Below, one piece after another: positions 1-64,000 of a stretch of DNA of 64,000 bases. Below the pieces are notes generated by a model. It had not been told where the DNA came from. It saw nothing but the letters and a program-made list of their open reading frames with translations, and searched no databases. The position numbers were made by a program, and so were the translations under genes. The DNA lies in contig RDNZ01000001.1 of assembly GCA_011364905.1 (NCBI GenBank), positions 54,025 through 118,024 of the forward strand. The letters run 5' to 3'. How positions within the stretch are numbered: position 1 is the stretch's first letter; each line of letters begins with the position of its first letter. The DNA comes from Candidatus Thorarchaeota archaeon (lineage in GTDB: Archaea > Asgardarchaeota > Thorarchaeia > Thorarchaeales > Thorarchaeaceae).

Positions 1-3000
1 GTTCATTAATAGGAACAGAGTACAGCTCTGGTCCCAATATATCTGCGGGAGTAACATAGATTTCAATCTTTGCGGTTACAACTCGAGAGGTGTAGTTGGT
101 AAGATCAAATCGGACCACTAGATCATACAATCCTGGGTTCTCGACATTGATTGGTACATTAACCTCGTAAGATCCGTTTATATGTTGGATAACAACCAGA
201 TCTCCCCCTTCCCAACTGGCTAGCACATTGGCACCATAGATCAACGAGTTATGCTGAGTATCATTGTAGTAGAATAGAAATGATTTCGTGTCACCCCAAT
301 ATCCGCTCTGTAGGATTGGGACTGCAGTTGCTTGAGTTGGTATAGGTAAGATAGTGATGACTATAGACTTGTATGCCGTAGCGTATCCCATTTTGTCTGC
401 CGTCATCCGGAGGTATATGGATTGGCTCGCAAGTGAACTGACATCAATGAAAGCACTGTATGATCCATTTAGTAGATCAGTGAAGGTACCACTCAAACTA
501 CCCAATGTGTATGATACTGTAGCACCAGAAACAAGTGCTGCATGGAAAGTATCATTGTATACCGCCGTCAAGGACAATGAGTCGCCGAAAAAGACGTATC
601 GGATCGTAGTTCCGTCTGACGACGCAATTGTTGTTGGAATTGGGACGATACGTATGTCAATGTTGGTCTCTATGAACTGAACATTTGTGGTTACAGCTCT
701 GATTGTCAATGGGAAGACACCAACAGCGAATCCGGTAACATCTACCGATCCAGTGTACCAACCTGGGACACCAGTGGGCGTAAGGCCAGTTACTGTTCCA
801 TTCCATTCCATTGTCACACTCGCACCAGTGACGGGTAAGTCAGTGACTGTGCTTCTCAAGTATAGATCGAAATCGATTACATTGTCTATAACTGCGTCAT
901 AGGTTGACTGCAAAGGTACTATCTGACCAGGAGCTTTTGAAACCACGAGAGTGAATGATTTCTGTCTGGTTTGGTAAAACTCCCTTGATGCTGTAATCTG
1001 TGGATTGTAAATGCCAAAATCTGCATCTGACGTATCAAGCAGCAAGTAGTAAGAGCCGTCCCCAGCATCAACAAAGTCGTAGATTGTGCTAGCCCAAAGT
1101 AGGGTTGCATTGAATCCCTCTAGATAACTCAAGTAGAAGGGTTCTTGGACTCGGAAACTAATGTTTAGAACTTCTCCCCAATCTCCATAGTAAGTGGATT
1201 GAGTCAAGACAATTTGTACAAGTTGCGCACCAGGTTGTACCGCGACTTGCGCTTCAGCGACTTGATAGAAGTTCTTTGTGGCTGTCACGGTGATTGAATA
1301 TTGTTGAGCAACCAGTCCGGTAGTGTTCAAGGTGAGCGAATACAACCCATTGCCATTCTCAACCCATTGATATGCATTGCCAGTTATATCGGTCCAATCA
1401 CACTGTATTACTGCGCCTTCTAGAATCGTTCCGTGGTCCAAATCTTCTAGGGTAAGGGCTATGTTAATTGGAACTCCAACTGCTGTTGAACCAGCTGGTG
1501 GTGCCTCAGCAAGAAGCGATGTATGGACTGCTCTGACCAGTGCGGGAACATTCAATGCACTTCGGTCTGAATAGAATGGGGAACCAGTCCATGTTATTGT
1601 GATATTGAAGTACACAGTCCCTGGTGAGCTGAAAAGAGTTGTATTCAATGTTATTTGATAGACTCCGTTACCAAGACTGCTTACATGATAATCAGGCGAA
1701 GACCAACTACTACAGAATAATGTAACAGTTGCACCTTCGATTCCATCACCTGTGAGAAAATCAATGTATTCGAGGTTCATTGTGATATTGTCAAAGTATG
1801 GGGTTTCCTCCACAAGTGGAAATAGAATCACAGTTGAACGATAAGTCGTTGATGCTTGCGTAGTTGCAGTTCTATCAGCATAGAAGGGTGAACCTGATGT
1901 CCAATCTATACTTAGTTGAATAGCATGACTTGTTACCAAACTAAACGCATCTAGAATGGTTGAATTGAAACTAATCTCGTAGTATGTTCCGAAATTCACA
2001 AGAGTATAGTCACCGGATGCTATCACAGTCTGACTGACTCCATGGCTCAAGGTTATGTCACTCTTGTCAATTGTGATAAATGACTTATCTAAGAAGTCTT
2101 CAAACACAAACCTGAAGGATACATTCTCGAGGAATGGAGTGCTACCGGGAGTCTTCGTTATTCGAATTTGCGTCGGTCGTTCTATAATATTAGCAGACAG
2201 TGTTCGTCGCGATGATAGATAATAGGGCGCTCCTGAGAAGGATGTTGTTACATTGAGTTGAAATGTACCCGGTGGTCCGAGAGCCGCGGTGTCAATTTCA
2301 ACCAGATAATCGCCATTACCATTGTCTGTGATCCAATAGTCCACGCCCAAGGTCAAAGTGAGAGGATCGCTTGTCACCATGACTGATGCGCTAGTGATAC
2401 CGATACCTGAGCTATCATCGGTGAATGTAATGACAAATGTAATGTTTGACTGATATGGTGCATTGTCTGGACTCTCATAGCTCAACTGTGTTGACCTTTC
2501 TAGAACAGTGAAGGCGAAGTACTCGAAGTTGTCACTTACATAATTAGGTCCAGTGTATGCTATGCTTGCATTGATGTAGTGAACCCCAGGCGGACCAAAC
2601 GCTGAGGAGTTCAAGACTACAGTGAAGTGACCATCAGACACTGGTGTTACATGATAGAAAGCAGCACCAATGTTCAGAGTGAGAGTACCAGTCATTGCAG
2701 TCGTTGTTCCTGAGATTATGTCGGTGTAGACGAACTGAATGGTGACATTGTTACCCCATTGCGCCGGAGTAAATGGTAGGTGCGTCAACTGAGAACTTCT
2801 AAGCAAAACCATGACTAAGAATTGCTGGTTTTGTACGTCAGCATAGAATGGTGTGCCACTCCAAGTCAGGTTGAGGTGAAGTGCGACTTGACCCACGCCA
2901 CTTAGAGAGGAAGTATTGATGACTACTGTAAACTCATTAGTACCAGGATCAAAGGAGTAGGACCAATCAACTCCAGGCTCATTGATTTCGATATTCAATG

Positions 3001-6000
3001 ATGCAGAGTCTGCAATCCGTTCTGTTCGGATGGAATCAACGAATGAAAACACAAGACTTGCGTCCTCACCATAGGCAGTCGGTGAAACGGGTGAATAATC
3101 AATGTACGTGGGGCGTTCAAGAACCATAAGGAAAACACTGATTGTTTGATTCTCATATAGCGGGAGGACTCCGGCACTCCACAGAAAGCCGATATTCACT
3201 TGGAACAATCCTACACCTTCGAGATTTGTGCTGTTAAGATGGAACTCATAGAGTACAGTAGCTCCCTGATTAACGATTTCAATGTGGAAATCGTCTCCAG
3301 TAACTGGATTCACGCCAATGGGTGTGAAGGAAAGTGACACAGCGCCAGTTACGTTTGAGATGTAGGTTGAGTTGACCACATCATAGAACACAGCTGAGAA
3401 TGTGAAGTTGTCCAGATAGTACGTGGCAACGGGAGCTGTTTCTAAATACAAGTCGGTTTCTGTGCCTATCAATCTAAACGTAGTGTCAAGAGTTCGAGAT
3501 TGGAACTTTAGTACTGGTCCCGTCCAACTGATTTGGATAGAGATGTTTTTCCAACCGACAGTTGACCACTGTAAAGTTGGAACTGTGATATTATAATGAC
3601 CTGAACCCAGATCGCTCACAGAATAGACCAGTATGGGCAAATCAGAGGGCGTGACTAGAATATGAACATAGCCAGAGCTATTATCTATACCTAAGTTTAA
3701 GTCTGAGTCAAGATAGTTGACTAGAATATATGCATCAACTCCATGCGGAGTCTGAAGTATTGGATCCTCAAGCGTAAACAGAGTTGAATGTGATCTAACT
3801 TGTACACTTATTGAAATCGTATGATTCTGCATCTTTGTACCAGAGAAGCTCACAGAAACTGAGGATGTTCCTAGCGGAGTGGAATCAGTTGTGAATATAG
3901 TGAGTCTATACAGTCCTACCGAAATCTCATTGATACTATAAGTACCGGACCAATCGCAGAGGATTGAATTGTTTAGACCAGTGAGGGGTGTATTGTGGTC
4001 TGCATCAGTCCACTCGAAAGTCAATGAACCAGACTCGCCAACTGGAATTGCAACAACATTTTGCAGGTAGGTCACCTTTGTGTATAGTTCCCTGACTTCA
4101 ACATAGAGCAGATACCGCTGGGGTAGAATATATGGTGCACTTCCTGTGATCTCTACAACATATTCTCCCATTGCAACAAAGGTTGTATTGAGCCAGAACT
4201 TGTAGCTCCCTGGTGATCCTGCTACAGGCGTAACGCTATAGTAGCTAGACCAATTACAGTCGACAGTTCCCGAAACAATTCGTGAACCGAGATAGTCCTC
4301 AAATCCTATCGTGAAAGAGCTGTTATATCCAGAGGGGATTGATAGTCCTGGCGAAACGGGTGCTTCAAGCATCAAATTTGCATCGAAGTTGAGGTTTATT
4401 GTCAATACATCATGAACTGCATCGAAATAAGGATGAGTCCAGTCAAGATTCAGAGTGTACTGTCCTTTCTGAGGCAAGTCACCAGTATCAAGTGTAGCGA
4501 TGTACTCACCATTGCCAGCTGTTCCGAAATACTCTGTACCAGTGGTCCAGTTATAGCTCATCTGCCCATCTGAAACGGTCACTCCAGGAATATCAGTATC
4601 ATTGATTTGAATTCTAATGAGAAACAGATCAGGATAGGTCACATTTGTTGTCCAGGTTACAATGGCATCCTTTGGATTCAACAAGGTAGATTCGGATGCA
4701 TGTATAATACTGAATGAACGACGGAAGAATCCAGTCTTGTTCCATGCAGAGCCTGATAGACTGTTGGAGCAAAATGCCTGAACAATCCACTCTCCAGCAG
4801 ATGCATTGGCACCAAAGGTCAAGCTTCCAGAATTCGCATACCCAGTACTGTTTACTGTAGCCATCTCTGAGAACCAAGCTCCACCTGATGGTGAAAACAC
4901 GGTTATATTGACTTGGACTCCTGCGAATTGAGCGCCAATGTCTACTGCAAAGAAGGCCGTATCAGATGCCCTGAGGTTCATCGTCTGAGCTGTAGTGCCG
5001 CTTCCAATATTGGTCATCAGCAAATCAGTGATCATGTTTGCGCCTTTACTTTTAACAAGCCAATATCCCCACCGGTCTGCATAGGGATAGGCAGTAACAT
5101 TCGCAAACCAATCTGGACCATGTCCCTCATCCCATGAAGAGATGTTCACATTGGTTCGTAAGGGTGAGCCCACATAGTAAACATCCCGATTTTCAGGCAG
5201 AGAGATGTTGTAATAGTATCGATTATCATATCCCTCAGGAATGTCGGCGTAGAACCAAGTCAGGTACTCAACCAGTGAGGCATTCGTTGCCACAAAATTC
5301 TCTCCAAAGGATGTAGGGTCTTGAGTTGTAACCGTGGTTGATTCGCTTCTAGCATAGAGATTCGTTTCAACTGTAAATTCAACCCATATGTTTCTGTTCG
5401 GGACTGGTGTTGATGGTGTGGGTGTCCAAGAGAAGGTCACATCAACAGGACTTGTGGTCCAAACTGACGTAGGATTCTGTGTGACATTACCAAGTCCAGG
5501 TACAGACGAGCCGCCGCTGATGAAATCATTAACATCGAGCCCGTTCATTTGCATGTTGAGATCGCTTGGGTCGGCCTTGGTCTTTAGATATAGCTCGAAG
5601 TTGTCAACACGTGCGTAGGGATTAAGGTCGGGATTATAGTTCACAGTCTGCTGGCTGTAAAGACCTACTGTAACAAGTACGCCATCTGACAGGTCGAAAA
5701 TAGATAGGTCTGGGAGAGTAATCAATCCACTATCGTACCAAGTTTGGGCTTGATCAATATCAGGGAATGACTTTTGCCAAACACGCTGAGTGTAATCGTT
5801 CGTTTCAATTGAAACAAAGATAGCTACAAATCCATCTGCGCCCCAGTCAGAGTCAACCCAATAGTCCAGTCTAAAGCCTGCCCAAACAACGTCACCACGA
5901 TTCACAGAGAAGGTTTGCTGAGCCCAGGCTCTCTCCCCTTCAGATGGGTCTCCACCGCCTGCGATCTCAAACTGAACACAGTCATCTCCAGCACCATGTC

Positions 6001-6496
6001 CGTTGGCTAACCAGCTCGCCGATGGAGCTGCTCCTCCACCAATGCTCACCTGATTGAGAGACCAGCTAGATGGGCTGTTTTCCATATCGGGATCTTGGAC
6101 CCATGTTCGATTCTCTGTAAGGTCAGATATTCCGGTAAATAGCTCATAGCCTTCCCAGTCAGTACCCATAGGAATCGAAACGGACTCACTATTGGTACTA
6201 CTATTGCTTGAGAAGTATCTCATCTGATTGCTGGTGAAGGTATCGCTTCTATTTCCATACTCTTGTGCTGGCAATCCAGATGATGTACCAGACCACGTGG
6301 TCCAGCCTTGTTCAGCATTCAAATAGCCCGTTTCAGTAGGATTGGACATCGGAGAAGAGATTGTATCTTCCGGATTGGCCATACCATTGGTCGTTTTGCC
6401 GCTTTGTCCTTGTTGCAAACCAATATTCGCTGTAGCACTGAACACCATCAAGAATGTGATGAGTATCAATAGGGATAGTCTATATCTTGTGTTCAT
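1..6496 (-). CDS. Giant secreted Ig-like-repeat surface protein, 5' part only (at least 2165 codons; C-terminus lies beyond the window start). It is a paralog of the adjacent 2564-aa protein, with a signal peptide, a Laminin_G_3/ConA-like N-terminal domain and then repeated beta-sandwich modules rich in N-glycosylation sequons.
   Basis: The minus-strand frame with ATG at 6496..6494 stays open down to position 2; I hand-checked the first ~45 and last ~19 codons. The N-terminus reads MNTRYRLSLLILITFLMVFSATANIG, a signal peptide. The N-terminal region aligns with the N-terminus of the 2564-aa neighbour (RVDNFELYLKT versus RMDNVRIFIKT). It is missing from the ORF track only because it has no in-window stop. 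Confidence 0.75.
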   Translation of the reverse strand, partial: MNTRYRLSLLILITFLMVFSATANIGLQQGQSGKTTNGMANPEDTISSPMSNPTETGYLNAEQGWTTWSGTSSGLPAQEYGNRSDTFTSNQMRYFSSNSSTNSESVSIPMGTDWEGYELFTGISDLTENRTWVQDPDMENSPSSWSLNQVSIGGGAAPSASWLANGHGAGDDCVQFEIAGGGDPSEGERAWAQQTFSVNRGDVVWAGFRLDYWVDSDWGADGFVAIFVSIETNDYTQRVWQKSFPDIDQAQTWYDSGLITLPDLSIFDLSDGVLVTVGLYSQQTVNYNPDLNPYARVDNFELYLKTKADPSDLNMQMNGLDVNDFISGGSSVPGLGNVTQNPTSVWTTSPVDVTFSWTPTPSTPVPNRNIWVEFTVETNLYARSESTTVTTQDPTSFGENFVATNASLVEYLTWFYADIPEGYDNRYYYNISLPENRDVYYVGSPLRTNVNISSWDEGHGPDWFANVTAYPYADRWGYWLVKSKGANMITDLLMTNIGSGTTAQTMNLRASDTAFFAVDIGAQFAGVQVNITVFSPSGGAWFSEMATVNSTGYANSGSLTFGANASAGEWIVQAFCSNSLSGSAWNKTGFFRRSFSIIHASESTLLNPKDAIVTWTTNVTYPDLFLIRIQINDTDIPGVTVSDGQMSYNWTTGTEYFGTAGNGEYIATLDTGDLPQKGQYTLNLDWTHPYFDAVHDVLTINLNFDANLMLEAPVSPGLSIPSGYNSSFTIGFEDYLGSRIVSGTVDCNWSSYYSVTPVAGSPGSYKFWLNTTFVAMGEYVVEITGSAPYILPQRYLLYVEVRELYTKVTYLQNVVAIPVGESGSLTFEWTDADHNTPLTGLNNSILCDWSGTYSINEISVGLYRLTIFTTDSTPLGTSSVSVSFSGTKMQNHTISISVQVRSHSTLFTLEDPILQTPHGVDAYILVNYLDSDLNLGIDNSSGYVHILVTPSDLPILVYSVSDLGSGHYNITVPTLQWSTVGWKNISIQISWTGPVLKFQSRTLDTTFRLIGTETDLYLETAPVATYYLDNFTFSAVFYDVVNSTYISNVTGAVSLSFTPIGVNPVTGDDFHIEIVNQGATVLYEFHLNSTNLEGVGLFQVNIGFLWSAGVLPLYENQTISVFLMVLERPTYIDYSPVSPTAYGEDASLVFSFVDSIRTERIADSASLNIEINEPGVDWSYSFDPGTNEFTVVINTSSLSGVGQVALHLNLTWSGTPFYADVQNQQFLVMVLLRSSQLTHLPFTPAQWGNNVTIQFVYTDIISGTTTAMTGTLTLNIGAAFYHVTPVSDGHFTVVLNSSAFGPPGVHYINASIAYTGPNYVSDNFEYFAFTVLERSTQLSYESPDNAPYQSNITFVITFTDDSSGIGITSASVMVTSDPLTLTLGVDYWITDNGNGDYLVEIDTAALGPPGTFQLNVTTSFSGAPYYLSSRRTLSANIIERPTQIRITKTPGSTPFLENVSFRFVFEDFLDKSFITIDKSDITLSHGVSQTVIASGDYTLVNFGTYYEISFNSTILDAFSLVTSHAIQLSIDWTSGSPFYADRTATTQASTTYRSTVILFPLVEETPYFDNITMNLEYIDFLTGDGIEGATVTLFCSSWSSPDYHVSSLGNGVYQITLNTTLFSSPGTVYFNITITWTGSPFYSDRSALNVPALVRAVHTSLLAEAPPAGSTAVGVPINIALTLEDLDHGTILEGAVIQCDWTDITGNAYQWVENGNGLYSLTLNTTGLVAQQYSITVTATKNFYQVAEAQVAVQPGAQLVQIVLTQSTYYGDWGEVLNISFRVQEPFYLSYLEGFNATLLWASTIYDFVDAGDGSYYLLLDTSDADFGIYNPQITASREFYQTRQKSFTLVVSKAPGQIVPLQSTYDAVIDNVIDFDLYLRSTVTDLPVTGASVTMEWNGTVTGLTPTGVPGWYTGSVDVTGFAVGVFPLTIRAVTTNVQFIETNIDIRIVPIPTTIASSDGTTIRYVFFGDSLSLTAVYNDTFHAALVSGATVSYTLGSLSGTFTDLLNGSYSAFIDVSSLASQSIYLRMTADKMGYATAYKSIVITILPIPTQATAVPILQSGYWGDTKSFLFYYNDTQHNSLIYGANVLASWEGGDLVVIQHINGSYEVNVPINVENPGLYDLVVRFDLTNYTSRVVTAKIEIYVTPADILGPELYSVPINE

Positions 6497-9400
6497 TCTT
6501 CCATCCCTCCAATCTCTTTTAGCAATGCATCTATTTCAGCCTTAGACAGGTTTCGGGCTTGTTCTATCATGAGATCAGCCTCTGTTTCTTCAATGCCCAT
6601 TTTCAATAGACGCTCTTTCAAGTGAAGTAGTTCATCTTCTGAAAGACGCTCCTCAGCAACTTCAGCAGGGACTCCTTCCTCAGCAACCATCTCAGCTTCC
6701 GCAAGTTCTCTCGCCCGACGTGCACGCTCCTGTTTGAGAACCTCATTGATGAATCCAGCTCTCTCACTTGGCCGCATCTTGTCAAGGTCTTGACGTAGAG
6801 TATCAATGTCATCAGGAGTCAAACCGACAACAGTGGCAAGCTGATCTAGAAGCAGTTCGACATCCATTACTGTGACATCAACTGTTGACAGCGCCACATC
6901 TTCCTCTGTCTTCTGGATTCTAATTGGCTTCAAATCATCATTCATCATTGCGAGAAGCATTTGGCGTCTCTGAGGAACATCAGCAGGTTTCGGTATTTTG
7001 CCTTTTGACAGAGACCCTATCATTCTCCTAATGATTCGTAGCAGCTTTGGCACAGATAACACTCTGAAGTATAGTGCGCCTAAGGCAGCGAATAATACAA
7101 GAAGCATTGTGCCATTTCGGAACCATGCGACAAGTGCCTCTTGCTCAGGTGAGAAGCGAGTATAAACGTCAAGATTGACCTCTCCATCTGCATAGTTAAC
7201 CCTGCTTAGAATGATTTTCAAGCTGTAGAGGGCTAACACGGGAGCACGAAATGCGATTGCATATGTTCCATTGTGGTAGTCGATATCAAGTTCTTCCACA
7301 TGAACCAAATTTGCTGTTTGCACATTGTTGCTTGATCGGATTGTAATATCAGCATCCGTGATTGGTAAAGAGTGATCACTGTCGAGATATGTGACATTTA
7401 CGAAGAAGACACGACCGACATAGATAAATTCGGGCAAAGCAGAAGATACTAGCTCCGTCGCAATCCTGCGTATTTTCAAGGAAACATCAATCTCTCCTCT
7501 CGAGTAGTTTCCTCGAGATATGAAAATCCTGATTGTATAATTCTCGTCGCGATATTGTAGTGTTTGACCTAGATTCGCCTCCGTTGGACCGAAGACGTAT
7601 GATCCGTTATTCAAATTGGTTAATTGAACGGCACCAAACTCCCAATATGCAGTAGCAAGACCGTCAGCTATCCAGTTTGCATGAAGGTCATCCCAATAAC
7701 CAAATGTCATCGAGTAATCATCACCTACAGCAAACTCTGCTTCCGTTTTTCCGGTTAGCACGGTCCGAATTGGATTGACAAGCAGTTTCACCAATCCTGA
7801 AGCAAACCGAAAGTTCTCCTTTCGGAAGGAGATGGCTATGTTATGGGGAACAGTTCCTGCCTGAACAAGAGAAGTGTTAACCGTAAGTGAGTATGTACCA
7901 TTGCCATAATCGAATAGCGAACCCTTGAACTGCTCTAATGTGTAGTTAGTAATCGCACCCGGTATTCCCTCGTCAGCATGGATATCATGGAAGACAAGAA
8001 CAAATGTGACTTCCTCCCCATAATATCCACTAAGAGTGGCGTCAGTCACAATAACAATATCAGTATCGACAACTTCAACATTCAAAGTGAATTGGATTGA
8101 TGAAGGCCTATAACCGTCCTTGTCACTCGAGATTATAACAGTCCATTCTTGGACACTAAGATCTGTGGTGTCAATAAGAGCACTGTAATACCCAGGCGTA
8201 CCTAATTCGGTTAAATTCCCGACAAGCGGCCCTACACCATATGAGAGACGGGCACCGAGAACAGGTGTGTTTAGATCTGTATTATTCAGATAAACAGTGA
8301 TATTGGCAATATCACGGAAGTTCACAGTAACGACAAAATCTGAAACAGCTACAAGACTAGTGGAAAGCTCAGTGATTTCAATTGTAAGTTGCATTGATAC
8401 ACTCTTGTAGTTGTCCGAGCTAGCTTGAATGAGAATCTGATGGGTACCTACAGAGGCTCCTGTAACAATAAAGTCCACAACGTATTTTCCATCCGATGCA
8501 GACCACGGAATCTGTCCAGAACCTCCAACCCAACTATAGGTGACCTGACCATTCGTAATTGGTGAGCTGTCAGAGTATATGAGATAATCCACTTGGAGAT
8601 GGACACTCAATCCGTTGACGGTCGAAAGAGGATTGATCGATCCGGCAATTTTTGATGCAATCTTGCCAATTCGAATTTGGAAATCTCTTTGCCTGCTCTC
8701 ATAATTGAGGAGGACGGATCTCACTGTGACTGTGTGTTCACCAGCGACTATCTGCCAAGATTGCACGGTAACATTGTATATACCAGATCCAATATGAGTC
8801 ATGTCGACTGTTATAGTTGAAATAGTCAGATTGACATATGCGCCAACAATGGGAGCTCCAGTTCTAGCATCTGTAACATTGGCTTGGAAATTAATAGAGT
8901 CGCCCCAGGAGGGACTAGTAGGATTAAAGTCTAGCTCAATCTGAACTGGTACAGCTGAAAGGAGAATATCCGCGAGAATTGTATGATTTTGGTGCAAATA
9001 CTTTGAGGCACTTACTGAGAATGAATACAAACCAGCATCCATTCCAGATGTTTGAATCGTCATTTCATAGACGCCGGTGTCAATTTCATGAATTGTTGCT
9101 ATTGTTGGGTAAGTAGCGTTCCAATCACTCAAAACCGTCGCGCCTGGAATACCAACTCCAAATTCAATTGCAGTGTAGGTGATGTTGGCGTGGATTACAT
9201 CTCCCAAGTAGTATGTTACACCTTGAGGCAGGGTGAAGCTAAGAGTCGTTGATACAGAATTAACAACCGCTGAAAAGCTTAGATTTGTTACATTTGTGTA
9301 ATATGGAGAACCATACCAAGTCATATTGGCTGTGAAGAAATACCTGCCCAAACCAGACAATGTTGTGGTGTCTACCAGAATCTGATAAGTGCCATCACCA

Positions 9401-12400
9401 TTGTCAATGATCCAATGCGTGAAACTTGTGGAATTTGCTGACTCTAATGAAACATCTGCCCCGGGGATTCCATTCCCGGTGAGATAGTCCTTGAAGTCAA
9501 GCAAGGCGCTGATATTGAAAAAGTAATACGCTGGTGGAGTTGATAGGACTGAGGCTTGAGTATACCGAGTGGAAATTGTGACTTGAGTGGTTGTCGTGGA
9601 ATTCTCATAATATGGCGTCATGTCGCCCCAGTGGAATTGAATAGTAATTGGGTACGCATCTTCTAGCTCTGAGGATAGAAGTGTAGAATTGAAGGATATC
9701 AAATAGAATCCATCTTGTCCAGTGAGTGTATACTGAGAGTCGAGGATTACTGTGCCTCCTCCATGTGTGATGGTAAGAACAGATTTTGTCAGAGATATTC
9801 TAGTGCTATTCACATCATCCATAACGCTAATCTGGAATTCTACATTGCTCAGGAACGGAGTCGTTAAAGGCGAACGGGTCACCGACAGCGTTGCGTATCG
9901 TCTCACCACATCTATTTGGACATTCGTTATCCTACTCTGATAATATGGTGCGCCTGTTTTGCTTGCTGAGATTGCAATGGTATATTCACCAAAGTTTCCT
10001 AAGGCAAGTGTTGAAATCCTGATGCGATAGTCGCCACCTGTTAGTGAATCAACCCAGTAGTTGACTCCGAGCTGAAGTGTAGCGTTGGAACAGGTCGCAG
10101 TAATGGTTGCGCCATCTATACCCGCGAGTGTGCTATCGTCAAAATAGGACACAAACACTTCAGCTTCCTCCAAGTAGACTGCAAGAGAGGGGACTTCGCT
10201 AGTTAGTTGAGTCCTTCTTTGGATAAGCGTTAGATAGAAGAAGTCAGTGGCATCAAAACAGAAGTTTGTGCCTGTGTAAGACATCGATGCATTGACCGTA
10301 TAGGTTGCCAGTGATGGAAATGCGCTTGTATCAAGAGTCACTGTGAAAGTGCCATCTCCATTGTTTACAACGTTATAGTATCCTAGTAGAGACGCATCTA
10401 GTGTCAAGCTTCCAGTGTTCAACAAGGACTGATCGTCAAGGTCTCTGTAAGTAAAGACGATAACCAAATCATTACCATATTGAATTGAGGTGTATGGTCC
10501 ATGTTCAAGATTCGTGTATCTACTCCGCACGGTCAGTGATATCGGAATGCTGGTTCGGTTCTGGTAGAATGGGGTACCAGTCCACATCACATCGAGATGA
10601 AGTGTGAAGGTTCCAACGTTGCTCCACCATGTTGTATCAAGCTCCAATACATACTCTTGACTACCCGGTAGATAGATAGCGCTAAGAACAAGTCCGGTCT
10701 CCTGAACCTGATAATTCAATTGAGGATCATCGGAAATCGGCAGGCCTGTTAGAACATCGATGTAGGAGAAAGTCAGATTGACATTATCTCCATATGGAGT
10801 GGTTGGGAGAGGTTCCCATAGAATGCTTGTTTGCCTGTATCTGGTATTCACTGCTACGGTCAGTGATCTGTTTTCGTAGAGCGGAAGCTGTCCAGATGTC
10901 CAATTTGCAGAGATTCGAATCTCACATGTAATGATACCGCTAAGATAATTTGTATCGAAGGTTATTTGATATTCTCCATTACCTAGTTCGGAGATCACCA
11001 TCAGGTCTTGGGTTAATGTCTGACCTGGTGTAAGGACTTCAATATAGAAGTGCACATTCAAGGGATAGTCTCCAGTACTATTGGTTATCCCAGTACTGTT
11101 ACTAATGTCCCAATATACAACCGAGAAGGTGACATTTTCCCCATAAGGAGTGGCAACTGGATTCGTTCCTATGTACAAATCAGATGGACTTCCAGCGATT
11201 CTTGCGCTTACCTGCAGCACTTTGTTATCGTGCGCTGGTTGTGGACCAGTCCAATTTGCATAGAGTGTTATATCCTTCCTGCCAATCGACCCCCATTGAT
11301 CAGCTCTTATTCTAACTATGTACTGACCAGCTATTGAACCATTTACAACTGTATACTCAAGTGACGGTACACCCACGGCTTCAGCATAAATCAAGACATT
11401 GCTGCTGACAATTCCTTGTGATGTTGTAATGTCATAATACATCACGTAAATCGTAATTTGACCAGTGTAAGGCGTTGGTTCGATGGGATTATCTAAGGAG
11501 AAAGAAGTCAAATGAGTGATTATATCAATACCAATGCTGAAGGTATGGTTCTGGTAGGCAAAGCGGTTAACATCGAAGACCACGGAGTAGTCCTGAATAG
11601 GATCAGATTCAGCTGAGTAAAACGTTATGCTGTATTCACCTGGTGCACTGGCTGCCACAATGTAACTTGACCAGTTGCATGAGATGGAACTCTCTGCACC
11701 CGATATCGGAAGATCGTGATCAGTATCCCAGTATGTCAGTGTAATGGTTTCTTCATAACCAACTGGGAGAGATATGCCGCTCTGGGAAACTGAAACTGAA
11801 GTGAAGATCTGTCGCACTTCAACAAATAGAAGAACCTGAGAAGTAGTGTAGTAATTCTGCTCTGCTGTGACGACAACCGCATAGGTGCCCAAGTTGGAAT
11901 TTCCTGTAGTAATCGTAAGAGTGTAGTTACCAGGTGCTCCAGCTACTGGATTGACGGTGTAGGATGAATCTGTCCAATTACATGTTAGAACTGCACCACC
12001 AATACCCGCGTCTTCCGAGTCTGCGTAGAAGAGTTCGAGAACTGCATTGTCTCCTCGGGGCACTTGTACCCCAGGAGCACTACTGGATTGTAATGTTGTT
12101 TCTTCAACGACATTTATCACAAAATACGTTTGGAGTGAATCGTAGTACTGCTTACTCCATGAAATGCCTATCACATATCGACCAGGGAGTCCCAAATCTG
12201 CTGTGTTGACAACAACACTGTACTCACCAGTACCCATATCATTCAGGATGCGTGTTCCAGTAGTCCAGTTGTATGTTGCAGAACCTCCTGGAAGGAGAAG
12301 ACCATTATTGGAGTCATTTACACCAATCTGAAGAAGCATATCTTGACCATAGGTGAGATTTCGTTCCCAGGAAGTAACAGATTGCCTGGGATAGGCAATA

Positions 12401-14187
12401 TACATGTCAGATCCATGTTCAATTGTAAACGACCGTGAATACAAACCGATGTTCTCAACGGGACTACCTGAAACAGAATCATTCACGAATGCTTGTACCG
12501 ACCATTGCCCTACTTCAGCTGTGAAGGCATCAAGATTCAAGTCGGTCGTTTCAGCAATCCCTGAAGACACCGTTGCTGCCACTGTGTCCCATAGGTTGCC
12601 CATTGTGTCATAGACGTTGAATGTAACAGTCGCACCGTTGTAAACGGTATCAAGATAGGCTTGGAAGCGAACATTGTCATTAGCCCGATACGTGTTTGTA
12701 GTGACCCAACTGGCACCACTTGACATTCTCAAGTCTTGAATTATGTTCGCTGAATGCCCTGTTATTTTCCAGAATCCATTCTGATAGGTCCCGACAACTC
12801 CATCATAAACTGAAATGTTCAAGCTTGTTGCAGTGGTGGACCAATATGGGAAATTGACGGATGGGAATCGAGGTTCTGATACAGTATCAATAACCAGAGT
12901 ATCAGATTTACTTGCATTGAAGTAGAATAACTGGGAATAACCGTTTGGGACAGCAACGTAATAATATGTAATCCAGTTTACTTGGCTGGCATTACTGGTC
13001 GTGAAGTGAGTGCCCAGACTCTGAACATCAGCTTCATAGAGTGAGGACTGGTCAACTTTTCTTGCATATACCGTCATGTCGACAGAAAAAGTGACACGAA
13101 TATCATCATTAGGGTTGGGATTTACTGGAGTCGGAGTCCAGCTGAATGTTGCATTCACTGCACTTCCACTCCATGGGATAGCTGCAGATTCCTGAACTGT
13201 GCCTAAACTCCATGTAGCGCCATTGGACACGGGAATGCCATTCATTTCCAAGTTTACTTGACTTGGTTGCACTCGAGTCTTTATGAAGATTCTAACATTG
13301 TCCATCCTCACCTCTGGGTAGAGCTGAGGATTGCTTCCGAATGATCTTGTAGTCCTCATTCCAATTTGCAGAATGAAGTTGGATGATGTGATGAGTGAAG
13401 GGTCAGCCTCGATTAAGCCTGTGGAGTACCAAGTTGTTTGTGCAAGAACATCACTGAACTGCATGTCCCACAGATGGTTTGATACATTATCATTGTGGCC
13501 AATTTGAGCGTATAGCTCCCAAAAACCAATGGGCAGACCGCCCCAATTATCATCAACCCAGTAATCAAGTGAAACGCCAACCCATGTGACTTCACCACGA
13601 TTGGTATTGATTGTTTGCTCCGCATACTGTCTATCGCCAAGGTCATGGCGGTAGTAGCCTCCATCCAACACACCGTCCATCTGAAAGCTGACATACCCAC
13701 CAGTTATTGTAGAAGACATAGGATTTGTGTGAGTTGGCAAATCATCATAGCCAGTTGTCCAGTCCGCTGCTGAACCAAAACCGGGGTTGGTAAGATAGGT
13801 TCGATTCTCCTGAAGGTCACTCACACTGATGGATGTGTCAGTACCTTCCCAAAGAGGACCGAGAGGAACAGAAACAGTCTGAGTTGTGGTAGTATTTGTA
13901 GGATAATAAGCAAGGTCCAGGTTTGAGTGGTGATCCGTCCTTTGCCCATATTCCGACACTACCATAGGAGACCCTTCGCCTGAAACTGTTGTTGGGACCT
14001 CAGAAAGAGAATAAGAATTCAGGACCTCATCTGGCCCAACTTCAACGGTCTGACCATTGCCTAGATCTACCTGTTTTGCTCCAGGCGCAGAGGAAGTTGG
14101 GGTGGCATTATGAGTCATAGGGGCTCCAAGACTCACAAGTAGAGACGCCATCACGAGAAATAGAAACAGGGTCCTTTTGACTTTCAT
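6493..14187 (-). CDS. Giant 2564-aa surface protein: signal peptide, Laminin_G_3-like lectin domain, then more than 20 Ig-like/beta-sandwich repeats with many N-x-S/T sequons, a single C-terminal TM helix, and a roughly 200-aa acidic coiled-coil cytoplasmic tail.
   Basis: Single uninterrupted 7.7-kb ORF. The N-terminus MKVKRTLFLFLVMASLLVSLGAP is a signal peptide. The motif RMDNVRIFIKT matches the Laminin_G_3 C-terminal consensus. Repeats of about 100-120 aa carry recurring Y/W/G/D positions. The TM helix is MLLVLFAALGALYFRVL (about nt 7050-7115), followed by a tail ERARRARELAEAEMVAEE...KEIGGMEE. An SD GGAGG sits 8 nt upstream of the ATG at 14196..14200. Confidence 0.85.
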   Translation of the reverse strand: MKVKRTLFLFLVMASLLVSLGAPMTHNATPTSSAPGAKQVDLGNGQTVEVGPDEVLNSYSLSEVPTTVSGEGSPMVVSEYGQRTDHHSNLDLAYYPTNTTTTQTVSVPLGPLWEGTDTSISVSDLQENRTYLTNPGFGSAADWTTGYDDLPTHTNPMSSTITGGYVSFQMDGVLDGGYYRHDLGDRQYAEQTINTNRGEVTWVGVSLDYWVDDNWGGLPIGFWELYAQIGHNDNVSNHLWDMQFSDVLAQTTWYSTGLIEADPSLITSSNFILQIGMRTTRSFGSNPQLYPEVRMDNVRIFIKTRVQPSQVNLEMNGIPVSNGATWSLGTVQESAAIPWSGSAVNATFSWTPTPVNPNPNDDIRVTFSVDMTVYARKVDQSSLYEADVQSLGTHFTTSNASQVNWITYYYVAVPNGYSQLFYFNASKSDTLVIDTVSEPRFPSVNFPYWSTTATSLNISVYDGVVGTYQNGFWKITGHSANIIQDLRMSSGASWVTTNTYRANDNVRFQAYLDTVYNGATVTFNVYDTMGNLWDTVAATVSSGIAETTDLNLDAFTAEVGQWSVQAFVNDSVSGSPVENIGLYSRSFTIEHGSDMYIAYPRQSVTSWERNLTYGQDMLLQIGVNDSNNGLLLPGGSATYNWTTGTRILNDMGTGEYSVVVNTADLGLPGRYVIGISWSKQYYDSLQTYFVINVVEETTLQSSSAPGVQVPRGDNAVLELFYADSEDAGIGGAVLTCNWTDSSYTVNPVAGAPGNYTLTITTGNSNLGTYAVVVTAEQNYYTTSQVLLFVEVRQIFTSVSVSQSGISLPVGYEETITLTYWDTDHDLPISGAESSISCNWSSYIVAASAPGEYSITFYSAESDPIQDYSVVFDVNRFAYQNHTFSIGIDIITHLTSFSLDNPIEPTPYTGQITIYVMYYDITTSQGIVSSNVLIYAEAVGVPSLEYTVVNGSIAGQYIVRIRADQWGSIGRKDITLYANWTGPQPAHDNKVLQVSARIAGSPSDLYIGTNPVATPYGENVTFSVVYWDISNSTGITNSTGDYPLNVHFYIEVLTPGQTLTQDLMVISELGNGEYQITFDTNYLSGIITCEIRISANWTSGQLPLYENRSLTVAVNTRYRQTSILWEPLPTTPYGDNVNLTFSYIDVLTGLPISDDPQLNYQVQETGLVLSAIYLPGSQEYVLELDTTWWSNVGTFTLHLDVMWTGTPFYQNRTSIPISLTVRSRYTNLEHGPYTSIQYGNDLVIVFTYRDLDDQSLLNTGSLTLDASLLGYYNVVNNGDGTFTVTLDTSAFPSLATYTVNASMSYTGTNFCFDATDFFYLTLIQRRTQLTSEVPSLAVYLEEAEVFVSYFDDSTLAGIDGATITATCSNATLQLGVNYWVDSLTGGDYRIRISTLALGNFGEYTIAISASKTGAPYYQSRITNVQIDVVRRYATLSVTRSPLTTPFLSNVEFQISVMDDVNSTRISLTKSVLTITHGGGTVILDSQYTLTGQDGFYLISFNSTLLSSELEDAYPITIQFHWGDMTPYYENSTTTTQVTISTRYTQASVLSTPPAYYFFNISALLDFKDYLTGNGIPGADVSLESANSTSFTHWIIDNGDGTYQILVDTTTLSGLGRYFFTANMTWYGSPYYTNVTNLSFSAVVNSVSTTLSFTLPQGVTYYLGDVIHANITYTAIEFGVGIPGATVLSDWNATYPTIATIHEIDTGVYEMTIQTSGMDAGLYSFSVSASKYLHQNHTILADILLSAVPVQIELDFNPTSPSWGDSINFQANVTDARTGAPIVGAYVNLTISTITVDMTHIGSGIYNVTVQSWQIVAGEHTVTVRSVLLNYESRQRDFQIRIGKIASKIAGSINPLSTVNGLSVHLQVDYLIYSDSSPITNGQVTYSWVGGSGQIPWSASDGKYVVDFIVTGASVGTHQILIQASSDNYKSVSMQLTIEITELSTSLVAVSDFVVTVNFRDIANITVYLNNTDLNTPVLGARLSYGVGPLVGNLTELGTPGYYSALIDTTDLSVQEWTVIISSDKDGYRPSSIQFTLNVEVVDTDIVIVTDATLSGYYGEEVTFVLVFHDIHADEGIPGAITNYTLEQFKGSLFDYGNGTYSLTVNTSLVQAGTVPHNIAISFRKENFRFASGLVKLLVNPIRTVLTGKTEAEFAVGDDYSMTFGYWDDLHANWIADGLATAYWEFGAVQLTNLNNGSYVFGPTEANLGQTLQYRDENYTIRIFISRGNYSRGEIDVSLKIRRIATELVSSALPEFIYVGRVFFVNVTYLDSDHSLPITDADITIRSSNNVQTANLVHVEELDIDYHNGTYAIAFRAPVLALYSLKIILSRVNYADGEVNLDVYTRFSPEQEALVAWFRNGTMLLVLFAALGALYFRVLSVPKLLRIIRRMIGSLSKGKIPKPADVPQRRQMLLAMMNDDLKPIRIQKTEEDVALSTVDVTVMDVELLLDQLATVVGLTPDDIDTLRQDLDKMRPSERAGFINEVLKQERARRARELAEAEMVAEEGVPAEVAEERLSEDELLHLKERLLKMGIEETEADLMIEQARNLSKAEIDALLKEIGGMEE

Positions 14188-14425
14188 ATTGAGGCCTCCT
14201 CACTAGGCACGAATACTACCAAATCGACTGGCTGATTGACTAATGATTTACCTCTATATGAATAGATGCGTTATAGTGTGAGTCATAGAAATCGAAAGGA
14301 TTGTCGATTTTTCGAAAACAAGTAAGATATGCCTATGACTTGTTTCAGATTCTCAATATTCAATAAGAATTCATGTCAAGGCAACAACTTCAGCCAAATG
14401 AGCCATTTTCTGAAACTAAATACGA

Positions 14426-16669
14426 TTATTCTCTCTTTCGAATTACAATGACACCGACTATTACAATAACGGCTGCAATACTTCCTGCAACGATTATCGG
14501 TGTCAGAATATACGGAGGTGTATTTGTGGTAGTGCTAGTTGGTGTTGATGAAGCCGCACTAAGATGTGTCAAAACTCCTCCTTCTGCTCTATTCATCCCC
14601 CAATCCCAAGCAACCACCCATATAGTAAGATTTGAGGTGTGCTCCAAGAAGGGAACTGACACTGACCAATTATATCCGTTATAAGCCATTGGAAAGCTAC
14701 GAACAACACCATCATCTACCTGAACATAGAGTGTGACATTCTCCAATCCTGCAAGATTTTCGCTAATCATCGCCCAGTAGGTGAAAGGGCCAGTCCAAAA
14801 GTCGCTTGGATTAGTACCTCGACCATATATCGACGGAGGTATGTCATCAATTGACGAAAACATCATTCTTCGAGTCCAATCTCGAGCTTTTACCAAAGCA
14901 CTGTATGCTGAATGCCAGTCCATTTCATTGTAGGAATTTCTTGCAGATTCAAATGAAGCAAGAGCAGCAGATTCCGCGGCATAGGTTACGCCTCTCTCAT
15001 CGGATCGAAGATTGGATTGCTCCTCAAGAAAGTTTGACCATAGAAGAGCTTCCATCTGGTCCAAATAGGTCCCCTGAACCCAGTTCTTCTCAAAAGTGGA
15101 GGTACCGTTGTGTTCAGCAAAGTATCCCATAGGTCCGTAATAGAAGTCACTTGAATAGTGCTCATGTTGCCAAGAGTGCGCAAATCCGATTGCATGCATG
15201 GTCTCATGAAGTTGAGTGGCTGATATTCCATCCTTGGGAGTCACACCATCCGGGCGATAATAACGTTCCCAAGATTTCCAGATGACTGTCTGTCCTCCTC
15301 CACCCAGTCCGGTGTACGCTCTTCCATAGACATGCATTTCCATTTGCTTCTTTATGAAGACAACTCCAAACACATTGATGTTGTCGTCATTAACCACATA
15401 TGCGGGTCTCATTCCACTGTAGATAGCATTAAACATGGACCCACCATCAACAATTGTTGTTCCATCTAAGTTATCTGCGGCGTATGTCCAGAACAGGCTG
15501 TTCCAAGAAGGTTCTTCATCGATGTCTAGATATTGGACATCAACCTCCCATTGAATGAAGGGATAGAGTTCCTCAAGATGCGCCTTTTGCATCTCAGCGT
15601 TGGTCACCCATTCGAGGCTATTGACAGAGGTCCCATCAGCTACATCCATGCAAAACACCAGCACCTTCAGTCTACCAACATCAACATACTTTGCAGGCTG
15701 ATGCTGATATGGGAAAAGTAGTTGGCTGATAGGGTCCCAGATGCACTCTCTCAAGTAAACATTGAGTGCATCTACATCTGCAGGTATGTCTAAGTTGAGA
15801 GATCCCACTTTGTCCTCTAAATCTTGAGTCCAGAAATCGTAAGACGTATTGATTTCTTCGCTCCACCAAACCTTGCACCATTTCAAGTACCACTGATGAG
15901 CACTAGGGTCCACTACATACAGATTATAGCGTCCACCGAAGAACGGATAGTCCATCGTGACATTCGGATTCAGAGCGTTGTCCCACTCCAATCTAAACCA
16001 GTCTTGATTCTGTCCCGTATCAGGATCAAGGGGGTGGTAGTTGTACCAATGTTCCAGACTGTGATCCGCGCTGTCAAACTCCGAGAAATTAACAAGATAA
16101 AGAGTGTACCCAAGATCAGGCGGACTCGTGTATGGATTCTCTTCTAGCCAATCCTCCACTGCATAGCCATCAATGGCACGACCTGCTCGAGGATAGAATA
16201 TTCGTTGTGGTTCGTCGAGGTTGTCCTTCTGATATAGTAGTGCGCTCTCATCAAGGCCTGTCCCTGTTTCGCTTCCATTTATGGAATTGTCAAGCATGAC
16301 TTGGCGAAGTTCGTCGTTGTATGCAGCATCTGCATAGACGATTTGATACTCGATATTATAGGTGATTTGAGCTGCTTCTGTAGAAAAGTTCCTGATTGTT
16401 GGTAAATCCTGTAATAGTAACGGTTCATCAATTAGAGAAGGATCATAACCCACTACGATGATATTAGCTGTCCAGTTTCTCTCAATTGGTTGAGGCCCCT
16501 GACTAAGAGTAGCTTGCTTTACTGGCTGTCTGTGATTATCTTGCACACCAAAAGGAGTGGCAATCACAAGCACTAAAGCAATACCTAGGACAAGAGCACG
16601 ACGCATAGTGTTCCCTGCCTTCTTCACCATATTAACAAACTGGTTCATGTAACCGCAACCAAACCACAT
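14426..16669 (-). CDS. Secreted metzincin-type zinc metalloprotease with a Ser/Thr-rich stalk and C-terminal TM anchor. The true start may be 16630 (MVKKAG...) or 16606 (MRRALV...).
   Basis: HETMHAIGFAH fits the HExxHxxGxxH metzincin zinc-binding motif. The N-terminal hydrophobic stretch ALVLGIALVLVIATPFG is a signal peptide. A stalk SAASSTPTSTTTNTPPY is followed by the TM helix IIVAGSIAAVIVIVGVIVI plus RKRE at the extreme C-terminus. Confidence 0.7.
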   Translation of the reverse strand: MWFGCGYMNQFVNMVKKAGNTMRRALVLGIALVLVIATPFGVQDNHRQPVKQATLSQGPQPIERNWTANIIVVGYDPSLIDEPLLLQDLPTIRNFSTEAAQITYNIEYQIVYADAAYNDELRQVMLDNSINGSETGTGLDESALLYQKDNLDEPQRIFYPRAGRAIDGYAVEDWLEENPYTSPPDLGYTLYLVNFSEFDSADHSLEHWYNYHPLDPDTGQNQDWFRLEWDNALNPNVTMDYPFFGGRYNLYVVDPSAHQWYLKWCKVWWSEEINTSYDFWTQDLEDKVGSLNLDIPADVDALNVYLRECIWDPISQLLFPYQHQPAKYVDVGRLKVLVFCMDVADGTSVNSLEWVTNAEMQKAHLEELYPFIQWEVDVQYLDIDEEPSWNSLFWTYAADNLDGTTIVDGGSMFNAIYSGMRPAYVVNDDNINVFGVVFIKKQMEMHVYGRAYTGLGGGGQTVIWKSWERYYRPDGVTPKDGISATQLHETMHAIGFAHSWQHEHYSSDFYYGPMGYFAEHNGTSTFEKNWVQGTYLDQMEALLWSNFLEEQSNLRSDERGVTYAAESAALASFESARNSYNEMDWHSAYSALVKARDWTRRMMFSSIDDIPPSIYGRGTNPSDFWTGPFTYWAMISENLAGLENVTLYVQVDDGVVRSFPMAYNGYNWSVSVPFLEHTSNLTIWVVAWDWGMNRAEGGVLTHLSAASSTPTSTTTNTPPYILTPIIVAGSIAAVIVIVGVIVIRKRE

Positions 16670-16889
16670 TTGGCGCTTAATGAATATATACGCACATATT
16701 ATATTAGGAAATATGATACTATTATCCTCGTGCGCCGGTATCGTAATACTACATCGGTTATCCTCGATATACCCACTCGGGTAGTCGCGCTCGTTTCCGC
16801 AGGCTAGCGCAAAGATGCATCGATCCCCAAATCGGCCGGCGCATTCTCCTCACCCATCTCTGCTTTTTTTGTCTTTCAGGTACTCTTAA

Positions 16890-16903
16890 ATCGAAGATAA
16901 AAT
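16890..16903 (+). promoter_or_regulatory. Archaeal BRE/TATA-like element (cgaag-ATAAAAT) about 28-34 nt upstream of the ATG of the acyl-CoA synthetase gene, implying a leaderless or short-leader transcript.
   Basis: The sequence tcgaagataaaat ends 27 nt before ATG 16931. A-rich BRE-like purines sit immediately 5' of an AT-rich heptamer. Confidence 0.35.
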
Positions 16904-16930
16904 CCCTCGACTTTGCCTGGAGATACCTAG

Positions 16931-18367
16931 ATGACACTCCCGAAAAAGCCCTCAATAGCAGAGATACTGAATATCAAGTCTATAGCTGCAATCGGTGTGT
17001 CTGCGAATTTTGGATATTACTGGGTGCACTCATTGGCTGAGTGGAAGCATAATCTCAAAGTATGGTTCGTTTCAAGAAGCGGAGGAGAGGTCTTAGGACA
17101 TAAGATTCTCACAAGTATTGACGACATTCCTGGGAAAATCGATTATGCGATAATTCGAGTCCCTTACAAGATAGTTCCCAAAACACTGAGAGAATGTTAC
17201 GAGAAGGGAGCCAAAGGGGTCACCATTTTTACAAGTGGTTTTTCAGAACTCGGTACTGAAGAAGGTCGCCAGCGAGAAATAGAAATTCGAAAAATACTAG
17301 ATGATACCGGTATGAGGGCTCTTGGACCTAATTGCATGGGACTTATGTATCCAAAACTTGGTATTTCTTTTCTCCCCACCGTCAAACAACTCTCAGGAAA
17401 TGTTGGATTTCTCTCTCAATCTGGAGGGATTGCAATCACTACATATACTGCTGGTGTGGAGTCAGGCGTAGGTTTCAGCAAAGTCTTCAGTTTTGGAAAC
17501 CAGGTCGATATTACGCCTCAAGAGATACTAAACTATCTTGCAGATGATGTTGAAACCTCAGTTATCGGAGCCTATATCGAGGGAGCGAAGAATGGAAGGC
17601 AGATTTTGGAATCCTTGAAATACGCTGCCACCAAAAAGCCCGTTGTTGCTCTGAAAGGTGGTCGCTCATCTGAGGGGTCTCGTGCCGCTGCCACCCATAC
17701 TGGCGCGCTAGCTGGAAATAGAGATGTCTGGAGTGCTGTCTTTCGCCAGGCGAATGTTCTATCTGTTGAAACAATTGAAGACATGGTCGCAACTCTGAGC
17801 ATTTTCTCACTGAGTCCGATGCCAAGATCAAAGAACGTTGGTCTGATTGCAATCAGCGGTGGAACAAGCGTAGTGTATACTGATATTTGCATCGAGAAGG
17901 GTCTCAACGTCCCTAGAACCTCAGAAGAAACCAGAGAAAAGCTTGATCCATTAATATTCGATGTGGGAACGGGATTAGGGAATCCTATTGACCTTGCAGC
18001 TGATTATTATCAAGACCAGACTGTAGAGGAAGTGATCCGTATAGCTGGAGAGGAACCGAGTTTCGACTCTCTCATTATAGACGCAGATGTCCATAACATG
18101 TATCAGGTCGCCAATATTATGGATGCCCATGATGTGCTCGCGGACTACTGGAAGGTAATGGCGCGAGCAGGAAGAAAAGTGGTGGAGAACAAAAAGAAAC
18201 CTGTTCTTGTGACAATTCCTGATGTCGCTTATCCCGAGCAGAGAAAGGTGGCATGGGATGCTTTTGTAGACCAACACCTTCCCGTCTTCCGAAACATCAA
18301 TGAAACAGTTGGCGCTCTAGATAGGGTGTACGACTACTATGAAACCAGGTATAGAAGGAAGGTTTGA
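16931..18367 (+). CDS. NDP-forming (ADP-forming) acyl-CoA synthetase, alpha subunit (CoA-binding plus CoA-ligase domains). No ATP-grasp beta subunit is adjacent.
   Basis: The CoA-binding N-terminus is IKSIAAIGVSANFGYYWVHSLAEW. The succinyl-CoA-synthetase-alpha-like core includes GPNCMGLMYP, SQSGGIA and the histidine-loop region GRSSEGSRAAATHTGALAG. The 478 aa length matches alpha subunits of archaeal ACD. Confidence 0.8.
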   Translation: MTLPKKPSIAEILNIKSIAAIGVSANFGYYWVHSLAEWKHNLKVWFVSRSGGEVLGHKILTSIDDIPGKIDYAIIRVPYKIVPKTLRECYEKGAKGVTIFTSGFSELGTEEGRQREIEIRKILDDTGMRALGPNCMGLMYPKLGISFLPTVKQLSGNVGFLSQSGGIAITTYTAGVESGVGFSKVFSFGNQVDITPQEILNYLADDVETSVIGAYIEGAKNGRQILESLKYAATKKPVVALKGGRSSEGSRAAATHTGALAGNRDVWSAVFRQANVLSVETIEDMVATLSIFSLSPMPRSKNVGLIAISGGTSVVYTDICIEKGLNVPRTSEETREKLDPLIFDVGTGLGNPIDLAADYYQDQTVEEVIRIAGEEPSFDSLIIDADVHNMYQVANIMDAHDVLADYWKVMARAGRKVVENKKKPVLVTIPDVAYPEQRKVAWDAFVDQHLPVFRNINETVGALDRVYDYYETRYRRKV

Positions 18368-18368
18368 A

Positions 18369-18977
18369 CTAGACCTTCACGACCCAATTCACTAGTTCAG
18401 AAGAAAGAGGATTTTCCTCCACAAATAGTTCGCGATATGAAGAATTACTTAACATAATCCATACATTTTGCAATTCAAAATCAAAACCAATGATTTTGAA
18501 TGCTGTTTCGAATGCAGAAGGACGAAACGATATGTAGGCCAAAAACAATGAGCCCAAAAAAATCGCCGCATATGAGTAGATCCAAGGACTGATTGGCCTT
18601 CCAGCCCAGACATCCGCGCCAGCATAGATTAACGCGAATATGGATATGCAAACCATGAGAGATGCAACGAGAATGGATAGAGTCCGTGCCCTCATTTCAG
18701 CGTTATCTGAAATTGTATGGTCTGCACAAACATCAACTAGAAAACTCTTGGTTTCTGCGTTTGCCAGCTGCTGTTCTTTTGTTGCAAGAAACTTTGCATC
18801 GGAGGCTGGATGTAGCCAAATCTTCTTCCTTGGATGCGTCGATATACGTGTGCATGTAGTAGCGGGAGCGCCACAGACAGGACAGGTTTTGGGGAATCGT
18901 ATTCTACTGATTTTCGCTCTCACAATTGGTTCATCAAAATAAACCCTATGTCTTATTGTGCTCAAAAGCTGCATCAC
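18369..18977 (-). CDS. Hypothetical membrane protein with an N-terminal zinc-ribbon (CPVCG...C...CADH) and two to three TM helices.
   Basis: Cys pairs CPVCGAPATTC and VDVCADH precede hydrophobic helices LSILVASLMVCISIFALIYAG and IYSYAAIFLGSLFLAYISF. It is convergent with the upstream gene, with a 1-nt gap. Confidence 0.45.
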   Translation of the reverse strand: MMQLLSTIRHRVYFDEPIVRAKISRIRFPKTCPVCGAPATTCTRISTHPRKKIWLHPASDAKFLATKEQQLANAETKSFLVDVCADHTISDNAEMRARTLSILVASLMVCISIFALIYAGADVWAGRPISPWIYSYAAIFLGSLFLAYISFRPSAFETAFKIIGFDFELQNVWIMLSNSSYRELFVEENPLSSELVNWVVKV

Positions 18978-19035
18978 CAGACCAGAGAACTAGATGTAGT
19001 AGAGTAATTGAGTGTATCGAAGCAGGTAAGTCCTT

Positions 19036-20181
19036 TCATAAGTAGGCTTTCTCAACTTGGTTGTAGAGATAGTGCTTCATGCTATTTGATGCCACTACAG
19101 GTAGGTGTTCGTGTACGCTATCCAACGAGGCTACTTCCTGCGTTTTTAGTGAAAATCCCAACTTTTCGAAACTACCCTTGACCTGCTCTATAGCGTTTCC
19201 GAAATGTCTTATGCCTATCCCTAATGCTTCTAGGATTTTGTAGCCATAGTGCGTGAGCCAGAGAGAGTTCATTAGCGACGTGCTACCCTTTGTAGGGACA
19301 ATTGCATTTTCGATCTCTCTTTTCCGCGCTTCTGCAATTCGTGCAATTAGCCTTGATGCCCTAGTGTTCCTCATCAACTCTGTATCGAGGAAAAGAGTTG
19401 GTCCTCCATGCTCAATCTGTGCATCAAGTAGATCTATCGCTTTGTCAAAAATGGCTCGCTTTGCGGTTCTGTAGTCCATTGACTCCGTTGTGCTTTCAAG
19501 GAGGTTTTTTGGATTGCCATCAAATCCAGCCAATTCTTCCATACCAAAACCCAACATGAGACCTCTTTGAATGGCATACCAATCATTGTTCGATACCTGA
19601 CTCAAGACGGAGAGAATCCTCTGACGGAGGGGTGCCCAATCCATTTTATTTGCGAGGGCATCACAGGATTTCCACATCAGAACTGGTTGCGCAGTCCATG
19701 GAGCTCCATCAGGCCTGACAAGTAAGAGACGCTCTGCCAGTTGGCTTGTTGTGAAGAGGAATCTCAAGATGCTGTCAGAGTAGATCACAACAGATGAGTC
19801 GAGCAATATGTGCGAACGAACAAGTATCGGAGTTATATCCAACTCCTTGAGCCTGTTCTGCGTGAGGTTAAGTCTCTTCAATGCATCACAATCTCCCAGT
19901 GGCCAGAGATTCAGTGACTCTAAATGGTTGTTCTCGACACGCAAATCTATCAGTGTCTTTTGATTCCGTAGTGGCGTTAAATCAAGTTCCTCAAGCATGT
20001 TATTAGATAGGTTGAGGGTCATTAGTTGGCTGCATTCTCTAAGATTCGAGAGATCAACTTTTATGGCCGCTCTCGTCGTCAAATCTACAATCTTGTCATC
20101 TTGCCTATACTTGGTTTCTTCTTGACGTCCGTGTGGACTCCAGTACTTTATTGCGACCTCTTCCATGCAGAACTCAACCAT
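19036..20181 (-). CDS. Cytoplasmic leucine-rich-repeat (LRR) protein with an uncharacterised roughly 250-aa C-terminal domain.
   Basis: Four or five tandem LxxLxLxxNxL units (LSNLRECSQLMTLNLSNNMLEELDLTPL; LIDLRVENNHLESLNLWPL; LKRLNLTQNRLKELDITPI). There is no signal peptide or TM helix. Confidence 0.65.
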   Translation of the reverse strand: MVEFCMEEVAIKYWSPHGRQEETKYRQDDKIVDLTTRAAIKVDLSNLRECSQLMTLNLSNNMLEELDLTPLRNQKTLIDLRVENNHLESLNLWPLGDCDALKRLNLTQNRLKELDITPILVRSHILLDSSVVIYSDSILRFLFTTSQLAERLLLVRPDGAPWTAQPVLMWKSCDALANKMDWAPLRQRILSVLSQVSNNDWYAIQRGLMLGFGMEELAGFDGNPKNLLESTTESMDYRTAKRAIFDKAIDLLDAQIEHGGPTLFLDTELMRNTRASRLIARIAEARKREIENAIVPTKGSTSLMNSLWLTHYGYKILEALGIGIRHFGNAIEQVKGSFEKLGFSLKTQEVASLDSVHEHLPVVASNSMKHYLYNQVEKAYL

Positions 20182-20227
20182 TGATTGATTTTAGCGTCTA
20201 CAGATAAAACTGAGTCCCTAGATGAAC

Positions 20228-23200
20228 TTACTCTTCTGGTGGTAAGGGCGAAGGTAGCTTTGTTTCAGCAGCTATCAGAAAGTCTCCGTCAACTGCTTCA
20301 AGCACCATTTGATGCGCTCTTCTTTCAGTGTATCCAAGAACGCTCGTTGCCTTGATAATTGCGTCAACGGAAACTCCATGGTGAATGTCCATACTATCGA
20401 GCGCAGAAGATACTGGACTAAGATCTTTGGGGAGGTTCCTCTTTACTCCAACGTATCTCTTCATCAACCGCCCATCGAAGTAACTTACGAAGATTGAATC
20501 AAAAGTGTCAGAGAGTGTTGGAGATCGGACCATCTGACGGATTGCATCATCCTGGTGGTCATAAAGTCCGCCGACCTCTCTACTGAATGTTTCAAGTTGT
20601 ACCTTTTGTCTACTAGAGGCAGGTTCTACAGTGATAATGGCGCAAATGAGTGACTCAGTTTGCACTGCTGTGACCACTTCTGTGATAGGAATTGCTGTCC
20701 ACATGGGCTCATCAATTGAGAATTCTGATCGGAATTGAGAAATTGCTGTTATTAGTGAGCTAAGTATGGATTCTTGAAATGCTCCCTTGAGGATATTTGA
20801 GTACACAGGCAGTCCAATTGCACGATGAATGACAAGCAGACCAATTAGATTCTTTGCATCATCAATGCGTCCCTCAAGAGCCAGAAGTTCGAGGTTACGT
20901 CTTGTCATGGTAGTCATATAGAAACGACGGCTGAATGCTATTGCGACTACGGAAATCACGACAATAAACGCCCCAATGAAACCTGCTCTTAGTGTAACCA
21001 CGTAAAGCGACTCCGTCCCCGGGATTCGAATGGTGACATTTACACTATTGCTTTCAAAATAAGGCATGGCAACTTCAATAACGACCAAATATTCTCCAGA
21101 GCCAAAGCCCGTAGAGTTGAAGTCCGCCTCCCACCAGTTTCTAGCATAGTTAGGACTAAACTGAACAATTCCCGAAGTCCAATTACCAGTTACTTGTGCG
21201 TCGCTAAGGATTGAATTGCCGTTATCTTGGTCATAGAGAGAGATGGCAAGCGTGAATTCATCACCAGATTTGATCTCGCGGATTGGCGTCTGAGCTATAA
21301 CGGTGAATTTGTGCAACAAACTAAATTCCGCTTTACCATATCCCACTTCAGTGCCATTGTGCCAGAAGGCACCGACAATCCATTCTCCAACAGTTGAATT
21401 CACAGGGCCAAAAACATCTCCCTGTGTGACTACCGTTGAGTCATTGAAATTATGCAGAACCTCGCTCGCCCATAGGTCACTAGTGGGGAGATACCAACTC
21501 ACCTCAACATTCGTGGCATTTCCAAGTGAATCGTTAGTTGCACCAAGACTAGCAAGACACCTAATTCTGTCTTCATTGTGAAAGATGGATTCGTCAGCCC
21601 ATGTGAGGTCCGACTTGTTTTGAACTTGAGTTGTTAGTTTGTTTACGTAATTTGGTCCGTGCAGAATTATTGTCCACCAACCTGCGGAATTCGCTAAACC
21701 GGAGGCGATGGTTAGTTTCGAATCCTCTACAGACACACTAGGTGTGACATCCTGGCCGAGAGGATTCAAGACCTGCGGATCATTCCAGTCAGATGGGATA
21801 TGCGCGATTATTCCTTTGTCAGCTGCTTCAGGATATGATTGGATATACGTGTATAGAGAAAACTCTGCGTGCTCACCCATTTCAATGACATATGACACTC
21901 CATCATCTTCCAGGTTCATGGAACTCATTGAGTAACTGAAACGGGTCATAATACTGACTTTTGATGAAAATTCAAAGGAAACTGTCGTGTTCGATGAAAA
22001 GGTGAATGGGATAGATGCTTTCTCCCAGAAGGAATAATTCAACAGAATCTCCCCTTGACTAACTGTTCCATATACAGGTAGTGTGCCTAAAGGTGAACAG
22101 CTTACTGTCAGGTCTACTTGTTGCGGACTCGGAGCATTCAGAGCCGTTAGGGAGATATCATCAACAAGAAATGTAAGGAATTGACCATTAGCTGAATCGC
22201 CATCCAAATCAGCGTCGTTTTCATCAATCTGAATGTACGATGAAGGTGTGTCCACTTTCAAGACAACGCGAATTTCAAATTGCGGCGGAGCTTCAGGAAT
22301 TTCCACTTCTAGCGGGCCAGTGGAAAACCAAACTCCTCTCTGTGTCATATTCGTGGGATCTATTGTCCAGTTCCATAGCATTGATGTTCCATTGAGAATC
22401 TCAAAGCCAAATTCAAAAATGTCAGAGTAGTTCAAACCAATTGGTCCTCGCTGATATAGATAGTCCATTGAGAACTCGAATTCTTCTTCCCCCTGACTAT
22501 TGTTGACCATCTGGTACCAATAAATCCGAGTTCCGTCGTAGTGTCGATATCCAACGCCCACTACTTCATAACCCTCGTTCTCAATGGATAGGTATTTGCT
22601 ACCAGTGTCGACATAGGAGGTTCGCTGTCTTCCAGGTGTGTAGAGAATTTCTCGCTGGGCCAACCATCCATCAGCGTAAAATGCTCCATTCCCGGTCCAA
22701 TCAATATTCGCACCAGGATTTCCAGTTTCAAAGGTCCCGTTCAACGCGTAGAGACAATTGAGGTCTCTAATGTCAACCTCGACCTGTTCTGCACTCCAGG
22801 AGTCGTCCCCTGCACAAACGTCATAGCTGAAGGACACTGCTCCAACTGGAACAAGATCTGCACCTCCTGACGAATCGGACAGAGATCCTTCAAACTTGTA
22901 ATAGTGAGAAAGACCTGGTTCATTCCCAGCTAGAGTTTCCAAGTAATCACTCCTAATATCCTCTAAGGGCCTTTCAACTGTATAGTATCTAAAATCATCC
23001 ACATGGCCATCGACCATTGTATCAGGTCGAGCAGCAGAATTCATCAGGTCATTTTCAGACAGAAAACCTACGACTGATCCGACCCATGAAGTTGTAAAGG
23101 CATCCTCCAAAGGTTGAGTGTCTTCATCACCCCAATAGATTGCAATCTGGTTTGATGTGTCATCCCAGGTGATGGCTAAGAAATACCATCGACCAAGTAC

Positions 23201-23794
23201 CCAGTCATTCTTATTCCCCACGATGGTTGTGTCCCCGCCCCAGTCTAATGTAAGGCGATTGTCAACAGACCAACGAGTTTCAAAGTCATAATCCTGCCCC
23301 CAGAACCGTCCAGTGGCTAGGGAACCATCCCATTTTATCCAAAGAGAAATAGTTCCTTGCGGTGATCCGAAGTCGGTTTGGCCACTAACACCGACTAAGA
23401 AGTAACCTCCTGAACAATCGGCAGAGTACCTGTTACCTTGTGAGCCTACAGGAGAGAATGCTTCAGAGCTTGGTTGAGGTGCCGTGTCAGTACGAGCGAT
23501 AGTGTATGGTTGAATCCCAGCAGCTGAACCGAAATGTTCGATAGGAACAGGGTTGAGTATACCAGTTCTTGGTTCCGGGCTTTCAGAAAGGCCATGATAT
23601 ATTCCCTTGGAAAGTCGTATAGGATCTGAGAAGTTGGTTCTTGAAGTCGTTGTGCTTGGAGCTGCTAACGGTGCCCACCCTAACATGCTACAGAGAAATA
23701 GTATCATGACTAGATGGGTCCTTTTCAACCACTGGCCTCCGATGAGAAGCTGGTAACTAGGCCGGAGTTTATGCCACAAAACGCAACTTCCCAA
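20228..23794 (-). CDS. Receptor-like surface protein: signal peptide, Laminin_G_3/ConA-like lectin domain, beta-sandwich domains, one TM helix, and a roughly 300-aa cytoplasmic domain that may be roadblock/LC7-like. The probable true start is 23707 (MILFLCSMLGWAPLAAPS).
   Basis: The LamG-like block is GTISLWIKWDGS...WYFLAITWDDTSNQIAIYWGDEDTQP...VDDFRYYTVERPLEDI. The TM helix is GFIGAFIVVISVVAIAFS followed by RRFY. The cytoplasmic segment NLIGLLVIHRAIGLPVYSNILKG...LITAISQF is loosely roadblock-like. The ORF is 1188 aa. Confidence 0.75.
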   Translation of the reverse strand: MGSCVLWHKLRPSYQLLIGGQWLKRTHLVMILFLCSMLGWAPLAAPSTTTSRTNFSDPIRLSKGIYHGLSESPEPRTGILNPVPIEHFGSAAGIQPYTIARTDTAPQPSSEAFSPVGSQGNRYSADCSGGYFLVGVSGQTDFGSPQGTISLWIKWDGSLATGRFWGQDYDFETRWSVDNRLTLDWGGDTTIVGNKNDWVLGRWYFLAITWDDTSNQIAIYWGDEDTQPLEDAFTTSWVGSVVGFLSENDLMNSAARPDTMVDGHVDDFRYYTVERPLEDIRSDYLETLAGNEPGLSHYYKFEGSLSDSSGGADLVPVGAVSFSYDVCAGDDSWSAEQVEVDIRDLNCLYALNGTFETGNPGANIDWTGNGAFYADGWLAQREILYTPGRQRTSYVDTGSKYLSIENEGYEVVGVGYRHYDGTRIYWYQMVNNSQGEEEFEFSMDYLYQRGPIGLNYSDIFEFGFEILNGTSMLWNWTIDPTNMTQRGVWFSTGPLEVEIPEAPPQFEIRVVLKVDTPSSYIQIDENDADLDGDSANGQFLTFLVDDISLTALNAPSPQQVDLTVSCSPLGTLPVYGTVSQGEILLNYSFWEKASIPFTFSSNTTVSFEFSSKVSIMTRFSYSMSSMNLEDDGVSYVIEMGEHAEFSLYTYIQSYPEAADKGIIAHIPSDWNDPQVLNPLGQDVTPSVSVEDSKLTIASGLANSAGWWTIILHGPNYVNKLTTQVQNKSDLTWADESIFHNEDRIRCLASLGATNDSLGNATNVEVSWYLPTSDLWASEVLHNFNDSTVVTQGDVFGPVNSTVGEWIVGAFWHNGTEVGYGKAEFSLLHKFTVIAQTPIREIKSGDEFTLAISLYDQDNGNSILSDAQVTGNWTSGIVQFSPNYARNWWEADFNSTGFGSGEYLVVIEVAMPYFESNSVNVTIRIPGTESLYVVTLRAGFIGAFIVVISVVAIAFSRRFYMTTMTRRNLELLALEGRIDDAKNLIGLLVIHRAIGLPVYSNILKGAFQESILSSLITAISQFRSEFSIDEPMWTAIPITEVVTAVQTESLICAIITVEPASSRQKVQLETFSREVGGLYDHQDDAIRQMVRSPTLSDTFDSIFVSYFDGRLMKRYVGVKRNLPKDLSPVSSALDSMDIHHGVSVDAIIKATSVLGYTERRAHQMVLEAVDGDFLIAAETKLPSPLPPEE

Positions 23795-23895
23795 CTTTGC
23801 TGTCTTCTCATACGTAGTATTATCTATTTCAGGAAATGGTGTTCGAACTGGAACGCCAACAGGTGCATGAATTTACCAGTCATAGGGTGATGTTT

Positions 23896-25431
23896 CTATA
23901 ACAATCCAACTCTCTCATTGAAACTGTTGATCAGTTCATCAATTTTTGGAGTTGTCTGCTGAATCTGCTTCCAGTACTGTGGATAATCATACCACTGACT
24001 GTTTAGCTCATCAAGATCGAAACCCTGTTGTTCAATCCATGTGTAGTACTTCAAATGATGAATCCGCTTTTTGTCGTAATGATTCAGCTCTATCATTGCA
24101 TCAGTCTTTTGCGCAAGGAGATGTCTATTGTAATCTTTGACGCCGTCTAATATTGAATAGGAACCATGTTTGACTTTAGCCTCTCTCAAGCGAGATTGAT
24201 ACATATCCATAGAATCTGTAAAGACAGTAAGAACAACATCATTCTTTGTGAGTTCATAGTACTTAGCAAACTTGATACTCATCAGAAGGTTTGCTATGCT
24301 TGAGATACCCAAGAGGTCGAGCTTGGAGACAATACTCTCAGGGGCACCTATGTCATTAATGAGATATTTGCGACCTTCAGGTTCGTTAAAGAGCCTAATG
24401 AGATTCATTGGGTCCGCATCATCAATTGCAATAATCATATCGGTGTTATGAACGTTCATTATCCATGGTACATGCTTATCGCCGATACCCTCAATCCTAT
24501 GTGCACCATATCCGTTCAACCAGAGTGTTGGACACTGCACAGCCTCTCCAGCTGCAATTTTAGAGGTCGGATAAGTCTGTTTCATGAAGTCTCCAGACCC
24601 AATGGTTCCAGCAGATCCTGTAGTCAGACAAACGCCTCTGTATGTATCGTTGCCTAACTCTTCCTCGAGGACATCTTTCATCGCATTACCAGTTATTTCA
24701 TAGTGCCAGAGATAGTTCCCGAATTCGCTGAACTGATTGAAGACGAAGACATTGTCCCTTGTGGCCTTGAGTTCTGCCACTTTGTCGTAAATTTCTTTGA
24801 CATTACTCTCGCTGCCGGGAGTCTTGATGATCTCCCCGGCAACAGTCTTTAACCAGTCAAACCGCTCTTGACTCATTTCTTCAGGGAGGATTGCAACGCT
24901 TTCACAAGCGAGGAGTGTCGCATCGTACGCACCACCTCGGCAGTAGTTGCCAGTAGATGGCCAAACTGCTTTGTGAATGGTGGGATCAAATTGACCAGTC
25001 ACTAGGGGAGGAACAAGACAGCCAAATGCAGCTCCGACTTTGTGAGCTCCTGTCGGGAACCACTTACCTACAAGAGCGATAATCCTTGCTTCCACACCAG
25101 TAATCTCAGGTGGGATCTCCATGTAGTTTGGGAGGGGTTGAAAGAGACCTCCCTTTTCGCGAGGTTGGTTCTTCCAAGTGATTCTGAACAGGTTTTGCGG
25201 AACGACATCCCAGAGCCTGATGCTAACAAGCTCTTTCTTGATCTGATCAGGAATCTTTCGTGGGTCCTTCATCTGTTCGAAGGTGGGAATCACAATGTTT
25301 CGTTCTTTACAACGTTGAACAGTTCGCTTGAGTTGCTCTTCATTCTTTTTTAGGTCAATCATGCTGCAGTCCTCACGTGAAGTCACACAGGACCAAACCC
25401 ACTCAGGCAAAAGGGTTTCGGCGCGGCTCAA
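23896..25431 (-). CDS. PLP-dependent enzyme of fold type II (TrpB/cysteine-synthase/threonine-synthase superfamily) with a roughly 130-aa N-terminal extension. Substrate unknown.
   Basis: The PLP-lysine motif FPTGAHKVGAAF resembles the TrpB HTGAHK motif. The glycine-rich phosphate-binding loop is TTGSAGTIGSG. The 511 aa length is longer than canonical TrpB or CysK. Confidence 0.55.
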   Translation of the reverse strand: MSRAETLLPEWVWSCVTSREDCSMIDLKKNEEQLKRTVQRCKERNIVIPTFEQMKDPRKIPDQIKKELVSIRLWDVVPQNLFRITWKNQPREKGGLFQPLPNYMEIPPEITGVEARIIALVGKWFPTGAHKVGAAFGCLVPPLVTGQFDPTIHKAVWPSTGNYCRGGAYDATLLACESVAILPEEMSQERFDWLKTVAGEIIKTPGSESNVKEIYDKVAELKATRDNVFVFNQFSEFGNYLWHYEITGNAMKDVLEEELGNDTYRGVCLTTGSAGTIGSGDFMKQTYPTSKIAAGEAVQCPTLWLNGYGAHRIEGIGDKHVPWIMNVHNTDMIIAIDDADPMNLIRLFNEPEGRKYLINDIGAPESIVSKLDLLGISSIANLLMSIKFAKYYELTKNDVVLTVFTDSMDMYQSRLREAKVKHGSYSILDGVKDYNRHLLAQKTDAMIELNHYDKKRIHHLKYYTWIEQQGFDLDELNSQWYDYPQYWKQIQQTTPKIDELINSFNERVGLL

Positions 25432-25596
25432 GACGCCTCTATAGAATGCTTAATAATGAAACATGCCCCCAAGCGAGTCAATTAAGAGGAATACGCTTCT
25501 CTAATTGACGATTAGCATTCATGGTGCATTGAATCTAACCCTGCAATTAGGTTAGTAGCCTACCTTGAATCATTTAGTGCAGGTGGGTATAACAAG

Positions 25597-28338
25597 ATGA
25601 GTAAAGAAAAACATGTGTACATTTTTGGCGCTGGAAAAGCTGATGGCGATGGGACAATGAAAAACCTGTTGGGCGGAAAAGGAGCGTCCCTTGCGGGAGG
25701 CACTCTTCTTGGTCTCCCAGTCCCTCCAGGATTCACCATTTCAACTGATGTTTGTAATCTCTATCTAGCTTCTGGAGGACTCAGTGATGATGTCAAGGAG
25801 CAAGTAAAAGCAGCAATGGCTCAAACAGAGGAAAATATGGGGATGAAGTTTGGAGACCCCAAGAATCCATTGCTTGTGTCTTGCAGGTCTGGTGCGAGGT
25901 CCTCGATGCCGGGTATGATGGAAACGGTCCTAAACGTTGGCCTAACGACCTCTACGATACCCGGGCTTATTGAAACCACACAGAACGAGAGATTCGTCTA
26001 TGACTCATACAGACGTCTCATCATGATGTTCTCGGATGTGGTTATGGAAAAGGCAGCTGGAATCGAACCTGAAGAGGGCTTAGGGATTCGTCAGCGACTT
26101 GACAGGATTATGGAGAGAAAGAAGAAAGAAGTCGGATGCCTGACTGATACGGGTTTGGGTGTCGTGCATCTGAAGGAGATTGTTGAAGAATTCAAGGAAA
26201 CCATCAAGAAGACACTGGGAGTTGAATTCCCTGACGATCCATATGAACAGCTATGGGCTGCAATTGGTGCAGTCTTCAAGAGCTGGGGAGGGACACGAGC
26301 TGTTGCCTATCGGCGAATTGAGAACATCCCTGATGAATGGGGGACAGCATGTACGGTACAGAGCATGGTGTTTGGAAATATGGGTGACAGTTCTGCAACA
26401 GGAGTAGCGTTCTCAAGAAATCCTGCCACAGGAGAGGACAAGTTCTATGGTGAGTTTCTCATAAATGCACAGGGAGAGGATGTCGTAGCAGGTACCCGAA
26501 CACCAAATGCGATGAACGAAGAAAGCAAGAACGAGCAGAGTAAGGACCTGCCGACTCTTGAGGAATCAATGCCAGAAATTTACAAGCAGCTTGTAGACAT
26601 CAAGAACACGTTGGAAGATGACACTAAGGACATGGTGGACATTGAATTCACAATCCAAGAAGGAAAGCTGTTCCTTGTACAGTATAGAGTTGGTAAAAGA
26701 ACAGCAACTGCCGCTCTGAACATTGCAATGGACATGTTGCATACAAAATTCATTGATGAGCCATCAGCAATACTGAGGGTTGCCCCTGAACAACTTGGTC
26801 AGTTGCTCTATCCAATATTGGACCCGGAAGCAGAGGCAGAAGCCAAACCGATTACACGTGGGCTACCTGCAGGTCCAGGAGGAGCTTCTGGACAGATCGT
26901 CTTTACTTCAGAAGCTGCGATTGATTGGGTCAAACAAGGAAAGAAGGTGGTTCTTGTCCGTGAAGAGACTAGCCCCGAGGATATCGAGGGTATGCGCGTC
27001 GCGAACGCTATACTCACTTGTAGAGGAGGAATGACAAGCCATGCGGCTCTTGTGACCCGTGGGTGGGGCAAATGCTGCATTGTTGGTGCTACGGGTCTCG
27101 ACATTAATACATTCGAAAAGACGTTGACCATCAATGGCAAAGTATACAAAGAGGGTGATGTTCTTACCCTAAATGGGACCATGGGCTTGGTGTATGATGG
27201 CGAGTTGCCAATGATTGAGGCAACTGAGAATCCCAAGTTGAAAGAGTTCATGGGGCTTATTGACAAATATAGAAAGATAGGAGTGAGGGCAAACGCAGAC
27301 AATCCTGACGATGCGGAGGTTGCTCTCAAATTCGGAGCAGAGGGAATTGGACTCCTCCGAACTGAACACATGTTTTATGGAGAGGGAAGCGACGAACCTT
27401 TGTTCCTCCTTCGCAAAATGATTTTGAGCAACACAAAAAGCGAAAGGCAACATGCTCTTCAAGAGCTTGCTCCATTTGTCAGGGAAGACATCAAGGCGAC
27501 ACTAGCAGTAATGAATGGACTGCCGGTCACTATACGATTACTTGATCCGCCTTTACACGAGTTTGTGCCTCAATCAAGAATTGGACAGGAAAAACTTGCT
27601 CATTCATTAGGTATTACAATTGATGATGTTCGCAAACGTGGCGAACAGATTCATGAACAGAATCCAATGATGGGATTAAGAGGCGTACGCCTAGGTATCG
27701 TCTATCCAGAGATCTATGAAATGCAAGTAAGGGCTATTCTTGAGGCTGGTGCCGAGCTCATAAAGGACGGAAAGAAAGTCGATCTTGAAATCATGATTCC
27801 AGTCACAATTGGTTCAGCTGAGCTCAAGACAATGGAATTAATCGTTGATAGAGTCTATAAAGAGGTCAGGGATGAGGTCGGATTCGATATTCCGTACATG
27901 TACGGTACAATGATTGAGATTCCTCGAGCCTGTATGCGTGCAGGAGATATGGCGCAGAGCGCTCAATTCTTCAGTTTTGGCACAAATGATCTCTCGCAAA
28001 TGGGATTTGGCTTCAGCAGAGATGACATCGAATCGTTTCTGCCCGAGTATCTTGACAAACACATACTCAGGAATGATCCTTTCGCAAGCATAGATATGCG
28101 AGGCATAGGCCAGCTTATGGAAATCGCAATCGAACGGGGTCGCAAGACAAGACCAGACATCAAGCTCGGTGTCTGCGGAGAGCATGGTGGAGATCCGAGA
28201 TCAGTTGAGTTCTTCCATAAGATAGGACTCGACTACGTATCATGCTCGCCGTATCGGCTTCCCATCGCGCGACTTGCTGCTGCACAAGCAGCCATTAAAG
28301 AAGTTCATTGGCTTTTGCTGAAGAACAAAACAAAGTAG
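25597..28338 (+). CDS. ppdK: Pyruvate, phosphate dikinase.
   Basis: The N-terminus MSKEKHVYIFGAGKADGDGTMKNLLGGKGASLAGGTLLGLPVPPGFTIST is the diagnostic PPDK start. The phospho-His domain is GGMTSHAALVTRGWGKCCIVG. A C-terminal PEP-utilising TIM barrel is present. Length 913 aa. An SD-like GGTGGG sits 8 nt upstream. Confidence 0.92.
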   Translation: MSKEKHVYIFGAGKADGDGTMKNLLGGKGASLAGGTLLGLPVPPGFTISTDVCNLYLASGGLSDDVKEQVKAAMAQTEENMGMKFGDPKNPLLVSCRSGARSSMPGMMETVLNVGLTTSTIPGLIETTQNERFVYDSYRRLIMMFSDVVMEKAAGIEPEEGLGIRQRLDRIMERKKKEVGCLTDTGLGVVHLKEIVEEFKETIKKTLGVEFPDDPYEQLWAAIGAVFKSWGGTRAVAYRRIENIPDEWGTACTVQSMVFGNMGDSSATGVAFSRNPATGEDKFYGEFLINAQGEDVVAGTRTPNAMNEESKNEQSKDLPTLEESMPEIYKQLVDIKNTLEDDTKDMVDIEFTIQEGKLFLVQYRVGKRTATAALNIAMDMLHTKFIDEPSAILRVAPEQLGQLLYPILDPEAEAEAKPITRGLPAGPGGASGQIVFTSEAAIDWVKQGKKVVLVREETSPEDIEGMRVANAILTCRGGMTSHAALVTRGWGKCCIVGATGLDINTFEKTLTINGKVYKEGDVLTLNGTMGLVYDGELPMIEATENPKLKEFMGLIDKYRKIGVRANADNPDDAEVALKFGAEGIGLLRTEHMFYGEGSDEPLFLLRKMILSNTKSERQHALQELAPFVREDIKATLAVMNGLPVTIRLLDPPLHEFVPQSRIGQEKLAHSLGITIDDVRKRGEQIHEQNPMMGLRGVRLGIVYPEIYEMQVRAILEAGAELIKDGKKVDLEIMIPVTIGSAELKTMELIVDRVYKEVRDEVGFDIPYMYGTMIEIPRACMRAGDMAQSAQFFSFGTNDLSQMGFGFSRDDIESFLPEYLDKHILRNDPFASIDMRGIGQLMEIAIERGRKTRPDIKLGVCGEHGGDPRSVEFFHKIGLDYVSCSPYRLPIARLAAAQAAIKEVHWLLLKNKTK

Positions 28339-28387
28339 TTACATTGGTGCTTCTATGAACACTAGAAGCACTTCATTCCTCTTTTTA

Positions 28388-29953
28388 TCAAGTCTTTTTC
28401 ACATGGTAACGTACTCTAGTCAGGATTAAAAGAATCATAAATCCCACCCCTATTCCAATTGAACCACCTAATATTATCATAGATGGAATTTGATAGCGTT
28501 CTCTGACTGTAACAAATACTGTGTCTGATTTTATCTTATTATCCCAAGGATTCCAAATGGAGAGAGTATAGTTGTATATACCCGCATCAAGGTCATCAAC
28601 ACTGACTACAATGTGATCTGTGCCATCCCAAGAAGCGCTGAATATGACCTCACTATTACGAAGAATTTTGTAGTAGAAGTTTTCAGGAGTAGTGGCTAGG
28701 AGAAAACCGTGGAACAGTATCTGAACATCAAGGGTCCAGGTAATTGCGTGTCCTTCATTGCCGTATGTATATACAATGTCGGCAGGCGCATCTACATTGA
28801 CATTGTAGACAGGGACGTTATGATGAGGATTAACATGATGAAATGAAGGGGACAGTCCATCTGAGAAATCACCTGGCCAATAGTTAGCTTCGCTATCAAC
28901 TGATCCGAGTCTAGTTTTGAGATCAACACTGAAAGCCCGAATCCGAACCATGCAGTCTCCCAAGAGGAAGCCTGCGGCATTCCAAACATAGAATGTATCA
29001 GTCAGATTTCTTGCTAGGATCTGAAAGGTTGCACCTCCATCCAAGCTGAGCCAAACTGAGAAGAAGTTTGTATCGTTAGCATTCTTATCAGTACACGTCC
29101 ATGTTATATTATAGACCTCGTTTTCTACTTCTGTTGGTTCAGGTACAGTGACATCAGGTGAGAAGAAATTGCCAAGTGTAACATCAGTGTAGTCATAGAT
29201 CAAAGTGTAATTTGACTCTGTTTTTCCTTCTATTCGAACATCAACAGTTTGGTTCCTTCTATCCAACGTGTAGGTGTCATAGATCACGATATTTCCTTCG
29301 ACGCTGATTTGCTTGTAAACGCCTACTTGGAGGTACAGAGTCCAATTTCCGGGTGAAAGATCATAATCCAGACAACCAACATACATCGTATCGTTGTCTG
29401 ACTCCCAACGAAATTCATCAGTTTCAGGCTTAGCACTAGAAGCCATGCTGACAAGATTGTTGGCGTACGTGAGTTGTGAATATTCCTGTTCTCCACTCCA
29501 AGCCATGAAATCAGTATCACCGTTGGTGAAATTTCCGATGATGTTCACCATCCAGCCTCTCTCGATACCTTTTACAATTACCCAGTCAAACTCAGTAGGA
29601 TTTATGACTCCGCTAAATTGACTGTCGGGGTCGGAAGGGACTACAAGTTCTCTACTAGTATTCAATCGGAATCCATTCTCTACGGTCATCGTACAATGAG
29701 TGACGTTCAAAGACTCAGAAAAGGTTGCGTTCAGAACGACATGATCTCCAACCAAGTCAGCATCATCCATCACTGCCAGTCGTGAAGGCTGCCACTTTGA
29801 AGTCCATGTCAGTTCGAATTCATTGTTTGCCAATGAATCAACGATTATGTATTCTGGTCCTAAGATTATGTTAGTTTGAAGCGGAGAAACCATGAGATAA
29901 ATGACGATAGGTAGAAAGAGGCCTGTTTGTTGAAACCAGTTTCTTGCTCTCAT
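28388..29953 (-). CDS. Secreted beta-sandwich protein with an N-glycosylation-sequon-rich ectodomain and a C-terminal TM anchor. Start taken at MRARNW (29953); the ORF extends to 29974.
   Basis: Signal peptide MRARNWFQQTGLFLPIVIYLMVSPLQT. Many NxT/S sequons. The C-terminal TM helix is IILGGSIGIGVGFMILLILT followed by RVRYHVKKT. Confidence 0.6.
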   Translation of the reverse strand: MRARNWFQQTGLFLPIVIYLMVSPLQTNIILGPEYIIVDSLANNEFELTWTSKWQPSRLAVMDDADLVGDHVVLNATFSESLNVTHCTMTVENGFRLNTSRELVVPSDPDSQFSGVINPTEFDWVIVKGIERGWMVNIIGNFTNGDTDFMAWSGEQEYSQLTYANNLVSMASSAKPETDEFRWESDNDTMYVGCLDYDLSPGNWTLYLQVGVYKQISVEGNIVIYDTYTLDRRNQTVDVRIEGKTESNYTLIYDYTDVTLGNFFSPDVTVPEPTEVENEVYNITWTCTDKNANDTNFFSVWLSLDGGATFQILARNLTDTFYVWNAAGFLLGDCMVRIRAFSVDLKTRLGSVDSEANYWPGDFSDGLSPSFHHVNPHHNVPVYNVNVDAPADIVYTYGNEGHAITWTLDVQILFHGFLLATTPENFYYKILRNSEVIFSASWDGTDHIVVSVDDLDAGIYNYTLSIWNPWDNKIKSDTVFVTVRERYQIPSMIILGGSIGIGVGFMILLILTRVRYHVKKT

Positions 29954-30131
29954 ATCACGGGCTCCCCTCAACAACCTCCACTAGTAATAATGAGTAGGTT
30001 CGATATCAATCTAATTCTAGAACATCTAATGAGTCTTGATGAAGCTTTATTCTGGCAACAAAAAGTCAACACTTAAAACTAGGTCTTTTCGGGCTGACAT
30101 CCAATATACACAGTATCTCGAGGAGTACGTT

Positions 30132-31088
30132 ATGAAGAGAATTTTGGTGACAGGTAGTTATGGGCAAATTGGTACAGAGCTCGTAGGTGCCTTACGCAGC
30201 AAGTATGGTGGCCAAAATGTGGTTGCGACAGGAAGAAAAGATCCGCCTGAGATTCTTACTAAAGATGGACCATATTTACACCTCGATGTACTTGATGTAG
30301 ACCAGCTGCATGCAATACTGAAAGACAATGAAATTGATATCGTGATTCATAATGCCTCTGTACTATCCGGGAAAGGTGAGAAAAATCCTCAGCTCGCGTA
30401 CAGAACCAATATACAGGGCTCTTACAATGTTCTTGAAGCCGTCAGAATTCTCGGACTTGATCAAGTCTTTATCCCGAGTTCAATCGCAGCATTCGGCCCA
30501 AGTACTCCAAAAGAAAATACCCCCAATGAAGTGATAATGCGACCCACGACAGCTTACGGCGTTTCTAAGGTCTTTATCGAACTGTGGGGAGAGTACTATG
30601 CCAAACGCTATGGTGTAGACTTCCGTTCTCTGAGATATCCAGGAATCATAAGTTCGGAAGCACCCCCCGGTGGAGGAACGACGGACTATGCAGTAGAGAT
30701 ATTCTATGAAGCGCTCAAGACTCAGAAGTATACATCCTTCCTCGAAAAGGGGACCTATCTTCCTATGATGTTTATGGACGATTGTATTAAGTGTACAATG
30801 GATTTGATTCACGCCGATGTCAGCAAACTGAAGCACCGGAGTTTCAACATCACAGCAATGAGTTTTGCACCAGAGGAAATAGCTGCTGAGATAAAGAAAT
30901 ACATCCCCCAGTTCGAAATGAGCTATAAACCAGACTTTAGGCAGCAAATCGCAGAATCGTGGCCAGCGACCATCGATGATAGTGCAGCTCGTGAAGAATG
31001 GGGCTGGAAACCGGATTATGACTTAGCGGCGATGACTAAGGCTATGATAGAAAGGCTCTCGAAGAAGCTCGATATAGCGTATCAGTGA
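30132..31088 (+). CDS. tdh: L-threonine 3-dehydrogenase, NAD-dependent epimerase/SDR-type (TDH). The ORF track starts at 30036, but the ATG at 30132 is preceded by AGGAG and yields a 318-aa protein.
   Basis: The Rossmann motif VTGSYGQIGTELV has GQIG, which distinguishes TDH from GalE (GGAGFIG). The catalytic YxxxK is TAYGVSK. Downstream RYPGIISSEAPPGGGTTDYAVEIFYEALK is characteristic of mammalian/archaeal SDR-type TDH. Confidence 0.72.
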   Translation: MKRILVTGSYGQIGTELVGALRSKYGGQNVVATGRKDPPEILTKDGPYLHLDVLDVDQLHAILKDNEIDIVIHNASVLSGKGEKNPQLAYRTNIQGSYNVLEAVRILGLDQVFIPSSIAAFGPSTPKENTPNEVIMRPTTAYGVSKVFIELWGEYYAKRYGVDFRSLRYPGIISSEAPPGGGTTDYAVEIFYEALKTQKYTSFLEKGTYLPMMFMDDCIKCTMDLIHADVSKLKHRSFNITAMSFAPEEIAAEIKKYIPQFEMSYKPDFRQQIAESWPATIDDSAAREEWGWKPDYDLAAMTKAMIERLSKKLDIAYQ

Positions 31089-31155
31089 GTGATGAGAACA
31101 TTTCCCAAGTGTATCGTCATCTTTATGTCGGAGAGGAAGCAGGGATAACATCGAA

Positions 31156-32907
31156 TTGGTGGACTCCATGGATAGACAGCCACTCTACTACACTGTCTTT
31201 ATTTCATTCATCCTGATAGCATCTTCGTTTTACCTGTCATGGTCAGTGGACAGAGGTATGGGAGAGGTTTCTGTCGAAAAAATGTCAATTGAAAGAACAC
31301 CTGGCCGCTCAATCGATTTTCTAGTCTATTCACCGAGAACCGCAAATCATTACGAGCCTATGCCTATTGTGCTCACTATTCATGGTCTTACAGGCTCCAA
31401 AGAAAACTTGTATGCATTCAATGTGGAGCTTGCCAGACGAAATTTCACGGTTGTTTCTATTGATCTTCCTGGTCATGGTGATTCTACTGTCGCTTTCAAC
31501 ATCACTGATTTTGATGGAATGGCGCAGGATGCCTATGCAGCCCTTCGTTATGTACAGACAACGCTTCCAGGTGTAGATAATGAAACCTATGGCGTTCTTT
31601 CCCACTCGTTAGGTTTTCGCGTAGCGATTGAGCTGAAGGACTTTCCAGTGGCGCCCAGAGCATATGTTGCTGTTGGGAATGCTGGTAACCAACCTCAAGA
31701 TGGATTTGTCGACTTCCCGGACAACCTCTTGTTCGCAATTGGTTCATTCGATGAGATTGTTTCTAGAAGAGATGCGCTTCAGGCGATTCGATTTGCAACT
31801 GGCAATGAAACGGCTGTTGATGGAATCACTTACGGTTCATTGGATAATCAAACAGCGTACCGTCTAGCTTTCGGTTTTTCGGATCATGCCTCCGAGGTGG
31901 TTGACCGTTACCTAATCACCGAAGCGGTTACATGGCTGGTTCAAGGAGTACAAGGACAAGACCAATTAATGCAAACTCGAAACCCAGCGGACCAAGTTTC
32001 ATATCGCAAGAATATAGCAACGATATTGAGTACAATCTTTATCTTTGTTTCAATTTTTCCCGTTATGTGGCTGACTTACAGCCTGATGCCAGTAAGCCTG
32101 AAACCACGGAAGTTTCAGCATGACACCAAATCATATTCTCTTCGTAGGAGCTTTGAAATCAGCTCCGTCTTAGGAGGGTTGGCTATCGTCATTTTTGTTG
32201 CTTCATCGATTCTTGGAATCAACCTTGAGGATGTAGGAATCAAAGGACTGAGTTTAATGTCAGGAACAGGCATTATTCTGTTTCTCATTATTGGCGCATC
32301 AGGTCTATTCATCACCATGTGGTTGGCACTGGGAAAAGAAGACACTCAAAAAGCATTGACATCTGTCGGTGTTGAGAAATTGAGAACTAGAGAGCATCTT
32401 TCGGATATCCTGAAAAGCCTCGTCGTTGCTGGTGTAGGTATCGCTTGGTTAGACTTCTGGTTGAGAATTGCTCAAGCTGATGGTGTCCTTCTCCTCCTAG
32501 TAAGATTACCAATAGGGGTGCGTTTAGTGGATACCATGGTTCTCACAATCTTAGCAATTCCAATCTTTTTGGTGGAGGCTGCTTTGGTCCGAGGTGTATT
32601 ATTAGCTGAACGAGATTGGACGACCCACTATCCAAAATCAGCTTCTGCGATTTTCGCGCTTTTTTTCAGATTTGTATTTGTGGCGCTGCTTACTATTGCT
32701 GTAGTTTTTCTGACAACGGCGGCTGGTGTTACTGCAGGAAGAATTGTCCTTATCGGTGTCATTTGGGTACGCATATTGATTGTGCAAATCCTGGCAGCTG
32801 TTTTGATAATTTGGACCTCATTGGAGTTCAATAACACATGGTCCGCTGTTTTTATCAGTTCGTTCATTCTATCATTGGTGATTGTTACAGCTTTGCCTCT
32901 TGTTTAG
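31156..32907 (+). CDS. Fusion protein: N-terminal alpha/beta-hydrolase domain (about 270 aa) joined to a C-terminal polytopic membrane domain of about 8 TM helices.
   Basis: An N-terminal hydrophobic helix, then HGLTGSKEN, DLPGHGDS and a nucleophile-elbow-like VLSHSLGF. The C-terminal half is hydrophobic helices such as ILSTIFIFVSIFPVMWLTY and GIILFLIIGASGLFITMWLAL. Confidence 0.6.
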   Translation: MVDSMDRQPLYYTVFISFILIASSFYLSWSVDRGMGEVSVEKMSIERTPGRSIDFLVYSPRTANHYEPMPIVLTIHGLTGSKENLYAFNVELARRNFTVVSIDLPGHGDSTVAFNITDFDGMAQDAYAALRYVQTTLPGVDNETYGVLSHSLGFRVAIELKDFPVAPRAYVAVGNAGNQPQDGFVDFPDNLLFAIGSFDEIVSRRDALQAIRFATGNETAVDGITYGSLDNQTAYRLAFGFSDHASEVVDRYLITEAVTWLVQGVQGQDQLMQTRNPADQVSYRKNIATILSTIFIFVSIFPVMWLTYSLMPVSLKPRKFQHDTKSYSLRRSFEISSVLGGLAIVIFVASSILGINLEDVGIKGLSLMSGTGIILFLIIGASGLFITMWLALGKEDTQKALTSVGVEKLRTREHLSDILKSLVVAGVGIAWLDFWLRIAQADGVLLLLVRLPIGVRLVDTMVLTILAIPIFLVEAALVRGVLLAERDWTTHYPKSASAIFALFFRFVFVALLTIAVVFLTTAAGVTAGRIVLIGVIWVRILIVQILAAVLIIWTSLEFNNTWSAVFISSFILSLVIVTALPLV

Positions 32908-32952
32908 TATCACAAAACCTCGCTACTGTGACATTTGAAGGAAGAATTGCTC

Positions 32953-34194
32953 CTAGTCTTCTACAACTTCAAAATCAAGCCCTTGGTCTGCGAGCATCTT
33001 CAACATGCGATTCAATGCTTTCTCGTCAGGCACCTCTAGAATCATCTCTAACTCAGCTCTATTGGGAGGAATATCGGGATCAAACCGGTCTTGATTGAGT
33101 TCGATAACGCTGACTCCAGAAGATGCTACAGATTTGAGAACTTTGTTCATGCTACCTACTCGGTCAAGAATTGTTCCTTTGACTCTTACAGACCTACCAA
33201 GACGGAAGAGTTCCTTCTCAACCACCCGTGAAAGGAGGGACATGTCAATATTGCCTCCTGACAGCACAGCCACGGCAGTCTTGCCTTTGACATCTATCTT
33301 GTTGTGTTGATATGCTGCGAGACCTACGCAACCAGCTGGCTCAACCACTATCTTGGCGCGTTCCAGTAGCATGAATAGTGTTCGGGTGACCTCGAGCTCC
33401 TCCACTGTAACAACACCTGAGAGTAGGTCTTTAGCAATCCTGTAGGTCAGCTTTCCTGGTCTTTTTACTGCAATGCCATCACATATGGTGTCCAAGTTCT
33501 TAACATTGACAATTCTACCTGCTTCAATGGATGCTTTCATTGCTGCCGCGGAAGCCGCCTCAACTCCATAGACCTCAACCTCGGGGCGTTGTTCCTTGAC
33601 AGCTATGCTGATTCCTGAAGCTAGTCCGCCGCCTCCAATTGGAACCGAAATCACATCAACATCAGGACACTCGTCCAGGATTTCAAGTCCGATGGTTCCC
33701 TGACCAGCAATAACATTCTCATTGTTGAAAGGATGAAGAAATGTTGCACCTGTCTTTTCTGCCAACTCTCTAGCATGAGCCAAAGCATCATCAAATGCTG
33801 CGCCATGAAGAACAACATTTGCGCCATATCCTTCGGTTGCTTGAATCTTTGCCACGGGTGAAAACACTGGCATAACAATGGTCGATTTTATCCCCAATCT
33901 TGTTGCCGCATAAGCTGTACCCTGGGCATGATTACCTGCTGAGGCAGCAATCACACCTGCTCTCTTTTCCTCATCAGAAAGCTTTGACATTGCATATGCA
34001 GCGCCTCTCACCTTGAACGATCCTGTTTTTTGAAGATTCTCAAGTTTGAGATAGATATCTCCACCAGTTATTCTACTAAATGTGGAAGTATGATCGAGTC
34101 TAGTCACGTGTTTGATGTCTTTGAGAACATCTCTGGCATCTAGAATCTTAGAAAAGACCTTGTTGTATTTCCCCATGGCAATCACATGAGTCAC
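32953..34194 (-). CDS. ilvA: Threonine ammonia-lyase (threonine dehydratase) with a C-terminal ACT-like regulatory domain.
   Basis: The PLP site KLENLQKTGSFKVRGA carries the SFK lysine. The glycine-rich loop is SAGNHAQG plus GGGGLASG. The roughly 90-aa C-terminal tail is VRVKGTILDRVGSMNKVLKSVASSGVSVIELNQ. Length 413 aa. Confidence 0.85.
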   Translation of the reverse strand: MTHVIAMGKYNKVFSKILDARDVLKDIKHVTRLDHTSTFSRITGGDIYLKLENLQKTGSFKVRGAAYAMSKLSDEEKRAGVIAASAGNHAQGTAYAATRLGIKSTIVMPVFSPVAKIQATEGYGANVVLHGAAFDDALAHARELAEKTGATFLHPFNNENVIAGQGTIGLEILDECPDVDVISVPIGGGGLASGISIAVKEQRPEVEVYGVEAASAAAMKASIEAGRIVNVKNLDTICDGIAVKRPGKLTYRIAKDLLSGVVTVEELEVTRTLFMLLERAKIVVEPAGCVGLAAYQHNKIDVKGKTAVAVLSGGNIDMSLLSRVVEKELFRLGRSVRVKGTILDRVGSMNKVLKSVASSGVSVIELNQDRFDPDIPPNRAELEMILEVPDEKALNRMLKMLADQGLDFEVVED

Positions 34195-34226
34195 AACTGC
34201 ACTCTACTAGATTAATGATTCCACTC

Positions 34227-34754
34227 TTAGAGAATAATCATTATGCCAAGAAAGCAGTTTGCCAGTATTGGAAACAGCAACCAAGTGATATAATTTCCTG
34301 GAGGTGCTGTGAATCGGTTCATCCTGGGAGGTATGAATCTAAAATAGCCTCCCTCCACTGGCGTCCAGAGCCATAAACCGAGTACTCTACTCAAGAGAGG
34401 TTCTAGTAAAATGAGATCACCTATCGAAGCTAACAATCCTGATATTATGCAGGCATAAACACCTTGTGCACCAAAGGCAATAGCAATCAGAAGACTGGAC
34501 TGAATTGAGAAAACCCAAAGGAATACTATCCACACTGGAACATTGCGAACAAATGGTCCATTAGTATCTTGTTTTGTATAGTAATAGTAGCCTTGGGATG
34601 AAACTAGATGTTCTCCAGCTAATGCGATAGAAATTATTACCAGACTGTGTGGGATAGTCAACCAACCGAAGTAGGTCCACATTAGGTTTGAAGTCATGCT
34701 GGAAAGAGCAACAAATACAACTAAGAGAAAGAAGTTTTTGACTCTGAGATTCAT
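34227..34754 (-). CDS. Hypothetical integral membrane protein with 4-5 TM helices.
   Basis: Hydrophobic helices throughout. No recognisable motif. Confidence 0.4.
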   Translation of the reverse strand: MNLRVKNFFLLVVFVALSSMTSNLMWTYFGWLTIPHSLVIISIALAGEHLVSSQGYYYYTKQDTNGPFVRNVPVWIVFLWVFSIQSSLLIAIAFGAQGVYACIISGLLASIGDLILLEPLLSRVLGLWLWTPVEGGYFRFIPPRMNRFTAPPGNYITWLLFPILANCFLGIMIIL

Positions 34755-34763
34755 TTGAAGATA

Positions 34764-35048
34764 TCACCGTTTGATCTTTTCCTTTGCAGATTCAAGCAGA
34801 TTCGATGTTCTCATTCTAAGAGAGATGACCCATGCCTTCCCAACCTTCTCTTTCTCCATCTTCTGTGCGACCAGGCTCTTCTGCACTTTCAAAATAAGAT
34901 CGACTGCCTTGCCAACTGTCCTGCGATCAATTCCTGTGGCTTTGGAGATACCTGAAATTGACATTGATGGTCTGTCTTTCAAAACCTCGAGGACTGCAGT
35001 CATTGCCTTGGGAAGGTCAACACGTGGTGTTGTGAGTGGAAGCTTCAT
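34764..35048 (-). CDS. Small winged-helix HTH transcriptional regulator. Start chosen at MKLPLTT; the ORF extends to 35090.
   Basis: The HTH is SISGISKATGIDRRTVGKAVDLI, followed by a basic C-terminal helix. 94 aa. Confidence 0.55.
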   Translation of the reverse strand: MKLPLTTPRVDLPKAMTAVLEVLKDRPSMSISGISKATGIDRRTVGKAVDLILKVQKSLVAQKMEKEKVGKAWVISLRMRTSNLLESAKEKIKR

Positions 35049-35083
35049 CTCTTTTCGAGTTAATTCTATAAAAAAGAGGCATA

Positions 35084-35111
35084 TATACATTATTATGTAT
35101 ACATTATTATG
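35084..35111. promoter_or_regulatory. Tandem 14-bp direct repeat (tatacattattatg x2) containing the palindrome ATACAT-tatt-ATGTAT, immediately upstream of the TATA-like ctataaaaaa of the HTH regulator gene. Candidate operator.
   Basis: Seen directly in the sequence: atatatacattattatgtatacattattatgacc, located 36-63 nt upstream of the regulator ATG (minus strand). Confidence 0.35.
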
Positions 35112-35308
35112 ACCATATCATGGATATTAATTCTCGCAAACTAGTGGGGACATATCTTTTACTCTCTTAAACTAATTTGATTCATATAGATATCTCATGG
35201 GAGAGATGTATTATTGAATTAAAAGGTCGAATCAATCAAGGTCCTCCATGTTAAGTACGCGAACCATGTATCATCTTAGGTTCCCGAAACACCCTTTTGA
35301 TTCCAGAG

Positions 35309-36223
35309 TTACTCTTTCAGTGTGTACGTCGAATATGTTTCAACAGTTTTGAATCCAAGAAGCTCGTAAAGATATCGAGCTTTGTTACTGAGTGTTACAT
35401 CAAGCTCAATCTTACTGATGCTCGATTCAGACTCCAATAGCTGCTTCATAGAATGAATAAGCAGGGCTCGCCCCAAACCTTTGCCGCGACTACCAGGGTC
35501 AATCACAATGTCTGAAATGTATCCAGCATCCTCACTCCTAGTTGTAATAAAACAAGCGCCTATTGACACACTGCCATCGCGAAGAATCCAAGAAGTCCCT
35601 TCTTTGTATTCTCCATATCGGCCTTTTTCTATATTCTCTACAAGCCTAACGCAATTGTCTGGTGAACCAAAGAAATCAGGGAAAACCTCTTGGTCAACGT
35701 TTCCGTAATTTCCTCGAAAAATCAGATCCGATATCTCATCACGCTTTGAAGATTTGTAAGGTTCAAAACTCATGCCACTTGAAACAACAGGTACAGCCAA
35801 CGATTCAATTTGACTTCGAGGTATTGCCATGGAAGCGCGGTCGTATTTAGCAAACCCAATATCTAGCAGATGCTGAGAAATAGATGCGGAAATCCAATGT
35901 ATCCAAGAGCCTCCAGTAGCAATGTAGGAATATTGTCCAAGAAATTTATTGCATATTTCATTGATAAGCTGCTTCTCTATCTCTATGTCACCATTGGCAT
36001 AGATAAGCAAAATTCTGCCGCTCGCCTTTCCGAAAAGCCCAATTCCCTTAAGGTTCTGTTCCTTGTCATATGCCCCGAATAAACCATTCTTCCCATTGGA
36101 AACAGAGGTCTTGAGTTGTTCGAGAAAGGTCTCAGATATTGACATCTCACGAAACGCCTCTTTAAAGCGTTCAATAAGTGGGCCCATATCAACTGTCTTC
36201 TCAAATTCGACTACCTTGATCAT
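35309..36223 (-). CDS. GNAT-family N-acetyltransferase (C-terminal GNAT fold; the N-terminal domain is uncharacterised).
   Basis: Motif A is IDPGSRGKGLGRALLIHSMKQL (Q/RxxGxG). The C-terminal part LYELLGFKTVE is typical of the GNAT beta-strand and helix. Confidence 0.65.
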   Translation of the reverse strand: MIKVVEFEKTVDMGPLIERFKEAFREMSISETFLEQLKTSVSNGKNGLFGAYDKEQNLKGIGLFGKASGRILLIYANGDIEIEKQLINEICNKFLGQYSYIATGGSWIHWISASISQHLLDIGFAKYDRASMAIPRSQIESLAVPVVSSGMSFEPYKSSKRDEISDLIFRGNYGNVDQEVFPDFFGSPDNCVRLVENIEKGRYGEYKEGTSWILRDGSVSIGACFITTRSEDAGYISDIVIDPGSRGKGLGRALLIHSMKQLLESESSISKIELDVTLSNKARYLYELLGFKTVETYSTYTLKE

Positions 36224-36274
36224 ATTGAGTAGAAAGTTTATGTAATGAATATCGATTTCCTTTTGCGCAAAAAA

Positions 36275-36979
36275 CTACTTCTCGCCATAATTTTGTTGCA
36301 TCAATTTGACTACCTCATCTCGAGGTAGGATTTCAGCAGCGATAGTTGTCAAAGTCGCTTCTTCCATCTTGCCATTGGAAATCAATTGATAACCTGCTTG
36401 TTTTGTTGCTTCATAAATATGGTCCAGTTGAGCGCCTTGCTTCAATGCGGGTTCAATTATCCAAGCATATGGTCGCAATAAAGCTCCAACATATTCTCGA
36501 TTCATGTTCTTGCTGATAGCTTTCACATGGGCAATAAGTGGATCGAAGTTATCCATCTCAGTAAAGCCAGAAACAGACAGTAATGCTATCTTACCTGCTT
36601 TAACCCCCTCACGAAGAGCGTGTCTACAATGGTCATCCCGAAGCTCAAAGGCACCATGAAGGAGAGGTATCGATCTGTCAAGGAGTGTCTTGAGAGAACC
36701 TGTCATTCCATCGACATAGACAGGTGTGGCGAGAATGACAAGGTCCGCATCAGCAATACGTGAAAGAACAGCAGCCATTTCATCATCCTGGATGCATTTC
36801 CCCGGTGTGCTTGTCCAACAATTGAAACATCCACGACAGTCGCCAAGTTCAAGACCTTTTGAGTAGAGAAGGTCCACCTCAGCCCCTGCTTCTTCCATTC
36901 CTTTGATAAAATGCTTGAGTAAGCCCCCTGTTGCGCCGCGGTCCTTCCTAGGGCTACCATTCATCACTAGTACTTTCAT
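36275..36979 (-). CDS. Iron-sulfur flavoprotein (Isf) / NADPH-dependent FMN reductase family.
   Basis: The flavodoxin-like N-terminus MKVLVMNGSPRKDRGATG is followed by the compact Cys motif CRGCFNCWTSTPGKC (CX2CX2CX7C), typical of archaeal Isf. Confidence 0.7.
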   Translation of the reverse strand: MKVLVMNGSPRKDRGATGGLLKHFIKGMEEAGAEVDLLYSKGLELGDCRGCFNCWTSTPGKCIQDDEMAAVLSRIADADLVILATPVYVDGMTGSLKTLLDRSIPLLHGAFELRDDHCRHALREGVKAGKIALLSVSGFTEMDNFDPLIAHVKAISKNMNREYVGALLRPYAWIIEPALKQGAQLDHIYEATKQAGYQLISNGKMEEATLTTIAAEILPRDEVVKLMQQNYGEK

Positions 36980-37101
36980 GTTGGTTACCTCTTCGCTTTT
37001 CTTAATTCATTACACATAAGCTTTGTACTTCGTTCTAACATGCTATTGGCAAAATCATATTCCTCTACTTCTGATGGTTGTACCATTTAGGGGAACTCTC
37101 T

Positions 37102-38244
37102 CTAGAATACTCGGTGTTTAATGTCAAGCCCTCTATCCCGGAGTTCCTTGATGAATGAATCAGGAGGAATGCATCGTTCAGGGGTAAGGACACCTCGCTT
37201 GGAGATTCGACCATCAGCCATCATCATTGCTGTTACTGCTGCAGGATATGATGTAGTTCTCATCATTGATGTGAGTCCAGTTTCATCATCAAAGTAATCG
37301 ATTAGTTCGTACTCAATGTTCCGCGACTCAGTGCCCTTCCAGCCATCAATCATGATCCGCAGAAGGGTCACATCCTTTCCTGTGGGAGGTAGATTCTTCT
37401 CAAGAAGTTTTTCGAGGACCTTACGTGGAGCGATTTTGGAACCCTCAACTTCCAGCTCCGTACTATCCATGAGCCCTAACTTCATTAAACACCACATTTT
37501 GTGACCATGTCCTGGATATCGTATGGTCTTGTAGTCGAGTTCGTTAACCTTTCCTTCGTAGGTATTAGGCAACGTTGAGGTGCCTCCACTCGTATTGAAT
37601 GCCTCAAGTTTTCCAAATGGCTCAGGAAACGTGATTTCCTCAAAGCCCACCAAAGGCTCTTCTATTGTGATTTTTCCATCTCTCAAAGCTACACAAGGTT
37701 CAATGTACTCGTTGATCAATCCTTCAACAGAAAAGATGAGAGCATAGTTAAGGGGAGGTCTGGGTTCTTGTTGCAGACCGCCGACACGAATTTTCACACT
37801 CTCTACTCTATCAAGATATTCAATGCCTTCTCTTGCTAGTACATTGACCATTCCAGGTGCAAGTCCACAGTCTGGAACCACTGTAACCCCGGCGTCTTTA
37901 GCCTTGTCATTCAACTCAAGCTGTTTCTGAACTATTGTCCATCCGCCGCCAAGGTCACACATGTGTGTACCAGTTTCAATCGCAACCTCGGTATGAAGGA
38001 CATTGACAGTATAGCTTACTGCACTCACAACTGAGTCGACTTTCGAAAACGCTTTCATGAGCTGATCCCGATTCTTTGCATCAACTCTTTGTGGTGTGGC
38101 CTTGTCGCCTACTTCCTTAGCAAGAGATTCAGCGCATTTCGAGTCAATGTCTGCAACTATGATCTCATCAACACTGTCCTGTTTAACTAAATCATAAGCG
38201 GCACCTTTTCCCATCTGTCCAGAACCAAGAACAAGAACCTTCAT
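37102..38244 (-). CDS. Saccharopine dehydrogenase family NAD(P)-binding oxidoreductase.
   Basis: The Rossmann motif is MKVLVLGSGQMGKGAAYDLVK, followed by a Sacchrp_dh-like C-terminal domain. 380 aa. Confidence 0.7.
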   Translation of the reverse strand: MKVLVLGSGQMGKGAAYDLVKQDSVDEIIVADIDSKCAESLAKEVGDKATPQRVDAKNRDQLMKAFSKVDSVVSAVSYTVNVLHTEVAIETGTHMCDLGGGWTIVQKQLELNDKAKDAGVTVVPDCGLAPGMVNVLAREGIEYLDRVESVKIRVGGLQQEPRPPLNYALIFSVEGLINEYIEPCVALRDGKITIEEPLVGFEEITFPEPFGKLEAFNTSGGTSTLPNTYEGKVNELDYKTIRYPGHGHKMWCLMKLGLMDSTELEVEGSKIAPRKVLEKLLEKNLPPTGKDVTLLRIMIDGWKGTESRNIEYELIDYFDDETGLTSMMRTTSYPAAVTAMMMADGRISKRGVLTPERCIPPDSFIKELRDRGLDIKHRVF

Positions 38245-38374
38245 TTCAGAATCCTCTCAAATTGCACTATTACACATTTAGAAACGGCATGTAAAAACAG
38301 TTCCGTACCACGCTTCATATAGCTGGTTTATGCAGCGGGCTCATTTTCTCAAAGAACCATCGAAATAGTTTGAC

Positions 38375-38433
38375 AAAGAATAAAATCGCCGCACAACTAA
38401 AAACACGGTCTGTTCACTCCTTGTCAGTGCGGC
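38375..38433 (-). terminator. Hairpin (CGCCGCAC...GTGCGGC) followed on the minus strand by a T-rich tract, immediately 3' of the thrS stop.
   Basis: 7-bp GC-rich inverted repeat at 38387-38394 and 38427-38433. The minus-strand continuation is GATTTTATTCTTTG. Confidence 0.3.
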
Positions 38434-38437
38434 ATGT

Positions 38438-40330
38438 TTATACTTCTCGTGAGAAAATTGGCTGGAGGGAGATCATCTTTGGCAGGAGTAACCTCTGTTT
38501 AGGCGCAAAGGATGTCTTGTTGTTTATCTCCTTAACAAGCTCTTTTTCACTCATTACGACCTGGTCCTTTAACTCACGCCTTCGAACAGCCAGTTTTCCG
38601 CTTTCCTTCTCTTTCTCACCTACGACACAAATGTACGGAATCCAAAGCTTTTCAGCGGACCTGATTTTCTTACCTAAGGTCTGTTGACGATCGTCTATCT
38701 CATAACGAATACCAGCTTTGTCTAGTGACTTGCCTAATGATACACAGTAGTCGATAAAGCTCTCATTAACTGGTACCAATCGCACTTGCACAGGAGTCAT
38801 CCAAAGTGGAAGATGAGGTACTTTACCGGTCTTCAAATCCTTGTATGCCTGCTCGAGCACTCCGTAGAGAATTCGCTCTATAGAACCCGATGGGGAGGTA
38901 TGAAGGATCAGAGGATGTTGTTCTTTGCCTTCAGCATCAACATAGGTGATATTGAATCGTTCTCCATTCTCAACATCGATTTGTATCGTGCCAAGACAAG
39001 CCGCTTTCTTTTGCTCATCGACAACGTTCCACTCGCCCTTGAAGATAAAATAGGCATACCGTTCATCGAAGAGTTCCAACATGACAGGCTTACCAACTTT
39101 CGCTACGACTCCTTCAACGAACTCTTTGTTTTCGTCGAAGAACGAGCGTAGAATCCTGAAGGAAACTTCGTAGGTTACCTCTAGTTCGTTCATCAACTTA
39201 GTGACGAATACAAGCTGGTTGTTAACAGCGGTTTTTGCCATCTCTACATCTGCAACTATTTCATGGATATCCGGCATTGTGAAGGCACGGGGTCTCCTCA
39301 TGCCAGCCAACTCGCCGCTTTGCTCGCGCCTGTATGATGGAGCTATCTCAAACAGCTTCAGTGGTAGCTGCTTGTAAGTCACCAGAGCCTGAGATATTAA
39401 TAGGAATTGCCCAAAGCAGGCCGAGAATCTGGCAAAATAGTCCTTGTCTCCAGACCGCACTACATACTGTCTTGATGGGAACCTTTGAAGGTATGACTTC
39501 AACGACGGATGTTGATAATCATATATCAGCGGAGTTTGAACAACGTGCGCGCCGTAGTCCACCATCTCCGCAGTGACGCGCTCCTCCACTGCTTTCTTCA
39601 AAGTCAGACCACGCGGAGGCCACCTGAAATTGCCCGCGTCGGAACCCGGTTCATAATCAACCAGCTCTAGCTGACGCATTAGCTCTATATGCGGAGGAGG
39701 TTCCTGGGCAGTTCTATCCTTTGCAGTTTCGTAGTTGACATAGAGCTCTAGTTCTTTGTGTTTGGCATATTTGAACTCCTTCACGGGAGTCATCTTACCA
39801 CTAGGATCCATGATGAAGAACTCAGACGTGGACTTCTCTTCAGCAACAAGAGCCGTTAGGTCCTCTCCTTCAGTGACATCAACATCTGCAGTTTTCGCTA
39901 TCTCCTTGGATATGTCTAGGACTTTCGAGCGTTCTGCAAGAGGGTGGCCTTTGCAATGAAGTCTAAAAGCTTTGTACCAACCGAAGGGAACGCGGACTAC
40001 TTTGAATCCTCTCTCTTTGAGGTCTTTCTCAACGCCCTTGAGCAGTTTCAGAGCAACCGACGGTTTCGATGGGCTTTCAGTCAGGTGAACCCATGGGTAC
40101 ACAATGATGTTTTTCTCTTTGACCTCGTCAGCGGCATTTGCTATCATTTCAGAAGTCGCTTTGATTGCCGCGTTTACATTCTTGGCATCGGTTGTTTCAG
40201 CAGCGATGAAATTGACTAAGCAGGAATCCTCAGTATTATAGGACTTTTCTTTCACTTCTTCTGCGTTCTTGAGCGCTTTTCTCTTGGCTTCATAGGAAAA
40301 GCCATCGCTGTGAATCTGTAGCATCCTCAT
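38438..40330 (-). CDS. thrS: Threonyl-tRNA synthetase, archaeal type, with the N-terminal D-aminoacyl-tRNA-deacylase-like editing domain.
   Basis: The N-terminus MRMLQIHSDGFSYEAKRKALKNAEE...VALKLLKGVEKDLKERGFKVVRVPFGWYKAFRLHCKGHPLAE closely matches archaeal ThrRS editing domains. A class II catalytic core and a C-terminal anticodon-binding domain follow. Length 630 aa. Confidence 0.9.
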   Translation of the reverse strand: MRMLQIHSDGFSYEAKRKALKNAEEVKEKSYNTEDSCLVNFIAAETTDAKNVNAAIKATSEMIANAADEVKEKNIIVYPWVHLTESPSKPSVALKLLKGVEKDLKERGFKVVRVPFGWYKAFRLHCKGHPLAERSKVLDISKEIAKTADVDVTEGEDLTALVAEEKSTSEFFIMDPSGKMTPVKEFKYAKHKELELYVNYETAKDRTAQEPPPHIELMRQLELVDYEPGSDAGNFRWPPRGLTLKKAVEERVTAEMVDYGAHVVQTPLIYDYQHPSLKSYLQRFPSRQYVVRSGDKDYFARFSACFGQFLLISQALVTYKQLPLKLFEIAPSYRREQSGELAGMRRPRAFTMPDIHEIVADVEMAKTAVNNQLVFVTKLMNELEVTYEVSFRILRSFFDENKEFVEGVVAKVGKPVMLELFDERYAYFIFKGEWNVVDEQKKAACLGTIQIDVENGERFNITYVDAEGKEQHPLILHTSPSGSIERILYGVLEQAYKDLKTGKVPHLPLWMTPVQVRLVPVNESFIDYCVSLGKSLDKAGIRYEIDDRQQTLGKKIRSAEKLWIPYICVVGEKEKESGKLAVRRRELKDQVVMSEKELVKEINNKTSFAPKQRLLLPKMISLQPIFSREV

Positions 40331-40376
40331 GTAAAGACCTCAACTGATTCTGTGAGGTTTCATTTCTCACTTAAGC

Positions 40377-40973
40377 TTGGCGCAAGGGAGTAATGGAGAA
40401 TATATAGTTCATTTTCTGAGTGAGAAGTTAAAAGGTGAAAAGGATGATACATTAATCGAAGGGTTTGTTTTGAAGACCGAATTGTTGCTGCAATTCTTCA
40501 ATTTTCTCCAAAATAATGTTGAACCTCTTCCAGAACCATTGAGAACAATTTTCTTCGATTCCCTGTTGCTATGCGCAATAATAATCCCCATACTTGCTTG
40601 TGCGATCTCGATGATACAATATAGAAGAACCAAGAAACGTGTGCAGGACTTGGGATCTTCTTGGGAGGAGGTTGATGGTCAAATTCCCAAGACAGAAGAT
40701 GTATGGCTTGATAACTTGCAAGGCTGTGGTCTTATACTACTAATTGTCTCTGCCGTCATATTTGTTATACTCTTTGTCATTTTTGGTGAAATAGTTCGTG
40801 ATGTCACTGTAGTTATTCTGTTTAGTTTCGCGATTTTGTTTATAATGGTGATATGTCCAATAATGATGATTTGGGCTGTAAGAGTAGAATCTAGAAGGAA
40901 TGCCGAGAGAATCAAACTGGCAGAGGAAAAGAGAACAAAACAAGAAACCGGAGACAACACGGAGTTCATGTAA
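40377..40973 (+). CDS. Hypothetical membrane protein (3-4 TM helices) with a charged C-terminal tail.
   Basis: Hydrophobic helices LLLCAIIIPILACAISMI and LILLIVSAVIFVILFVIFG. No known motif. Confidence 0.4.
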   Translation: MAQGSNGEYIVHFLSEKLKGEKDDTLIEGFVLKTELLLQFFNFLQNNVEPLPEPLRTIFFDSLLLCAIIIPILACAISMIQYRRTKKRVQDLGSSWEEVDGQIPKTEDVWLDNLQGCGLILLIVSAVIFVILFVIFGEIVRDVTVVILFSFAILFIMVICPIMMIWAVRVESRRNAERIKLAEEKRTKQETGDNTEFM

Positions 40974-40988
40974 ATTCTCACCAAGCTC

Positions 40989-40995
40989 AATATAA
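40989..40995 (+). promoter_or_regulatory. TATA-like box (AATATAA) 24 nt upstream of the thiolase ATG, implying a leaderless transcript.
   Basis: The sequence is caatataaggcacagatacagatatgcaaacATG. Confidence 0.3.
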
Positions 40996-41018
40996 GGCAC
41001 AGATACAGATATGCAAAC

Positions 41019-42233
41019 ATGAAAGACATAGTTGTCGTATCAGCGTGCCGAAGTTCAATTGGTGCATTCGGAGGGTCATTGAAAGATCTACAGGCTCCAG
41101 AGCTTGGAGGACAAGTTATCAGAGCAGCCGTCGAACGGGCGGCAATCGATCCCGCAATCATTGGAGACCTTCGATTTGGAAACTGCTTCGAACCGCCAAA
41201 GGCATTGAATGTTGCTAGAATCTCAGCATTACTTGGAGGTATTCCATGGACTGTGCCTGCAGTCACAATCAATAGAGTGTGTACTTCAGCAATGGAAGCA
41301 ATCATCAGTGGTGCACTCCAAATCCAGACGGGATTCACCGATGTTGTTCTTGCTGGCGGCGTCGAATCAATGTCAAATGTACCATATTGCGTGGAGAACG
41401 CACGTTGGGGCATGAGACTCTTCGATGGTGTCTTTATGGATGCGTTGACCACGGGACTTCATGCTGGAAGTCACTTCTATCCTCATCCAGAAACAGGAAA
41501 AAACTACATCATGGGTGAAACAGCCGAGTTTCTCAACGACAAGTATGGATTCTCCAGAGAGGACCAAGACATCGTCGCATTAAACTCACAGAACAATGCA
41601 GAGAGGGCAACTAATGAAGGGGAGTTCAAGGAGGAGATTGTCCCCATTGAGGTCAAAGGTCGAAAAGAAACGAAACTGGTTGAGAAAGATGAGCATTTCA
41701 GACCCGGGCTCACAATGGAAGATCTTGCGAAACTGCGACCAGCTTTCAGAAAAGACGGAACAGTGACAGCTGGTAACTCCAGCGGAATCAACGATGGTGC
41801 GGCTGCGTTGGTCATCTTGTCACAAGGGAAAGCAGATGAGTTGGGAATTAAACCACTAGCAAGACTTACAGGCTATGGTATGGGATGTAGTGAACCTCAT
41901 CTGATGGGAGAGTCTCCAATAGCGGCTGTCAAGAACTTGATTGAAAGGACTGGTCAGGGATTCGAAGATTGGGAATTGGTTGAACTGAATGAGGCCTTTG
42001 CGAGTCAATTCTTGGCAGTCGAGAAAGGACTAAAGCCTCTTGGTTTTGATCGAGAGAAAGTCAATGTGAATGGTTCAGGAATAGGTTTAGGCCACCCAGT
42101 AGGTTGTACTGGAGCTCGGATAGTTGTTACACTACTTCACGCGCTTAGGAAACGCGGTCTCAAATCAGGAATGGCCACGTTATGTGGTGGCGGTGGAGTC
42201 AGTACTGCAACTACATGGGAACTGATCCAATAG
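41019..42233 (+). CDS. Acetyl-CoA C-acetyltransferase (thiolase II).
   Basis: The N-terminus is MKDIVVVSACRSSIGAFGGSL. The active-site Cys region is NRVCTSAMEAI. The C-terminal motifs are NEAFASQ and GHPVGCTGARIVVTLLHAL...CGGGG. Length 404 aa. Confidence 0.9.
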   Translation: MKDIVVVSACRSSIGAFGGSLKDLQAPELGGQVIRAAVERAAIDPAIIGDLRFGNCFEPPKALNVARISALLGGIPWTVPAVTINRVCTSAMEAIISGALQIQTGFTDVVLAGGVESMSNVPYCVENARWGMRLFDGVFMDALTTGLHAGSHFYPHPETGKNYIMGETAEFLNDKYGFSREDQDIVALNSQNNAERATNEGEFKEEIVPIEVKGRKETKLVEKDEHFRPGLTMEDLAKLRPAFRKDGTVTAGNSSGINDGAAALVILSQGKADELGIKPLARLTGYGMGCSEPHLMGESPIAAVKNLIERTGQGFEDWELVELNEAFASQFLAVEKGLKPLGFDREKVNVNGSGIGLGHPVGCTGARIVVTLLHALRKRGLKSGMATLCGGGGVSTATTWELIQ

Positions 42234-42239
42234 ATTAGA

Positions 42240-43037
42240 CTACCTTACTCGACGTTTGGCGAGTATAGCGACCAGTACAACTACTCCGAGAGTAATTCCT
42301 ATACCGATGATTATGACAGTCTCAAAAAAGAAAGGTGGAGGAGTTGGCGTGAGAGTTGATGGTAGTACATATGCTATCACTGTGTCAGATGCGGTATTCC
42401 CAATATCATCTTCGAGAACAATTGTAATGTTATAAACGCCAAACTGAAGTGATGACAGGGGTACAATAATTGGAATACCTGAGGTCCATGAACCTGAAAC
42501 CATCTCTGTACCATTTCGATAGACTGTATATGTGTCAGGGTCTGAATCACTCGCAATCCAAGTGCAGTTAGCAGTCGGATCACCTGCGAAAAAGATCACA
42601 AACAATGGGTGGTTGACTATTGGTGGAGAATAAGCATCAACAACAACTGTAACAAATACTGTTGATGTGGAGTGTTGAGAAAACATGTCATCAAGTAACA
42701 AAGTGTAGTTGTAAGCCCCAACACTTAAACCATCTATATTCCAAGTGAGGCTTGTAGGATTGTCTACCATATTGTCAATGAAAATCATCGTACCATCCAA
42801 GTACAGTTCTACAGCAGCTAAATTCTCATCAGAATATTCCCAATAGAGAGTATTTCCAGTTGTCCCCTCTACATAACTCAGATCTGCAGGTTCGGTTGAG
42901 ATGACTGGAGGACCACTGTCTTGATAGGTTTCATCTAACAATCCAGTTTCAGCAAACCCAATTTCAATCCGAGAACAGGCTAGTGTAATCACTAAGAATA
43001 TGCTTAGAATTATCGGGATATACGATGTTTTTTGCAT
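42240..43037 (-). CDS. Secreted surface-anchored protein with Ig/FN3-like beta-sandwich domains and a C-terminal TM anchor. Start chosen at MQKTSY; the ORF extends to 43124.
   Basis: Signal peptide MQKTSYIPIILSIFLVITLACS. The C-terminal helix is VIIIGIGITLGVVVLVAILA followed by KRRVR. NxT/S sequons are present. Confidence 0.55.
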   Translation of the reverse strand: MQKTSYIPIILSIFLVITLACSRIEIGFAETGLLDETYQDSGPPVISTEPADLSYVEGTTGNTLYWEYSDENLAAVELYLDGTMIFIDNMVDNPTSLTWNIDGLSVGAYNYTLLLDDMFSQHSTSTVFVTVVVDAYSPPIVNHPLFVIFFAGDPTANCTWIASDSDPDTYTVYRNGTEMVSGSWTSGIPIIVPLSSLQFGVYNITIVLEDDIGNTASDTVIAYVLPSTLTPTPPPFFFETVIIIGIGITLGVVVLVAILAKRRVR

Positions 43038-43162
43038 GAAACTCCAATCTCCTGACGTAAACGCATACCTACCACCATTTAGATTTAATGGTGGCTTTCC
43101 GCCAAATCTGGGGTTTTGCTCCACCTACATCTTTATTAACAAATGCACTATTGTTAATAATT

Positions 43163-44590
43163 ATGAAGGAGTACGATCTCATTGTTATTGGCTCAGGTGC
43201 GGGTATGAACATAGCTTCGGACGCATATCAACAGGGACTTAGAGTAGCAGTTATTGAGCATGGACCGATGGGAGGCACCTGTCTAAATCGTGGTTGCATC
43301 CCTACTAAGATTCTAACATATGTAGCGGATATCATTACACAAGCAAGACATCTGAAGGAACTTGGTGTTGAAATCGACATCAGGAAGATAGACTATCCAT
43401 GGATAATGAGGAGGATGCGAGATGAAGTTGATGGCGACAGTAGGATACAAGGCGAGTCTGTCGATGAAGCAGAGGGCATTGACTGGTATAAGCAAACCGG
43501 AGCTTTCGTAGATGACTACACTCTTGAAATCGAAGGCGAGCAAATCAAGGCGCCTAACATCATCATCGCAGCAGGTTCAAGGCCACTGGTTCCAAATATC
43601 AAAGGGATTGACAAAGTAGCATATCTCACCAATAATGAAGCTCTTCACCTCATGAAACAGCCAAAGTCAATGTTGATTATAGGCGGAGGATACATCGCAA
43701 CGGAATTTGGTCACTTCTTTTCAGCTGTTGGGACCGAAGTCACAATCATTGGAAGAAACAAGTATCTTGTAAAGAAAGAAGACTCTGATATTTCGGATAT
43801 TCTCAAGCGAGAACTCTCGAAAAGGATGAAGGTCTACACAAATCACGAAGTTGTTGAGGTCAAGGAAGAAAATGGAGAGAAGATAATTATTGCAGAGGAC
43901 AGAGAATCCGGTTTAAAGAGAGAGTTCCGTGGTGAGACCATCCTACTTGCAGCGGGGAGGCAATCTAATGCTGATCTATTCAAACCCGAGAAGACAGGTG
44001 TGAAGGTTGACAAGAATGGCTGGATAATCGTTGATGAACATTTCGGGACAAGCAAGAAGGGCATCTGGTCATTTGGCGATGCCATTGGCAGATATCAGTT
44101 CAGACATGTGGCAAATGATGAGTCACAAATCGTGTGGTACAACTTTGTTCAGACGCTCAATGCTCAGCATCAAGGTTCAAAACCTGAGCTTCTGACAATG
44201 GATTATCATGCCATCCCTCATGCCGTCTTCTCATACCCTCCAATAGCAACTGTCGGAATGACCCTCAAGGAGGCAAAAGAGTCCAAGAGAAGACTATTGG
44301 TCGGTAGTGCAGACTACTCAATTGCTGCCAAAGGATTTGCCATGGGCAATCCCCCCTCATTGGTTCGGGTCATTGTTGATGCTGATACTCAAAAGATACT
44401 TGGTGCGTCAATAATTGGACCTTATGCGCCCATTCTGATTCAGGAGATCATTAATCTCATGTATACGCAAGATGGGAGCTATCGTCCCATGTTTCAAGCA
44501 ATTCATATCCATCCTGCGCTGCCAGAGGTAGTTCAACGTGCATTTGGCAGACTGGCACCGATTGATGGAATTCATGAGCATCACCACTGA
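43163..44590 (+). CDS. Class I pyridine nucleotide-disulfide oxidoreductase, dihydrolipoamide dehydrogenase family. Start chosen at MKEYDLIVIG.
   Basis: FAD-binding motif DLIVIGSGAGMN. Redox-active disulfide GGTCLNRGCIPTK. NAD-binding motif IIGGGYIATEFG. C-terminal dimerisation His-Pro...Glu is IHIHPALPE. Confidence 0.8.
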   Translation: MKEYDLIVIGSGAGMNIASDAYQQGLRVAVIEHGPMGGTCLNRGCIPTKILTYVADIITQARHLKELGVEIDIRKIDYPWIMRRMRDEVDGDSRIQGESVDEAEGIDWYKQTGAFVDDYTLEIEGEQIKAPNIIIAAGSRPLVPNIKGIDKVAYLTNNEALHLMKQPKSMLIIGGGYIATEFGHFFSAVGTEVTIIGRNKYLVKKEDSDISDILKRELSKRMKVYTNHEVVEVKEENGEKIIIAEDRESGLKREFRGETILLAAGRQSNADLFKPEKTGVKVDKNGWIIVDEHFGTSKKGIWSFGDAIGRYQFRHVANDESQIVWYNFVQTLNAQHQGSKPELLTMDYHAIPHAVFSYPPIATVGMTLKEAKESKRRLLVGSADYSIAAKGFAMGNPPSLVRVIVDADTQKILGASIIGPYAPILIQEIINLMYTQDGSYRPMFQAIHIHPALPEVVQRAFGRLAPIDGIHEHHH

Positions 44591-44719
44591 ATGTGCTTCA
44601 CATATTATTAGACAGGTGTAAAGAAACCGTTTTCAAAACCTGTGTGGAACAAAAGGGTAGAGTTAGTTACGAAGGACTTTTCTTAATGATTGCATAGTAG
44701 CAATTTCAGGTGATTCAGG

Positions 44720-44974
44720 ATGGGAGAAAAGAAAAAAATTGGAGTCATCACAAGGTACTTTCACAAAATCGGGGTTGCTGCAATCATGCTGGAAGATCAA
44801 CTAAATGTTGGTAGCAAAATCAGTATCGAAGGAGCAACGACCAACTTCGAGATGACTATTAACTCAATGCAGATTGATCGAGCTAATATTGAATCCGGTT
44901 CAAAAGGACAGGAGATTGCCATCAAGGTTCCGGACAGAGTACGAGAGCACGATGAAGTTTTTCTAGTAGAGTAG
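44720..44974 (+). CDS. Small (84 aa) stand-alone beta-barrel protein resembling domain 2 of translational GTPases. Function unknown.
   Basis: KIGVITRYFHKIGVAAIMLEDQLNVGSKISIEG...EIAIKVPDRV resembles EF-Tu/aIF2 beta-barrel domain strands. No G domain is present. Confidence 0.35.
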   Translation: MGEKKKIGVITRYFHKIGVAAIMLEDQLNVGSKISIEGATTNFEMTINSMQIDRANIESGSKGQEIAIKVPDRVREHDEVFLVE

Positions 44975-45065
44975 GTAGAACTCCTCATGTGCGCGTCACT
45001 CTATTATTAGCCAAGCAATCATCTGCATTTTTGAAATCGATTAGTATCAATAAGCGATTCTTCAA

Positions 45066-45686
45066 CTAAGGTTTCTTCATCATTCGTGTGCCATCGCGAG
45101 AAATAAGCTCGTCACCCTCGCCTTCCGCCAAATTCTCATATCTGGCCATGACGAATATCAGATCGGAAAGGCGGTTGATGTATTTGATGAGATCTTGGTT
45201 TACTGGCTGTATCTTGGCAAATTGAACAATTCTTCGCTCTGCCCTTCTACAGACTGTTCGAGCAACATGAAGAAAAGCTGCGCCCTTGGTACCTCCGGGG
45301 ACAACAAAATTGGTGAGTAGCGGGAGTTCCTCTGATAGTTCATCAGCAACCTGCTCCAAGAAGTCAACATCTTGTTTGGTAATCCTCTTGAGATCCTTTA
45401 TTGGGTCGTCAGCATCTAGCGAGTCTAGATTTGTAGCCAATTCAGCATTCACGAGGAAAAGTTTCTGCTGAATTCCGTGAATATAGTCCGCAATTCGTTT
45501 TGATGCATGGACCTTTGCAACGCCTAAGGTTGTACCTAGTTCATCTACGGTCCCATACGCTTCAACACGAGAGTCTGTCTTATCGATTCGCTCGCCAGAT
45601 AAAAGACCAGTTTCTCCTTTGTCTCCAGCTCTAGTGTAGATACGTTTTGACAAGATACCACCAAGTTGAGGTTTATCCAAGTCCAA
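45066..45686 (-). CDS. ATP:cob(I)alamin adenosyltransferase, PduO type.
   Basis: The motif KRIYTRAGDKGETGLLSGER matches the PduO-type signature (IYTRTGDKGET). Helical-bundle size is 206 aa. Confidence 0.8.
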   Translation of the reverse strand: MDLDKPQLGGILSKRIYTRAGDKGETGLLSGERIDKTDSRVEAYGTVDELGTTLGVAKVHASKRIADYIHGIQQKLFLVNAELATNLDSLDADDPIKDLKRITKQDVDFLEQVADELSEELPLLTNFVVPGGTKGAAFLHVARTVCRRAERRIVQFAKIQPVNQDLIKYINRLSDLIFVMARYENLAEGEGDELISRDGTRMMKKP

Positions 45687-45784
45687 ATGATTAGCTTTTC
45701 TCTCTATACCTAATATGGAATAAACTGACTTACATGCCCCTTAAATACAACCTCAGTACAAAGTGTTGATTTATCGGGGTTATT

Positions 45785-47632
45785 GTGATGTCGTCAAAAA
45801 GGAAGAAACTTGAACTTGAAGAACTATTAGCTCTGCCTACCAGTTTTTGGGGAGCTTTAGGCAAGATCAGTGACAAGATTGTCTATATTTCAAATAAGAC
45901 CGGACCTCCGGAGCTGCATCTGCTTGACTTGGACACTATGAAGTTCTCTCAATTGACTGATGGTAATTTTCCCAAGAGCCCTGGGGGCTATCATAAATGG
46001 GCTCCAGATGACTCTTATGTACTCTTCACTAAAGATCCAATTGAGGGTAATGAAAAATACGATATTTACAGCATCTCAATTCAAGATGGGAAAATCACTC
46101 AACTAACAAATACCCCTGAAAATCGGGATGATTTAGGCGAGGTGAGCCATGATGGTAAATGGATTGTTTTCTCCTCCGACCGTTCAGGAGGTGTTGCCCA
46201 GCTATTCAGAATGAAGGTGGATGGCACTGATGTCATTCAATTGACTGATCATACCCGGCCAGTCGCTTCCTGGTATGAATTTTGGATATCGCCGGATGAT
46301 GAATGGATTGCCTATACAGCAAATGATAGTGAGAATTTAAGGAATCTAGATGTCTGGATTGTGAGAAGTGATGGATCTGAGAAGAGGAAAATCTACTCAG
46401 CAAAGGATGGCTCACAGGAAATTGCTGCAGATTGGTCAAAAAATGGTTCAAAGCTACTGATTATGTCGGATCATTCAGGAATTGAACGTGCGGGAATATG
46501 CGACTTAGAATCTGGTGAAGTAAAATGGTTTGGCAAAGGAATCAATCCAGAAACCCCGATTGTATTCACACCAAATTCTGAACAAATACTAGTTCAACGC
46601 GATGCCGATGCAGAAATGAAGCTCATTCTATATGATGTGAAATCAGGAAACGAGATCCCACTTAAGATTCCACCAGGCTCCGCAGGAGGTCGACATTTTA
46701 CAGTCGATGGATCTCGGCTTTTAATTGGCCATCAGGATTCCATTCATCGGATGCGCTACTTACTTTATGACATAACTAACCATAATTACAAAGAGATTAT
46801 TCCTGCTGATTATGGACGTTACACACCCGATGACTTTCATCCGGATGAATATATTAGCTACAAATCCAATGGTGTGACAATTCATGCTATTCTCTACAAA
46901 CCAAAGGAATTGCTTCCCAACAAAAAACTACCAGCAATTATAATGCCTCATGGAGGTCCTACGGGGCATTATCCAAGATTGTTTGATGTATATTCTCAAG
47001 TCTTAGTAGACAGGGGGTATGTTATCTTGCTGCCCAATGTTAGAGGATCAACCGGATATGGTGTCGAGTTTAGAGATGCTTGTCTAAACGACTGGGGAGG
47101 AAAAGACTTGGATGACATTGAAGCAGGTGTAAAGTATCTAAGAAGTCTCAAATATGTCGATCACACGCGAATAGGGATAACTGGTGGGAGTTATGGAGGG
47201 TATATGACCTTCATGGCTGTAACAAAGAAACCTGACCTCTGGAAGGCAGCATCTGCATATATGGGAATTACTTCTTTGAAACACCTCTATGATAAGTGCC
47301 TTGAAACATATCCTGCGCTCTCGTATTATCTTGAGGAGCAAATGGGAAAACCTGATTCAAAAGAAACACTGGATTTGTGGGAGGATCGTAGTGCAATCAA
47401 TTTCGTTGAGAAGATGACAACGAAACTGCAAATCATTCATGGAGAGAATGATCCGAGATGTCCACTTGAGCAAGCTGAGATGTTTAAGGACAGGTTATTG
47501 GAGTTGGGCAAGAAGGAAGTTAAAGACTTCGAGTACATTGTTCTTTCTGACGAAGGTCACGGCTCATTTGACACTGCCCAACGAATAAGAATGTTCAAGC
47601 ATCTCGTTGATTATTTCTACAGAGAACTGTAA
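45785..47632 (+). CDS. S9-family serine peptidase (acylaminoacyl-peptidase / prolyl oligopeptidase-like) with an N-terminal TolB-like beta-propeller.
   Basis: Propeller repeats are followed by the catalytic domain with nucleophile GITGGSYGGYM (GxSxG). Asp and His lie near the C-terminus (LSDEGHGSF). Length 615 aa. Confidence 0.8.
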   Translation: MMSSKRKKLELEELLALPTSFWGALGKISDKIVYISNKTGPPELHLLDLDTMKFSQLTDGNFPKSPGGYHKWAPDDSYVLFTKDPIEGNEKYDIYSISIQDGKITQLTNTPENRDDLGEVSHDGKWIVFSSDRSGGVAQLFRMKVDGTDVIQLTDHTRPVASWYEFWISPDDEWIAYTANDSENLRNLDVWIVRSDGSEKRKIYSAKDGSQEIAADWSKNGSKLLIMSDHSGIERAGICDLESGEVKWFGKGINPETPIVFTPNSEQILVQRDADAEMKLILYDVKSGNEIPLKIPPGSAGGRHFTVDGSRLLIGHQDSIHRMRYLLYDITNHNYKEIIPADYGRYTPDDFHPDEYISYKSNGVTIHAILYKPKELLPNKKLPAIIMPHGGPTGHYPRLFDVYSQVLVDRGYVILLPNVRGSTGYGVEFRDACLNDWGGKDLDDIEAGVKYLRSLKYVDHTRIGITGGSYGGYMTFMAVTKKPDLWKAASAYMGITSLKHLYDKCLETYPALSYYLEEQMGKPDSKETLDLWEDRSAINFVEKMTTKLQIIHGENDPRCPLEQAEMFKDRLLELGKKEVKDFEYIVLSDEGHGSFDTAQRIRMFKHLVDYFYREL

Positions 47633-47732
47633 TCAGCAATCAATGACTAGTCCACAAGTACATCATTCAGTTGGTTTTCTTTCAGATCAGTTGCAGAAAT
47701 GTTAATCTTTTGGAGTTCTGACTGGTCAACTA

Positions 47733-50114
47733 ATGGCGATTGAAAAGCATCGTTCAGCTTGCGCGTTGAACTGCCCCGACATTTGTGCTTATGTAGTCCA
47801 TGTTGAGGATGGCAAGATTGTAAGACTGGATGGAGACCCCGAGCATCCATATACACTTGGACGATGCTGCCCAAAGGGCTACGCACACGTTCTCAGAATG
47901 TATTATGATGACAGGTTGCTTTATCCTCAAAAGAAGCAGCCTGACGGGTCATTCAAGCGTATATCTTGGTACGAAGCCTTAGATGAGATCGCACATAAGA
48001 TGAAGACCGCCAGAGATGACTTTGGACCACAGAGTGTGGGGATATATTCAGGGTCAGGTAATGATGGAATGGCTCCCCGATACGCAGCGAGGTTCGCCAA
48101 TGCATTTGGCTGCAGATTGATACCAGGCATAGTCGAGATTTGTTTTGAGGGAGCATATGAAGGCGCGCGATTCAATGTAGGTCCATTCCCTCCACATGAG
48201 CTATCAGATTGGGCTAACTCAAAATGCATTGTGATATGGGGAACCAACAAATTCGAATCGAGTATCCACTGCAAACGAATCATCCAAGAAGCCATCGATA
48301 GTGGTGCGAAATTAATTGTCATTGATCCAAGAAGGACACCCTATGCAAAGGTTGCAGATGTTTATACAACTATAAGACCTGGAACTGATGGTGCTTTGGC
48401 TTTGGGGATAGCTAATGAAATAATTAGGAGAGACCTCTACGACCATGAGTTCGTTAAAAGACATGTTCATGGTTTTGAGGAATTCCGAAGCCGCGTATCC
48501 GAATATGATACCAGACAGGTGAGTAAAATCACCTGGGTTGAGGAGAGTACAATTCGGGAGATAGCTAGGATATTTGCTACACATGGACCAGCCCTCATCA
48601 CAACTGCTCCTGCAGGCATGAATCATTACACTAATGGTACCTGGGCTGCAAGAGCAGTTCATAGTCTCTTGGCAGTCTGCGGATATCTTGGAGTTTCAGG
48701 AGGAGGATTTCAATATCTTTCGTCAGATAACAGTCCCTTTAACGGCGCTGCAGTTGCCTTGCCTGAGCTTCTGGATTCTTCGGTGAAACCTGTCGTTCCA
48801 TCAGGCACATATGTACCAGATTACGTTTTGCGACAGGAGGAAAGCCCGCTTAAGGTGTTTGTAATTCAAGCCGCGAGTCCGATGACGCAGTGGCCTAACA
48901 CAAACAAGACAAAGAAGGCATTAGATAAGATACCATTCAAAGTGTGCATTGATCTCGAGATGACTGATACTGCTAGGCTCTGTGACATTGTTCTTCCAGC
49001 GACATTCATTTTCGAGCATCACAACCTTGTACATTCCGAGTTGCATAGAATTGTACAATATGCACCAAAGCTTGTTGAGCCATTGGGGGAAGCAAAGAGC
49101 GAATTGGATATTTGGAGGGGTATCGCTGAGCGAATTGGTATTGGAGATCACTTCCAGCTGAGTGAATTGAATGCGATAAGACTAGCCCTTCAGAGTGAGG
49201 ATTGTCGAGATATAACATTAGAGAAACTAATCGAAAAGCCAGAAGGGATAAGGACACGAAGTGAGGCCATTCCTTTTTCGGATGGAAAATTCGGAACGCG
49301 AACTGGATGGATTCATCTATATTCCTCTGAACTTGAAGAACAAGGATTGGACCCCTTGCCTTTTCATCAGGAACCACTGGAAAGTCCAATCTCAACTCCT
49401 TGGCTAGTTGAGGAGTATCCACTTATGATGATAACCGGCAGGTTGAGGGAGCGACTTCACTCACAGTATACTACTGTTGAGATTGGCGGCACTGTAAAGA
49501 GCTATGCTCACTGTACGACATGCAAGAAATGTGTTGAAGGATGCCCCGATGAAGCTATCACTTTGACTGAACCCAGCGTTGATACAATCCAACGGAACGC
49601 AGAGTCTGCACCGCAAGAACCTGCAAGACTCAGAAAGAAGCTTGGCGAATTGGTGGGAGAATTAGCTGTACGTGTTTCTGACGAGCAGCTCCATATTCCG
49701 AAGGAAATCACAGGTCTTCTTGTTCCTGTGTGGGACTCCGAAAAATGTATTGGTTGCAGAGAGTGTGCCCTCGATATTTGTCCGTACGAGGTAGTGACAG
49801 AGCCAATAAGAATACTAACAAGAGAGGATGTTGGTGTACACAGAGCCTTCCTGCGCATGCACCCTGAAACAGCAGATACCTTGGGTCTTAGAGAAGGAGA
49901 TCGTGTTGATGTTGAGTCCAAGCGTGGGACTGTGAAGAGCATGAAACTCGTTTTGACTCCAGATATTGATCCGAGAGTGGTTTGGTCATCAGACGGGTGG
50001 TGGCAGGATGATGGCAATATTAACCTCTTGACCGATGACATGCATACGGCTTTTGGACATACTCCGGGATTCAACTCAGTCCTTGTCAATGTTAAGAAAG
50101 CGCTCCACCAATAA
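47733..50114 (+). CDS. Molybdopterin (MopB-family) oxidoreductase catalytic subunit. It has an N-terminal 4Fe-4S domain and an unusual internal 2x[4Fe-4S] ferredoxin-like insertion ahead of the C-terminal molybdopterin-binding barrel.
   Basis: The N-terminal Cys cluster is CALNCPDICAY...RCCPKG. The insertion clusters are CTTCKKCVEGCP and CIGCRECALDICP (about residues 590-660). The C-terminal barrel is VDVESKRGTVKSMKLVLTPDIDPRVVW. Length 793 aa. Confidence 0.8.
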   Translation: MAIEKHRSACALNCPDICAYVVHVEDGKIVRLDGDPEHPYTLGRCCPKGYAHVLRMYYDDRLLYPQKKQPDGSFKRISWYEALDEIAHKMKTARDDFGPQSVGIYSGSGNDGMAPRYAARFANAFGCRLIPGIVEICFEGAYEGARFNVGPFPPHELSDWANSKCIVIWGTNKFESSIHCKRIIQEAIDSGAKLIVIDPRRTPYAKVADVYTTIRPGTDGALALGIANEIIRRDLYDHEFVKRHVHGFEEFRSRVSEYDTRQVSKITWVEESTIREIARIFATHGPALITTAPAGMNHYTNGTWAARAVHSLLAVCGYLGVSGGGFQYLSSDNSPFNGAAVALPELLDSSVKPVVPSGTYVPDYVLRQEESPLKVFVIQAASPMTQWPNTNKTKKALDKIPFKVCIDLEMTDTARLCDIVLPATFIFEHHNLVHSELHRIVQYAPKLVEPLGEAKSELDIWRGIAERIGIGDHFQLSELNAIRLALQSEDCRDITLEKLIEKPEGIRTRSEAIPFSDGKFGTRTGWIHLYSSELEEQGLDPLPFHQEPLESPISTPWLVEEYPLMMITGRLRERLHSQYTTVEIGGTVKSYAHCTTCKKCVEGCPDEAITLTEPSVDTIQRNAESAPQEPARLRKKLGELVGELAVRVSDEQLHIPKEITGLLVPVWDSEKCIGCRECALDICPYEVVTEPIRILTREDVGVHRAFLRMHPETADTLGLREGDRVDVESKRGTVKSMKLVLTPDIDPRVVWSSDGWWQDDGNINLLTDDMHTAFGHTPGFNSVLVNVKKALHQ

Positions 50115-50311
50115 AAGCGACGATTAAGTGTTTTGGAGATAGAGGGAAGTTCAGTCGACTGCGAGAACTATTATCAGAAAAACAGAACAGCGGCAATAAA
50201 AGAGTAGATTGTTCTGCAGAAATATGGGTATTAAGGCACTCGTGATTGATTAAGCCGGAACATCATGGAGAAGTAGAAAGATTGACTTCTTCTCAAAAAT
50301 CGAGTCGATTC

Positions 50312-50917
50312 TCATTGGTGCTTTCTCAGTCTTATTGAGTTCCAAGCTAGCAGTCCAACGAAAACCAGTGATCCAAAAACGGTATACCATTCAATCAGCG
50401 GGCCCCTTAGTGTCAGTGCAAATCCAAGACTAGAGAGGGTGACAGCAAGTCCATATATTCCAACGAGTCGGTTGAACTTGGAATTCAAAAAGAGCGCAAT
50501 AGTGATGATGATGAGCACAAAAAAGTTGAGCAAGAAGAAATCGCCAGAAGCGGTCATATGTGGCTCTCCCGTGTTTTCAGAAAAAACCCCAATAGCCATT
50601 AGAGCAAATCCTGAAGCTACACCTAGCACTTGGCCAATCACCATGATTGCTTTCTGAATGTTACTTTCAGTATACCAGTCCTTCAGACTGAGAAAGAAAG
50701 GTACAAGGGTAATGCCTGTTAAGATACAGCCAATATTGTAGAAGTAGCCTCCGAAGGGACTGTGATTGAGGTTCCCCAAACGACTCAGGTAGTTGGTAAT
50801 AGGACCATAAGGCTCTGGGTAGAAAGCCCATGAAACAAGAGTGAACACACAATAGAATAGAATGACCAAGAATCCACTGATTGTGGTCAATGGATAGTTT
50901 CGAATATTAAAACCCAT
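50312..50917 (-). CDS. Hypothetical integral membrane protein (6 TM helices).
   Basis: Six hydrophobic helices. No motif recognised. Confidence 0.45.
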   Translation of the reverse strand: MGFNIRNYPLTTISGFLVILFYCVFTLVSWAFYPEPYGPITNYLSRLGNLNHSPFGGYFYNIGCILTGITLVPFFLSLKDWYTESNIQKAIMVIGQVLGVASGFALMAIGVFSENTGEPHMTASGDFFLLNFFVLIIITIALFLNSKFNRLVGIYGLAVTLSSLGFALTLRGPLIEWYTVFGSLVFVGLLAWNSIRLRKHQ

Positions 50918-50957
50918 GGTATTCTAGGTGCAATTCGTCCTAATTAAACTACATTAC

Positions 50958-52217
50958 TCAGAGAACAGGAACAGATATGAGAAATGCCGCGCCTTTTCGC
51001 TCCTTCTCATCAAGAAGCTCAATAGTTCCGCCATATGACTCAACAATTCTTTTCGAGAGATAGAGACCAAGTCCTTTTCCTTCGCCTTTTGTAGTAACGC
51101 CTTTCTGGAAAATCTTTGGCCGAATGCTTGGTTCGATACCAGGACCATTATCTCGATATGTGATTATCAGCTGTTTCTCAACAAGTCCCAACCGAATTGT
51201 TACCACTGCGTTCGAGCCAACATAGTCAGCTGTGTTCCGAAGAAGGTTTTCTAACACAAGCGGCAGCAGAATCCCTGGACGTATATCAGCTGAACGAATG
51301 TCAGGTTCAATCACGATGCTGACCTTAGCGGCACTACTAGCCTGCTTAGCCCTGTCAGCCAAAGTCTGAACGGTTTCGAGAAAGTCGTATTCACTCGCTC
51401 GACCAACAACAGAAAATAGCTTGATGACGCGGGACATTCTTTCACTAACAGCAATCGACGTTGAGAGATATGATTCTTGATCCGGTGGAAGATTCAACTT
51501 CTGATGCAATAACTCGACAAGACCTCTCACAATCTGCATATCATTCCCTAAATCATGTGTGAGAACTGATGTGTATACTTCTAGCTCCCGTTGACGCTGC
51601 TCAAGGAACTGCTTATGTTCTTCAAGCTCCGATACATAATAATTTACAGACCAATTCAAAATGAGCACAACGAGAGACAGAGCCGCCTGGTCAATTATTG
51701 GTTCTAACGCTATCATAAAATCGATACTAGGATGAACATTGCAGTAGATGACGAGTCCCAGAGTTTGTCCTGTAATGAATACCCCTTCGATCTTAGCACT
51801 AAGCCATTGACTACCAAATAAGGCAGCGATAACTGGCCAAATGATTAAGTTCAACGACATCCTCATTGGTGATCTATTGAACATCACCAGAAGGAAGAGA
51901 TAAGGCATGGTTGCCATACTTAAAGTCGTAATCACACCTGCTGCTACGACATACTTGGTGCGGCTTAGGAGATAAATAGCAAGGAAAATGCCTGTCGCAC
52001 TTAAGAAAAGGAGAAGATTACTGAACAGAATACCAAGCCCAATTTGGACAATTGGCAGAACAATCACTATCAACAGCAGTGCAAATGAAAGAAGACGGGC
52101 CTTCATTCTCAATATATCAGAATGGACTAATTCTGATGGCTCAACCAGGATTTGGCGAACTCTCTGAGATATTGTGACAGTATTCGAATGAGGTTCGTCA
52201 TCTGCCATTCTCAACAT
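50958..52217 (-). CDS. Sensor histidine kinase with an N-terminal 5-6 TM helix membrane domain. No cognate response regulator is adjacent.
   Basis: H-box VLTHDLGNDMQ. N/G boxes LENLLRNTADY, DNGPGIEPS and GKGLGLYLSKRIVESYGGTIEL. Confidence 0.75.
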   Translation of the reverse strand: MLRMADDEPHSNTVTISQRVRQILVEPSELVHSDILRMKARLLSFALLLIVIVLPIVQIGLGILFSNLLLFLSATGIFLAIYLLSRTKYVVAAGVITTLSMATMPYLFLLVMFNRSPMRMSLNLIIWPVIAALFGSQWLSAKIEGVFITGQTLGLVIYCNVHPSIDFMIALEPIIDQAALSLVVLILNWSVNYYVSELEEHKQFLEQRQRELEVYTSVLTHDLGNDMQIVRGLVELLHQKLNLPPDQESYLSTSIAVSERMSRVIKLFSVVGRASEYDFLETVQTLADRAKQASSAAKVSIVIEPDIRSADIRPGILLPLVLENLLRNTADYVGSNAVVTIRLGLVEKQLIITYRDNGPGIEPSIRPKIFQKGVTTKGEGKGLGLYLSKRIVESYGGTIELLDEKERKGAAFLISVPVL

Positions 52218-52369
52218 ATCCGAATTTTTCAGCGTGAATTCTCACTTAAATAAGACATGTAAGGTTTGGTGGGTTGTGTTAATGTGTATTTGACTAATCA
52301 ATACGAAGAGAAAGACGAATAGAGAATGCGTCGTAGATTAGTTGCTATTTTTGGTTTCCATACTCCTCC

Positions 52370-54010
52370 TTAATCCTTGAGAAGTTTCGGTACATACTTC
52401 CAAACAACTGCAACCAAGATAGCCACAATGATTGCTTGGCTCAAGAGGCTAGCAATTTGCATCCCTGTGAAGAGCATCACTGCCCCATAACCTACAAGGG
52501 GAGCAATTCCAACAATCGCCCCCACAGCGGCAGAAACAAGACCCATAGCTTGATCTGATGCCACATTGACAGCGACAGCTCGGCCACCACCTCGCATACG
52601 AAAGACAGTTCCACCTACTGCCATACCAACTATGTATCCGCAGGGTATCTGAATAATAGGTATCAATAGGATGAGTGGAGTTATTGGGTTGTTGATTAGA
52701 ACAATGAGGTCAATTGCGACCATGCTCAAAACATAAGGCACGAGTACGATTGAAGTCTTGCTTTGAAGGACGAGCCTTGAGCTTATCGGAAGTCCTTCAT
52801 GTATGGACGCTCCTTGTGTGTCGAACATAAGAATTGATACAAGAGAGATTCCTCCGAATAGATTGGCATATTCAACCGCAGCGAGCGTTGTTATGCTGCG
52901 TAGAAATCCTGCATCATCTTTCCAATTTTGGATCATTGGAAACAGCATTATGACAAGGAAAATTGGAATAGCAAAAACAAATGCGGATCCGATGTTCCTG
53001 GTTGCCAATTTTAGGTCTTTTCGAATCATAGCTCTAAGTGGTGTAGTGGAATCGATTGCTATCTCCCGCTCTGAGATGATTTGACTTGTAGAAACTCCGC
53101 TAATCGTTACTTCTCTAAGTGATTTTCCACTCCTACGATATGCCACGATCGCAATGAGGGTATAGAATCCTGTACCTATTGTTGAAGTAAGAAGAACACT
53201 TGAGGATGTGGGAAAGGCAATTGATGCTGCAAGAAAACCATATGAAAATGGAAAAATCAAAGATAGAATAGAGAAGGCGGTCTCACCCCAAACAGATGAG
53301 AGCTGAGTTATGAATAATATCATGCCAGGAAGATAACTGCTGAGACCATAGACACTGATCATACCGATGACAATACCAAGAGAAGCAGCAATCCTAACAA
53401 AAGCGGAGCTTCTCGATTCATCTGATGAATGAGATTTCTTGTGGAACCATTTTGATATCCCAATCAATGCCCCTATGGCAATCGAAACAGTGCTTGCGCA
53501 TGCAACAAGAGCAATTAGTGAAACCAAGGGTCCGAATATAATGAGGCTGCCAATTGGAAAAATGGTCAGAGATAGAATCACAGGCGCAAAGAAGACCCGA
53601 GCGAAAGTCATGAATGAAAGTTGTTCGAGGTCAGCCTTGCTAAGAGGCAAGGTGGCAGGTAGACTCATTACGCCTGATGAGATCAATCCAGTTGTTGAGG
53701 TGAGATTAAGAAAGAATACAACTACAAAACTGAGTGCCAAATACACAGCAAAACCTACAGCTAAGCGAGGTCCCGGATTTCCAAGAGAAACATCGAATGC
53801 AGACGCGGCAAGAGCAATTATAGCTATCATCGAAAGTATCATCGATGTCATGATATAGCTAATACGGCTCGATGACTTGATTGACCGGGAAATCTTTTCA
53901 GGATTCTCCTTAATACGAGCAAGGTTAGATGGATTCATCTCTAAAAAAGCTTGAAATCGGGACTCTCGTGCAACCACCCCAGCAAGTTTCCAACACTCTG
54001 AGAATTTCAT
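52370..54010 (-). CDS. ABC transporter permease, polytopic (10 or more TM helices).
   Basis: Hydrophobic throughout. It overlaps the upstream ATPase gene by 4 nt (ATGA), giving an operon structure. Confidence 0.65.
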   Translation of the reverse strand: MKFSECWKLAGVVARESRFQAFLEMNPSNLARIKENPEKISRSIKSSSRISYIMTSMILSMIAIIALAASAFDVSLGNPGPRLAVGFAVYLALSFVVVFFLNLTSTTGLISSGVMSLPATLPLSKADLEQLSFMTFARVFFAPVILSLTIFPIGSLIIFGPLVSLIALVACASTVSIAIGALIGISKWFHKKSHSSDESRSSAFVRIAASLGIVIGMISVYGLSSYLPGMILFITQLSSVWGETAFSILSLIFPFSYGFLAASIAFPTSSSVLLTSTIGTGFYTLIAIVAYRRSGKSLREVTISGVSTSQIISEREIAIDSTTPLRAMIRKDLKLATRNIGSAFVFAIPIFLVIMLFPMIQNWKDDAGFLRSITTLAAVEYANLFGGISLVSILMFDTQGASIHEGLPISSRLVLQSKTSIVLVPYVLSMVAIDLIVLINNPITPLILLIPIIQIPCGYIVGMAVGGTVFRMRGGGRAVAVNVASDQAMGLVSAAVGAIVGIAPLVGYGAVMLFTGMQIASLLSQAIIVAILVAVVWKYVPKLLKD

Positions 54011-54798
54011 TCAGCGAGTGCCTCCCTAATGACAGACACTCCTTCTTCAACTTCTTCCTCTTGTTCTGTTAGTTTTAGGAAAAGACTCTCAAGTGTTGCA
54101 CCATCTTTGTGAGCTCTTGAACGAAGCTCGTCTAAAGTTCCTTCTGCAATCAAAAGACCCTCATCAATTATTCCAACACGGTCACAGAGACCTTGGGCCA
54201 CCTCCATAACATGCGTGCTGAGTAAGACTGATCCCCCATTTTCCGCATGAATCCTGACGATATCCTTCATGATTTTGGCTGAACGAACGTCCAATCCCGA
54301 GAAGGGTTCATCGAGTATCAGTAGTTTAGGTGCATGCAGTAAGGCGGCAATAAGCATCGTTTTCTGCTTGTTTCCCTGTGAAAGCGTCACAATCATCTTG
54401 TCATAGTGCTGGCTAAAATCAAGGGCCTTGGCGAACTCCTTTGCTCTCTTACTGGCTTTATCCGAAGGTAGTTGCCGTATTGAGGCAACAAAATCAAAAA
54501 GCTCACGAGGTGTTAATGAGTCGTACAACTGCTGCTCCTCAGGTACATATCCAACCATGCGTTTTACCTCTACAGGATTATCCGTAGAGTCGATTCCAAA
54601 CACGGTAGCAAGGCCAGAATCGGGATCCAGGAGACCCATGATCATTTTGATCGTTGTAGACTTTCCAGCCCCATTAGGTCCAAGCAGACCATAAATCTCG
54701 CCCTCGCGAACATCAAGTGAGAGCTCACTGACTGCAATCAGATCCCCAAAGGTCTTCACTAGATGCTCCAATTTAACCGCAGACATTTTTTTCTTCAA
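54007..54798 (-). CDS. ABC transporter ATP-binding protein.
   Basis: Walker A GPNGAGKST. Signature LSQGNKQK. Walker B LLILDEPFSGLD. H-loop STHVME. Confidence 0.9.
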   Translation of the reverse strand: MKKKMSAVKLEHLVKTFGDLIAVSELSLDVREGEIYGLLGPNGAGKSTTIKMIMGLLDPDSGLATVFGIDSTDNPVEVKRMVGYVPEEQQLYDSLTPRELFDFVASIRQLPSDKASKRAKEFAKALDFSQHYDKMIVTLSQGNKQKTMLIAALLHAPKLLILDEPFSGLDVRSAKIMKDIVRIHAENGGSVLLSTHVMEVAQGLCDRVGIIDEGLLIAEGTLDELRSRAHKDGATLESLFLKLTEQEEEVEEGVSVIREALAE

Positions 54799-54885
54799 AC
54801 TCCATTCTTATGCTAAAGAGACTCTCAGATGCGTATTCTCTTCGGGAGAATATATAATGTTTAATAACTACGCGAGAAATCATAA

Positions 54886-55338
54886 TCAAAGGCCCTCCAA
54901 TTCGTCTTGCTCGTAGCTATCGCCTCTTAGTTTCACTCTCCTTTTGACAAAGGTCCAGTAGCTGTAGAATACAATCCATCCAATTGACGGGATTGCTGCA
55001 AGGAGAAAGAACGCAGGCGCAGCAAAAAAGAAGTAGATGGTAATCAAACTCAGCATAAGTACATTGATCACCCAAGCTCTTCGTTGCCAACCGTAATTTG
55101 ATACGACAGCCACTGCACGAAGAGCAGCAAAGCCTCTCGCATTCAAAGTGTAAAGCCCGTCCTTGTCGGTGGTCACAACGGCTTGCATCTTCTTGAGATG
55201 AAAATCTAGGAGACCGTTACTTTTGATTCTCAAGGTCCGTTTCAGATCTGCAAACCTGAGAGGCTTATTTGCTAGTTCTTTCAAGATAGCGATTCTCATT
55301 GGATGCGAGATTGCTTCGAATACTTCATCCGAGGTCAT
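54886..55338 (-). CDS. ArsR-family winged-helix regulator fused to a C-terminal two-helix membrane domain. It is the first gene of the ABC exporter operon.
   Basis: The HTH is SHPMRIAILKELANKPLRFADLKRTL. The C-terminal TM helices are VINVLMLSLITIYFFFAAPAFFLLAAIPSIGWIVFYSYW. Confidence 0.7.
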   Translation of the reverse strand: MTSDEVFEAISHPMRIAILKELANKPLRFADLKRTLRIKSNGLLDFHLKKMQAVVTTDKDGLYTLNARGFAALRAVAVVSNYGWQRRAWVINVLMLSLITIYFFFAAPAFFLLAAIPSIGWIVFYSYWTFVKRRVKLRGDSYEQDELEGL

Positions 55339-55382
55339 TTTTCTTCACTCAAAACATGGGCATGATTTGATATAATCCTACG

Positions 55383-55406
55383 GTCATTGACTGCCCAGTC
55401 AATGAC
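55383..55406. promoter_or_regulatory. Perfect 11-bp inverted repeat GTCATTGACTG-cc-CAGTCAATGAC, immediately upstream of the TATA-like TTATATC of the ArsR-TM regulator / ABC operon. Candidate autoregulatory operator.
   Basis: Seen directly in the sequence. The palindrome lies 45-68 nt upstream of the ATG at 55338. The TATA-like gatataat is at 55366-55373. Confidence 0.45.
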
Positions 55407-55654
55407 TGTTGACTATCTATTTGAGGACAATTATCTCATTTTCACAGGTTTTTAGATAATAGTGTGTTTGTCAGGATGTTTCTATTGAAACCTGATGATG
55501 TATGTACCCTTCACTCACGGGTCGGGACCACTTTCTTATATCGCGAGAAACCTCAAGCTGACATCAGGCCGTACTTTCCCTTAATGCTGACCGACGGCAT
55601 CTGGTTATCAGAAATGTTGACATACAAATTAAATACTGGAGGAGATTCCGAGCA

Positions 55655-55915
55655 TTGGGAGATGTGTTGGCAATACGTTCTGCTGTACTCATGCTTGTCT
55701 TAATGTCGGTCGTGATTGTACCTTCCATTCATACTGCTGAAACTTTTGACTTCAGTGATTCTGAGTGGGGGTTTGAGGAGGGGAGCAAGTTCAATTACAC
55801 TCTAAGAATGAGGATGCCACTCTTTGACATTGACATTTTGGAAAAAGTCACAGTAATAATAGAGTACGCGCCATCGCCACTCACAACAATTTCTTCTACC
55901 AGCTGCGAGCTGTAG
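55655..55915 (+). CDS. Possible small secreted protein (86 aa) within a 757-bp otherwise non-coding gap.
   Basis: The N-terminus MGDVLAIRSAVLMLVLMSVVIVPSIHTAETF looks like a signal peptide. No homology recognised; it may be spurious. Confidence 0.25.
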   Translation: MGDVLAIRSAVLMLVLMSVVIVPSIHTAETFDFSDSEWGFEEGSKFNYTLRMRMPLFDIDILEKVTVIIEYAPSPLTTISSTSCEL

Positions 55916-56095
55916 GAGAAACCATCCTTACCATTACTGGCATAGCATACTTCGCACTTGCATTGCGAACAGGACAGGTAACTTGGTCCAAGGCGTCAGA
56001 GTAGTTCGAGGGAGATTGACTCGTCAAAATGTGACGAGAGATGGAAAATAAGAAGAGAAGAGAATGATTCTCTTCTCTTTCAGTTATTCTGAAAA

Positions 56096-57154
56096 CTACC
56101 TTCGCTTTACGACGAAGGCGATGCCAATAACGACGACAGCTCCACCAATGGCAACGGGCAGAAGATTGTCAGCTAGGAATGTAGGAAGTTGGAATCCTCC
56201 AGTAAGAAGAAGGTTCTCAAAACCAATCTTGGGATCATGGATGATTTCGTTGCCCTGTGGATAGTTCAAGTAAATGTCCTGTTCAGTAGCTGATATCTCA
56301 TGAATGCTGGAGTTAACTTGATGAGATACACCGTCAATCATAGCTGTGTCTTTCCAAGAGAAGAATCCATTCACATCAGTCACAGAAACGTCGACTGCAG
56401 ACTCACCAACCGCTCGACCATCCTCTTCATCTTCTGTTACGCCATCATAGGAGGCTTCCGATTCTGAACTGAATTCGACTTTCAAAGCCAGCTGAGATGC
56501 GCTCTCAGTGAAGTTGAAACCACGAATCGCGACATCAATCTTCACTTGAGTAGGTGCGATTAATGATCCGTTGATATCAGTGAATGCTCCGGCTGCGTAG
56601 ATCTTGGCTTCAAACACACCATCAGTTGTCACTACATCGAAAACGTGAACTGGTCCATCAGCTGTGTTCTCCACCGTGTAGGCGATAGGATTGAAGCTGT
56701 TGAGCAGCAAGGTTTGGACTCCTGTATCAACATTGTCATCGTAGACACCATTGCCGTTCACATCGAGATATTCAATGAGCTCTTTGAAATTCACCTCGAA
56801 CTCGCGTCCGGTTTCATTGACGCCAGTTTCTGTTTCGAAGCCCACTTTGAATTGAACGCCATCGGATCCTACAACGACTTCGATCTTGAAGGAATCTTCA
56901 GTGCCTCCGGATTCGAGTTGGGACTCTATCTCCGCGGAGAATGCCATGACATTGACATTGACCTCTCGATTGTTGGAATCATCCCCACTGCCATCATCAC
57001 CTGCAGTGTGGGTGTTATCATCAGTAGTTGTGTTGTCATCCACCTGAGTGTTTTCATCTTCTGTGGTGGTCTGAGCTTTGACCCTCACAGCTGTTGTTAG
57101 CACTAAAATGAGCAACATCACAAGGATAGCTTTGTTGCGAGTAGGGTGTTTCAT
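56096..57154 (-). CDS. Secreted acidic (D/E/T/N-rich) cell-surface protein with a C-terminal TM anchor.
   Basis: Signal peptide MKHPTRNKAILVMLLILVLTTAVRVKA. Low-complexity DDNTTTDDNTHTAGDDGSGDD. C-terminal helix LLPVAIGGAVVVIGIAFVV followed by KRR. TATA-like TTATATAC about 32 nt upstream. Confidence 0.6.
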   Translation of the reverse strand: MKHPTRNKAILVMLLILVLTTAVRVKAQTTTEDENTQVDDNTTTDDNTHTAGDDGSGDDSNNREVNVNVMAFSAEIESQLESGGTEDSFKIEVVVGSDGVQFKVGFETETGVNETGREFEVNFKELIEYLDVNGNGVYDDNVDTGVQTLLLNSFNPIAYTVENTADGPVHVFDVVTTDGVFEAKIYAAGAFTDINGSLIAPTQVKIDVAIRGFNFTESASQLALKVEFSSESEASYDGVTEDEEDGRAVGESAVDVSVTDVNGFFSWKDTAMIDGVSHQVNSSIHEISATEQDIYLNYPQGNEIIHDPKIGFENLLLTGGFQLPTFLADNLLPVAIGGAVVVIGIAFVVKRR

Positions 57155-57221
57155 TGTTTAATCACTGAAACAACAGCCAAGAGTTTGTATATAACCAATG
57201 TTAAGGAACTTTCAATACTGG

Positions 57222-57260
57222 AAGAAAAAAAGAGGCCTCATAACCCTTATTTTCCTCTTT
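57222..57260 (-). terminator. Hairpin (AAAGAGG...CCTCTTT) followed on the minus strand by a T7 tract, downstream of the M24 peptidase gene.
   Basis: 7-bp stem at 57229-57235 and 57254-57260. The plus-strand A-run at 57222-57230 corresponds to U-rich 3' flank of the minus-strand transcript. Confidence 0.35.
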
Positions 57261-57329
57261 AAACCTTCACAACGCTTCGAAACCATTCTTTGCAAGTTCT
57301 TTCACAGGACCAAAGAAAGGCAAAGAGAA

Positions 57330-58523
57330 TCATCCAATGATGAGACTCTCTAGGTCTCGCGGATACTTTGTCAACACCTCAATGCCATCATTAGTCACTA
57401 CGAAACTATCGCTATGTCTGAACCCTCCGAGACCCTTTTCATAAACGCCTGGTTCGCACGAGAATATCATTCCTGGTCTAAGAACATCCTCATACCCCCT
57501 GTCCAAGAAAGGCCGTTCATGGCCTTCCATTCCAAGTCCGTGTCCAGAATGATGCCTTACAAGATGAATGACGCCATGGTTCTTGAAAGCTTGTCTTGCA
57601 GCCTGATCTACATCTGAACAGTATACACCAGGACCTGCAGCCTCAAGAGCAGCATCCTGTGCGGCTAACATCGCTTCGAATAGTTCTTTCTGCCTTTCAT
57701 TGGGCGAGCCCATGAACATAGTACGCTCCAATTCCGCTTGGATGCCATACACATCTGAAGATGCACCTGTGACTAGTGTATCACCTTTCTTGAAGACAAG
57801 TCCTCGAGAGAGTGCATGTGGGAAGTACGAGTTAGGTCCGACTTGCCCACGATACAGTGCAATGGCTGGAAACATAGTGAATCCTGTTGGATGATACTCA
57901 TCTCCAAGCTCTGTCACCATGTCCTTAGAACCTTGCATACTGGCTCTAATTGTCACATCAATCTCGTTAACCCCAACCTCTGTATATTCTTGGAGATACT
58001 TATGTGCTCTATCAGCCCATTTGGCAGACTCGCGCATCAGCTGTATTTCCTCAGGCTCTTTGATTACACGCATGTCCATTATGATATCAGGCAGTAGTTT
58101 GAACCTGAGACCTGTCACCTCTTCAAGTGACGGCCCTTTGTACCCCCACATTCCTGGGGCTCCAGGAGCTTCGGAAGCAACTCGATTGGGAGATAATTCG
58201 AGTTCATTCTTCAGAATTGCCGCTAGATGGTACATTGGATGTTTTTCATCAGGATATTCGAAGTATGAAAACACTTGAGAAACAAAGGGAACCTGATGCT
58301 GAACATTGTCTATCTCAAGTGAGGGGACAAAGAAATTCACATCTCCCTTATGAAGAATCAAGATAATTGGTCTCTCAGTAGGGATAAACGATAGTCCAGT
58401 GAGGTAAAAGATGTTCTTTGAGTTGAAAATCATGAAAGTCTCGACATCTTGTTTTTCAAGTTCTATGCACAACTTCTCGGTTCGCTTTTTGTGATGAGCT
58501 GGAGGTAGATGTGTAAGTGCCAT
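57330..58523 (-). CDS. M24-family metallopeptidase (Xaa-Pro aminopeptidase / prolidase-like). Start chosen at MALTHL; the ORF-track extension to 58694 overlaps the upstream gene and is unlikely to be real.
   Basis: Creatinase-like N-domain plus pita-bread fold with metal ligands HHSGHGLGMEGHE and FSCEPGVY. Confidence 0.8.
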   Translation of the reverse strand: MALTHLPPAHHKKRTEKLCIELEKQDVETFMIFNSKNIFYLTGLSFIPTERPIILILHKGDVNFFVPSLEIDNVQHQVPFVSQVFSYFEYPDEKHPMYHLAAILKNELELSPNRVASEAPGAPGMWGYKGPSLEEVTGLRFKLLPDIIMDMRVIKEPEEIQLMRESAKWADRAHKYLQEYTEVGVNEIDVTIRASMQGSKDMVTELGDEYHPTGFTMFPAIALYRGQVGPNSYFPHALSRGLVFKKGDTLVTGASSDVYGIQAELERTMFMGSPNERQKELFEAMLAAQDAALEAAGPGVYCSDVDQAARQAFKNHGVIHLVRHHSGHGLGMEGHERPFLDRGYEDVLRPGMIFSCEPGVYEKGLGGFRHSDSFVVTNDGIEVLTKYPRDLESLIIG

Positions 58524-58605
58524 CTTTTGCGCACACTCTAGTGTATTATCAGTAAGTTCAACGCAATAAGGATTCCCAAAGAGTGGAGATTCTGCAATCC
58601 CAGAA

Positions 58606-60846
58606 TCAGTTGCTTTTAGAAAGCAATCTAATGGTGAACAGACGCCCCTCACAGACGTCCGTGCGTGCGTAAGTTTCCTTACTGAATTGTCCATTCAACG
58701 ATTCAGTCATCAATTCTGCAGCAAGCAGGCCTAGTGTTCCGCTACTGTAGCCATCCTGTTCATCTGCCCTTCGACCAGGAGCTTTGATGTCGATTTCCCA
58801 GTAACTCTGACCAGAGTATTCAGCTTCATGAATAGCTATCCTAACGGTTTCGCCCCTCTTTCTGCACTCCAGTGCACTATAGAGAATGTTAAGAAAGATA
58901 TGCACAAGGAGATCATTTGCCATCACATAAGCATCGTATTCCTCTGATTGGAATTCCACAATGAGCTCGCCAGAGCCTATTCGCCTAGTGAAGATATCTA
59001 GCGCGCTCACTATTGTATCCACTAGGTTTGTTGGTTGCAGTTCGCTGAGTTTCAGATTATCAGCTTCACTAAGAAGTCGTACATTACTAATTAATTGCTC
59101 AGAGAATGAGATGACCTGACGTCCGTCTTCAGCAAGACGTTTCCGCTTTTCATTTGTCAAATCATTGGACCCAAGGAGTTCCAAAGACATCATCATCATC
59201 TGATTGTAATTTGACACATCGTGCATGAGGAGGTCTGCATACATGTTAGCGCGTCTGTGCGAATCCTCAACCTGATGCATGGATCTGACATATAGCCAAA
59301 TCAATAGAGGCGGCCCAGCAAGAAGCCCGACAAATAGGAGCACCTCTGAGATCCACCATCCGGGTGTCCATGCAACATAATACCCTTTGAGGGTGTTCGG
59401 GAGAATCCACATGTTCAAGAAGAATAGCACATACAGCTCCACCGGCGGTTTGCCTTTCGACCCTTCAGCAAGCATGAAGATGATGTATGCAAAAGCGAAC
59501 ATGATGAACAAGTTTGACCCAACTATTACTATGCTGCTCAATGGGCTCGTGCCTATTGAGGGCCATATCCCTATGGCAACTTGATTCACTATTTCTCCGA
59601 GTTCAATTGCTCCAACAAGACCAAGAATAACGAGAAGCAGCTGGATTGCTGAAGGAACCTTTTCTAGCTTGATTGGAGGTGTCCTTGTCCACCGGATAGT
59701 CAAGTAAAGAAGACCAATTGTGAGCAGACTTCCGACTGTGATTGGAGTGACGGGTTCTCCTTGCAAGGATTCGGAAAGGAGAAAACGGACCACAAGTGCT
59801 ATTGCCACACCAGCCCACATGCCGAATAGAAGTATCAATGGATAATGATTCCAGTTTTCCTTTCTCTTCGGATAGACATAGAGAAGAATTGCCATCATTA
59901 TTGATAATGATGCAGCGCCAAGGTGAATGATGGAGTACGCCAGAAGATTCTCAAGCGGAGGGGGAGAAGTGAGAGACATCTTTTCGATTGTGATGGTCAA
60001 AAGAAACGGGAGGTATGCAATCAGAATTAAGCCTATGACAATACCATAAGCGAATTTCCGGTTGTAACCTTGCTGGCGCAAGAAGGGTACACCCATAGCC
60101 AATGCTAGAAGCACATATGCAGCCATTTGCAATGTTTCTGGATATTCCCAGTTTGCTGTGGGATCGGGAAGAGTTGATAGGAGCAAAGCTGCAGCGATGG
60201 AGAACAACAAGACAGAACTGATAAGATAGCCGGAGTCAAGTTGAAAACCATACTTCTTGATTTTGGGGATCATGAGTGCTATCAACAAAAAGCAGACGAC
60301 GCTAATGCTGCAAAGTACCCAGCTCATGTCATTCAATAGCGTTGGAGTTATGAAATCCACAACGAGTAACGAAATCAAACCATAGACAATCAATGGTAGT
60401 AAGACGATTATGATTATGATTAGGCGGTTTGGAATTGCTTGCCTCCTTTGAGGGTCATCTTTAATGATGAATACGCAAGCAGCCATTAGAAGAACTGCCA
60501 GCATGGACAACTCCAAGAGGTCGGTGATCAATAGCGATGGTTCTCGCTGAACAGTTTCACCCGGTTCAAGGAGTAAATGCCTCAGTGCGCTGCCTATATG
60601 AACAATCATTGGAAAAAGCAACGCTGTCATCAGGAGCATGTTTGGTCGATTCAGTTTCTCTTGATAGGCAAGTACGCTTAACGCTGCAGGTATCGCAATC
60701 CAGAATGCAATCATAGCATGGACACCAATTCTTGTGGCAGGTGTGTACGAAACGAAATTGCCCGGCCCAATAACAAACGCGGCAGCTAAAGTCGCGAGAG
60801 GGACTAAGACTATGACTTTGACCAATGCTCGTCTTAATCCTCTCAC
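58606..60846 (-). CDS. Large sensor histidine kinase with a roughly 16 TM helix N-terminal membrane domain. No response regulator nearby.
   Basis: About 520 aa of hydrophobic helices, then the H-box LLMHDVSNYNQMM and a C-terminal HATPase-like region with a degenerate G-box region (the ORF ends ...GRLFTIRLLSKSN). Confidence 0.7.
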   Translation of the reverse strand: MRGLRRALVKVIVLVPLATLAAAFVIGPGNFVSYTPATRIGVHAMIAFWIAIPAALSVLAYQEKLNRPNMLLMTALLFPMIVHIGSALRHLLLEPGETVQREPSLLITDLLELSMLAVLLMAACVFIIKDDPQRRQAIPNRLIIIIIVLLPLIVYGLISLLVVDFITPTLLNDMSWVLCSISVVCFLLIALMIPKIKKYGFQLDSGYLISSVLLFSIAAALLLSTLPDPTANWEYPETLQMAAYVLLALAMGVPFLRQQGYNRKFAYGIVIGLILIAYLPFLLTITIEKMSLTSPPPLENLLAYSIIHLGAASLSIMMAILLYVYPKRKENWNHYPLILLFGMWAGVAIALVVRFLLSESLQGEPVTPITVGSLLTIGLLYLTIRWTRTPPIKLEKVPSAIQLLLVILGLVGAIELGEIVNQVAIGIWPSIGTSPLSSIVIVGSNLFIMFAFAYIIFMLAEGSKGKPPVELYVLFFLNMWILPNTLKGYYVAWTPGWWISEVLLFVGLLAGPPLLIWLYVRSMHQVEDSHRRANMYADLLMHDVSNYNQMMMMSLELLGSNDLTNEKRKRLAEDGRQVISFSEQLISNVRLLSEADNLKLSELQPTNLVDTIVSALDIFTRRIGSGELIVEFQSEEYDAYVMANDLLVHIFLNILYSALECRKRGETVRIAIHEAEYSGQSYWEIDIKAPGRRADEQDGYSSGTLGLLAAELMTESLNGQFSKETYARTDVCEGRLFTIRLLSKSN

Positions 60847-60981
60847 TTTCTAATCTCCTGAAGATGCAAACGATATCTTTGAACGTGAAAAGCCTTTCTT
60901 GCGCAAAGCCGAGGAAAAAAAGTCGAATTCTTGCGCTGAACAAAGAGCTATATAATCAATTCATCGAAGATATCATATCGT

Positions 60982-61350
60982 GTGGTGAAATTATCGATGG
61001 AAAAGTTTCAGCGAACGGAAGCGATTCCGGAGCAATTGCGGTATGCTATGGTGCCAAAGCCGCTCCTGAAACGCTTCATCATTGGAAGGTCAATCCGGTG
61101 TGCTATATGCATAGCACTGGCGGGTTTAATGTTAGTGCCCCTCACTGTTTTACCTGGACTGATTCTCTTTGTGCTGCCAGCAGAGGTCACAGTAGTCTCC
61201 AAGATCCGCGATGAAACGGAGCTTATTCGATGGGTGAGATGCAATATGGTCTCTGGGGAATGTAACTGGGATGATGCAGAGTCTGAAACCGAATTGGCTC
61301 GAATCAGAGCTCATGACAGACCCAGTGTAACGCAGGGTTTTGCTCGATAA
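60982..61350 (+). CDS. Small membrane protein with a TM hairpin and conserved amphipathic tail. Paralog of 62525..62878.
   Basis: Aligns with the downstream paralog: ALAGLMLVPLTVLPG / ALAGLVILVYMVVLVPG; KIRDETELIRWVR / KIYDETRIIQYLR; ETELARIRAHDRPSVTQGFAR / SSEMARIKASENRDASRQFSR. Confidence 0.55.
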   Translation: MVKLSMEKFQRTEAIPEQLRYAMVPKPLLKRFIIGRSIRCAICIALAGLMLVPLTVLPGLILFVLPAEVTVVSKIRDETELIRWVRCNMVSGECNWDDAESETELARIRAHDRPSVTQGFAR

Positions 61351-61443
61351 ACACGGTTGGTTGTTAGGGCACGGGGGTCCAGCTACTCTCGTGCCGCCTT
61401 TGTCTAGGGGTTCGTCTTGGCTTACCTGTAATTTGATTGGCCG

Positions 61444-62334
61444 CTAAGAAAGGTAATCAATAAAGTCGAAAATTCGAAGAGCAATTTGACACTCATCACT
61501 TCCGGCTTGTGCGGCATCGGCAACGGTAATTTTACTATCGGATGAGAAGGCATTCTTCACAACTGGATGATTAGCAAAATCGCGAATCTTCTCTCCTCTC
61601 AAGTTCCGTTTCAAGCATTTCATCAGAGCTTTTTGGGAATAAGAGTCCCACGGATTCACTGTCAATGCCCACGAGAATGAGTCGATTGCGGATTCGTAAT
61701 TATCGTTCATCTCAAAAGCTATACCGTAACTACTCCAAGCATCGACTTCTTTCTCTTTGCGGAAACGTGGTTTCTTCCTCTGCTGAACATCAGTTTCATA
61801 ATAATAGACTTGAAGTTCAAATTGATCTCCAAGTGCTTTCTGAAGCAACGCCTTAAGAGGACCCAAATAGGGATGAATTGGTGCGATAAGAGCCTGAAGA
61901 CTTTCAGTACGATTGACTTTGATATCGAGTTCATTTGGGATTTGCAGTCTAATTCTGTTTCGACCGAGGTTGATCCATCCAACTTGTCCTGTAGGAGATT
62001 CGAATGTGATGCCCATTGCTGGATTGTACCTAAGTCTTGTAACATGCCCGGTTCTAAATGACATAGTCCATTTTGCTTCACCTTGCTCTACGGCAACATG
62101 GACTTCTGGATAGGAACATCGCTCATCTAGGGACATCGCCTCTTTGTGAGCCTTGGAAGCTTTCTTAGCATCATCATTAAGCAAGTAAATGTCACCCATG
62201 AACATCATAGGGAGAGGATTGTTCGGTTCACGGTCTGAGAGTTCTTCGAATACCTCGAATGCATCATAGATGTCACCGCGTCCCAGAAAAGCAAATCCAT
62301 CATCTAAGGTTGGCTTCCCCAAATCATAACGCAC
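61444..62334 (-). CDS. TPR-like repeat protein, hypothetical.
   Basis: TPR-like helical pairs occur at the N-terminus (GDIYDAFEVFEELSDREPNNPLPMMFMGDIYLLNDDAKKA) and C-terminus (SYGIAFEMNDNYESAIDSFSWALTVNPWDSYSQKAL). Confidence 0.5.
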   Translation of the reverse strand: MRYDLGKPTLDDGFAFLGRGDIYDAFEVFEELSDREPNNPLPMMFMGDIYLLNDDAKKASKAHKEAMSLDERCSYPEVHVAVEQGEAKWTMSFRTGHVTRLRYNPAMGITFESPTGQVGWINLGRNRIRLQIPNELDIKVNRTESLQALIAPIHPYLGPLKALLQKALGDQFELQVYYYETDVQQRKKPRFRKEKEVDAWSSYGIAFEMNDNYESAIDSFSWALTVNPWDSYSQKALMKCLKRNLRGEKIRDFANHPVVKNAFSSDSKITVADAAQAGSDECQIALRIFDFIDYLS

Positions 62335-62524
62335 CCCAGTAAGGACTGGCGACTCTTGTGATATAAATTATAGGAATCTCTTTTTCTGTCTCATGCCGTT
62401 TCCGTCTAACGTTTGGCGCTGGTCAAAGAATTTATATATGTTTGTGGCACTGGAACGATAGGTAAAAACGCATCGTTCCGGAATAACGGAACGATAAGTT
62501 CGGTATTCGCGTGGTGCTTACAAA

Positions 62525-62878
62525 ATGTATAATGCAAGAATCAAAACAAAAGACACAGATGACGTGACTCACATCGAGAGTCTGAGTTTCTCACTCAATC
62601 GGGTCATTGCGAATCGAGTAGCACACATGCTTGCTGCTCTTGCAGGTTTGGTAATTCTTGTTTACATGGTTGTACTTGTCCCAGGTGCAGTCGTGATTGC
62701 CTTACCAGGAGGAGTTTATGCAGCCGGCAAGATCTATGATGAAACTCGAATCATTCAGTATCTCCGATATGGAGACCCAGTTGATCCCGGCGTATGGGAA
62801 AACGCAGAACTTTCCTCTGAGATGGCTAGAATAAAAGCATCGGAGAACAGAGATGCTTCTAGGCAGTTTTCACGATGA
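62525..62878 (+). CDS. Small membrane protein, paralog of 60982..61350.
   Basis: See the alignment above. 117 aa, with a TM hairpin and a conserved C-terminal ARIxA...R...FxR motif. Confidence 0.55.
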   Translation: MYNARIKTKDTDDVTHIESLSFSLNRVIANRVAHMLAALAGLVILVYMVVLVPGAVVIALPGGVYAAGKIYDETRIIQYLRYGDPVDPGVWENAELSSEMARIKASENRDASRQFSR

Positions 62879-62990
62879 GCTGATGTCATGAGCGTTCTCT
62901 CTATCTTGACAAATGAATCATCTATCTCCACCGTGACCCCATCAACCTCTGGTGGGGTCACACTCCTATTTAGAAAGAAGAGGTGTCGTA

Positions 62991-63944
62991 ATGAGCTGGC
63001 CAAGTAATTATCCGGACCCCGAAGACAATGATAGGAAACCCGCAGAAACAAGTGCTGCTGCGCCATCACCAAGTGGAATTTTAAAAGATTTCAAAGTAGG
63101 TTTTACGCTTGCTGTAAAGAACTTCCTGTCATTTGGACTTGCGATGCTAGGAATTATTCTGATAACAATACTACTCTTGCTACTAATCGTACTCTTCATA
63201 CTGATCCCAATCCTCTTCACGTTGGGACTCCCATTCCTCATCCAACTTGTAGAAACAATTGCAACTGGATTTCAAACTACAACAGGACTCACTCTCGTCA
63301 TGCTAATCATGTTCCTGGTCCTACCAATTCTGGGACCCTTCTTCGTTGCACTTGGAGCGATATTTGGCATGGCACGGGAGCTTGTTGAAAGCGATGGAAC
63401 TCAAGCAGAGAGTGCATTCTCATGGTACGGCAAAAGAGGGCTATCGCTTCTAGGAGGGGGCGCCATACACTTCCTAATTACGCTTGCGCCGCTTGTAATT
63501 GCATTTCTGGCGATTTCCTATCCAACTTGGAATCCCCCTTCAGATGAGGAACTGCGAGTCATAATTCCGCTTATTGTTGTCTGGATCATTCTGGTCAATG
63601 GAATGTTATCTCTAACTTATCCTGGAATCATAGATGGACTGTCAGCAGTCAAAGCCGCTGGACGCTCTGTAAGGTTAGCCTGCCAATTCCCAGTGCGCGT
63701 ATTAGGTGCGTGGTTGATCATTACTGTACTTGTGACTATTCCACTTATACCTGTCATCAACGAAGTTGCATTCCTCTGGGCCCCAATCATACCTTCGGAT
63801 TTATTGGAGCCGTATGGTGCGTTGGCGATTCTTACACTACTCTTTGTTATCGTACCAGCTGTGTCCATCGTTCTGACAAGAATCTACATGATTCTAACGG
63901 CAAAAGTCGATGCAACCTACACCCAAGGAGCTGATTCAACATGA
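62991..63944 (+). CDS. Polytopic membrane protein (7 or more TM helices), hypothetical. Start chosen at MSWPSNY; the ORF track starts at 62952.
   Basis: Hydrophobic helices throughout. A purine-rich GAAGAGGTG lies upstream of the ATG at 62991. The stop overlaps the next ATG (ATGA). Confidence 0.5.
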   Translation: MSWPSNYPDPEDNDRKPAETSAAAPSPSGILKDFKVGFTLAVKNFLSFGLAMLGIILITILLLLLIVLFILIPILFTLGLPFLIQLVETIATGFQTTTGLTLVMLIMFLVLPILGPFFVALGAIFGMARELVESDGTQAESAFSWYGKRGLSLLGGGAIHFLITLAPLVIAFLAISYPTWNPPSDEELRVIIPLIVVWIILVNGMLSLTYPGIIDGLSAVKAAGRSVRLACQFPVRVLGAWLIITVLVTIPLIPVINEVAFLWAPIIPSDLLEPYGALAILTLLFVIVPAVSIVLTRIYMILTAKVDATYTQGADST

Positions 63945-64000
63945 ATCCAAAAGTATCCCACCCACGAATCAAGGAGTTCGAGGTCGTGACAAATCCAAAG
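63940..64000 (+). CDS. 5' end of a downstream gene (MNPKVSHPRIKEFEVVTNPK...), truncated by the window end.
   Basis: The ATG overlaps the preceding stop in an ATGA arrangement. Only 20 codons are visible. Confidence 0.25.

Follow-up and report, generated by a model that had tools for sequence, protein, structure and literature searches.

Two very long open reading frames, named A and B here, lie one behind the other on the minus strand at one edge of a 64-kb window (the whole stretch of DNA analysed, from a Thorarchaeota (Asgard) archaeon), and gene B is cut by the window edge. They raise the question of what kind of proteins these are and whether the two act together. An earlier note on this DNA had described them as two giant paralogous surface proteins of about 250 kDa each. 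The description holds, as ORF A encodes 2564 aa and ORF B has 2165 open codons before leaving the window, and these two overlapping genes encode paralogous membrane-anchored proteins of ~280 kDa each. The mass had been set too low, the values calculated before glycosylation being 282 and 281 kDa. Both proteins have a common plan, consisting of a lectin-like head, 17 Ig-like repeats, one transmembrane (TM) helix and a conserved, predicted cytoplasmic tail. The features identified in the window are listed in Table 1.

Table 1. Position of the features of genes A and B in the 64-kb window
Feature	Position	Strand	Description
Gene B	1..6496	-	First 2165 of about 2559 codons; open frame; paralog of A, cut by the window edge
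B repeat array, in-window part	2..4636	-	aa 621-2165; repeats 1-15 complete and first residues of the 16th
B head region	4697..6301	-	About aa 66-600; homologous to the A head; BLASTP collinear from aa 66
B putative signal peptide	6413..6496	-	About aa 1-28: MNTRYRLSLLILITFLMVFSATANIGLQ; hydropathy segment aa 5-28
A/B junction	6493..6510	-	GGAGG 6510..6506; 9-nt spacer; ATGA 6496..6493
Gene A	6493..14187	-	Complete, 2564 aa, type-I membrane protein, 282 kDa, pI 4.4; from ORF list and translation
Gene A stop TGA	6495..6493	-	
A cytoplasmic tail (predicted)	6496..7047	-	aa 2381-2564
A TM helix	7048..7113	-	aa 2359-2380; hydropathy
A repeat array	7159..12351	-	aa 613-2343; 17 tandem Ig-like beta-sandwich repeats
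A head domains 2-3	12418..13203	-	About aa 329-590; two non-repeat beta-sandwich domains
A head domain 1	13273..13989	-	About aa 67-305; beta-jelly-roll, lectin/CBM-like
A putative signal peptide	14113..14187	-	About aa 1-25: MKVKRTLFLFLVMASLLVSLGAPMT; hydropathy segment aa 6-25 after K/R
SD-like GAGGAGG 5' of the ATG of A	14192..14199	-	Sequence read: …gtgaggaggcctcaatATG

Anatomy of the two proteins

As had been stated before, gene B leaves the window as an open frame. None of its 2165 codons is interrupted by a frameshift or stop, and it is likewise intact in a 97%-identical contig (L001), where its counterpart (L001:17692-25371; 96.7% aa identity) reaches 2559 aa. The earlier note had also asked whether B ends like A. 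In L001 it does, with one TM helix followed by a charged helical tail of ~180 aa that is homologous to the tail of A. Orthologs of B (P0039-P0045) are 2572-2594 aa long, and those of A in Thorarchaeota MAGs are 45-97% identical. Comparison with L001 gave dN/dS values of 0.086 for A and 0.093 for B, evidencing purifying selection on both genes; the lowest value within A (0.046) was that of its tail.

A and B are collinear paralogs with 32% identity over 2129 aa in BLASTP. The homology previously claimed for their N-terminal domains was found on alignment, and the similarity runs along the whole length of the proteins. The heads of A and B have diverged to 35% identity, and a joint alignment has 51 invariant columns. 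A repeat HMM recognized 17 repeats in A and 17 in the full-length L001 ortholog of B (aa 621-2340), instead of the "dozens" that had been reported. Matches span about 78-107 aa on the 88-position profile, with about 97-117 aa from one repeat start to the next. Each repeat of A is closest to the repeat at the same position of B (31% identity on average, vs. 20% with other repeats); the array is therefore older than the duplication, after which both copies were retained. The repeats are tandem beta-sandwiches of seven to nine strands and about 90-100 aa, that is, of Ig-like fold, and resemble in fold the Ig-like domains of invasin, intimin, FdeC, filamin and S-layer proteins. The AF2 models of protein segments had pLDDT of 85 and 81.5. 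No Pfam model of the Big_x or filamin type matched above threshold, the sub-threshold scores being 13.4 bits for Big_6, 12.6 for Filamin and 16.3 for CarboxypepD_reg.

The head, of ~550 aa, is composed of one lectin/CBM-like jelly roll and two beta-sandwiches. The jelly roll (about 135-190 residues) is superposable on CBM4/61/70, the Eph ligand-binding domain and MAM, its closest folds, and the best Foldseek matches of the head were the EphA2 ectodomain, the EphA7 ligand-binding domain and the MAM-Ig region of RPTPmu. Its earlier identification as a Laminin_G_3/ConA-like domain could not be sustained. Laminin_G_3 (PF13385; gathering score 27.6 bits) was absent from the full proteins at E<=1, and no Pfam match at E<=10 was obtained with the ~330 N-terminal aa of either protein. 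The Pfam search itself works, since a neighbouring 1188-aa ORF matches Laminin_G_3 with 30.1 bits. In addition, a distant relative (P0046) carries Laminin_G_3 at aa 1-149 (7.6e-25), and hhalign did not align the head profile to this domain but only its last beta-sandwich, to aa 736-786. Assignment of A, B, their heads or their tails to any Pfam or NCBIfam family was rejected, as no match was significant.

Both N-termini show a basic n-region and then about 20 hydrophobic aa, in agreement with the signal peptides proposed in the earlier note, for which hydropathy was the only criterion; all the B-type N-termini of 44 species have a K/R start and then a hydrophobic run. A and B are acidic, Thr/Ser-rich and Cys-poor (only 5-6 Cys residues in each). 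The richness in N-x-S/T sequons that had been pointed out amounts to about twofold over composition shuffles (54 vs. 28.1 +/- 4.6 in A; 49 vs. 26.4 +/- 4.3 in B). Sequon positions are 76% conserved among A orthologs, and 15 sequons are invariant. The ectodomain (aa 26-2358) has 52 sequons and the tail 1, and both chains are presumably N-glycosylated. The 25 aa after the TM helix contain 7 K/R in A, and 7-8 across the pair, which agrees with the positive-inside rule. The TM helix of A sits in one long helix predicted by AF2 (aa 2347-2394; model residues 198-245).

The tail of A comprises, in this order, a basic juxtamembrane helix, an IPKP motif, a helical PSERAGF core, an acidic linker and a C-terminal three-helix module finishing in GGxEE. 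It is the best-conserved region of the protein (0.67 between A proteins and 0.39 between A and B, vs. 0.55 and 0.31 for the repeats), and A-type and B-type tails are distinct yet conserved over the whole clade. Its AF2 model was moderate overall (pLDDT 45-83), with 65-83 in the helices. Sequence and profile searches found no homolog of the tail in Pfam, PDB or NCBIfam; in PDB, neither the tail sequence nor the profiles of the tail and of the whole protein matched anything significantly. The tail profile matched only 126 clusters (50% identity) among 1.84 billion, lying at the C-terminus wherever the matching protein was long or complete. The tail was found at the C-termini of giant proteins only, and every example with a source name or title is labelled as Thorarchaeota or another Asgard. 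A word-based search with the tail by itself yielded only fragments of the same family (short contigs and broken gene calls), and no stand-alone tail protein was present among the tail matches inspected. Because of an MG[IF]…LL pattern, a UBA-like nature of the C-terminal module was considered, and this candidate was rejected: a profile of the last ~50 aa gave only matches of E>=0.01 to unrelated PDB chains, and Pfam yielded no UBA, only sub-threshold generic three-helix matches (RecX_HTH1, Bap31_C). The TM-plus-tail module is new, and neither this module nor the 17-repeat architecture has a name in current databases.

Conservation of the gene pair and its surroundings

At the junction, the ATG of B overlaps the TGA of A in an ATGA, and a GGAGG lies within the last codons of A, 9 nt 5' of this ATG. 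Both the stop/start overlap and the internal SD can be read in the sequence as the earlier note had indicated. The codons of a Gly-Gly conserved at the C-terminus of A-type proteins supply the GGAGG, and the SD-like GAGGAGG of A itself closes a 238-nt intergenic region. Because B starts on the stop of A with its SD inside the last codons of A, ribosomes ending A can re-initiate on B.

The same junction was seen in L001-L004. Furthermore, all the species-level loci with enough downstream sequence (44/44) have, behind the A-type gene, a long ORF that overlaps its end, starts like a signal peptide and is open for at least 109 codons within the locus; a GGAGG-like motif is present in all of them. 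The overlap is -4 in 42 of them and -1 in the other 2, the order is always A and then B, and no B-type gene with an overlapping follower appeared in this survey. A stop/start overlap with an SD in the upstream ORF, kept across all these relatives, is what characterizes a translationally coupled pair; its conservation in 44/44 loci strengthens the case for co-expression of A and B and, since each of the related species examined has retained both genes, joint action of the two is probable. From the junction we infer that A and B are translationally coupled in vivo, and the "stoichiometric co-translation" (1:1) formerly proposed is plausible in view of the gene overlap. Four-nt ATGA overlaps are frequent in prokaryotic operons and a complex need not follow from them. 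Only one other -4 overlap exists in the window (about 22 same-strand neighbours), and it joins an ABC ATPase with its permease, a known obligate complex.

Homologs with a named source belong to Thorarchaeota or Promethearchaeota, except one Helarchaeota protein, and no Heimdallarchaeia-labelled match was obtained in the homolog and tail searches. At least 11 contigs carry an A-type and a B-type tail on one strand, separated by about 7.7 kb, and one MAG contig carries A-B-A-B. Larger proteins (3100-5543 aa) with the same tail also exist. Among more distant Asgard giant genes, a 5543-aa first gene with the tail is followed in one locus (L087) by a second giant gene overlapping it by 4 nt; in another (L006), the second gene of a 4-nt-overlapping giant pair has neither C-terminal TM helix nor tail. 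One larger pair with the tail was observed beside a Ras-family GTPase gene and about 5 kb away from a cluster of ESCRT genes.

Upstream of the pair are genes for a 747-aa membrane protein with a metzincin motif, a CoA ligase, an LRR protein and a LamG protein; downstream, L001-L004 have a class-I tRNA synthetase or an LPG synthase. The neighbours recurring in relatives 46-97% identical are the CoA ligase, a PALP enzyme, the class-I tRNA synthetase, the LPG synthase and PHP, in an order and orientation that vary among relatives.

Proposed role and alternative explanations

With moderate confidence, we propose that A and B form a co-expressed, probably heteromeric and N-glycosylated surface fibre or adhesin whose tail docks a cytoplasmic partner. 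The N-terminal signal peptide would export each chain, and the ~550-aa head would be displayed outside the cell on the rod of 17 Ig-like domains. An Ig-like domain measures roughly 4 nm, and an extended rod of 17 would be about 70-80 nm. The single C-terminal TM helix would hold the chain in the membrane with the ~180-aa, mostly helical and acidic tail in the cytoplasm. Re-initiation on B after A would supply the two chains in about equal quantity, and they could then pair into a heteromer, A and B probably building one long cell-surface fibre together. The heads of this fibre might bind glycans, particles or neighbouring cells while the tails would dock the partner. Heteromer formation, the adhesive or ligand-binding function and the tail partner are our interpretation of sequences and models. 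Cultured Lokiarchaeia have no ordered S-layer, and long "complex surface proteins" protrude from their single membrane (PMC9834061). If this picture, borrowed from Lokiarchaeia, also applies to the uncultured Thorarchaeota, the A/B family would be a concrete candidate in these archaea for long surface proteins like those imaged. A strongly conserved cytoplasmic domain is less usual in a prokaryotic surface fibre and, if the tails bind cytoplasmic partners, an outside-in link across the archaeal membrane would result. A bolder proposal, in which we place little confidence, is that A-B is a heterodimeric transmembrane adhesion receptor, the lectin-like heads touching cells or particles tens of nm out and the Asgard-restricted tails recruiting cytoskeleton, small GTPases or ESCRT. 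It is compatible with the strong constraint on the tail, its lack of known homologs, its confinement to giant Asgard proteins and the ESCRT and GTPase genes near a larger pair. If true, prokaryotes related to the eukaryotic ancestor would have a functional counterpart of integrin- or cadherin-type receptors. No known prokaryotes are closer relatives of eukaryotes than the Asgard archaea, and contact between cell and partner is central to eukaryogenesis models.

Several other explanations were considered. A and B could be independent paralogs without physical association, the overlap reflecting operon compaction and each protein acting alone, for instance as a homo-oligomeric adhesin. We regard this as rather unlikely. 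It would agree with the abundance of ATGA overlaps in prokaryotes, with different specificities of heads that are only 35% identical, and with the A-B-A-B contig, where the unit has been duplicated as happens with ordinary adhesin genes. However, what was copied there is the whole pair and not a single gene, the two genes occur together and in the same order in each of the 44 species loci, their tails remain of two distinct types clade-wide, and the giants of L087 and L006 are overlapping pairs too. Also unlikely, and to a somewhat greater degree, is a two-component S-layer or envelope canopy with A and B as its main lattice-forming proteins, as in SlaA/SlaB or Haloferax csg, although the genes are adjacent and presumably co-expressed and their composition is like that of archaeal S-layer glycoproteins. 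An ordered S-layer is the less likely version because each subunit is anchored by a TM helix of its own and has a cytoplasmic tail of ~180 aa that is conserved. Besides, there is no PGF-CTERM-type terminus, a rod of 17 Ig domains suits an adhesin or fibre and not a lattice tile, the structural matches to S-layer proteins reflect the shared Ig-like fold only, and the one Asgard envelope imaged is without an ordered S-layer (PMC9834061).

Tandem giant gene pairs were noted in two Thorarchaeota MAGs by Wu et al. (2022), and aloposons are marked, according to that work, by integration at a tRNA gene that follows the giants and by four conserved upstream genes that include a MinD/ParA-like ATPase (PMC8813620). 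The giants studied here are tandem and mutually homologous as well, and could be cargo of an aloposon-like mobile element like Otus/Ephialtes of Heimdallarchaeum, an origin that is very improbable. ARAGORN found 0 tRNA genes in the 64-kb window and hence no tRNA integration site, the Rfam scan of the window was empty, and no MinD/ParA, integrase or transposase was present among the ORFs scanned with Pfam. Moreover, several housekeeping genes recur beside the pair in its relatives, and the dN/dS, about 0.09, is compatible with a gene that has long resided in the chromosome. All these results largely refute the mobile-element reading, and the locus is chromosomal. The least probable explanation is a membrane-anchored protease trap of the alpha-2-macroglobulin/TEP type. 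The CxEQ thioester motif is absent from A and B (regex C.EQ), which refutes a thioester mechanism; the few Cys residues and the generic beta-sandwich fold of MG domains also argue against the trap, and there was no Pfam match to A2M, thioester or receptor-binding domains.

Comparison with known systems

Bacterial Ig-repeat adhesins, such as invasin, intimin and FdeC with their Big_1 domains and the LapA-type extender adhesins, are held by an outer-membrane beta-barrel or a T1SS retention module, whereas A and B have a C-terminal TM helix plus a cytoplasmic tail, and their repeats match no Pfam Big_x model above threshold. Also unlike the bacterial giant adhesins, they are archaeal and encoded as an obligate pair of paralogs. 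Haloferax csg and Sulfolobus SlaA/SlaB have no sequence homology to A/B. In SlaA/SlaB, only SlaB is anchored, and this plan of one anchored stalk and one unanchored canopy differs from that of A and full-length B, both with TM helix and tail. We know of no cytoplasmic domain in SlaB or csg comparable to the large conserved one of A and B. PGF-CTERM/archaeosortase substrates have the TM helix in the last ~25 residues and then a short basic tail; in A, 184 residues follow the TM helix.

What A and B share with Otus/Ephialtes, as these are described, is that giant Asgard genes homologous to each other stand in tandem. Nevertheless, the A/B proteins, of 2.56 kaa, are smaller than those giants of 3-6 kaa, and their locus, as described above, differs from an aloposon. 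The text passages and figure legends of PMC8813620 make no mention of a TM-plus-tail module or a 17-repeat anatomy, and its supplements give no identifiers for the Thorarchaeota tandem giants.

Finally, A and B have the layout of Eph receptors, RPTPmu (MAM-Ig-FN3), cadherins and integrin alpha/beta, namely an N-terminal jelly-roll for ligand binding, tandem beta-sandwiches, and one TM helix leading to a cytoplasmic tail that is conserved. This is an analogy only, as A and B have no detectable sequence homology with these eukaryotic receptors and contain no kinase, phosphatase or catenin-binding region. The fold likeness stays at the level of a generic jelly-roll (TM-score about 0.5) and the resemblance is one of architecture, not evidence of descent. 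Within this analogy, the pairing of A and B as two chains would parallel that of the integrins.

Two overlapping giant genes and their conservation

Reading of the open frames and of the junction bore out two consecutive giant minus-strand genes, A and its paralog B, with an ATGA stop/start overlap and an embedded GGAGG, as an earlier note had described from the sequence (junction, A end into B start: …attGGAGGgatggaagaATGAacaca…). The GGAGG is separated from the ATG of B by a spacer of 9 nt, and A is preceded by a GAGGAGG and an intergenic region of 238 nt. Frames that stay open for 6.5 and 7.7 kb cannot be due to chance in DNA with a GC content of 44%. In contig L001, which is 97% identical to the window, A is likewise followed through an ATGA overlap by B, here 2559 aa long and 96.7% identical to that of the window across the 2165 shared residues. 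Its continuation comprises a TM helix (about aa 2352–2378) and a charged tail of about 180 aa alignable with that of A, so that the truncated gene does end as A does, a point which the earlier note had left to be checked. The dN/dS values against the 97%-identical contig were 0.086 (A) and 0.093 (B); on sequence evidence, both are real genes under purifying selection.

The two N-termini are alike, with a basic start and then a hydrophobic stretch of about 20 residues, and the calculated masses are 282 kDa (A) and 281 kDa (B), with a pI of about 4.4. The products aligned collinearly over 2129 residues with 32% identity (BLASTP) and are therefore paralogous along their whole length, beyond the N-terminal domain for which homology had been claimed.

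The search with A returned 55 proteins, and those with source-given names were Candidatus Thorarchaeota or Promethearchaeota except for one Helarchaeota protein. A-type orthologs showed 45–97% identity and lengths of 2552–2631 aa, or more in a subgroup with an additional six-bladed NHL beta-propeller (Pfam NHL, SGL, TEN_NHL), whose members still have the tail and are followed by an overlapping B. A B-type group was 31–33% identical to A (2572–2594 aa), and the homolog P0040 was 42% identical to B. Contigs with an A of 97, 56, 50 and 47% identity repeat the order A-then-B with stop/start overlap, and have ATGA, ATGA, GTGA and TAATG, respectively, at the junction.

A scan of genomes for the tail, one per species, gave 125 loci, and the A-type tail was found in 47 of the 80 listed; 44 of these 47 had enough downstream sequence for judging the junction. 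Each of the 44 had a second long ORF that begins like a signal peptide and overlaps the stop of A (−4 in 42, −1 in 2), and a GGAGG-like motif, encoded by the conserved C-terminal Gly-Gly of A-type proteins, lay 8–12 nt upstream of the second ORF. B-type proteins end in G-I/L instead of Gly-Gly, and no overlapping ORF followed a B-type gene in the species-level loci listed. From the conservation of overlap and motif we infer, on good grounds, that A and B would be translationally coupled and synthesised at roughly 1:1. Within the window, just one other −4 overlap was found among about 22 same-strand neighbours, that between the genes for an ABC ATPase and its permease. At least 11 contigs have an A-type and a B-type tail on one strand at a distance of about 7.7 kb, and the Thorarchaeota MAG contig JBHIAE010000022.1 showed the order A-B-A-B (loci L049, L066, L040 and L058). 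Its four tail matches follow one another at about 7.7–8.1 kb; the whole pair has thus undergone tandem duplication.

Coordinates of the genes and loci discussed (window numbering unless another contig is named)
Feature	Position	Strand	Description
ORF A	6493..14187	-	complete, 2564 codons (ORF list and translation)
ORF B frame	6496 down to window edge	-	open throughout, 2165 codons
A/B junction	ATGA 6496..6493; GGAGG 6510..6506	-	sequence read
Cys of repeats 2 and 3 in A	~11677..11982	-	aa 736 and 837 (B: aa 747 and 847)
747-aa ORF	14426..16669	-	directly upstream of A; N-terminal signal/anchor, C-terminal TM helix with short basic tail
381-aa ORF	19036..20181	-	leucine-rich-repeat protein
1188-aa ORF	20228..23794	-	Laminin_G_3 match (6.2e-7, aa 140-280); N-terminal anchor, TM helix aa 929-958
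528-aa ORF	28388..29974	-	hydrophobic N-terminal segment, C-terminal TM helix and short basic tail
294-aa ORF	42240..43124	-	as the 528-aa ORF; Big_7 Ig domain
ABC ATPase (263 aa)/12-TM permease (546 aa)	52370..54798; overlap 54007..54010	-	4-nt stop/start overlap
352-aa ORF	56096..57154	-	as the 528-aa ORF
NHL subgroup (P0031-P0036)	L004, 10001..18670		A-type, 46-47% identity, 2873-2894 aa; junction TAATG
L087	1..36632		ENA ERZ23486231 scaffold_11
L006	1..23182		JGI 3300033156; P0051 named Candidatus Helarchaeota

Architecture of the proteins

By profile self-comparison, the stretch between about aa 613 and 2343 is strongly repetitive, with offsets in multiples of about 100 columns. Rather than the dozens of repeats previously supposed, an iterated repeat HMM identified exactly 17 in A (aa 613–2343) and exactly 17 in full-length B (aa 621–2340). 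On average, a repeat of A shared 31% identity with the repeat of B at the same position and only 20% with others, and since position-matched repeats are the closest, the 17-repeat array predates the duplication that gave A and B, and no homogenisation has followed. Both proteins are very poor in cysteine (5–6 Cys); a near-invariant Cys in a C-N/D-W motif of repeat 2 and another in repeat 3, present in both paralogs and conserved in at least 90% of A- and B-type orthologs, may form an inter-domain or inter-chain disulfide.

Sequons numbered 54 in A (28 ± 4.6 in shuffles) and 49 in that portion of B which the window covers (26 ± 4.3). Of those in A, the ectodomain has 52 and the tail 1, and across 14 A-type orthologs sequon positions were conserved 76% on average, 15 being invariant. 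The first 25 residues past each TM helix hold 7–8 K/R and 1 D/E, which by the positive-inside rule places the tail in the cytoplasm.

This tail is the best-conserved region, with mean identities of 0.67 among A-type proteins and 0.39 between A and B (repeats, 0.55 and 0.31; head, 0.53 and 0.35) and the lowest dN/dS of the protein (0.046). Searches of Pfam, NCBIfam and PDB sequences gave nothing significant for it, and its profile matched only 126 proteins among 1.84 billion cluster representatives. The match was C-terminal in every long or complete protein, the complete ones reaching 5543 aa; the short matches inspected were fragments of giant proteins. The few among the 126 with source-given names were Thorarchaeota. 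Titles of the 80 listed loci were nearly all Thorarchaeota, the remainder being 'Promethearchaeota', one 'Hermodarchaeota' or unclassified 'uncultured archaeon'. The final 50 or so residues form a three-helix module conserved across the superfamily (LSxxEIEELRxxLxKxGxPxxEIDxIxEQAxxLxRxLVxELLxSL). A UBA-like domain was considered for them and rejected, as profile searches gave no support. The 381-aa leucine-rich-repeat protein has neither a signal peptide nor a TM helix, and L001, L002 and L003 also encode it a few genes upstream of the pair; as a cytoplasmic protein encoded near two proteins with conserved tails on that side of the membrane, it makes a candidate partner for these tails.

The head (aa 40–612) was modelled as three all-beta domains (AF2, 18 sequences, pLDDT 85). 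Confident Foldseek matches were the Eph receptor ligand-binding domain, MAM-Ig of RPTPmu, CBM61/4/27, the Wzt carbohydrate-binding domain and the sugar-binding domain of GH2 enzymes. The head had no sequence match to Laminin_G_3, nor did its profile align with the bona fide LamG domain that P0046, a distant relative, carries. Therefore, of the Laminin_G_3/ConA-like domain proposed earlier, 'ConA-like' survives only in the sense of a lectin/CBM-like jelly roll. The 1188-aa ORF, which does match Laminin_G_3, may be the source of that idea. Its C-terminal 230 or so residues are unrelated to the A/B tail, and close relatives also have a large ORF in this slot (1166 aa in L001), though L002 does not.

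Genomic surroundings and other Asgard pairs

Recurrent neighbours of the pair in relatives are, on one side, genes for a CoA ligase, the leucine-rich-repeat protein, a PALP enzyme and PPDK and, on the other, genes for a class-I tRNA synthetase, LPG synthase and a PHP protein; their order and orientation vary. The 747-aa ORF had no Pfam or NCBIfam match and carries HETMHAIGFAH, a match to the metzincin zinc-protease motif HExxHxxGxxH; the giant proteins might be shed or matured by it. Homologs occupy the same slot in L001 (747 aa), L003 (51% identity) and L004 (45%), and none was clearly present in L002. The 528-, 352- and 294-aa ORFs have 4–12 sequons, and the window is rich in predicted C-terminally anchored surface proteins.

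Pairs with 4-nt overlaps were also found among other Asgard giant genes. In L087, the gene for a 5543-aa protein with the tail precedes one of at least 4004 aa; the former combines the same tail module with Laminin_G_3, DUF2341 and polysaccharide-lyase matches. The pair adjoins a Ras-family GTPase gene, and an ESCRT cluster (Snf7, AAA ATPase, ESCRT-II, EAP30) is situated about 5 kb upstream of the pair. The Helarchaeota pair of L006 encodes proteins of 3570 aa or more and of 4393 aa, with an identity to A of 23–24% across about 63% of its length. The second (P0051) lacks a C-terminal TM helix or tail, and an Arf/Ras/Roc GTPase gene is nearby.

Possible function and comparison with known systems

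These findings are consistent with A and B being co-expressed type-I membrane glycoproteins, in each of which a lectin-like head, a long rod of Ig domains and a conserved cytoplasmic tail are combined. On the most parsimonious mechanism, which we consider somewhat probable, A and B would assemble into a heteromeric fibre or adhesin at the cell surface, and their tails would engage a cytoplasmic partner. That they are independent paralogs without physical contact seems unlikely. An S-layer-like canopy is more doubtful still: both chains are anchored and tailed, no PGF-CTERM is present and their shape is a rod. An alpha-2-macroglobulin-like trap is essentially excluded, there being no CxEQ in A or B, and the same holds for aloposon cargo. 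The aloposons of Heimdallarchaeum that Wu et al. (2022; PMC8813620) described have tandem genes for 3000–6000 aa, tRNA integration and an upstream MinD/ParA. The 64-kb window contains no tRNA or Rfam match, nor was a ParA or integrase found among the ORFs scanned, and by these features the present locus does not qualify as a mobile element.

Giant Ig-repeat surface proteins are ordinary, overlapping gene pairs likewise, and tandem giant genes of Thorarchaeota are already on record in print. The literature searched gave no description of the strict A/B pairing across the clade, of the 17-repeat anatomy or of the orphan, highly constrained TM-plus-cytoplasmic-tail module. The new element is, above all, this tail module, common to a superfamily of 2.5–5.5-kaa proteins that is Asgard wherever taxonomy is given. 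As to the heteromeric fibre, a role as an integrin- or cadherin-like outside-in adhesion receptor of an Asgard archaeon is a long shot. In cultured Lokiarchaeia there is no ordered S-layer and 'complex surface proteins' protrude from the single membrane (PMC9834061), and it is these proteins that an A/B fibre would match.

Follow-up and report, generated by a model that had tools for sequence, protein, structure and literature searches.

A 2564-aa surface protein of a Thorarchaeota archaeon, encoded by what is termed here gene A, ends behind its transmembrane (TM) helix in a strongly conserved folded domain, which is restricted to the Asgard archaea and is not low-complexity filler. It is the basis of a hitherto undescribed domain family, seen mainly in Thorarchaeota and carried on the largest proteins of these genomes. 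No description of the tail was found in the literature, and an exact-match look-up of the gene A protein returned no record. Table 1 lists the relevant features of the window, the 64,000-nucleotide stretch of Candidatus Thorarchaeota archaeon DNA that was analysed; among the other window ORFs checked, none carries the tail modules.

Table 1. Features of gene A, its protein and its neighbours, in window positions
Feature	Position	Strand	Residues	Basis or character
Giant gene A (type I surface protein: signal peptide, ectodomain, TM helix, cytoplasmic tail)	6493..14187	-		2564-aa ORF
Ectodomain	7114..14115	-	about 25-2358	S/T/N/Y-rich, K-poor, 52 N-x-S/T sequons
Single TM helix GTMLLVLFAALGALYFRVL	7057..7113	-	2359-2377	hydrophobicity; conserved cytoplasmic boundary residues
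Juxtamembrane segment SVPKLLRIIRRMIGSLSKGKIPKPADVPQ	6970..7056	-	2378-2406	basic amphipathic helix, then KG-x-IP motif
Module 1	6709..6969	-	2407-2493 (87 aa)	helix, then three-helix unit
Variable acidic linker	6646..6708	-	2494-2514	low model confidence; least conserved part of the tail
Module 2, terminal three-helix unit LSEDELLHLKERLLKMGIEETEADLMIEQARNLSKAEIDALLKEIG	6508..6645	-	2515-2560 (46 aa)	slowest-evolving part
Dual-use 3' end of gene A	6493..6510	-		GGAGGG 6510-6505; ATG 6496-6494 overlaps TGA stop 6495-6493
Giant gene B, paralogue of A	2..6496	-		runs off left window end; N-terminal 2165 aa present, ATG 6496-6494
747-aa membrane-anchored protein, HExxH (HETMHAIGFAH)	14426..16669	-		upstream of A

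Topology and extent of the tail

Only two stretches of the gene A protein are strongly hydrophobic, a signal-like segment at residues 3-26 and GTMLLVLFAALGALYFRVL at residues 2359-2377, in agreement with the single TM helix noted in a preliminary description of this DNA. Coordinates 6496-7120 encode residues 2356-2564, comprising the TM helix and the tail, of which the tail itself accounts for 187 aa (6496-7056) and not the approximately 210 aa first given. The highly charged, helical character attributed to it is borne out, with 36% D/E/K/R, a net charge of -12 and helices by prediction. One string quoted as an example, 'EELDIDY', is at residue 2298, 60 residues ahead of the TM helix, and thus lies in the ectodomain, outside those coordinates.

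A type I single-pass topology (N-out, C-in) with a cytoplasmic tail is supported by the signal peptide, by the distribution of sequons (52 in the ectodomain, or 2.2 per 100 aa, versus one in the tail), and by a net charge of +7 over the first 40 residues past the TM helix; the call is made from such heuristics (hydrophobic segments, sequons and positive-inside charge). The cytoplasmic boundary of the TM helix is conserved, with Y/W at -5 and R/K at -3, and forms part of a nearly invariant motif, (Y/W)-x-(R/K)-V-x-S-V-P-K-x-L-R, in which P(+2) and R(+6) are found in all 196 of 196 unique family sequences. The juxtamembrane helix has a hydrophobic moment of 0.75, and probably lies as an amphipathic basic helix on the inner leaflet of the membrane.

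In the ectodomain, Pfam matches to Ig-like domains were all sub-threshold, as were those obtained with the whole 2564-aa protein (Ribophorin_II_2nd, CarboxypepD_reg, Big_6 and Filamin), and BLAST self-comparison found no significant internal repeats.

Predicted fold

AlphaFold2 models the tail (mean pLDDT 82) as seven helices of 11-32 aa that form two three-helix modules, with a linker of low confidence between them. Module 1 is predicted with a pLDDT of 92-96, and is marked by the signature D-L-x-x-M-R-P-S-E-R-A-G-F-x-x-E-V-x-x-Q-E-x-x-R-R-A, whose near-invariant polar residues (E, Q, E and R) share one face of its long helix. Across the family, the linker can be as short as 15 aa or exceed 250 aa. 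Module 2 occupies the extreme C-terminus throughout, in one copy or, in one subfamily, four. The placement of the two modules relative to each other is uncertain in the models (pTM 0.32-0.43).

The coiled coil of roughly 200 aa that had been proposed for this region is not supported: it would need a continuous, extended amphipathic helix with heptads over some 30 or more residues, whereas the predicted helices pack into small bundles on either side of the linker, and the longest run free of Gly and Pro is 33 aa.

The two modules appear, from profile comparison, to be duplicates of one three-helix unit. Aligned with hhalign, they match over all 46 columns (79% probability, E 1.6e-5), and in the distant 'ELDKIPGL' subfamily they are visibly alike; at the level of single sequences the repeat is not significant, emerging only when profile is compared with profile.

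Family and conservation

The tail is no chance sequence: 38 close homologues share it, and an exhaustive HMMER search found it in 140 clusters at 50% identity, always at the C-terminus and on proteins of up to 5543 aa. All named members are from Asgard archaea, mostly Thorarchaeota, and full-length orthologues of gene A (2570-2916 aa) occur in Thorarchaeota MAGs. Some distant Asgard proteins retain the juxtamembrane motif alone. Some family fragments carry the JGI label 'MgtE'.

Tail identity is 57-87% among orthologues; against paralogues it is 39-58%, compared with 23-53% for the ectodomain. The dN ranges over 0.11-0.20 in the tail and 0.13-0.47 in the ectodomain, and is lowest in module 2 (0.04-0.10), so that the ectodomain evolves up to four times faster than the tail, a comparison made in dN only, as synonymous sites are saturated and give no reliable dN/dS. 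The claim that the tail far exceeds a stop-transfer anchor holds: in orthologues and paralogues alike, its conservation equals or exceeds that of the ectodomain. Low complexity with no conservation in orthologues, the outcome that had been named as speaking against the observation, is not what was found.

Coupling to gene B and neighbourhood

The layout of the gene junction, read from its nucleotides, shows gene A to be translationally coupled to its paralogue, gene B. The Gly-Gly codons at the end of gene A, GGAGGG, lie 8-9 nt ahead of the gene B start and resemble a Shine-Dalgarno site; GGAGG is present in 34 of the 36 A genes that have B downstream, and is missing from B-type ends. The order A then B recurs in about 33 genomes, and the 35 junctions comprise ATGA (23), GTGA (8), TTGA (1), TAATG (2), and one with no overlap, in a three-gene array. 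As the codons for the C-terminal 'IGG' make up this ribosome-binding site, the conservation of these residues is partly at the nucleotide level. A ubiquitin-like 'GG' C-terminus was rejected on the same grounds, the GG being confined to A-type genes and always coded GGAGG. Orthologous B genes encode 2558-2636 aa, and end in a matching TM, juxtamembrane, module 1 and module 2 tail. No charge complementarity between A and B tails is obvious, both being acidic (mean -11.8 and -9.4).

In 21 related loci the 747-aa HExxH protein is found upstream of A and shares its strand. Apparently extracellular with a C-terminal anchor, it is part of the conserved gene cluster and not of the tail. The remaining conserved neighbours are gene B and housekeeping genes, and no partner gene, be it cytoskeletal, roadblock, longin or GTPase, is evident among them.

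Searches for relatives

Pfam, applied to the whole protein, the tail, 26 family members and seven distant members, gave nothing above cut-off, nor did NCBIfam applied to the tail. The weak matches differ between members (EF-hand_8, Death, RecX_HTH1, MgtE_N, FliG_N and Bap31_C). Profile searches of PDB sequences, made with the whole tail and with module 2, matched Thf1, chorismate mutase and MgtE, none with an E better than 0.1. The best hits were to de novo designed helical repeats, alongside the polycystin-2 EF-hand region at E 0.006; we take all of these as signs of a generic helix-loop-helix or helix-capping pattern. Foldseek detected no relative, with nothing below an E of 3.

Several specific identities were rejected. 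MgtE_N (PF03448) reached at best E 0.015, or 16.3 bits against a cut-off of 25.9, in one distant member, and the PDB match to MgtE had an E of 1. FliG (PF14842) reached at best E 0.084, again in one distant member, with a Foldseek match at E 6.7. RecX_HTH1 scored 18-19 bits against a cut-off of 26, over half of the model, in two of seven proteins. UBA is absent from the Pfam matches of the window protein and of seven representatives, and is not one of the 25 families listed across 26 aligned members; where a UBA domain has a conserved M-G-F/Y loop between helices 1 and 2, 'MGI' occurs in the A subfamily only, the loop being RGL, KGV or RKI elsewhere. Integrin and cadherin domains are likewise lacking, all whole-protein Pfam matches being sub-threshold, and hand inspection of helix 1 of module 2 gave no match to a MIM1-type (Vps4-binding) motif. 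A tentative lead is the C-terminal ALLDQIGG, which over six residues in some orthologues resembles the ALLDQIRxG of WH2, an unstructured amphipathic helix with an LKKV-type motif after it that binds the barbed-end cleft of actin; in the model this stretch makes up the third helix of a three-helix bundle, and it has no LKKV.

Proposed role and alternatives

No known fold or family, in Pfam, NCBIfam, the PDB or Foldseek, gives a hint of function. We put at about even the chance that the tail serves inside the cell as a docking or assembly domain for two co-produced giant surface proteins, A and B. The two would be made in equal amounts and act as a pair. The polar stripe of module 1 (F-x-x-E-V-x-x-Q-E-x-x-R), together with the tethered terminal module 2, would provide protein-binding surfaces, and these may bring tails together in pairs or clusters, or tether the giant ectodomains to some conserved partner in the cytoplasm. 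Such docking would fix or position the giant proteins, possibly passing force or signals across the membrane.

An unlikely, though the next most plausible, reading is that the tail merely stabilises the membrane insertion and retention of a huge ectodomain, as a positive-inside plug, an in-plane amphipathic helix and hydrophilic ballast with no specific partner. The basic juxtamembrane helix and invariant boundary motif would suit an anchor, the survival of the juxtamembrane motif alone in distant Asgard proteins fits it, and so does a conserved neighbourhood that shows no partner gene. Ballast, however, has no need of two confidently folded modules or of near-invariant surface E, Q, E and R on one helix face; nor would it be expected to include the slowest-evolving segment of a 2564-aa protein, and the amplification of module 2 to four copies is left unexplained.

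Two further readings both seem improbable. The first, that of the preliminary description, is an acidic coiled coil of roughly 200 aa binding cytoskeletal or adaptor proteins, much as the tails of eukaryotic type I receptors or adhesins do. The tail is indeed long, acidic, helical, cytoplasmic and conserved, and the Asgard archaea, to which Thorarchaeota belong, encode actin-family cytoskeletal proteins, but its helices are at most 32 aa and broken by Gly or Pro, AlphaFold2 gives small bundles and a disordered linker, no known adaptor-binding tail resembles it, and one of the example strings is extracellular. Coupling of the predicted domain to the cytoskeleton is possible in itself. The second, to which we give similarly little credence, would make A and B a heterodimeric giant adhesion receptor whose tail modules, held out on a flexible acidic tether below an invariant TM-boundary clasp, dock onto Asgard cytoskeletal or membrane-remodelling proteins, an independently evolved archaeal counterpart of integrin or cadherin linkage.

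Regulated intramembrane proteolysis is very unlikely. Here, ligand binding or ectodomain shedding would lead to cleavage within the TM helix and free the tail, for example as a cytoplasmic regulator, for which the HExxH protein upstream in the cluster, the strong conservation of TM and boundary residues, and the weak matches to three-helix (RecX-type HTH) models could be cited; yet the HExxH protein appears to be extracellular and C-terminally anchored and not an intramembrane protease, the strongly acidic tail is unfavourable for DNA binding, and all HTH families fall below threshold. Least probable is a C-terminal sorting signal or outside-facing segment, with TM helix and tail removed or exposed outside as in archaeosortase PGF-CTERM substrates: C-terminal processing signals are common on archaeal surface glycoproteins, but such signals stop a few basic residues past the TM helix, whereas here ...WFRNGT and no PGF-type motif precedes the helix, and a basic cluster and 187 conserved, folded, sequon-poor residues follow it.

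Comparison with known systems

The docking or assembly domain proposed here sits on a protein that otherwise resembles archaeal S-layer-type glycoproteins, with a Sec signal peptide, a heavily sequon-bearing ectodomain and a C-terminal membrane anchor. In those glycoproteins, by contrast, the chain ends a few basic residues past the TM helix; we know of none in which a conserved, folded domain of about 190 aa follows in the cytoplasm, and to our knowledge no archaeal single-pass surface protein with such a domain of this size has been described. The modules themselves recall the tandem three-helix repeats of RecX, MgtE_N and FliG, in which units of about 45 aa (helix, G-h-x-x-x-E-I, helix, helix) are arrayed in tandem, and to which there are weak profile matches (RecX_HTH1 E about 1e-3, MgtE_N 0.015, FliG_N 0.08), but the tail matches are all below curated cut-offs and inconsistent between members.

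The likeness to eukaryotic receptor tails is architectural only, as no sequence or fold relative was found. Like integrin alpha and beta, A and B are two paralogous, co-produced, large single-pass glycoproteins, with a highly conserved motif right where the TM helix meets the cytoplasm (in integrins, GFFKR and HDRK) and tails whose presumed mode of action is protein docking. The A/B family lacks sequence or domain homology to integrins, however, and its heterodimerisation is suggested by translational coupling alone; integrin tails are of 20-70 aa and largely unstructured, compared with 187 aa and two predicted folded helical modules here. Classical cadherins combine a repeat ectodomain, a TM helix and a bipartite cytoplasmic domain binding p120 and beta-catenin. 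The resemblance lies in the long ectodomain, the single TM helix, a tail length of about 150-190 aa divided into juxtamembrane and C-terminal parts, and conservation of the tail exceeding that of the ectodomain. A cadherin tail stays intrinsically disordered until bound; the present one is predicted to be folded, in a family with no cadherin or catenin-binding signatures that is restricted to Asgard archaea.

Even if it does not dock, the tail amounts to a clean new domain, with a well-defined motif at its boundary, that merits a family entry. Eukaryotic cell-matrix and cell-cell coupling rests on single-pass surface proteins with conserved, folded cytoplasmic domains; on the adhesion-receptor reading, the archaeal counterpart would stand in the lineage related to the ancestor of eukaryotes. 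If the tail docks intracellular partners, it offers a handle on what lies beneath the Asgard membrane, and allows one to ask whether outside-in linkage predates eukaryotes.

Topology of the giant surface protein

The cytoplasmic tail of the protein encoded by gene A, a giant surface protein, is a real, new and lineage-specific domain, whose architecture is suggestive and whose functional role is putative. A Kyte-Doolittle scan found only two strongly hydrophobic stretches in this protein: an N-terminal signal-like segment and a single TM helix ahead of the tail (see table). The ectodomain contains 1% Lys, is rich in S/T/N/Y, and carries 52 N-x-S/T sequons against ~29 expected (an estimate from composition), with just one sequon in the tail. 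The tail itself has a net charge of -12, with 36% charged residues, and a net charge of +7 in its first 40 residues. Together, the hydrophobic segments and the distributions of charge and sequons argue for a type I topology (N-out, C-in), which these heuristics strongly indicate.

The preliminary description, which placed a highly charged helical tail behind a single TM helix, is partly borne out by this layout and by the helical structure models. Its coordinates (6496-7120) do cover the TM helix and tail, with the length of about 210 aa corrected to 187 residues, and its example sequence EELDIDY lies at residue 2298, ahead of the TM helix. A coiled coil of 200 aa is excluded, because no stretch free of Gly and Pro is longer than 33 aa; the helices are also short in both AlphaFold2 models.

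Features of the giant surface protein and neighbouring surface genes (window positions; res, protein residues)
Feature	Position	Strand	Basis or description
Gene A	6493..14187	minus	ORF, 2564 aa
N-terminal signal-like segment, A protein	res 3-26	minus	Kyte-Doolittle hydrophobicity
TM helix GTMLLVLFAALGALYFRVL, A protein	res 2359-2377, window 7057-7113	minus	Kyte-Doolittle hydrophobicity
Tail after TM helix, A protein (187 residues)	6496-7056	minus	ORF translation
A 3' end, ATT GGA GGG ATG GAA GAA TGA	6493-6510	minus	Shine-Dalgarno-like GGAGG + ATGA overlap
ATGA overlap, B start/A stop	6496-6493	minus	sequence
747-aa HExxH protein (HETMHAIGFAHSW)	14426-16669	minus	N-terminal signal/anchor, C-terminal TM helix, 4-residue tail
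Leucine-rich-repeat protein, 381 aa	19036-20181	minus	immediately downstream of 1188-aa protein, same strand
Second type I surface protein, 1188 aa	20228-23794	minus	Laminin_G_3 domain, one TM helix
Predicted surface protein, 528 aa	28388-29974	minus	C-terminal TM helix, short basic tail RVRYHVKKT

Anatomy and fold of the tail

Local HMMs derived from the tail alignment were applied to every complete member of the family, and revealed the same order in all: TM helix, juxtamembrane segment, module 1 (87 aa), a variable linker, and module 2 (46 aa), with 3-5 residues between its end and the stop codon. At the membrane boundary, 196 unique sequences share the consensus (Y/W)-x-(R/K)-(V/I)-x-S-(V/I)-P-(K/R)-x-(L/I/V)-R, in which the Pro and last Arg are invariant, followed by a strongly amphipathic helix (hydrophobic moment 0.75). 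On the long helix of module 1, six near-invariant residues (F, E, V, Q, E and R, at i, i+3, i+4, i+7, i+8 and i+11) line up along one face. Variants of the modular plan include one subfamily (P0068, P0071, P0073, P0081 and P0089) with four module 2 copies in tandem and a tail of ~403 aa, and the Thorarchaeota protein P0166, in which module 1 is swapped for a ~250-aa acidic, Asp/Glu/Pro-rich disordered stretch and the terminal module 2 is kept.

Two AlphaFold2 models were made, one of the TM helix plus tail (pLDDT 78) and one of the tail without the TM helix, which used 52 sequences (pLDDT 82, rising to 92-96 in module 1). Helices in the latter span residues 8-23, 44-56, 59-69, 74-105, 118-130, 135-145 and 150-161. 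The linker is of low confidence and the pTM is 0.32-0.43, a low value that means flexible modules; a modular fold is strongly indicated. Profile-profile alignment placed all 46 columns of module 2 on module 1 residues 32-78 (probability 79%, E 1.6e-5), and the two modules share the pattern ELDKIPGL..EEK..L....K....ER in one distant subfamily; the tail is therefore most likely a duplicated three-helix unit.

Family and distribution

Searching with the tail alone, a check proposed in the preliminary description, retrieved 38 proteins, all of them fragments from Asgard metagenome-assembled genomes. Full-coverage matches were 57-87% identical to the A tail, the nearest paralogue was 42% identical, and the alignment has extended invariant stretches, MRPSERAGF..EV..QE..RRA among them. 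With an HMMER profile, an exhaustive search through 1.84 billion cluster representatives extended the family to 140 clusters at E <=1e-3, 78 of them at E <=1e-30. Almost all 140 have the match at the C-terminus, and the proteins reach 5543 aa in length; a few weak matches are mid-protein and cover the TM-juxtamembrane part only. Named members are Asgard archaea without exception and in the majority Thorarchaeota, the remaining labels being single Hermodarchaeota, Hodarchaeota and 'Lokiarchaeota' and several unspecified 'Promethearchaeota'; Helarchaeota gave distant matches only, retaining just the juxtamembrane motif. The closest relatives of the window are Thorarchaeota MAGs, among them AB_25 and SMTZ1-45.

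Four low-GC Asgard proteins (P0155, P0168, P0170 and P0173, from Helarchaeota and other Promethearchaeota) carry the TM-boundary/juxtamembrane motif only, as LRYPKxVRKIRK...KGKxP, some with a second hydrophobic segment after it. Because these proteins keep the motif without modules 1 and 2, it may serve a separate function that does not depend on them. P0135 (341 aa, on a JGI contig of 2152 bp) has no giant ectodomain: its module 1, with some of the juxtamembrane motif, lies behind an unrelated N-terminal region of ~190 aa with at most a weakly hydrophobic stretch. Either the architecture differs here, or an artefact of assembly or gene calling may be responsible. On contig_23502 (916 kb), gene calling splits the gene A orthologue (L001, 6423-10894) into three ORFs in succession, of 915, 283 and 297 aa, probably through frameshift errors or as a pseudogene, and such splitting explains many of the short-fragment database 'proteins' bearing the tail.

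The A/B gene pair

A second giant ORF, B, has a start codon that overlaps the stop of A, and runs past the left end of the window. The syntenic B gene on a 916-kb Thorarchaeota contig encodes 2590 aa, ending in the same TM helix, juxtamembrane segment, module 1 and module 2. At ~33 of 70 loci from species-representative genomes a B gene comes after A in the same orientation, and the 35 junctions compared comprise ATGA (23), GTGA (8), TAATG (2), TTGA (1) and one non-overlapping case, in a three-gene array; coupling of the two genes is strongly indicated. The 49-kb contig JBHIAE010000022.1 of Thorarchaeota K_3_bin.28 (L039, L047) carries a tandem row of four giant genes with the tail, seemingly an A/B pair that was duplicated.

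Of the 36 A genes with a B gene after them, 34 encode the Gly-Gly of their C-terminal '(I/L)GGxxE' as GGAGG, which lies 8-9 nt ahead of the B start. B-type tails end in 'LGIDLD', and GGAGG is absent from them (gene ends compared, including the L003-L050 junctions). Judged from this distribution, the last tail codons double as the ribosome-binding site of B, with 'GG' dual-coded; part of the C-terminal conservation is therefore a nucleotide-level constraint.

Selection on tail and ectodomain

Among full-length relatives, tail and ectodomain are about equally conserved in the nearest orthologue (77% versus 62-83% identity), whereas the tail is better conserved among paralogues (39-58% versus 23-53%). 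Codon alignments of the window's A gene with eight orthologues gave a dN of 0.11-0.20 for the tail, with 0.04-0.10 in module 2, against 0.13-0.47 over the ectodomain, whose membrane-proximal part has 0.23-0.38; dS was saturated, and dN/dS, only where computable, was roughly <=0.08. Given these identities and dN values, the tail is therefore conserved, and not the unconserved low-complexity sequence that would have spoken against the preliminary description.

At three related loci (L003, L006 and L007) the ectodomain dN reaches ~0.45-0.47, with tails 76-85% identical to that of the window (dN 0.11-0.20). Such a contrast suggests that the tail stays constant while the ectodomains on it diversify or are replaced by recombination.

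Neighbouring surface genes

A membrane-anchored HExxH protein of 747 aa, without a Pfam match, lies directly upstream of A on the same strand in the window and in 21 related loci; given this conserved place, the giant pair may have in it a partner resembling a surface metalloprotease. Gene neighbourhoods of the related loci contained no candidate cytoplasmic partner conserved near A/B. Counting the HExxH protein, the window has five membrane-anchored surface proteins within 30 kb. The cytoplasmic tail of the 1188-aa protein (~229 aa) is unrelated to the A tail, alpha/beta in appearance, and without a Pfam match even at an E of 5; the 528-aa protein likewise has no Pfam match.

Proposed role and comparison with known families

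In the best-supported reading, the tail is a conserved domain for docking or assembly inside the cell, borne by two giant type I surface proteins that are produced together. The inner leaflet would be the site of the boundary motif and the amphipathic helix, with module 1 and the tethered terminal module 2 acting as binding surfaces; the existence and identity of a docking partner are putative, and A and B would presumably heterodimerise.

Nothing above threshold was found in Pfam or NCBIfam for the tail, 26 family members, or distant members. PDB sequence searches with the tail gave marginal matches or designed proteins only, Foldseek gave no PDB match at E <3 for either AlphaFold2 model, and the JGI label 'MgtE' on some tail-bearing fragments has no supra-threshold match behind it. 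Literature searches found no description of the tail of giant Thorarchaeota surface proteins, and every test of membership in a known family, for tail or protein, failed. The likeness of the A and B proteins to integrins and cadherins is one of architecture only.

What the first reader, a model, noticed from the sequence alone, without database searches (positions are those of the whole stretch)
14426..16669. Secreted, membrane-tethered metzincin immediately downstream of the giant-protein pair
HETMHAIGFAH is a textbook HExxHxxGxxH metzincin motif. The protein has a signal peptide, a Thr/Ser-rich stalk and a C-terminal TM anchor, so the catalytic domain is displayed at the cell surface. It sits on the same strand directly upstream of the giant glycoprotein genes and may process or shed them, or scavenge peptides. 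Cell-surface metzincins are uncommon and poorly characterised in archaea.
Basis: partly seen in the sequence, partly recalled or inferred. Interest (0 to 1): 0.55.

Follow-up and report, generated by a model that had tools for sequence, protein, structure and literature searches.

The report
Membrane-anchored Asgard metzincin resembling PIG-S
This gene encodes a cell-surface zinc protease of a previously undescribed family found across Asgard archaea, and its closest structural relative is PIG-S, a catalytically dead subunit of the eukaryotic GPI-anchoring enzyme, so it may show what PIG-S evolved from.

Summary
ORF 14426-16669 (-) is real, though its likely start is M22 at 16606. HETMHAIGFAH is invariant in 40 orthologs. 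A PMGY Met-turn candidate, an N-terminal hydrophobic segment and a C-terminal TM are conserved.

No Pfam, NCBIfam or PDB sequence family accepts the protein. Distant relatives give only sub-threshold hits, all to metzincin families. It therefore belongs to a new metzincin-class family. All named archaeal members are Asgard (Thor, Njord, Heimdall, Hodarchaeales).

Architecture: anchor, alpha/beta N-lobe, metzincin domain, helical bundle, beta-sandwich, TM.

The best solved-structure match is human PIG-S (Foldseek E 4e-12), a published pseudo-metzincin with the same two-TM topology. Next is the metzincin O-glycopeptidase Amuc_1438. Region-restricted profile comparison with PIG-S is weak but specific (P 0.0006-0.003; 0/200 shuffled nulls reach it). 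It aligns the HExxHxxG helix with a relic xQLxxLLGLP. The N-lobe shows no PIG-S signal.

In Thorarchaeia the gene usually sits directly upstream of two paralogous ~2,560-aa surface proteins (5 of 7 loci, plus one locus next to an unrelated giant). Heimdall/Hod relatives lack this linkage.

Most likely function: a membrane-proximal zinc endopeptidase acting on surface proteins. The PIG-S ancestry reading is plausible (~0.4) but unproven.

The parts
14426..16606 (-). Probable true CDS (726 aa, start M22) of the membrane-anchored metzincin-like protein. The longest ORF extends to 16669.
   Evidence: M22 is >=90% conserved in the 40-sequence alignment, and 8 of the 14 N-termini displayed begin there, with a basic pair followed by a hydrophobic stretch.
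16538..16606 (-). N-terminal hydrophobic segment (aa 22-44, MRRALVLGIALVLVIATPFGVQD): a signal peptide or an uncleaved signal anchor.
   Evidence: Hydropathy. Conserved in 36/45 superfamily members. Cleavage status not determined.
15695..16501 (-). N-lobe (aa 57-325), an alpha/beta domain of unknown function. It carries the most conserved residues of the superfamily (G163, N194, D254 invariant; D199, H207, W260 >=91%).
   Evidence: AF2 pLDDT mostly >85. Conservation. No significant PDB fold match on its own.
15098..15694 (-). Metzincin-type catalytic domain (aa 326-524): beta-strands 331-340, 373-382, 431-466, then active-site helix 485-493.
15176..15208 (-). Zinc-binding motif HETMHAIGFAH (aa 488-498).
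   Evidence: Invariant in 40 orthologs. 86-97% conserved in the 45-sequence superfamily alignment. Translation verified.
15122..15133 (-). Met-turn candidate PMGY (aa 513-516), preceded by the conserved D508-F509.
   Evidence: M514 is 93% and Y516 88% conserved in the superfamily. It lies in the loop between the third His and the long helix 525-552. 3D geometry was not checked.
14840..15097 (-). Post-catalytic three-helix bundle (aa 525-610).
   Evidence: AF2 helices 525-552, 560-580 and 585-607, pLDDT >90. This region carries most of the hhalign signal to the PIG-S helical region 421-502.
14561..14839 (-). Beta-sandwich domain (aa 611-703), equivalent to DUF7743 in orthologs. Absent from the short Heimdall/Hod forms and from PIG-S.
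   Evidence: strands 613-703. (P0045 matches PF24893, E 1.7e-7). FN3/Ig/CBM fold hits..
14429..14560 (-). Ser/Thr/Pro linker (aa 704-719), C-terminal TM helix (aa ~720-743) and basic tail RKRE.
   Evidence: TM plus basic tail in 40/45 superfamily members; the linker is not conserved.
6493..14187 (-). Giant surface protein 1 (2,564 aa): N-terminal signal-like segment, 54 N-glycosylation sequons, TM at aa 2351-2380, ~185-aa cytoplasmic tail. Candidate substrate or partner.
   Evidence: Orthologs directly follow the metzincin gene in L001, L005, L008 and L010.
1..6496 (-). Giant surface protein 2 (partial, >2,165 aa), a paralog of giant 1 (31% identity over ~2,100 aa). Its ATG overlaps giant 1's stop by 4 nt.

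Best explanation
The gene encodes an active, zinc-dependent endopeptidase of the metzincin class. It belongs to a previously undescribed, essentially Asgard-wide family. The protein is inserted in the cytoplasmic membrane with its whole ~650-aa ectodomain outside. It is held by a C-terminal TM helix and possibly also by an uncleaved N-terminal anchor, so the active site sits close to the membrane surface. His488, His492 and His498 would bind zinc, Glu489 would act as the general base, and Met514 would form the Met-turn beneath the metal. Shown: motif invariance, conserved Met, conserved topology, metzincin-type fold matches, Asgard distribution, and recurrent adjacency to two giant type-I surface proteins in Thorarchaeia. 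Inferred: the enzyme cleaves membrane-proximal regions of cell-surface (glyco)proteins, meaning maturation or shedding in the manner of ADAM or MT-MMP sheddases. The co-encoded giant paralogs are the most likely substrates in Thorarchaeia. The strongly conserved N-lobe probably supplies substrate or partner binding.
For: The ORF and motif are real and unique in the window. H488/E489/H492/G495/H498 are invariant in 40 orthologs, and P513-M514-G515 >=90% with Y516 invariant. The extended signature HExxHxxGxxH...DF...(V)MGY(Y/F) is kept in relatives down to ~20% identity. Of 45 diverse members, 31 weakly match Reprolysin_5, 31 Peptidase_M10, 26 Reprolysin_3, 21 M66 and 14 'Met-zincin' DUF4953; only metzincin-type peptidase families recur. 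The family profile hits only metzincins among PDB peptidases (ADAM8, serralysin, MMPs, fragilysin, archaemetzincin, pappalysin). The AF2 model is confident (pLDDT 81.9, pTM 0.78), with strands, active-site helix, loop and long C-helix in metzincin order. The best PDB fold hits are PIG-S (a pseudo-metzincin per PMC9098846) and the experimentally validated metzincin Amuc_1438 (PMC9513282). Topology is conserved: C-terminal TM plus basic tail in 40/45, both ends hydrophobic in 31/45. Orthologous giants directly follow the gene in the window, L001, L005, L008 and L010. In L003 an unrelated 2,058-aa giant is adjacent and the orthologous giant lies ~9.6 kb away. In L005 the M-giant-giant block persists although the CoA-ligase/LRR/LamG genes are gone.
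Against: There is no biochemical evidence. pLDDT around the active site is only 57-76, and zinc-site or Met-turn geometry could not be inspected because no coordinates were available. Classical metzincins are not among the top 50 Foldseek hits, and TM-scores to PIG-S and Amuc_1438 are low (0.41 and <=0.23). The giant linkage is absent in L009 and in Njord, Heimdall and Hod relatives. All loci that show it are Thorarchaeia-type, so it could be inherited synteny. A 238-bp spacer separates the gene from giant 1, so co-transcription is unproven. Paralogs that lost the zinc ligands are retained, and the most conserved residues lie in the N-lobe. The family's core function may therefore not be proteolysis.
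Confidence: 0.6

Rival explanations
1. It is an archaeal counterpart of PIG-S. It would be a two-TM membrane scaffold whose main job is to bind and position partner proteins or substrates in a surface-protein processing or anchoring complex. Proteolysis would be secondary or regulatory. Eukaryotic PIG-S would then be a zinc-site-less descendant of this Asgard family.
For: PIG-S is the top PDB fold hit in three entries (E 3.6e-12 to 3.8e-10, ~645 aligned columns). PIG-S residues 222-398 are published as AmzA/metzincin-like without the His triad or Met, and PIG-S has two TMHs (PMC9098846). Region-restricted hhalign gives P 0.0006 (global) and 0.003 (local), with null reversed and cross-domain controls and 0/200 block-shuffled nulls reaching the real score. 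The Gly-anchored relic motif in PIG-S is x[Q/H/D/E]LxxLLGLP against HExGHxLGLPH. Domain order is the same, and the short Heimdall/Hod forms lack the beta-sandwich as PIG-S does. The family includes Hodarchaeales and Heimdallarchaeota. Pseudo-protease paralogs show that the zinc site is repeatedly lost. PMC12872458 reports Asgard ancestry of the GPI transamidase complex at pathway level.
Against: Full-length profile-profile probability is only 0.2-2%. PF10510 is never hit by any of 45 members. The N-lobe alone retrieves neither PIG-S nor anything significant, and the N-lobe profiles show no signal (P 0.56). TM-scores are <0.5. I could not test whether other metzincin families match PIG-S equally well. 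No PIGK, GPAA1, PIGT or PIGU-like genes lie near any homolog. The intact, invariant zinc site argues that this particular protein is catalytic.
Confidence: 0.2
2. It is a nutritional ecto-peptidase that degrades environmental proteins or peptides at the cell surface for uptake. Its position next to the giant genes is inherited synteny without functional meaning.
For: The linkage breaks in L009 and is absent outside Thorarchaeia. The Njordarchaeial relative lies beside amino-acid and Opp-type peptide ABC transporters. The window also encodes S9 and M24 peptidases. Upstream genes (CoA ligase, LRR, LamG, PALP, PPDK) are syntenic as well, showing general gene-order conservation.
Against: A double or very short membrane tether (linker of 5-16 aa) keeps the active site at the membrane, which is unusual for a bulk scavenging protease. 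In L005 the M-giant-giant block survives loss of the other syntenic genes. Catalytically dead paralogs are maintained, which does not fit a purely digestive role for the family.
Confidence: 0.15
3. It is a glycoprotein-specific peptidase of the OgpA/Amuc_1438 type, which recognises a glycan on Ser/Thr or Asn and cuts next to it. It would act on the heavily glycosylated giants.
For: Amuc_1438 is the second-best fold hit (E 1.6e-8 to 3e-7, ~430 columns). PF12044, the only Pfam family touching the Amuc_1438 motif (PMC9513282), weakly matches 12/45 members. The giants carry 49-54 N-glycosylation sequons.
Against: TM-scores to Amuc_1438 are very low (0.12-0.23). The glycan-binding residues of OgpA/Amuc_1438 were not examined. 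There is no sequence-level relationship beyond the zinc motif.
Confidence: 0.05

Closest known systems
PIG-S / Gpi17 (PF10510), subunit of the eukaryotic GPI transamidase
   Same: It is the best solved-structure match. Both have an N-terminal and a C-terminal TM flanking a large extracytoplasmic or luminal domain. The domain order is N-lobe, metzincin-like domain, helical region. A weak co-linear profile signal runs over the metzincin helix and helical bundle. PIG-S keeps a relic LGLP and a polar residue at the catalytic Glu position.
   Different: PIG-S lacks all three zinc-binding histidines and the Met-turn (PMC9098846); this protein keeps them invariantly. There is no Pfam or full-length profile match. 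The N-lobes are not detectably similar. This protein has an extra beta-sandwich. No GPI-transamidase partner genes are nearby. PIG-S is eukaryotic and ER-resident.
Amuc_1438 / OgpA O-glycopeptidases of Akkermansia (unclassified metzincins)
   Same: Both have a metzincin zinc site with a Met-turn, embedded in a larger catalytic module with extra helical and beta-sandwich parts. Amuc_1438 is the second-best fold match (PMC9513282). Neither is captured by an established peptidase family.
   Different: The Akkermansia enzymes are bacterial, secreted and soluble, with a CBM. Superposition scores are low. There is no evidence here for glycan recognition.
Archaemetzincin AmzA (MEROPS M54, PF07998)
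   Same: It is an archaeal metzincin with short spacing between the third His and the Met. It is the published structural reference for the PIG-S metzincin-like domain. M54 hits are sub-threshold in 7/45 members, and the PDB profile hit has E 0.18.
   Different: AmzA is a small (~160 aa) cytosolic protein with the Cys4 signature HEXXHXXGXXHCX4CXMX17CXXC (PMC3427221). Those cysteines are absent here, where the motif is followed by SWQHEHYSSDFYYGPMGY.
Membrane-anchored metzincin sheddases of eukaryotes (ADAMs, MT-MMPs)
   Same: This is a functional analogy: a metzincin catalytic domain tethered by a C-terminal TM next to the membrane, acting on type-I surface proteins. ADAM8 is the best peptidase hit of the family profile, including the strand preceding the active-site helix.
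   Different: The match is not significant (E 0.013, motif region only). There is no pro-domain cysteine switch and no disintegrin or hemopexin domains. Reprolysin and M10 Pfam thresholds are not met.

Membership tests
Metzincin clan (MA(M)) | Extended zinc-binding motif HExxHxxGxxH/D | tested here: met
   HETMHAIGFAH at aa 488-498. Invariant in 40 orthologs and 86-97% per position in 45 diverse members.
Metzincin clan (MA(M)) | Conserved methionine (Met-turn) downstream of the third zinc ligand | tested here: inconclusive
   M514 (PMGY) is 93% conserved and co-occurs with the zinc motif. It lies in the loop before the C-terminal helix. Its position under the metal could not be checked because no coordinates were available.
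Metzincin clan (MA(M)) | Catalytic-domain fold: twisted beta-sheet plus active-site helix ending at the Gly, then a C-terminal helix | tested here: inconclusive
Metzincin clan (MA(M)) | Zinc-dependent peptidase activity | not testable with these tools
   Requires biochemistry.
Established metzincin families (astacin M12A, reprolysin/ADAM M12B, matrixin M10A, serralysin M10B, leishmanolysin M8, pappalysin M43, archaemetzincin M54, M66) | Match to the family HMM at the curated threshold | tested here: not met
   The window protein has 0 Pfam or NCBIfam hits at E<=1-10. In 45 relatives all hits are below the gathering score and confined to ~20-50 aa around the motif. PDB profile hits have E>=0.009.
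Archaemetzincin (M54) | Four-cysteine signature HEXXHXXGXXHCX4CXMX17CXXC | tested here: not met
   The sequence after H498 is SWQHEHYSSDFYYGPMGY. The protein's only cysteines are C5, C265, C309 and C340. The signature is taken from PMC3427221.
PIG-S / Gpi17 (PF10510) | Sequence membership (Pfam HMM or profile-profile) | tested here: not met
   PF10510 is not hit by any of 45 members at E<=10. Full-length hhalign probability is 0.1-2%. Only the region-restricted comparison gives P 0.0006-0.003, with 0/200 nulls.
PIG-S / Gpi17 (PF10510) | Overall fold of the luminal domain | tested here: inconclusive
   It is the top PDB hit, E 3.6e-12, probability 1.0, ~645 columns, but TMt is 0.41 and rmsd 18 A. 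The N-lobe alone does not retrieve PIG-S.
PIG-S / Gpi17 (PF10510) | Two TM helices (N- and C-terminal) flanking the luminal domain | tested here: inconclusive
   Hydrophobic segments are at aa 22-44 and 720-743, and at both ends in 31/45 relatives. Human PIG-S has them at 16-38 and 517-544. Whether the N-terminal segment is cleaved is unknown.
PIG-S / Gpi17 (PF10510) | Absence of a metzincin active site (pseudo-protease) | tested here: not met
   The active-site motif is intact and invariant here. Only the Thorarchaeota paralogs P0129, P0130, P0134, P0143 and P0145 have lost it.
PIG-S / Gpi17 (PF10510) | Assembly with PIGK, PIGT, PIGU and GPAA1 | not tested
   No such genes lie within 10 kb of any of 14 loci examined. 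Genome-wide presence in Asgard genomes was not searched.
OgpA/Amuc_1438-type O-glycopeptidases | Metzincin centre plus a glycan (GalNAc)-recognition pocket | not tested
   There is only a fold hit (E 1.6e-8, TM<=0.23) and weak PF12044 hits in 12/45 members. Pocket residues were not compared.

The most novel reading that the evidence does not exclude
This Asgard-wide family of two-anchor membrane metzincins is the prokaryotic stock from which the eukaryotic GPI-transamidase subunit PIG-S descends. PIG-S would be a zinc-site-less derivative that kept the fold, the topology, the helical bundle and a relic x-Q-L-x-x-L-L-G-L-P of the HExxHxxGLPH helix. This parallels the pseudo-protease paralogs already present in Thorarchaeota. 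It would give PIG-S, a subunit of unclear function, an origin and a testable ancestral activity: membrane-proximal recognition or cleavage of surface-protein stalks.
Probability: 0.4. Interest if true: 0.85.

Novelty: new variant of a known kind. Interest (0 to 1): 0.62.

Why it matters
Metzincins are well known, but this family has no Pfam, NCBIfam or MEROPS-type assignment and no literature that I could find. It carries a large conserved N-lobe of unknown function and is present across Asgard archaea, including the Hodarchaeales closest to eukaryotes. If it is an active membrane-proximal protease for giant type-I surface proteins, it would be an archaeal analogue of ectodomain shedding. If the PIG-S relationship holds, it would explain why a GPI-transamidase subunit has a dead metzincin fold. 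It would also add a specific, experimentally tractable protein to the list of Asgard-derived eukaryotic machinery, and it would suggest what PIG-S does: bind substrate stalks at a fixed height above the membrane.

Tried and rejected
1. Library assignment. Pfam, NCBIfam and PDB sequence searches of the protein returned nothing.

3. Whole-ectodomain homology to PIG-S. The N-lobe (aa 57-325) was modelled alone (pLDDT 83). It gave no significant PDB hit, only GTPase/septin-like alpha/beta matches at probability <0.4, and did not retrieve PIG-S or Amuc_1438. The N-lobe versus PIG-S 40-221 profiles were null. Any PIG-S similarity is therefore limited to the metzincin-like and helical part.

4. Full-length hhalign against human PIG-S, vertebrate PIG-S and vertebrate plus fungal PIG-S gave probability 0.1-2%.

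5. The equal-length 746-aa ORF at 58606-60846 (-) was tested as a possible paralog and is unrelated.

6. LamG/Ig giants as obligatory neighbours. The LamG protein is not adjacent, and the giant linkage fails in L009 and outside Thorarchaeia.

7. The Ser/Thr stalk as a family feature is not conserved.

8. Literature. There are no papers on Asgard plus GPI transamidase at subunit level, on PIG-S plus metzincin plus archaea, or on Thorarchaeota surface metalloproteases. PMC12872458 does not name PIG-S.

9. No GPI-transamidase-like partner genes were found in the window.
Full report
OBSERVATION

The 747-aa ORF at 14426..16669 on the minus strand is real. HETMHAIGFAH occupies aa 488-498 (window 15176-15208, verified). 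It is the only HExxHxxGxxH in all six frames of the window.

Hydropathy analysis shows two hydrophobic segments, at aa 21-44 and 717-746. The second is followed by RKRE. A 16-residue Ser/Thr/Pro linker (aa 704-719) precedes the C-terminal TM.

The first 21 codons of the ORF are probably not translated. M22 (MRRALVL...) is at least 90% conserved in the 40-sequence alignment, and most of the ortholog N-termini displayed begin there. The likely CDS is therefore 14426..16606.

On the minus strand the gene is followed, after a 238-bp spacer, by a 2,564-aa gene (6493..14187). A second giant gene starts at ATG 6496, overlaps the first giant's stop by 4 nt and runs off the window; more than 2,165 aa of it are visible. 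The finding's title says 'downstream', which is wrong in the transcriptional sense. Its text says 'upstream', which is right.

The LamG protein (20228..23794) is separated from the gene by an LRR protein, a small Zn-ribbon membrane protein and an opposite-strand ADP-forming acyl-CoA ligase.

WHAT IT IS

No curated library recognises the protein. It has zero Pfam families at E<=1, zero NCBIfam families at E<=10 and zero PDB chains at E<=10.

It is nevertheless strongly conserved. A search of 5.8 billion clusters gave 190 hits. All named hits are Asgard MAG proteins, mostly Thorarchaeota, and all are labelled 'hypothetical'. An exhaustive phmmer search of 1.84 billion representatives gave 135 relatives, 96 of them at E<=1e-10. 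The shared module is aa ~60-540.

In 40 orthologs with 48-87% identity to the query, H488, E489, H492, G495 and H498 are invariant. P513-M514-G515 is at least 90% conserved and Y516 is invariant. Relatives down to ~20% identity keep HExxHxxGxxH followed, 10-20 residues later, by DF...(V)MGY(Y/F). In a 45-sequence superfamily alignment, M514 is 93% conserved. The Met-turn candidate therefore co-evolves with the zinc site.

Scanning the 45 members individually gave only sub-threshold hits, but consistently to metzincin families: Reprolysin_5 (31 members), Peptidase_M10 (31), Reprolysin_3 (26), M66 (21), 'Met-zincin' DUF4953 (14), and also M43, M54 and astacin. The family profile searched against all PDB sequences found only metzincins among peptidases (ADAM8, serralysin, MMPs, fragilysin, archaemetzincin, pappalysin). 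All had E>=0.009 and matched only around the motif.

The conclusion is metzincin class, but a member of no established family.

STRUCTURE

The AlphaFold2 model built from the 40-sequence alignment is confident overall (pLDDT 81.9, pTM 0.78). Confidence drops to 57-76 around aa 471-520. The architecture is:
- an N-terminal helix;
- an alpha/beta N-lobe (aa 57-325);
- a domain whose strands (331-340, 373-382, 431-466) precede a short helix 485-493 carrying HExxH, then a loop with H498, D508-F509 and P513-M514-G515-Y516, then a long helix 525-552;
- two further helices (560-580, 585-607);
- a beta-sandwich (613-703), which matches DUF7743 in orthologs;
- the C-terminal TM helix.

I could not inspect metal-site geometry because coordinates are not exposed.

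Foldseek against 350,542 PDB chains gave only two kinds of significant non-Ig hits:
- subunit S (PIG-S) of the human GPI transamidase in three entries (E 3.6e-12 to 3.8e-10, ~645 aligned columns, TMt 0.41);
- the Akkermansia O-glycopeptidase Amuc_1438 (E 1.6e-8 to 3e-7, TM <=0.23).

Amuc_1438 is an experimentally established metzincin with a Met-turn (PMC9513282). For PIG-S, Xu et al. 2022 (PMC9098846) report three things. Residues 222-398 fold like the metzincin AmzA but lack the His triad and the Met. PIG-S has two TM helices. Its function is unclear beyond holding PIGK.

TESTING THE PIG-S LEAD

I recalled the human PIG-S sequence from memory and verified it as matching PDB chain 7wld_S at every aligned position over residues 2-555. 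I then collected vertebrate and fungal PIG-S/Gpi17 sequences and built a diverse 32-sequence profile, A5.

Negative results:
- Full-length hhalign probabilities are 0.1-2%.
- PF10510 is never hit by any of the 45 members.
- The N-lobe modelled alone (pLDDT 83) retrieves neither PIG-S nor any other significant fold.
- N-lobe profiles show no signal (P 0.56).

Positive results:
- Restricting the comparison to the equivalent regions (family 326-610 against PIG-S 222-516) gives a local alignment of 107 columns with P 0.003. It starts at the zinc motif (487-601 to 390-500, which without gaps puts E489 opposite Q392 and G495 opposite G398) and runs through the helical bundle. The global alignment has P 0.0006 and pairs the family's W354 (95% conserved) with PIG-S's invariant W245.
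- Reversed-profile and cross-domain controls give P 0.25-0.56.
- None of 200 block-shuffled PIG-S profiles reaches the real local score (28.2 against a null mean of 15-16 and a maximum of 25) or the real global score (20.2 against a null mean of 5-6 and a maximum of 16).
- Anchored on the glycine, PIG-S reads x-[Q17/H7/D5/E3]-L-x-x-L-L-G(30/32)-L-P(19/32), against the family's H-E-x-G-H-x-L-G-L-P-H.
- Topology matches. PIG-S has TMs at 16-38 and 517-544. The family has a C-terminal TM plus basic tail in 40/45 members and both ends hydrophobic in 31/45. The shorter Heimdall/Hod forms (~630-660 aa) lack the beta-sandwich, giving the same domain order as PIG-S.

Phyletic distribution and literature:
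- Named relatives are from Thor-, Njord-, Heimdall- and Hodarchaeales/Hodarchaeota. One bacterial cluster (NC10/'bacterium') is fused to beta-propeller and PKD domains.
- I found no paper linking PIG-S to an archaeal metzincin family.

I rate specific PIG-S kinship at about 0.4. The signal is real but weak. It is confined to the metzincin-like and helical part. I could not run the key specificity control, which is whether other metzincin families match PIG-S equally well.

PARALOGS AND THE N-LOBE

Five full-length relatives (P0129, P0130, P0134, P0143, P0145), of which the three that carry source names are Thorarchaeota, have lost the zinc ligands (for example LREVLSILGLNAS), and all five have lost Y516. 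P0138 has lost the second His. These pseudo-proteases retain the N-lobe residues that are the most conserved in the whole superfamily: G163, N194 and D254 are invariant; D199, H207, W260 and W354 are at least 91% conserved. The N-lobe therefore has an important function of its own, which remains unexplained. P0129 lies directly upstream of a 946-aa FtsX-type permease and an ABC ATPase.

GENOMIC CONTEXT

Giants 1 and 2 are paralogs (31% identity over ~2,100 aa). Each has an N-terminal signal-like segment and 49-54 N-glycosylation sequons. Giant 1 has a TM at aa 2351-2380 and a ~185-aa cytoplasmic tail.

Their orthologs directly follow the metzincin gene in L001/L002, L005, L008 and L010. In L003/L004 a different 2,058-aa FG-GAP protein precedes the gene by 24 bp, and the orthologous giant lies ~9.6 kb downstream. 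In L009 no giant lies within 10 kb. In L005 the M-giant-giant block persists although the CoA-ligase, LRR and LamG genes are missing.

Njord, Heimdall and Hod relatives are not linked to giants. The Njord gene sits next to amino-acid and Opp-type peptide ABC transporters.

The rest of the window is housekeeping: PPDK, PALP enzymes, an epimerase, ThrRS, thiolase, S9 and M24 peptidases, a molybdopterin oxidoreductase, ABC transporter components and a histidine kinase. No GPI-transamidase-like genes are present.

MECHANISM

Best-supported reading (confidence ~0.6): this is an active, outward-facing, membrane-tethered zinc metzincin.
- Shown: the invariant catalytic motif, the conserved Met, the conserved topology, the metzincin-type fold relatives, and the recurrent linkage to giant type-I surface proteins in Thorarchaeia.
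- Inferred: it cleaves membrane-proximal parts of surface (glyco)proteins, most plausibly the co-encoded giants, for maturation or shedding. This is analogous to ADAM and MT-MMP sheddases. The N-lobe would provide substrate or partner binding.

Rivals:
- a PIG-S-like scaffold in a surface-protein processing complex (0.2);
- a nutritional ecto-peptidase whose gene neighbourhood is mere synteny (0.15);
- an OgpA-like glycoprotein-specific peptidase (0.05).

NOVELTY AND VERDICT

This is a new, uncharacterised metzincin-class family with a distinctive architecture and an Asgard-wide distribution: a new variant of a known kind.

Interest is 0.62. The most novel reading not excluded is PIG-S ancestry, at probability ~0.4 and interest 0.85 if true.

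Noticed in passing
Relatives P0129, P0130, P0134, P0143, P0145 (and P0138); locus L006 10001-16044: Full-length paralogs, of which the three that carry source names are Thorarchaeota, have lost the zinc-binding histidines and Y516 (pseudo-proteases) but keep the N-lobe invariant residues. P0129 sits directly upstream of a 946-aa FtsX-type permease and an ABC ATPase. This is reminiscent of FtsEX-controlled degenerate hydrolase regulators in bacteria.
   Followed up: partly
window 15695-16501 (-), aa 57-325: The N-lobe holds the most conserved residues of the whole superfamily: G163, N194 and D254 invariant; D199, H207, W260 and W354 >=91%. They are more conserved than the zinc site. The lobe has no significant fold match in the PDB, so it may carry a second metal or ligand site of unknown function.
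   Followed up: partly
window 1-14187 (-): Two tandem paralogous giant genes (2,564 aa and >2,165 aa; 31% identity) have a 4-nt ATGA start/stop overlap. Giant 1 is a type-I membrane protein with a ~185-aa acidic, coiled-coil-like cytoplasmic tail. Pfam gives only faint Ig-like hits. Orthologs in other Thorarchaeia are 2,554-2,909 aa, and one carries NHL repeats.
   Followed up: partly
window 18369-23794 (-) and locus L008 2873-8253: A conserved trio lies upstream: a 1,188-aa LamG (Laminin_G_3) type-I membrane protein with a ~230-aa cytoplasmic domain, a 381-aa LRR protein, and a 202-aa Zn-ribbon membrane protein. The trio is syntenic in L008 (49% identity for the LamG protein) but absent in L005.
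   Followed up: partly
window 58606-60846 (-): A 746-aa multi-pass membrane protein with no Pfam family. Its ORF overlaps the start of the M24 peptidase ORF (57330-58694) by 89 nt, so one of the two start codons is probably mis-assigned. It is unrelated to the metzincin family.
   Followed up: yes
locus L011 (Njordarchaeia relative P0158): The distant active relative, which has a Big_7 Ig domain, lies next to amino-acid and Opp-type oligopeptide ABC transporters. This hints at a nutritional role in that lineage.
   Followed up: no
Relatives P0133, P0140, P0148, P0167: Some relatives fuse the N-lobe plus metzincin module to beta-propellers (PQQ/BamB-like, LVIVD, SBBP), PKD, CARDB or dockerin domains instead of a simple TM anchor. 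The P0167 cluster carries bacterial (NC10) names, suggesting horizontal spread outside Asgard.
   Followed up: no
window 45785-47632 (+) and 57330-58694 (-): The same window encodes an S9 prolyl-oligopeptidase-family protein with PD40 repeats and an M24 (prolidase/Xaa-Pro) peptidase. Both fit a peptide-degrading lifestyle.
   Followed up: no
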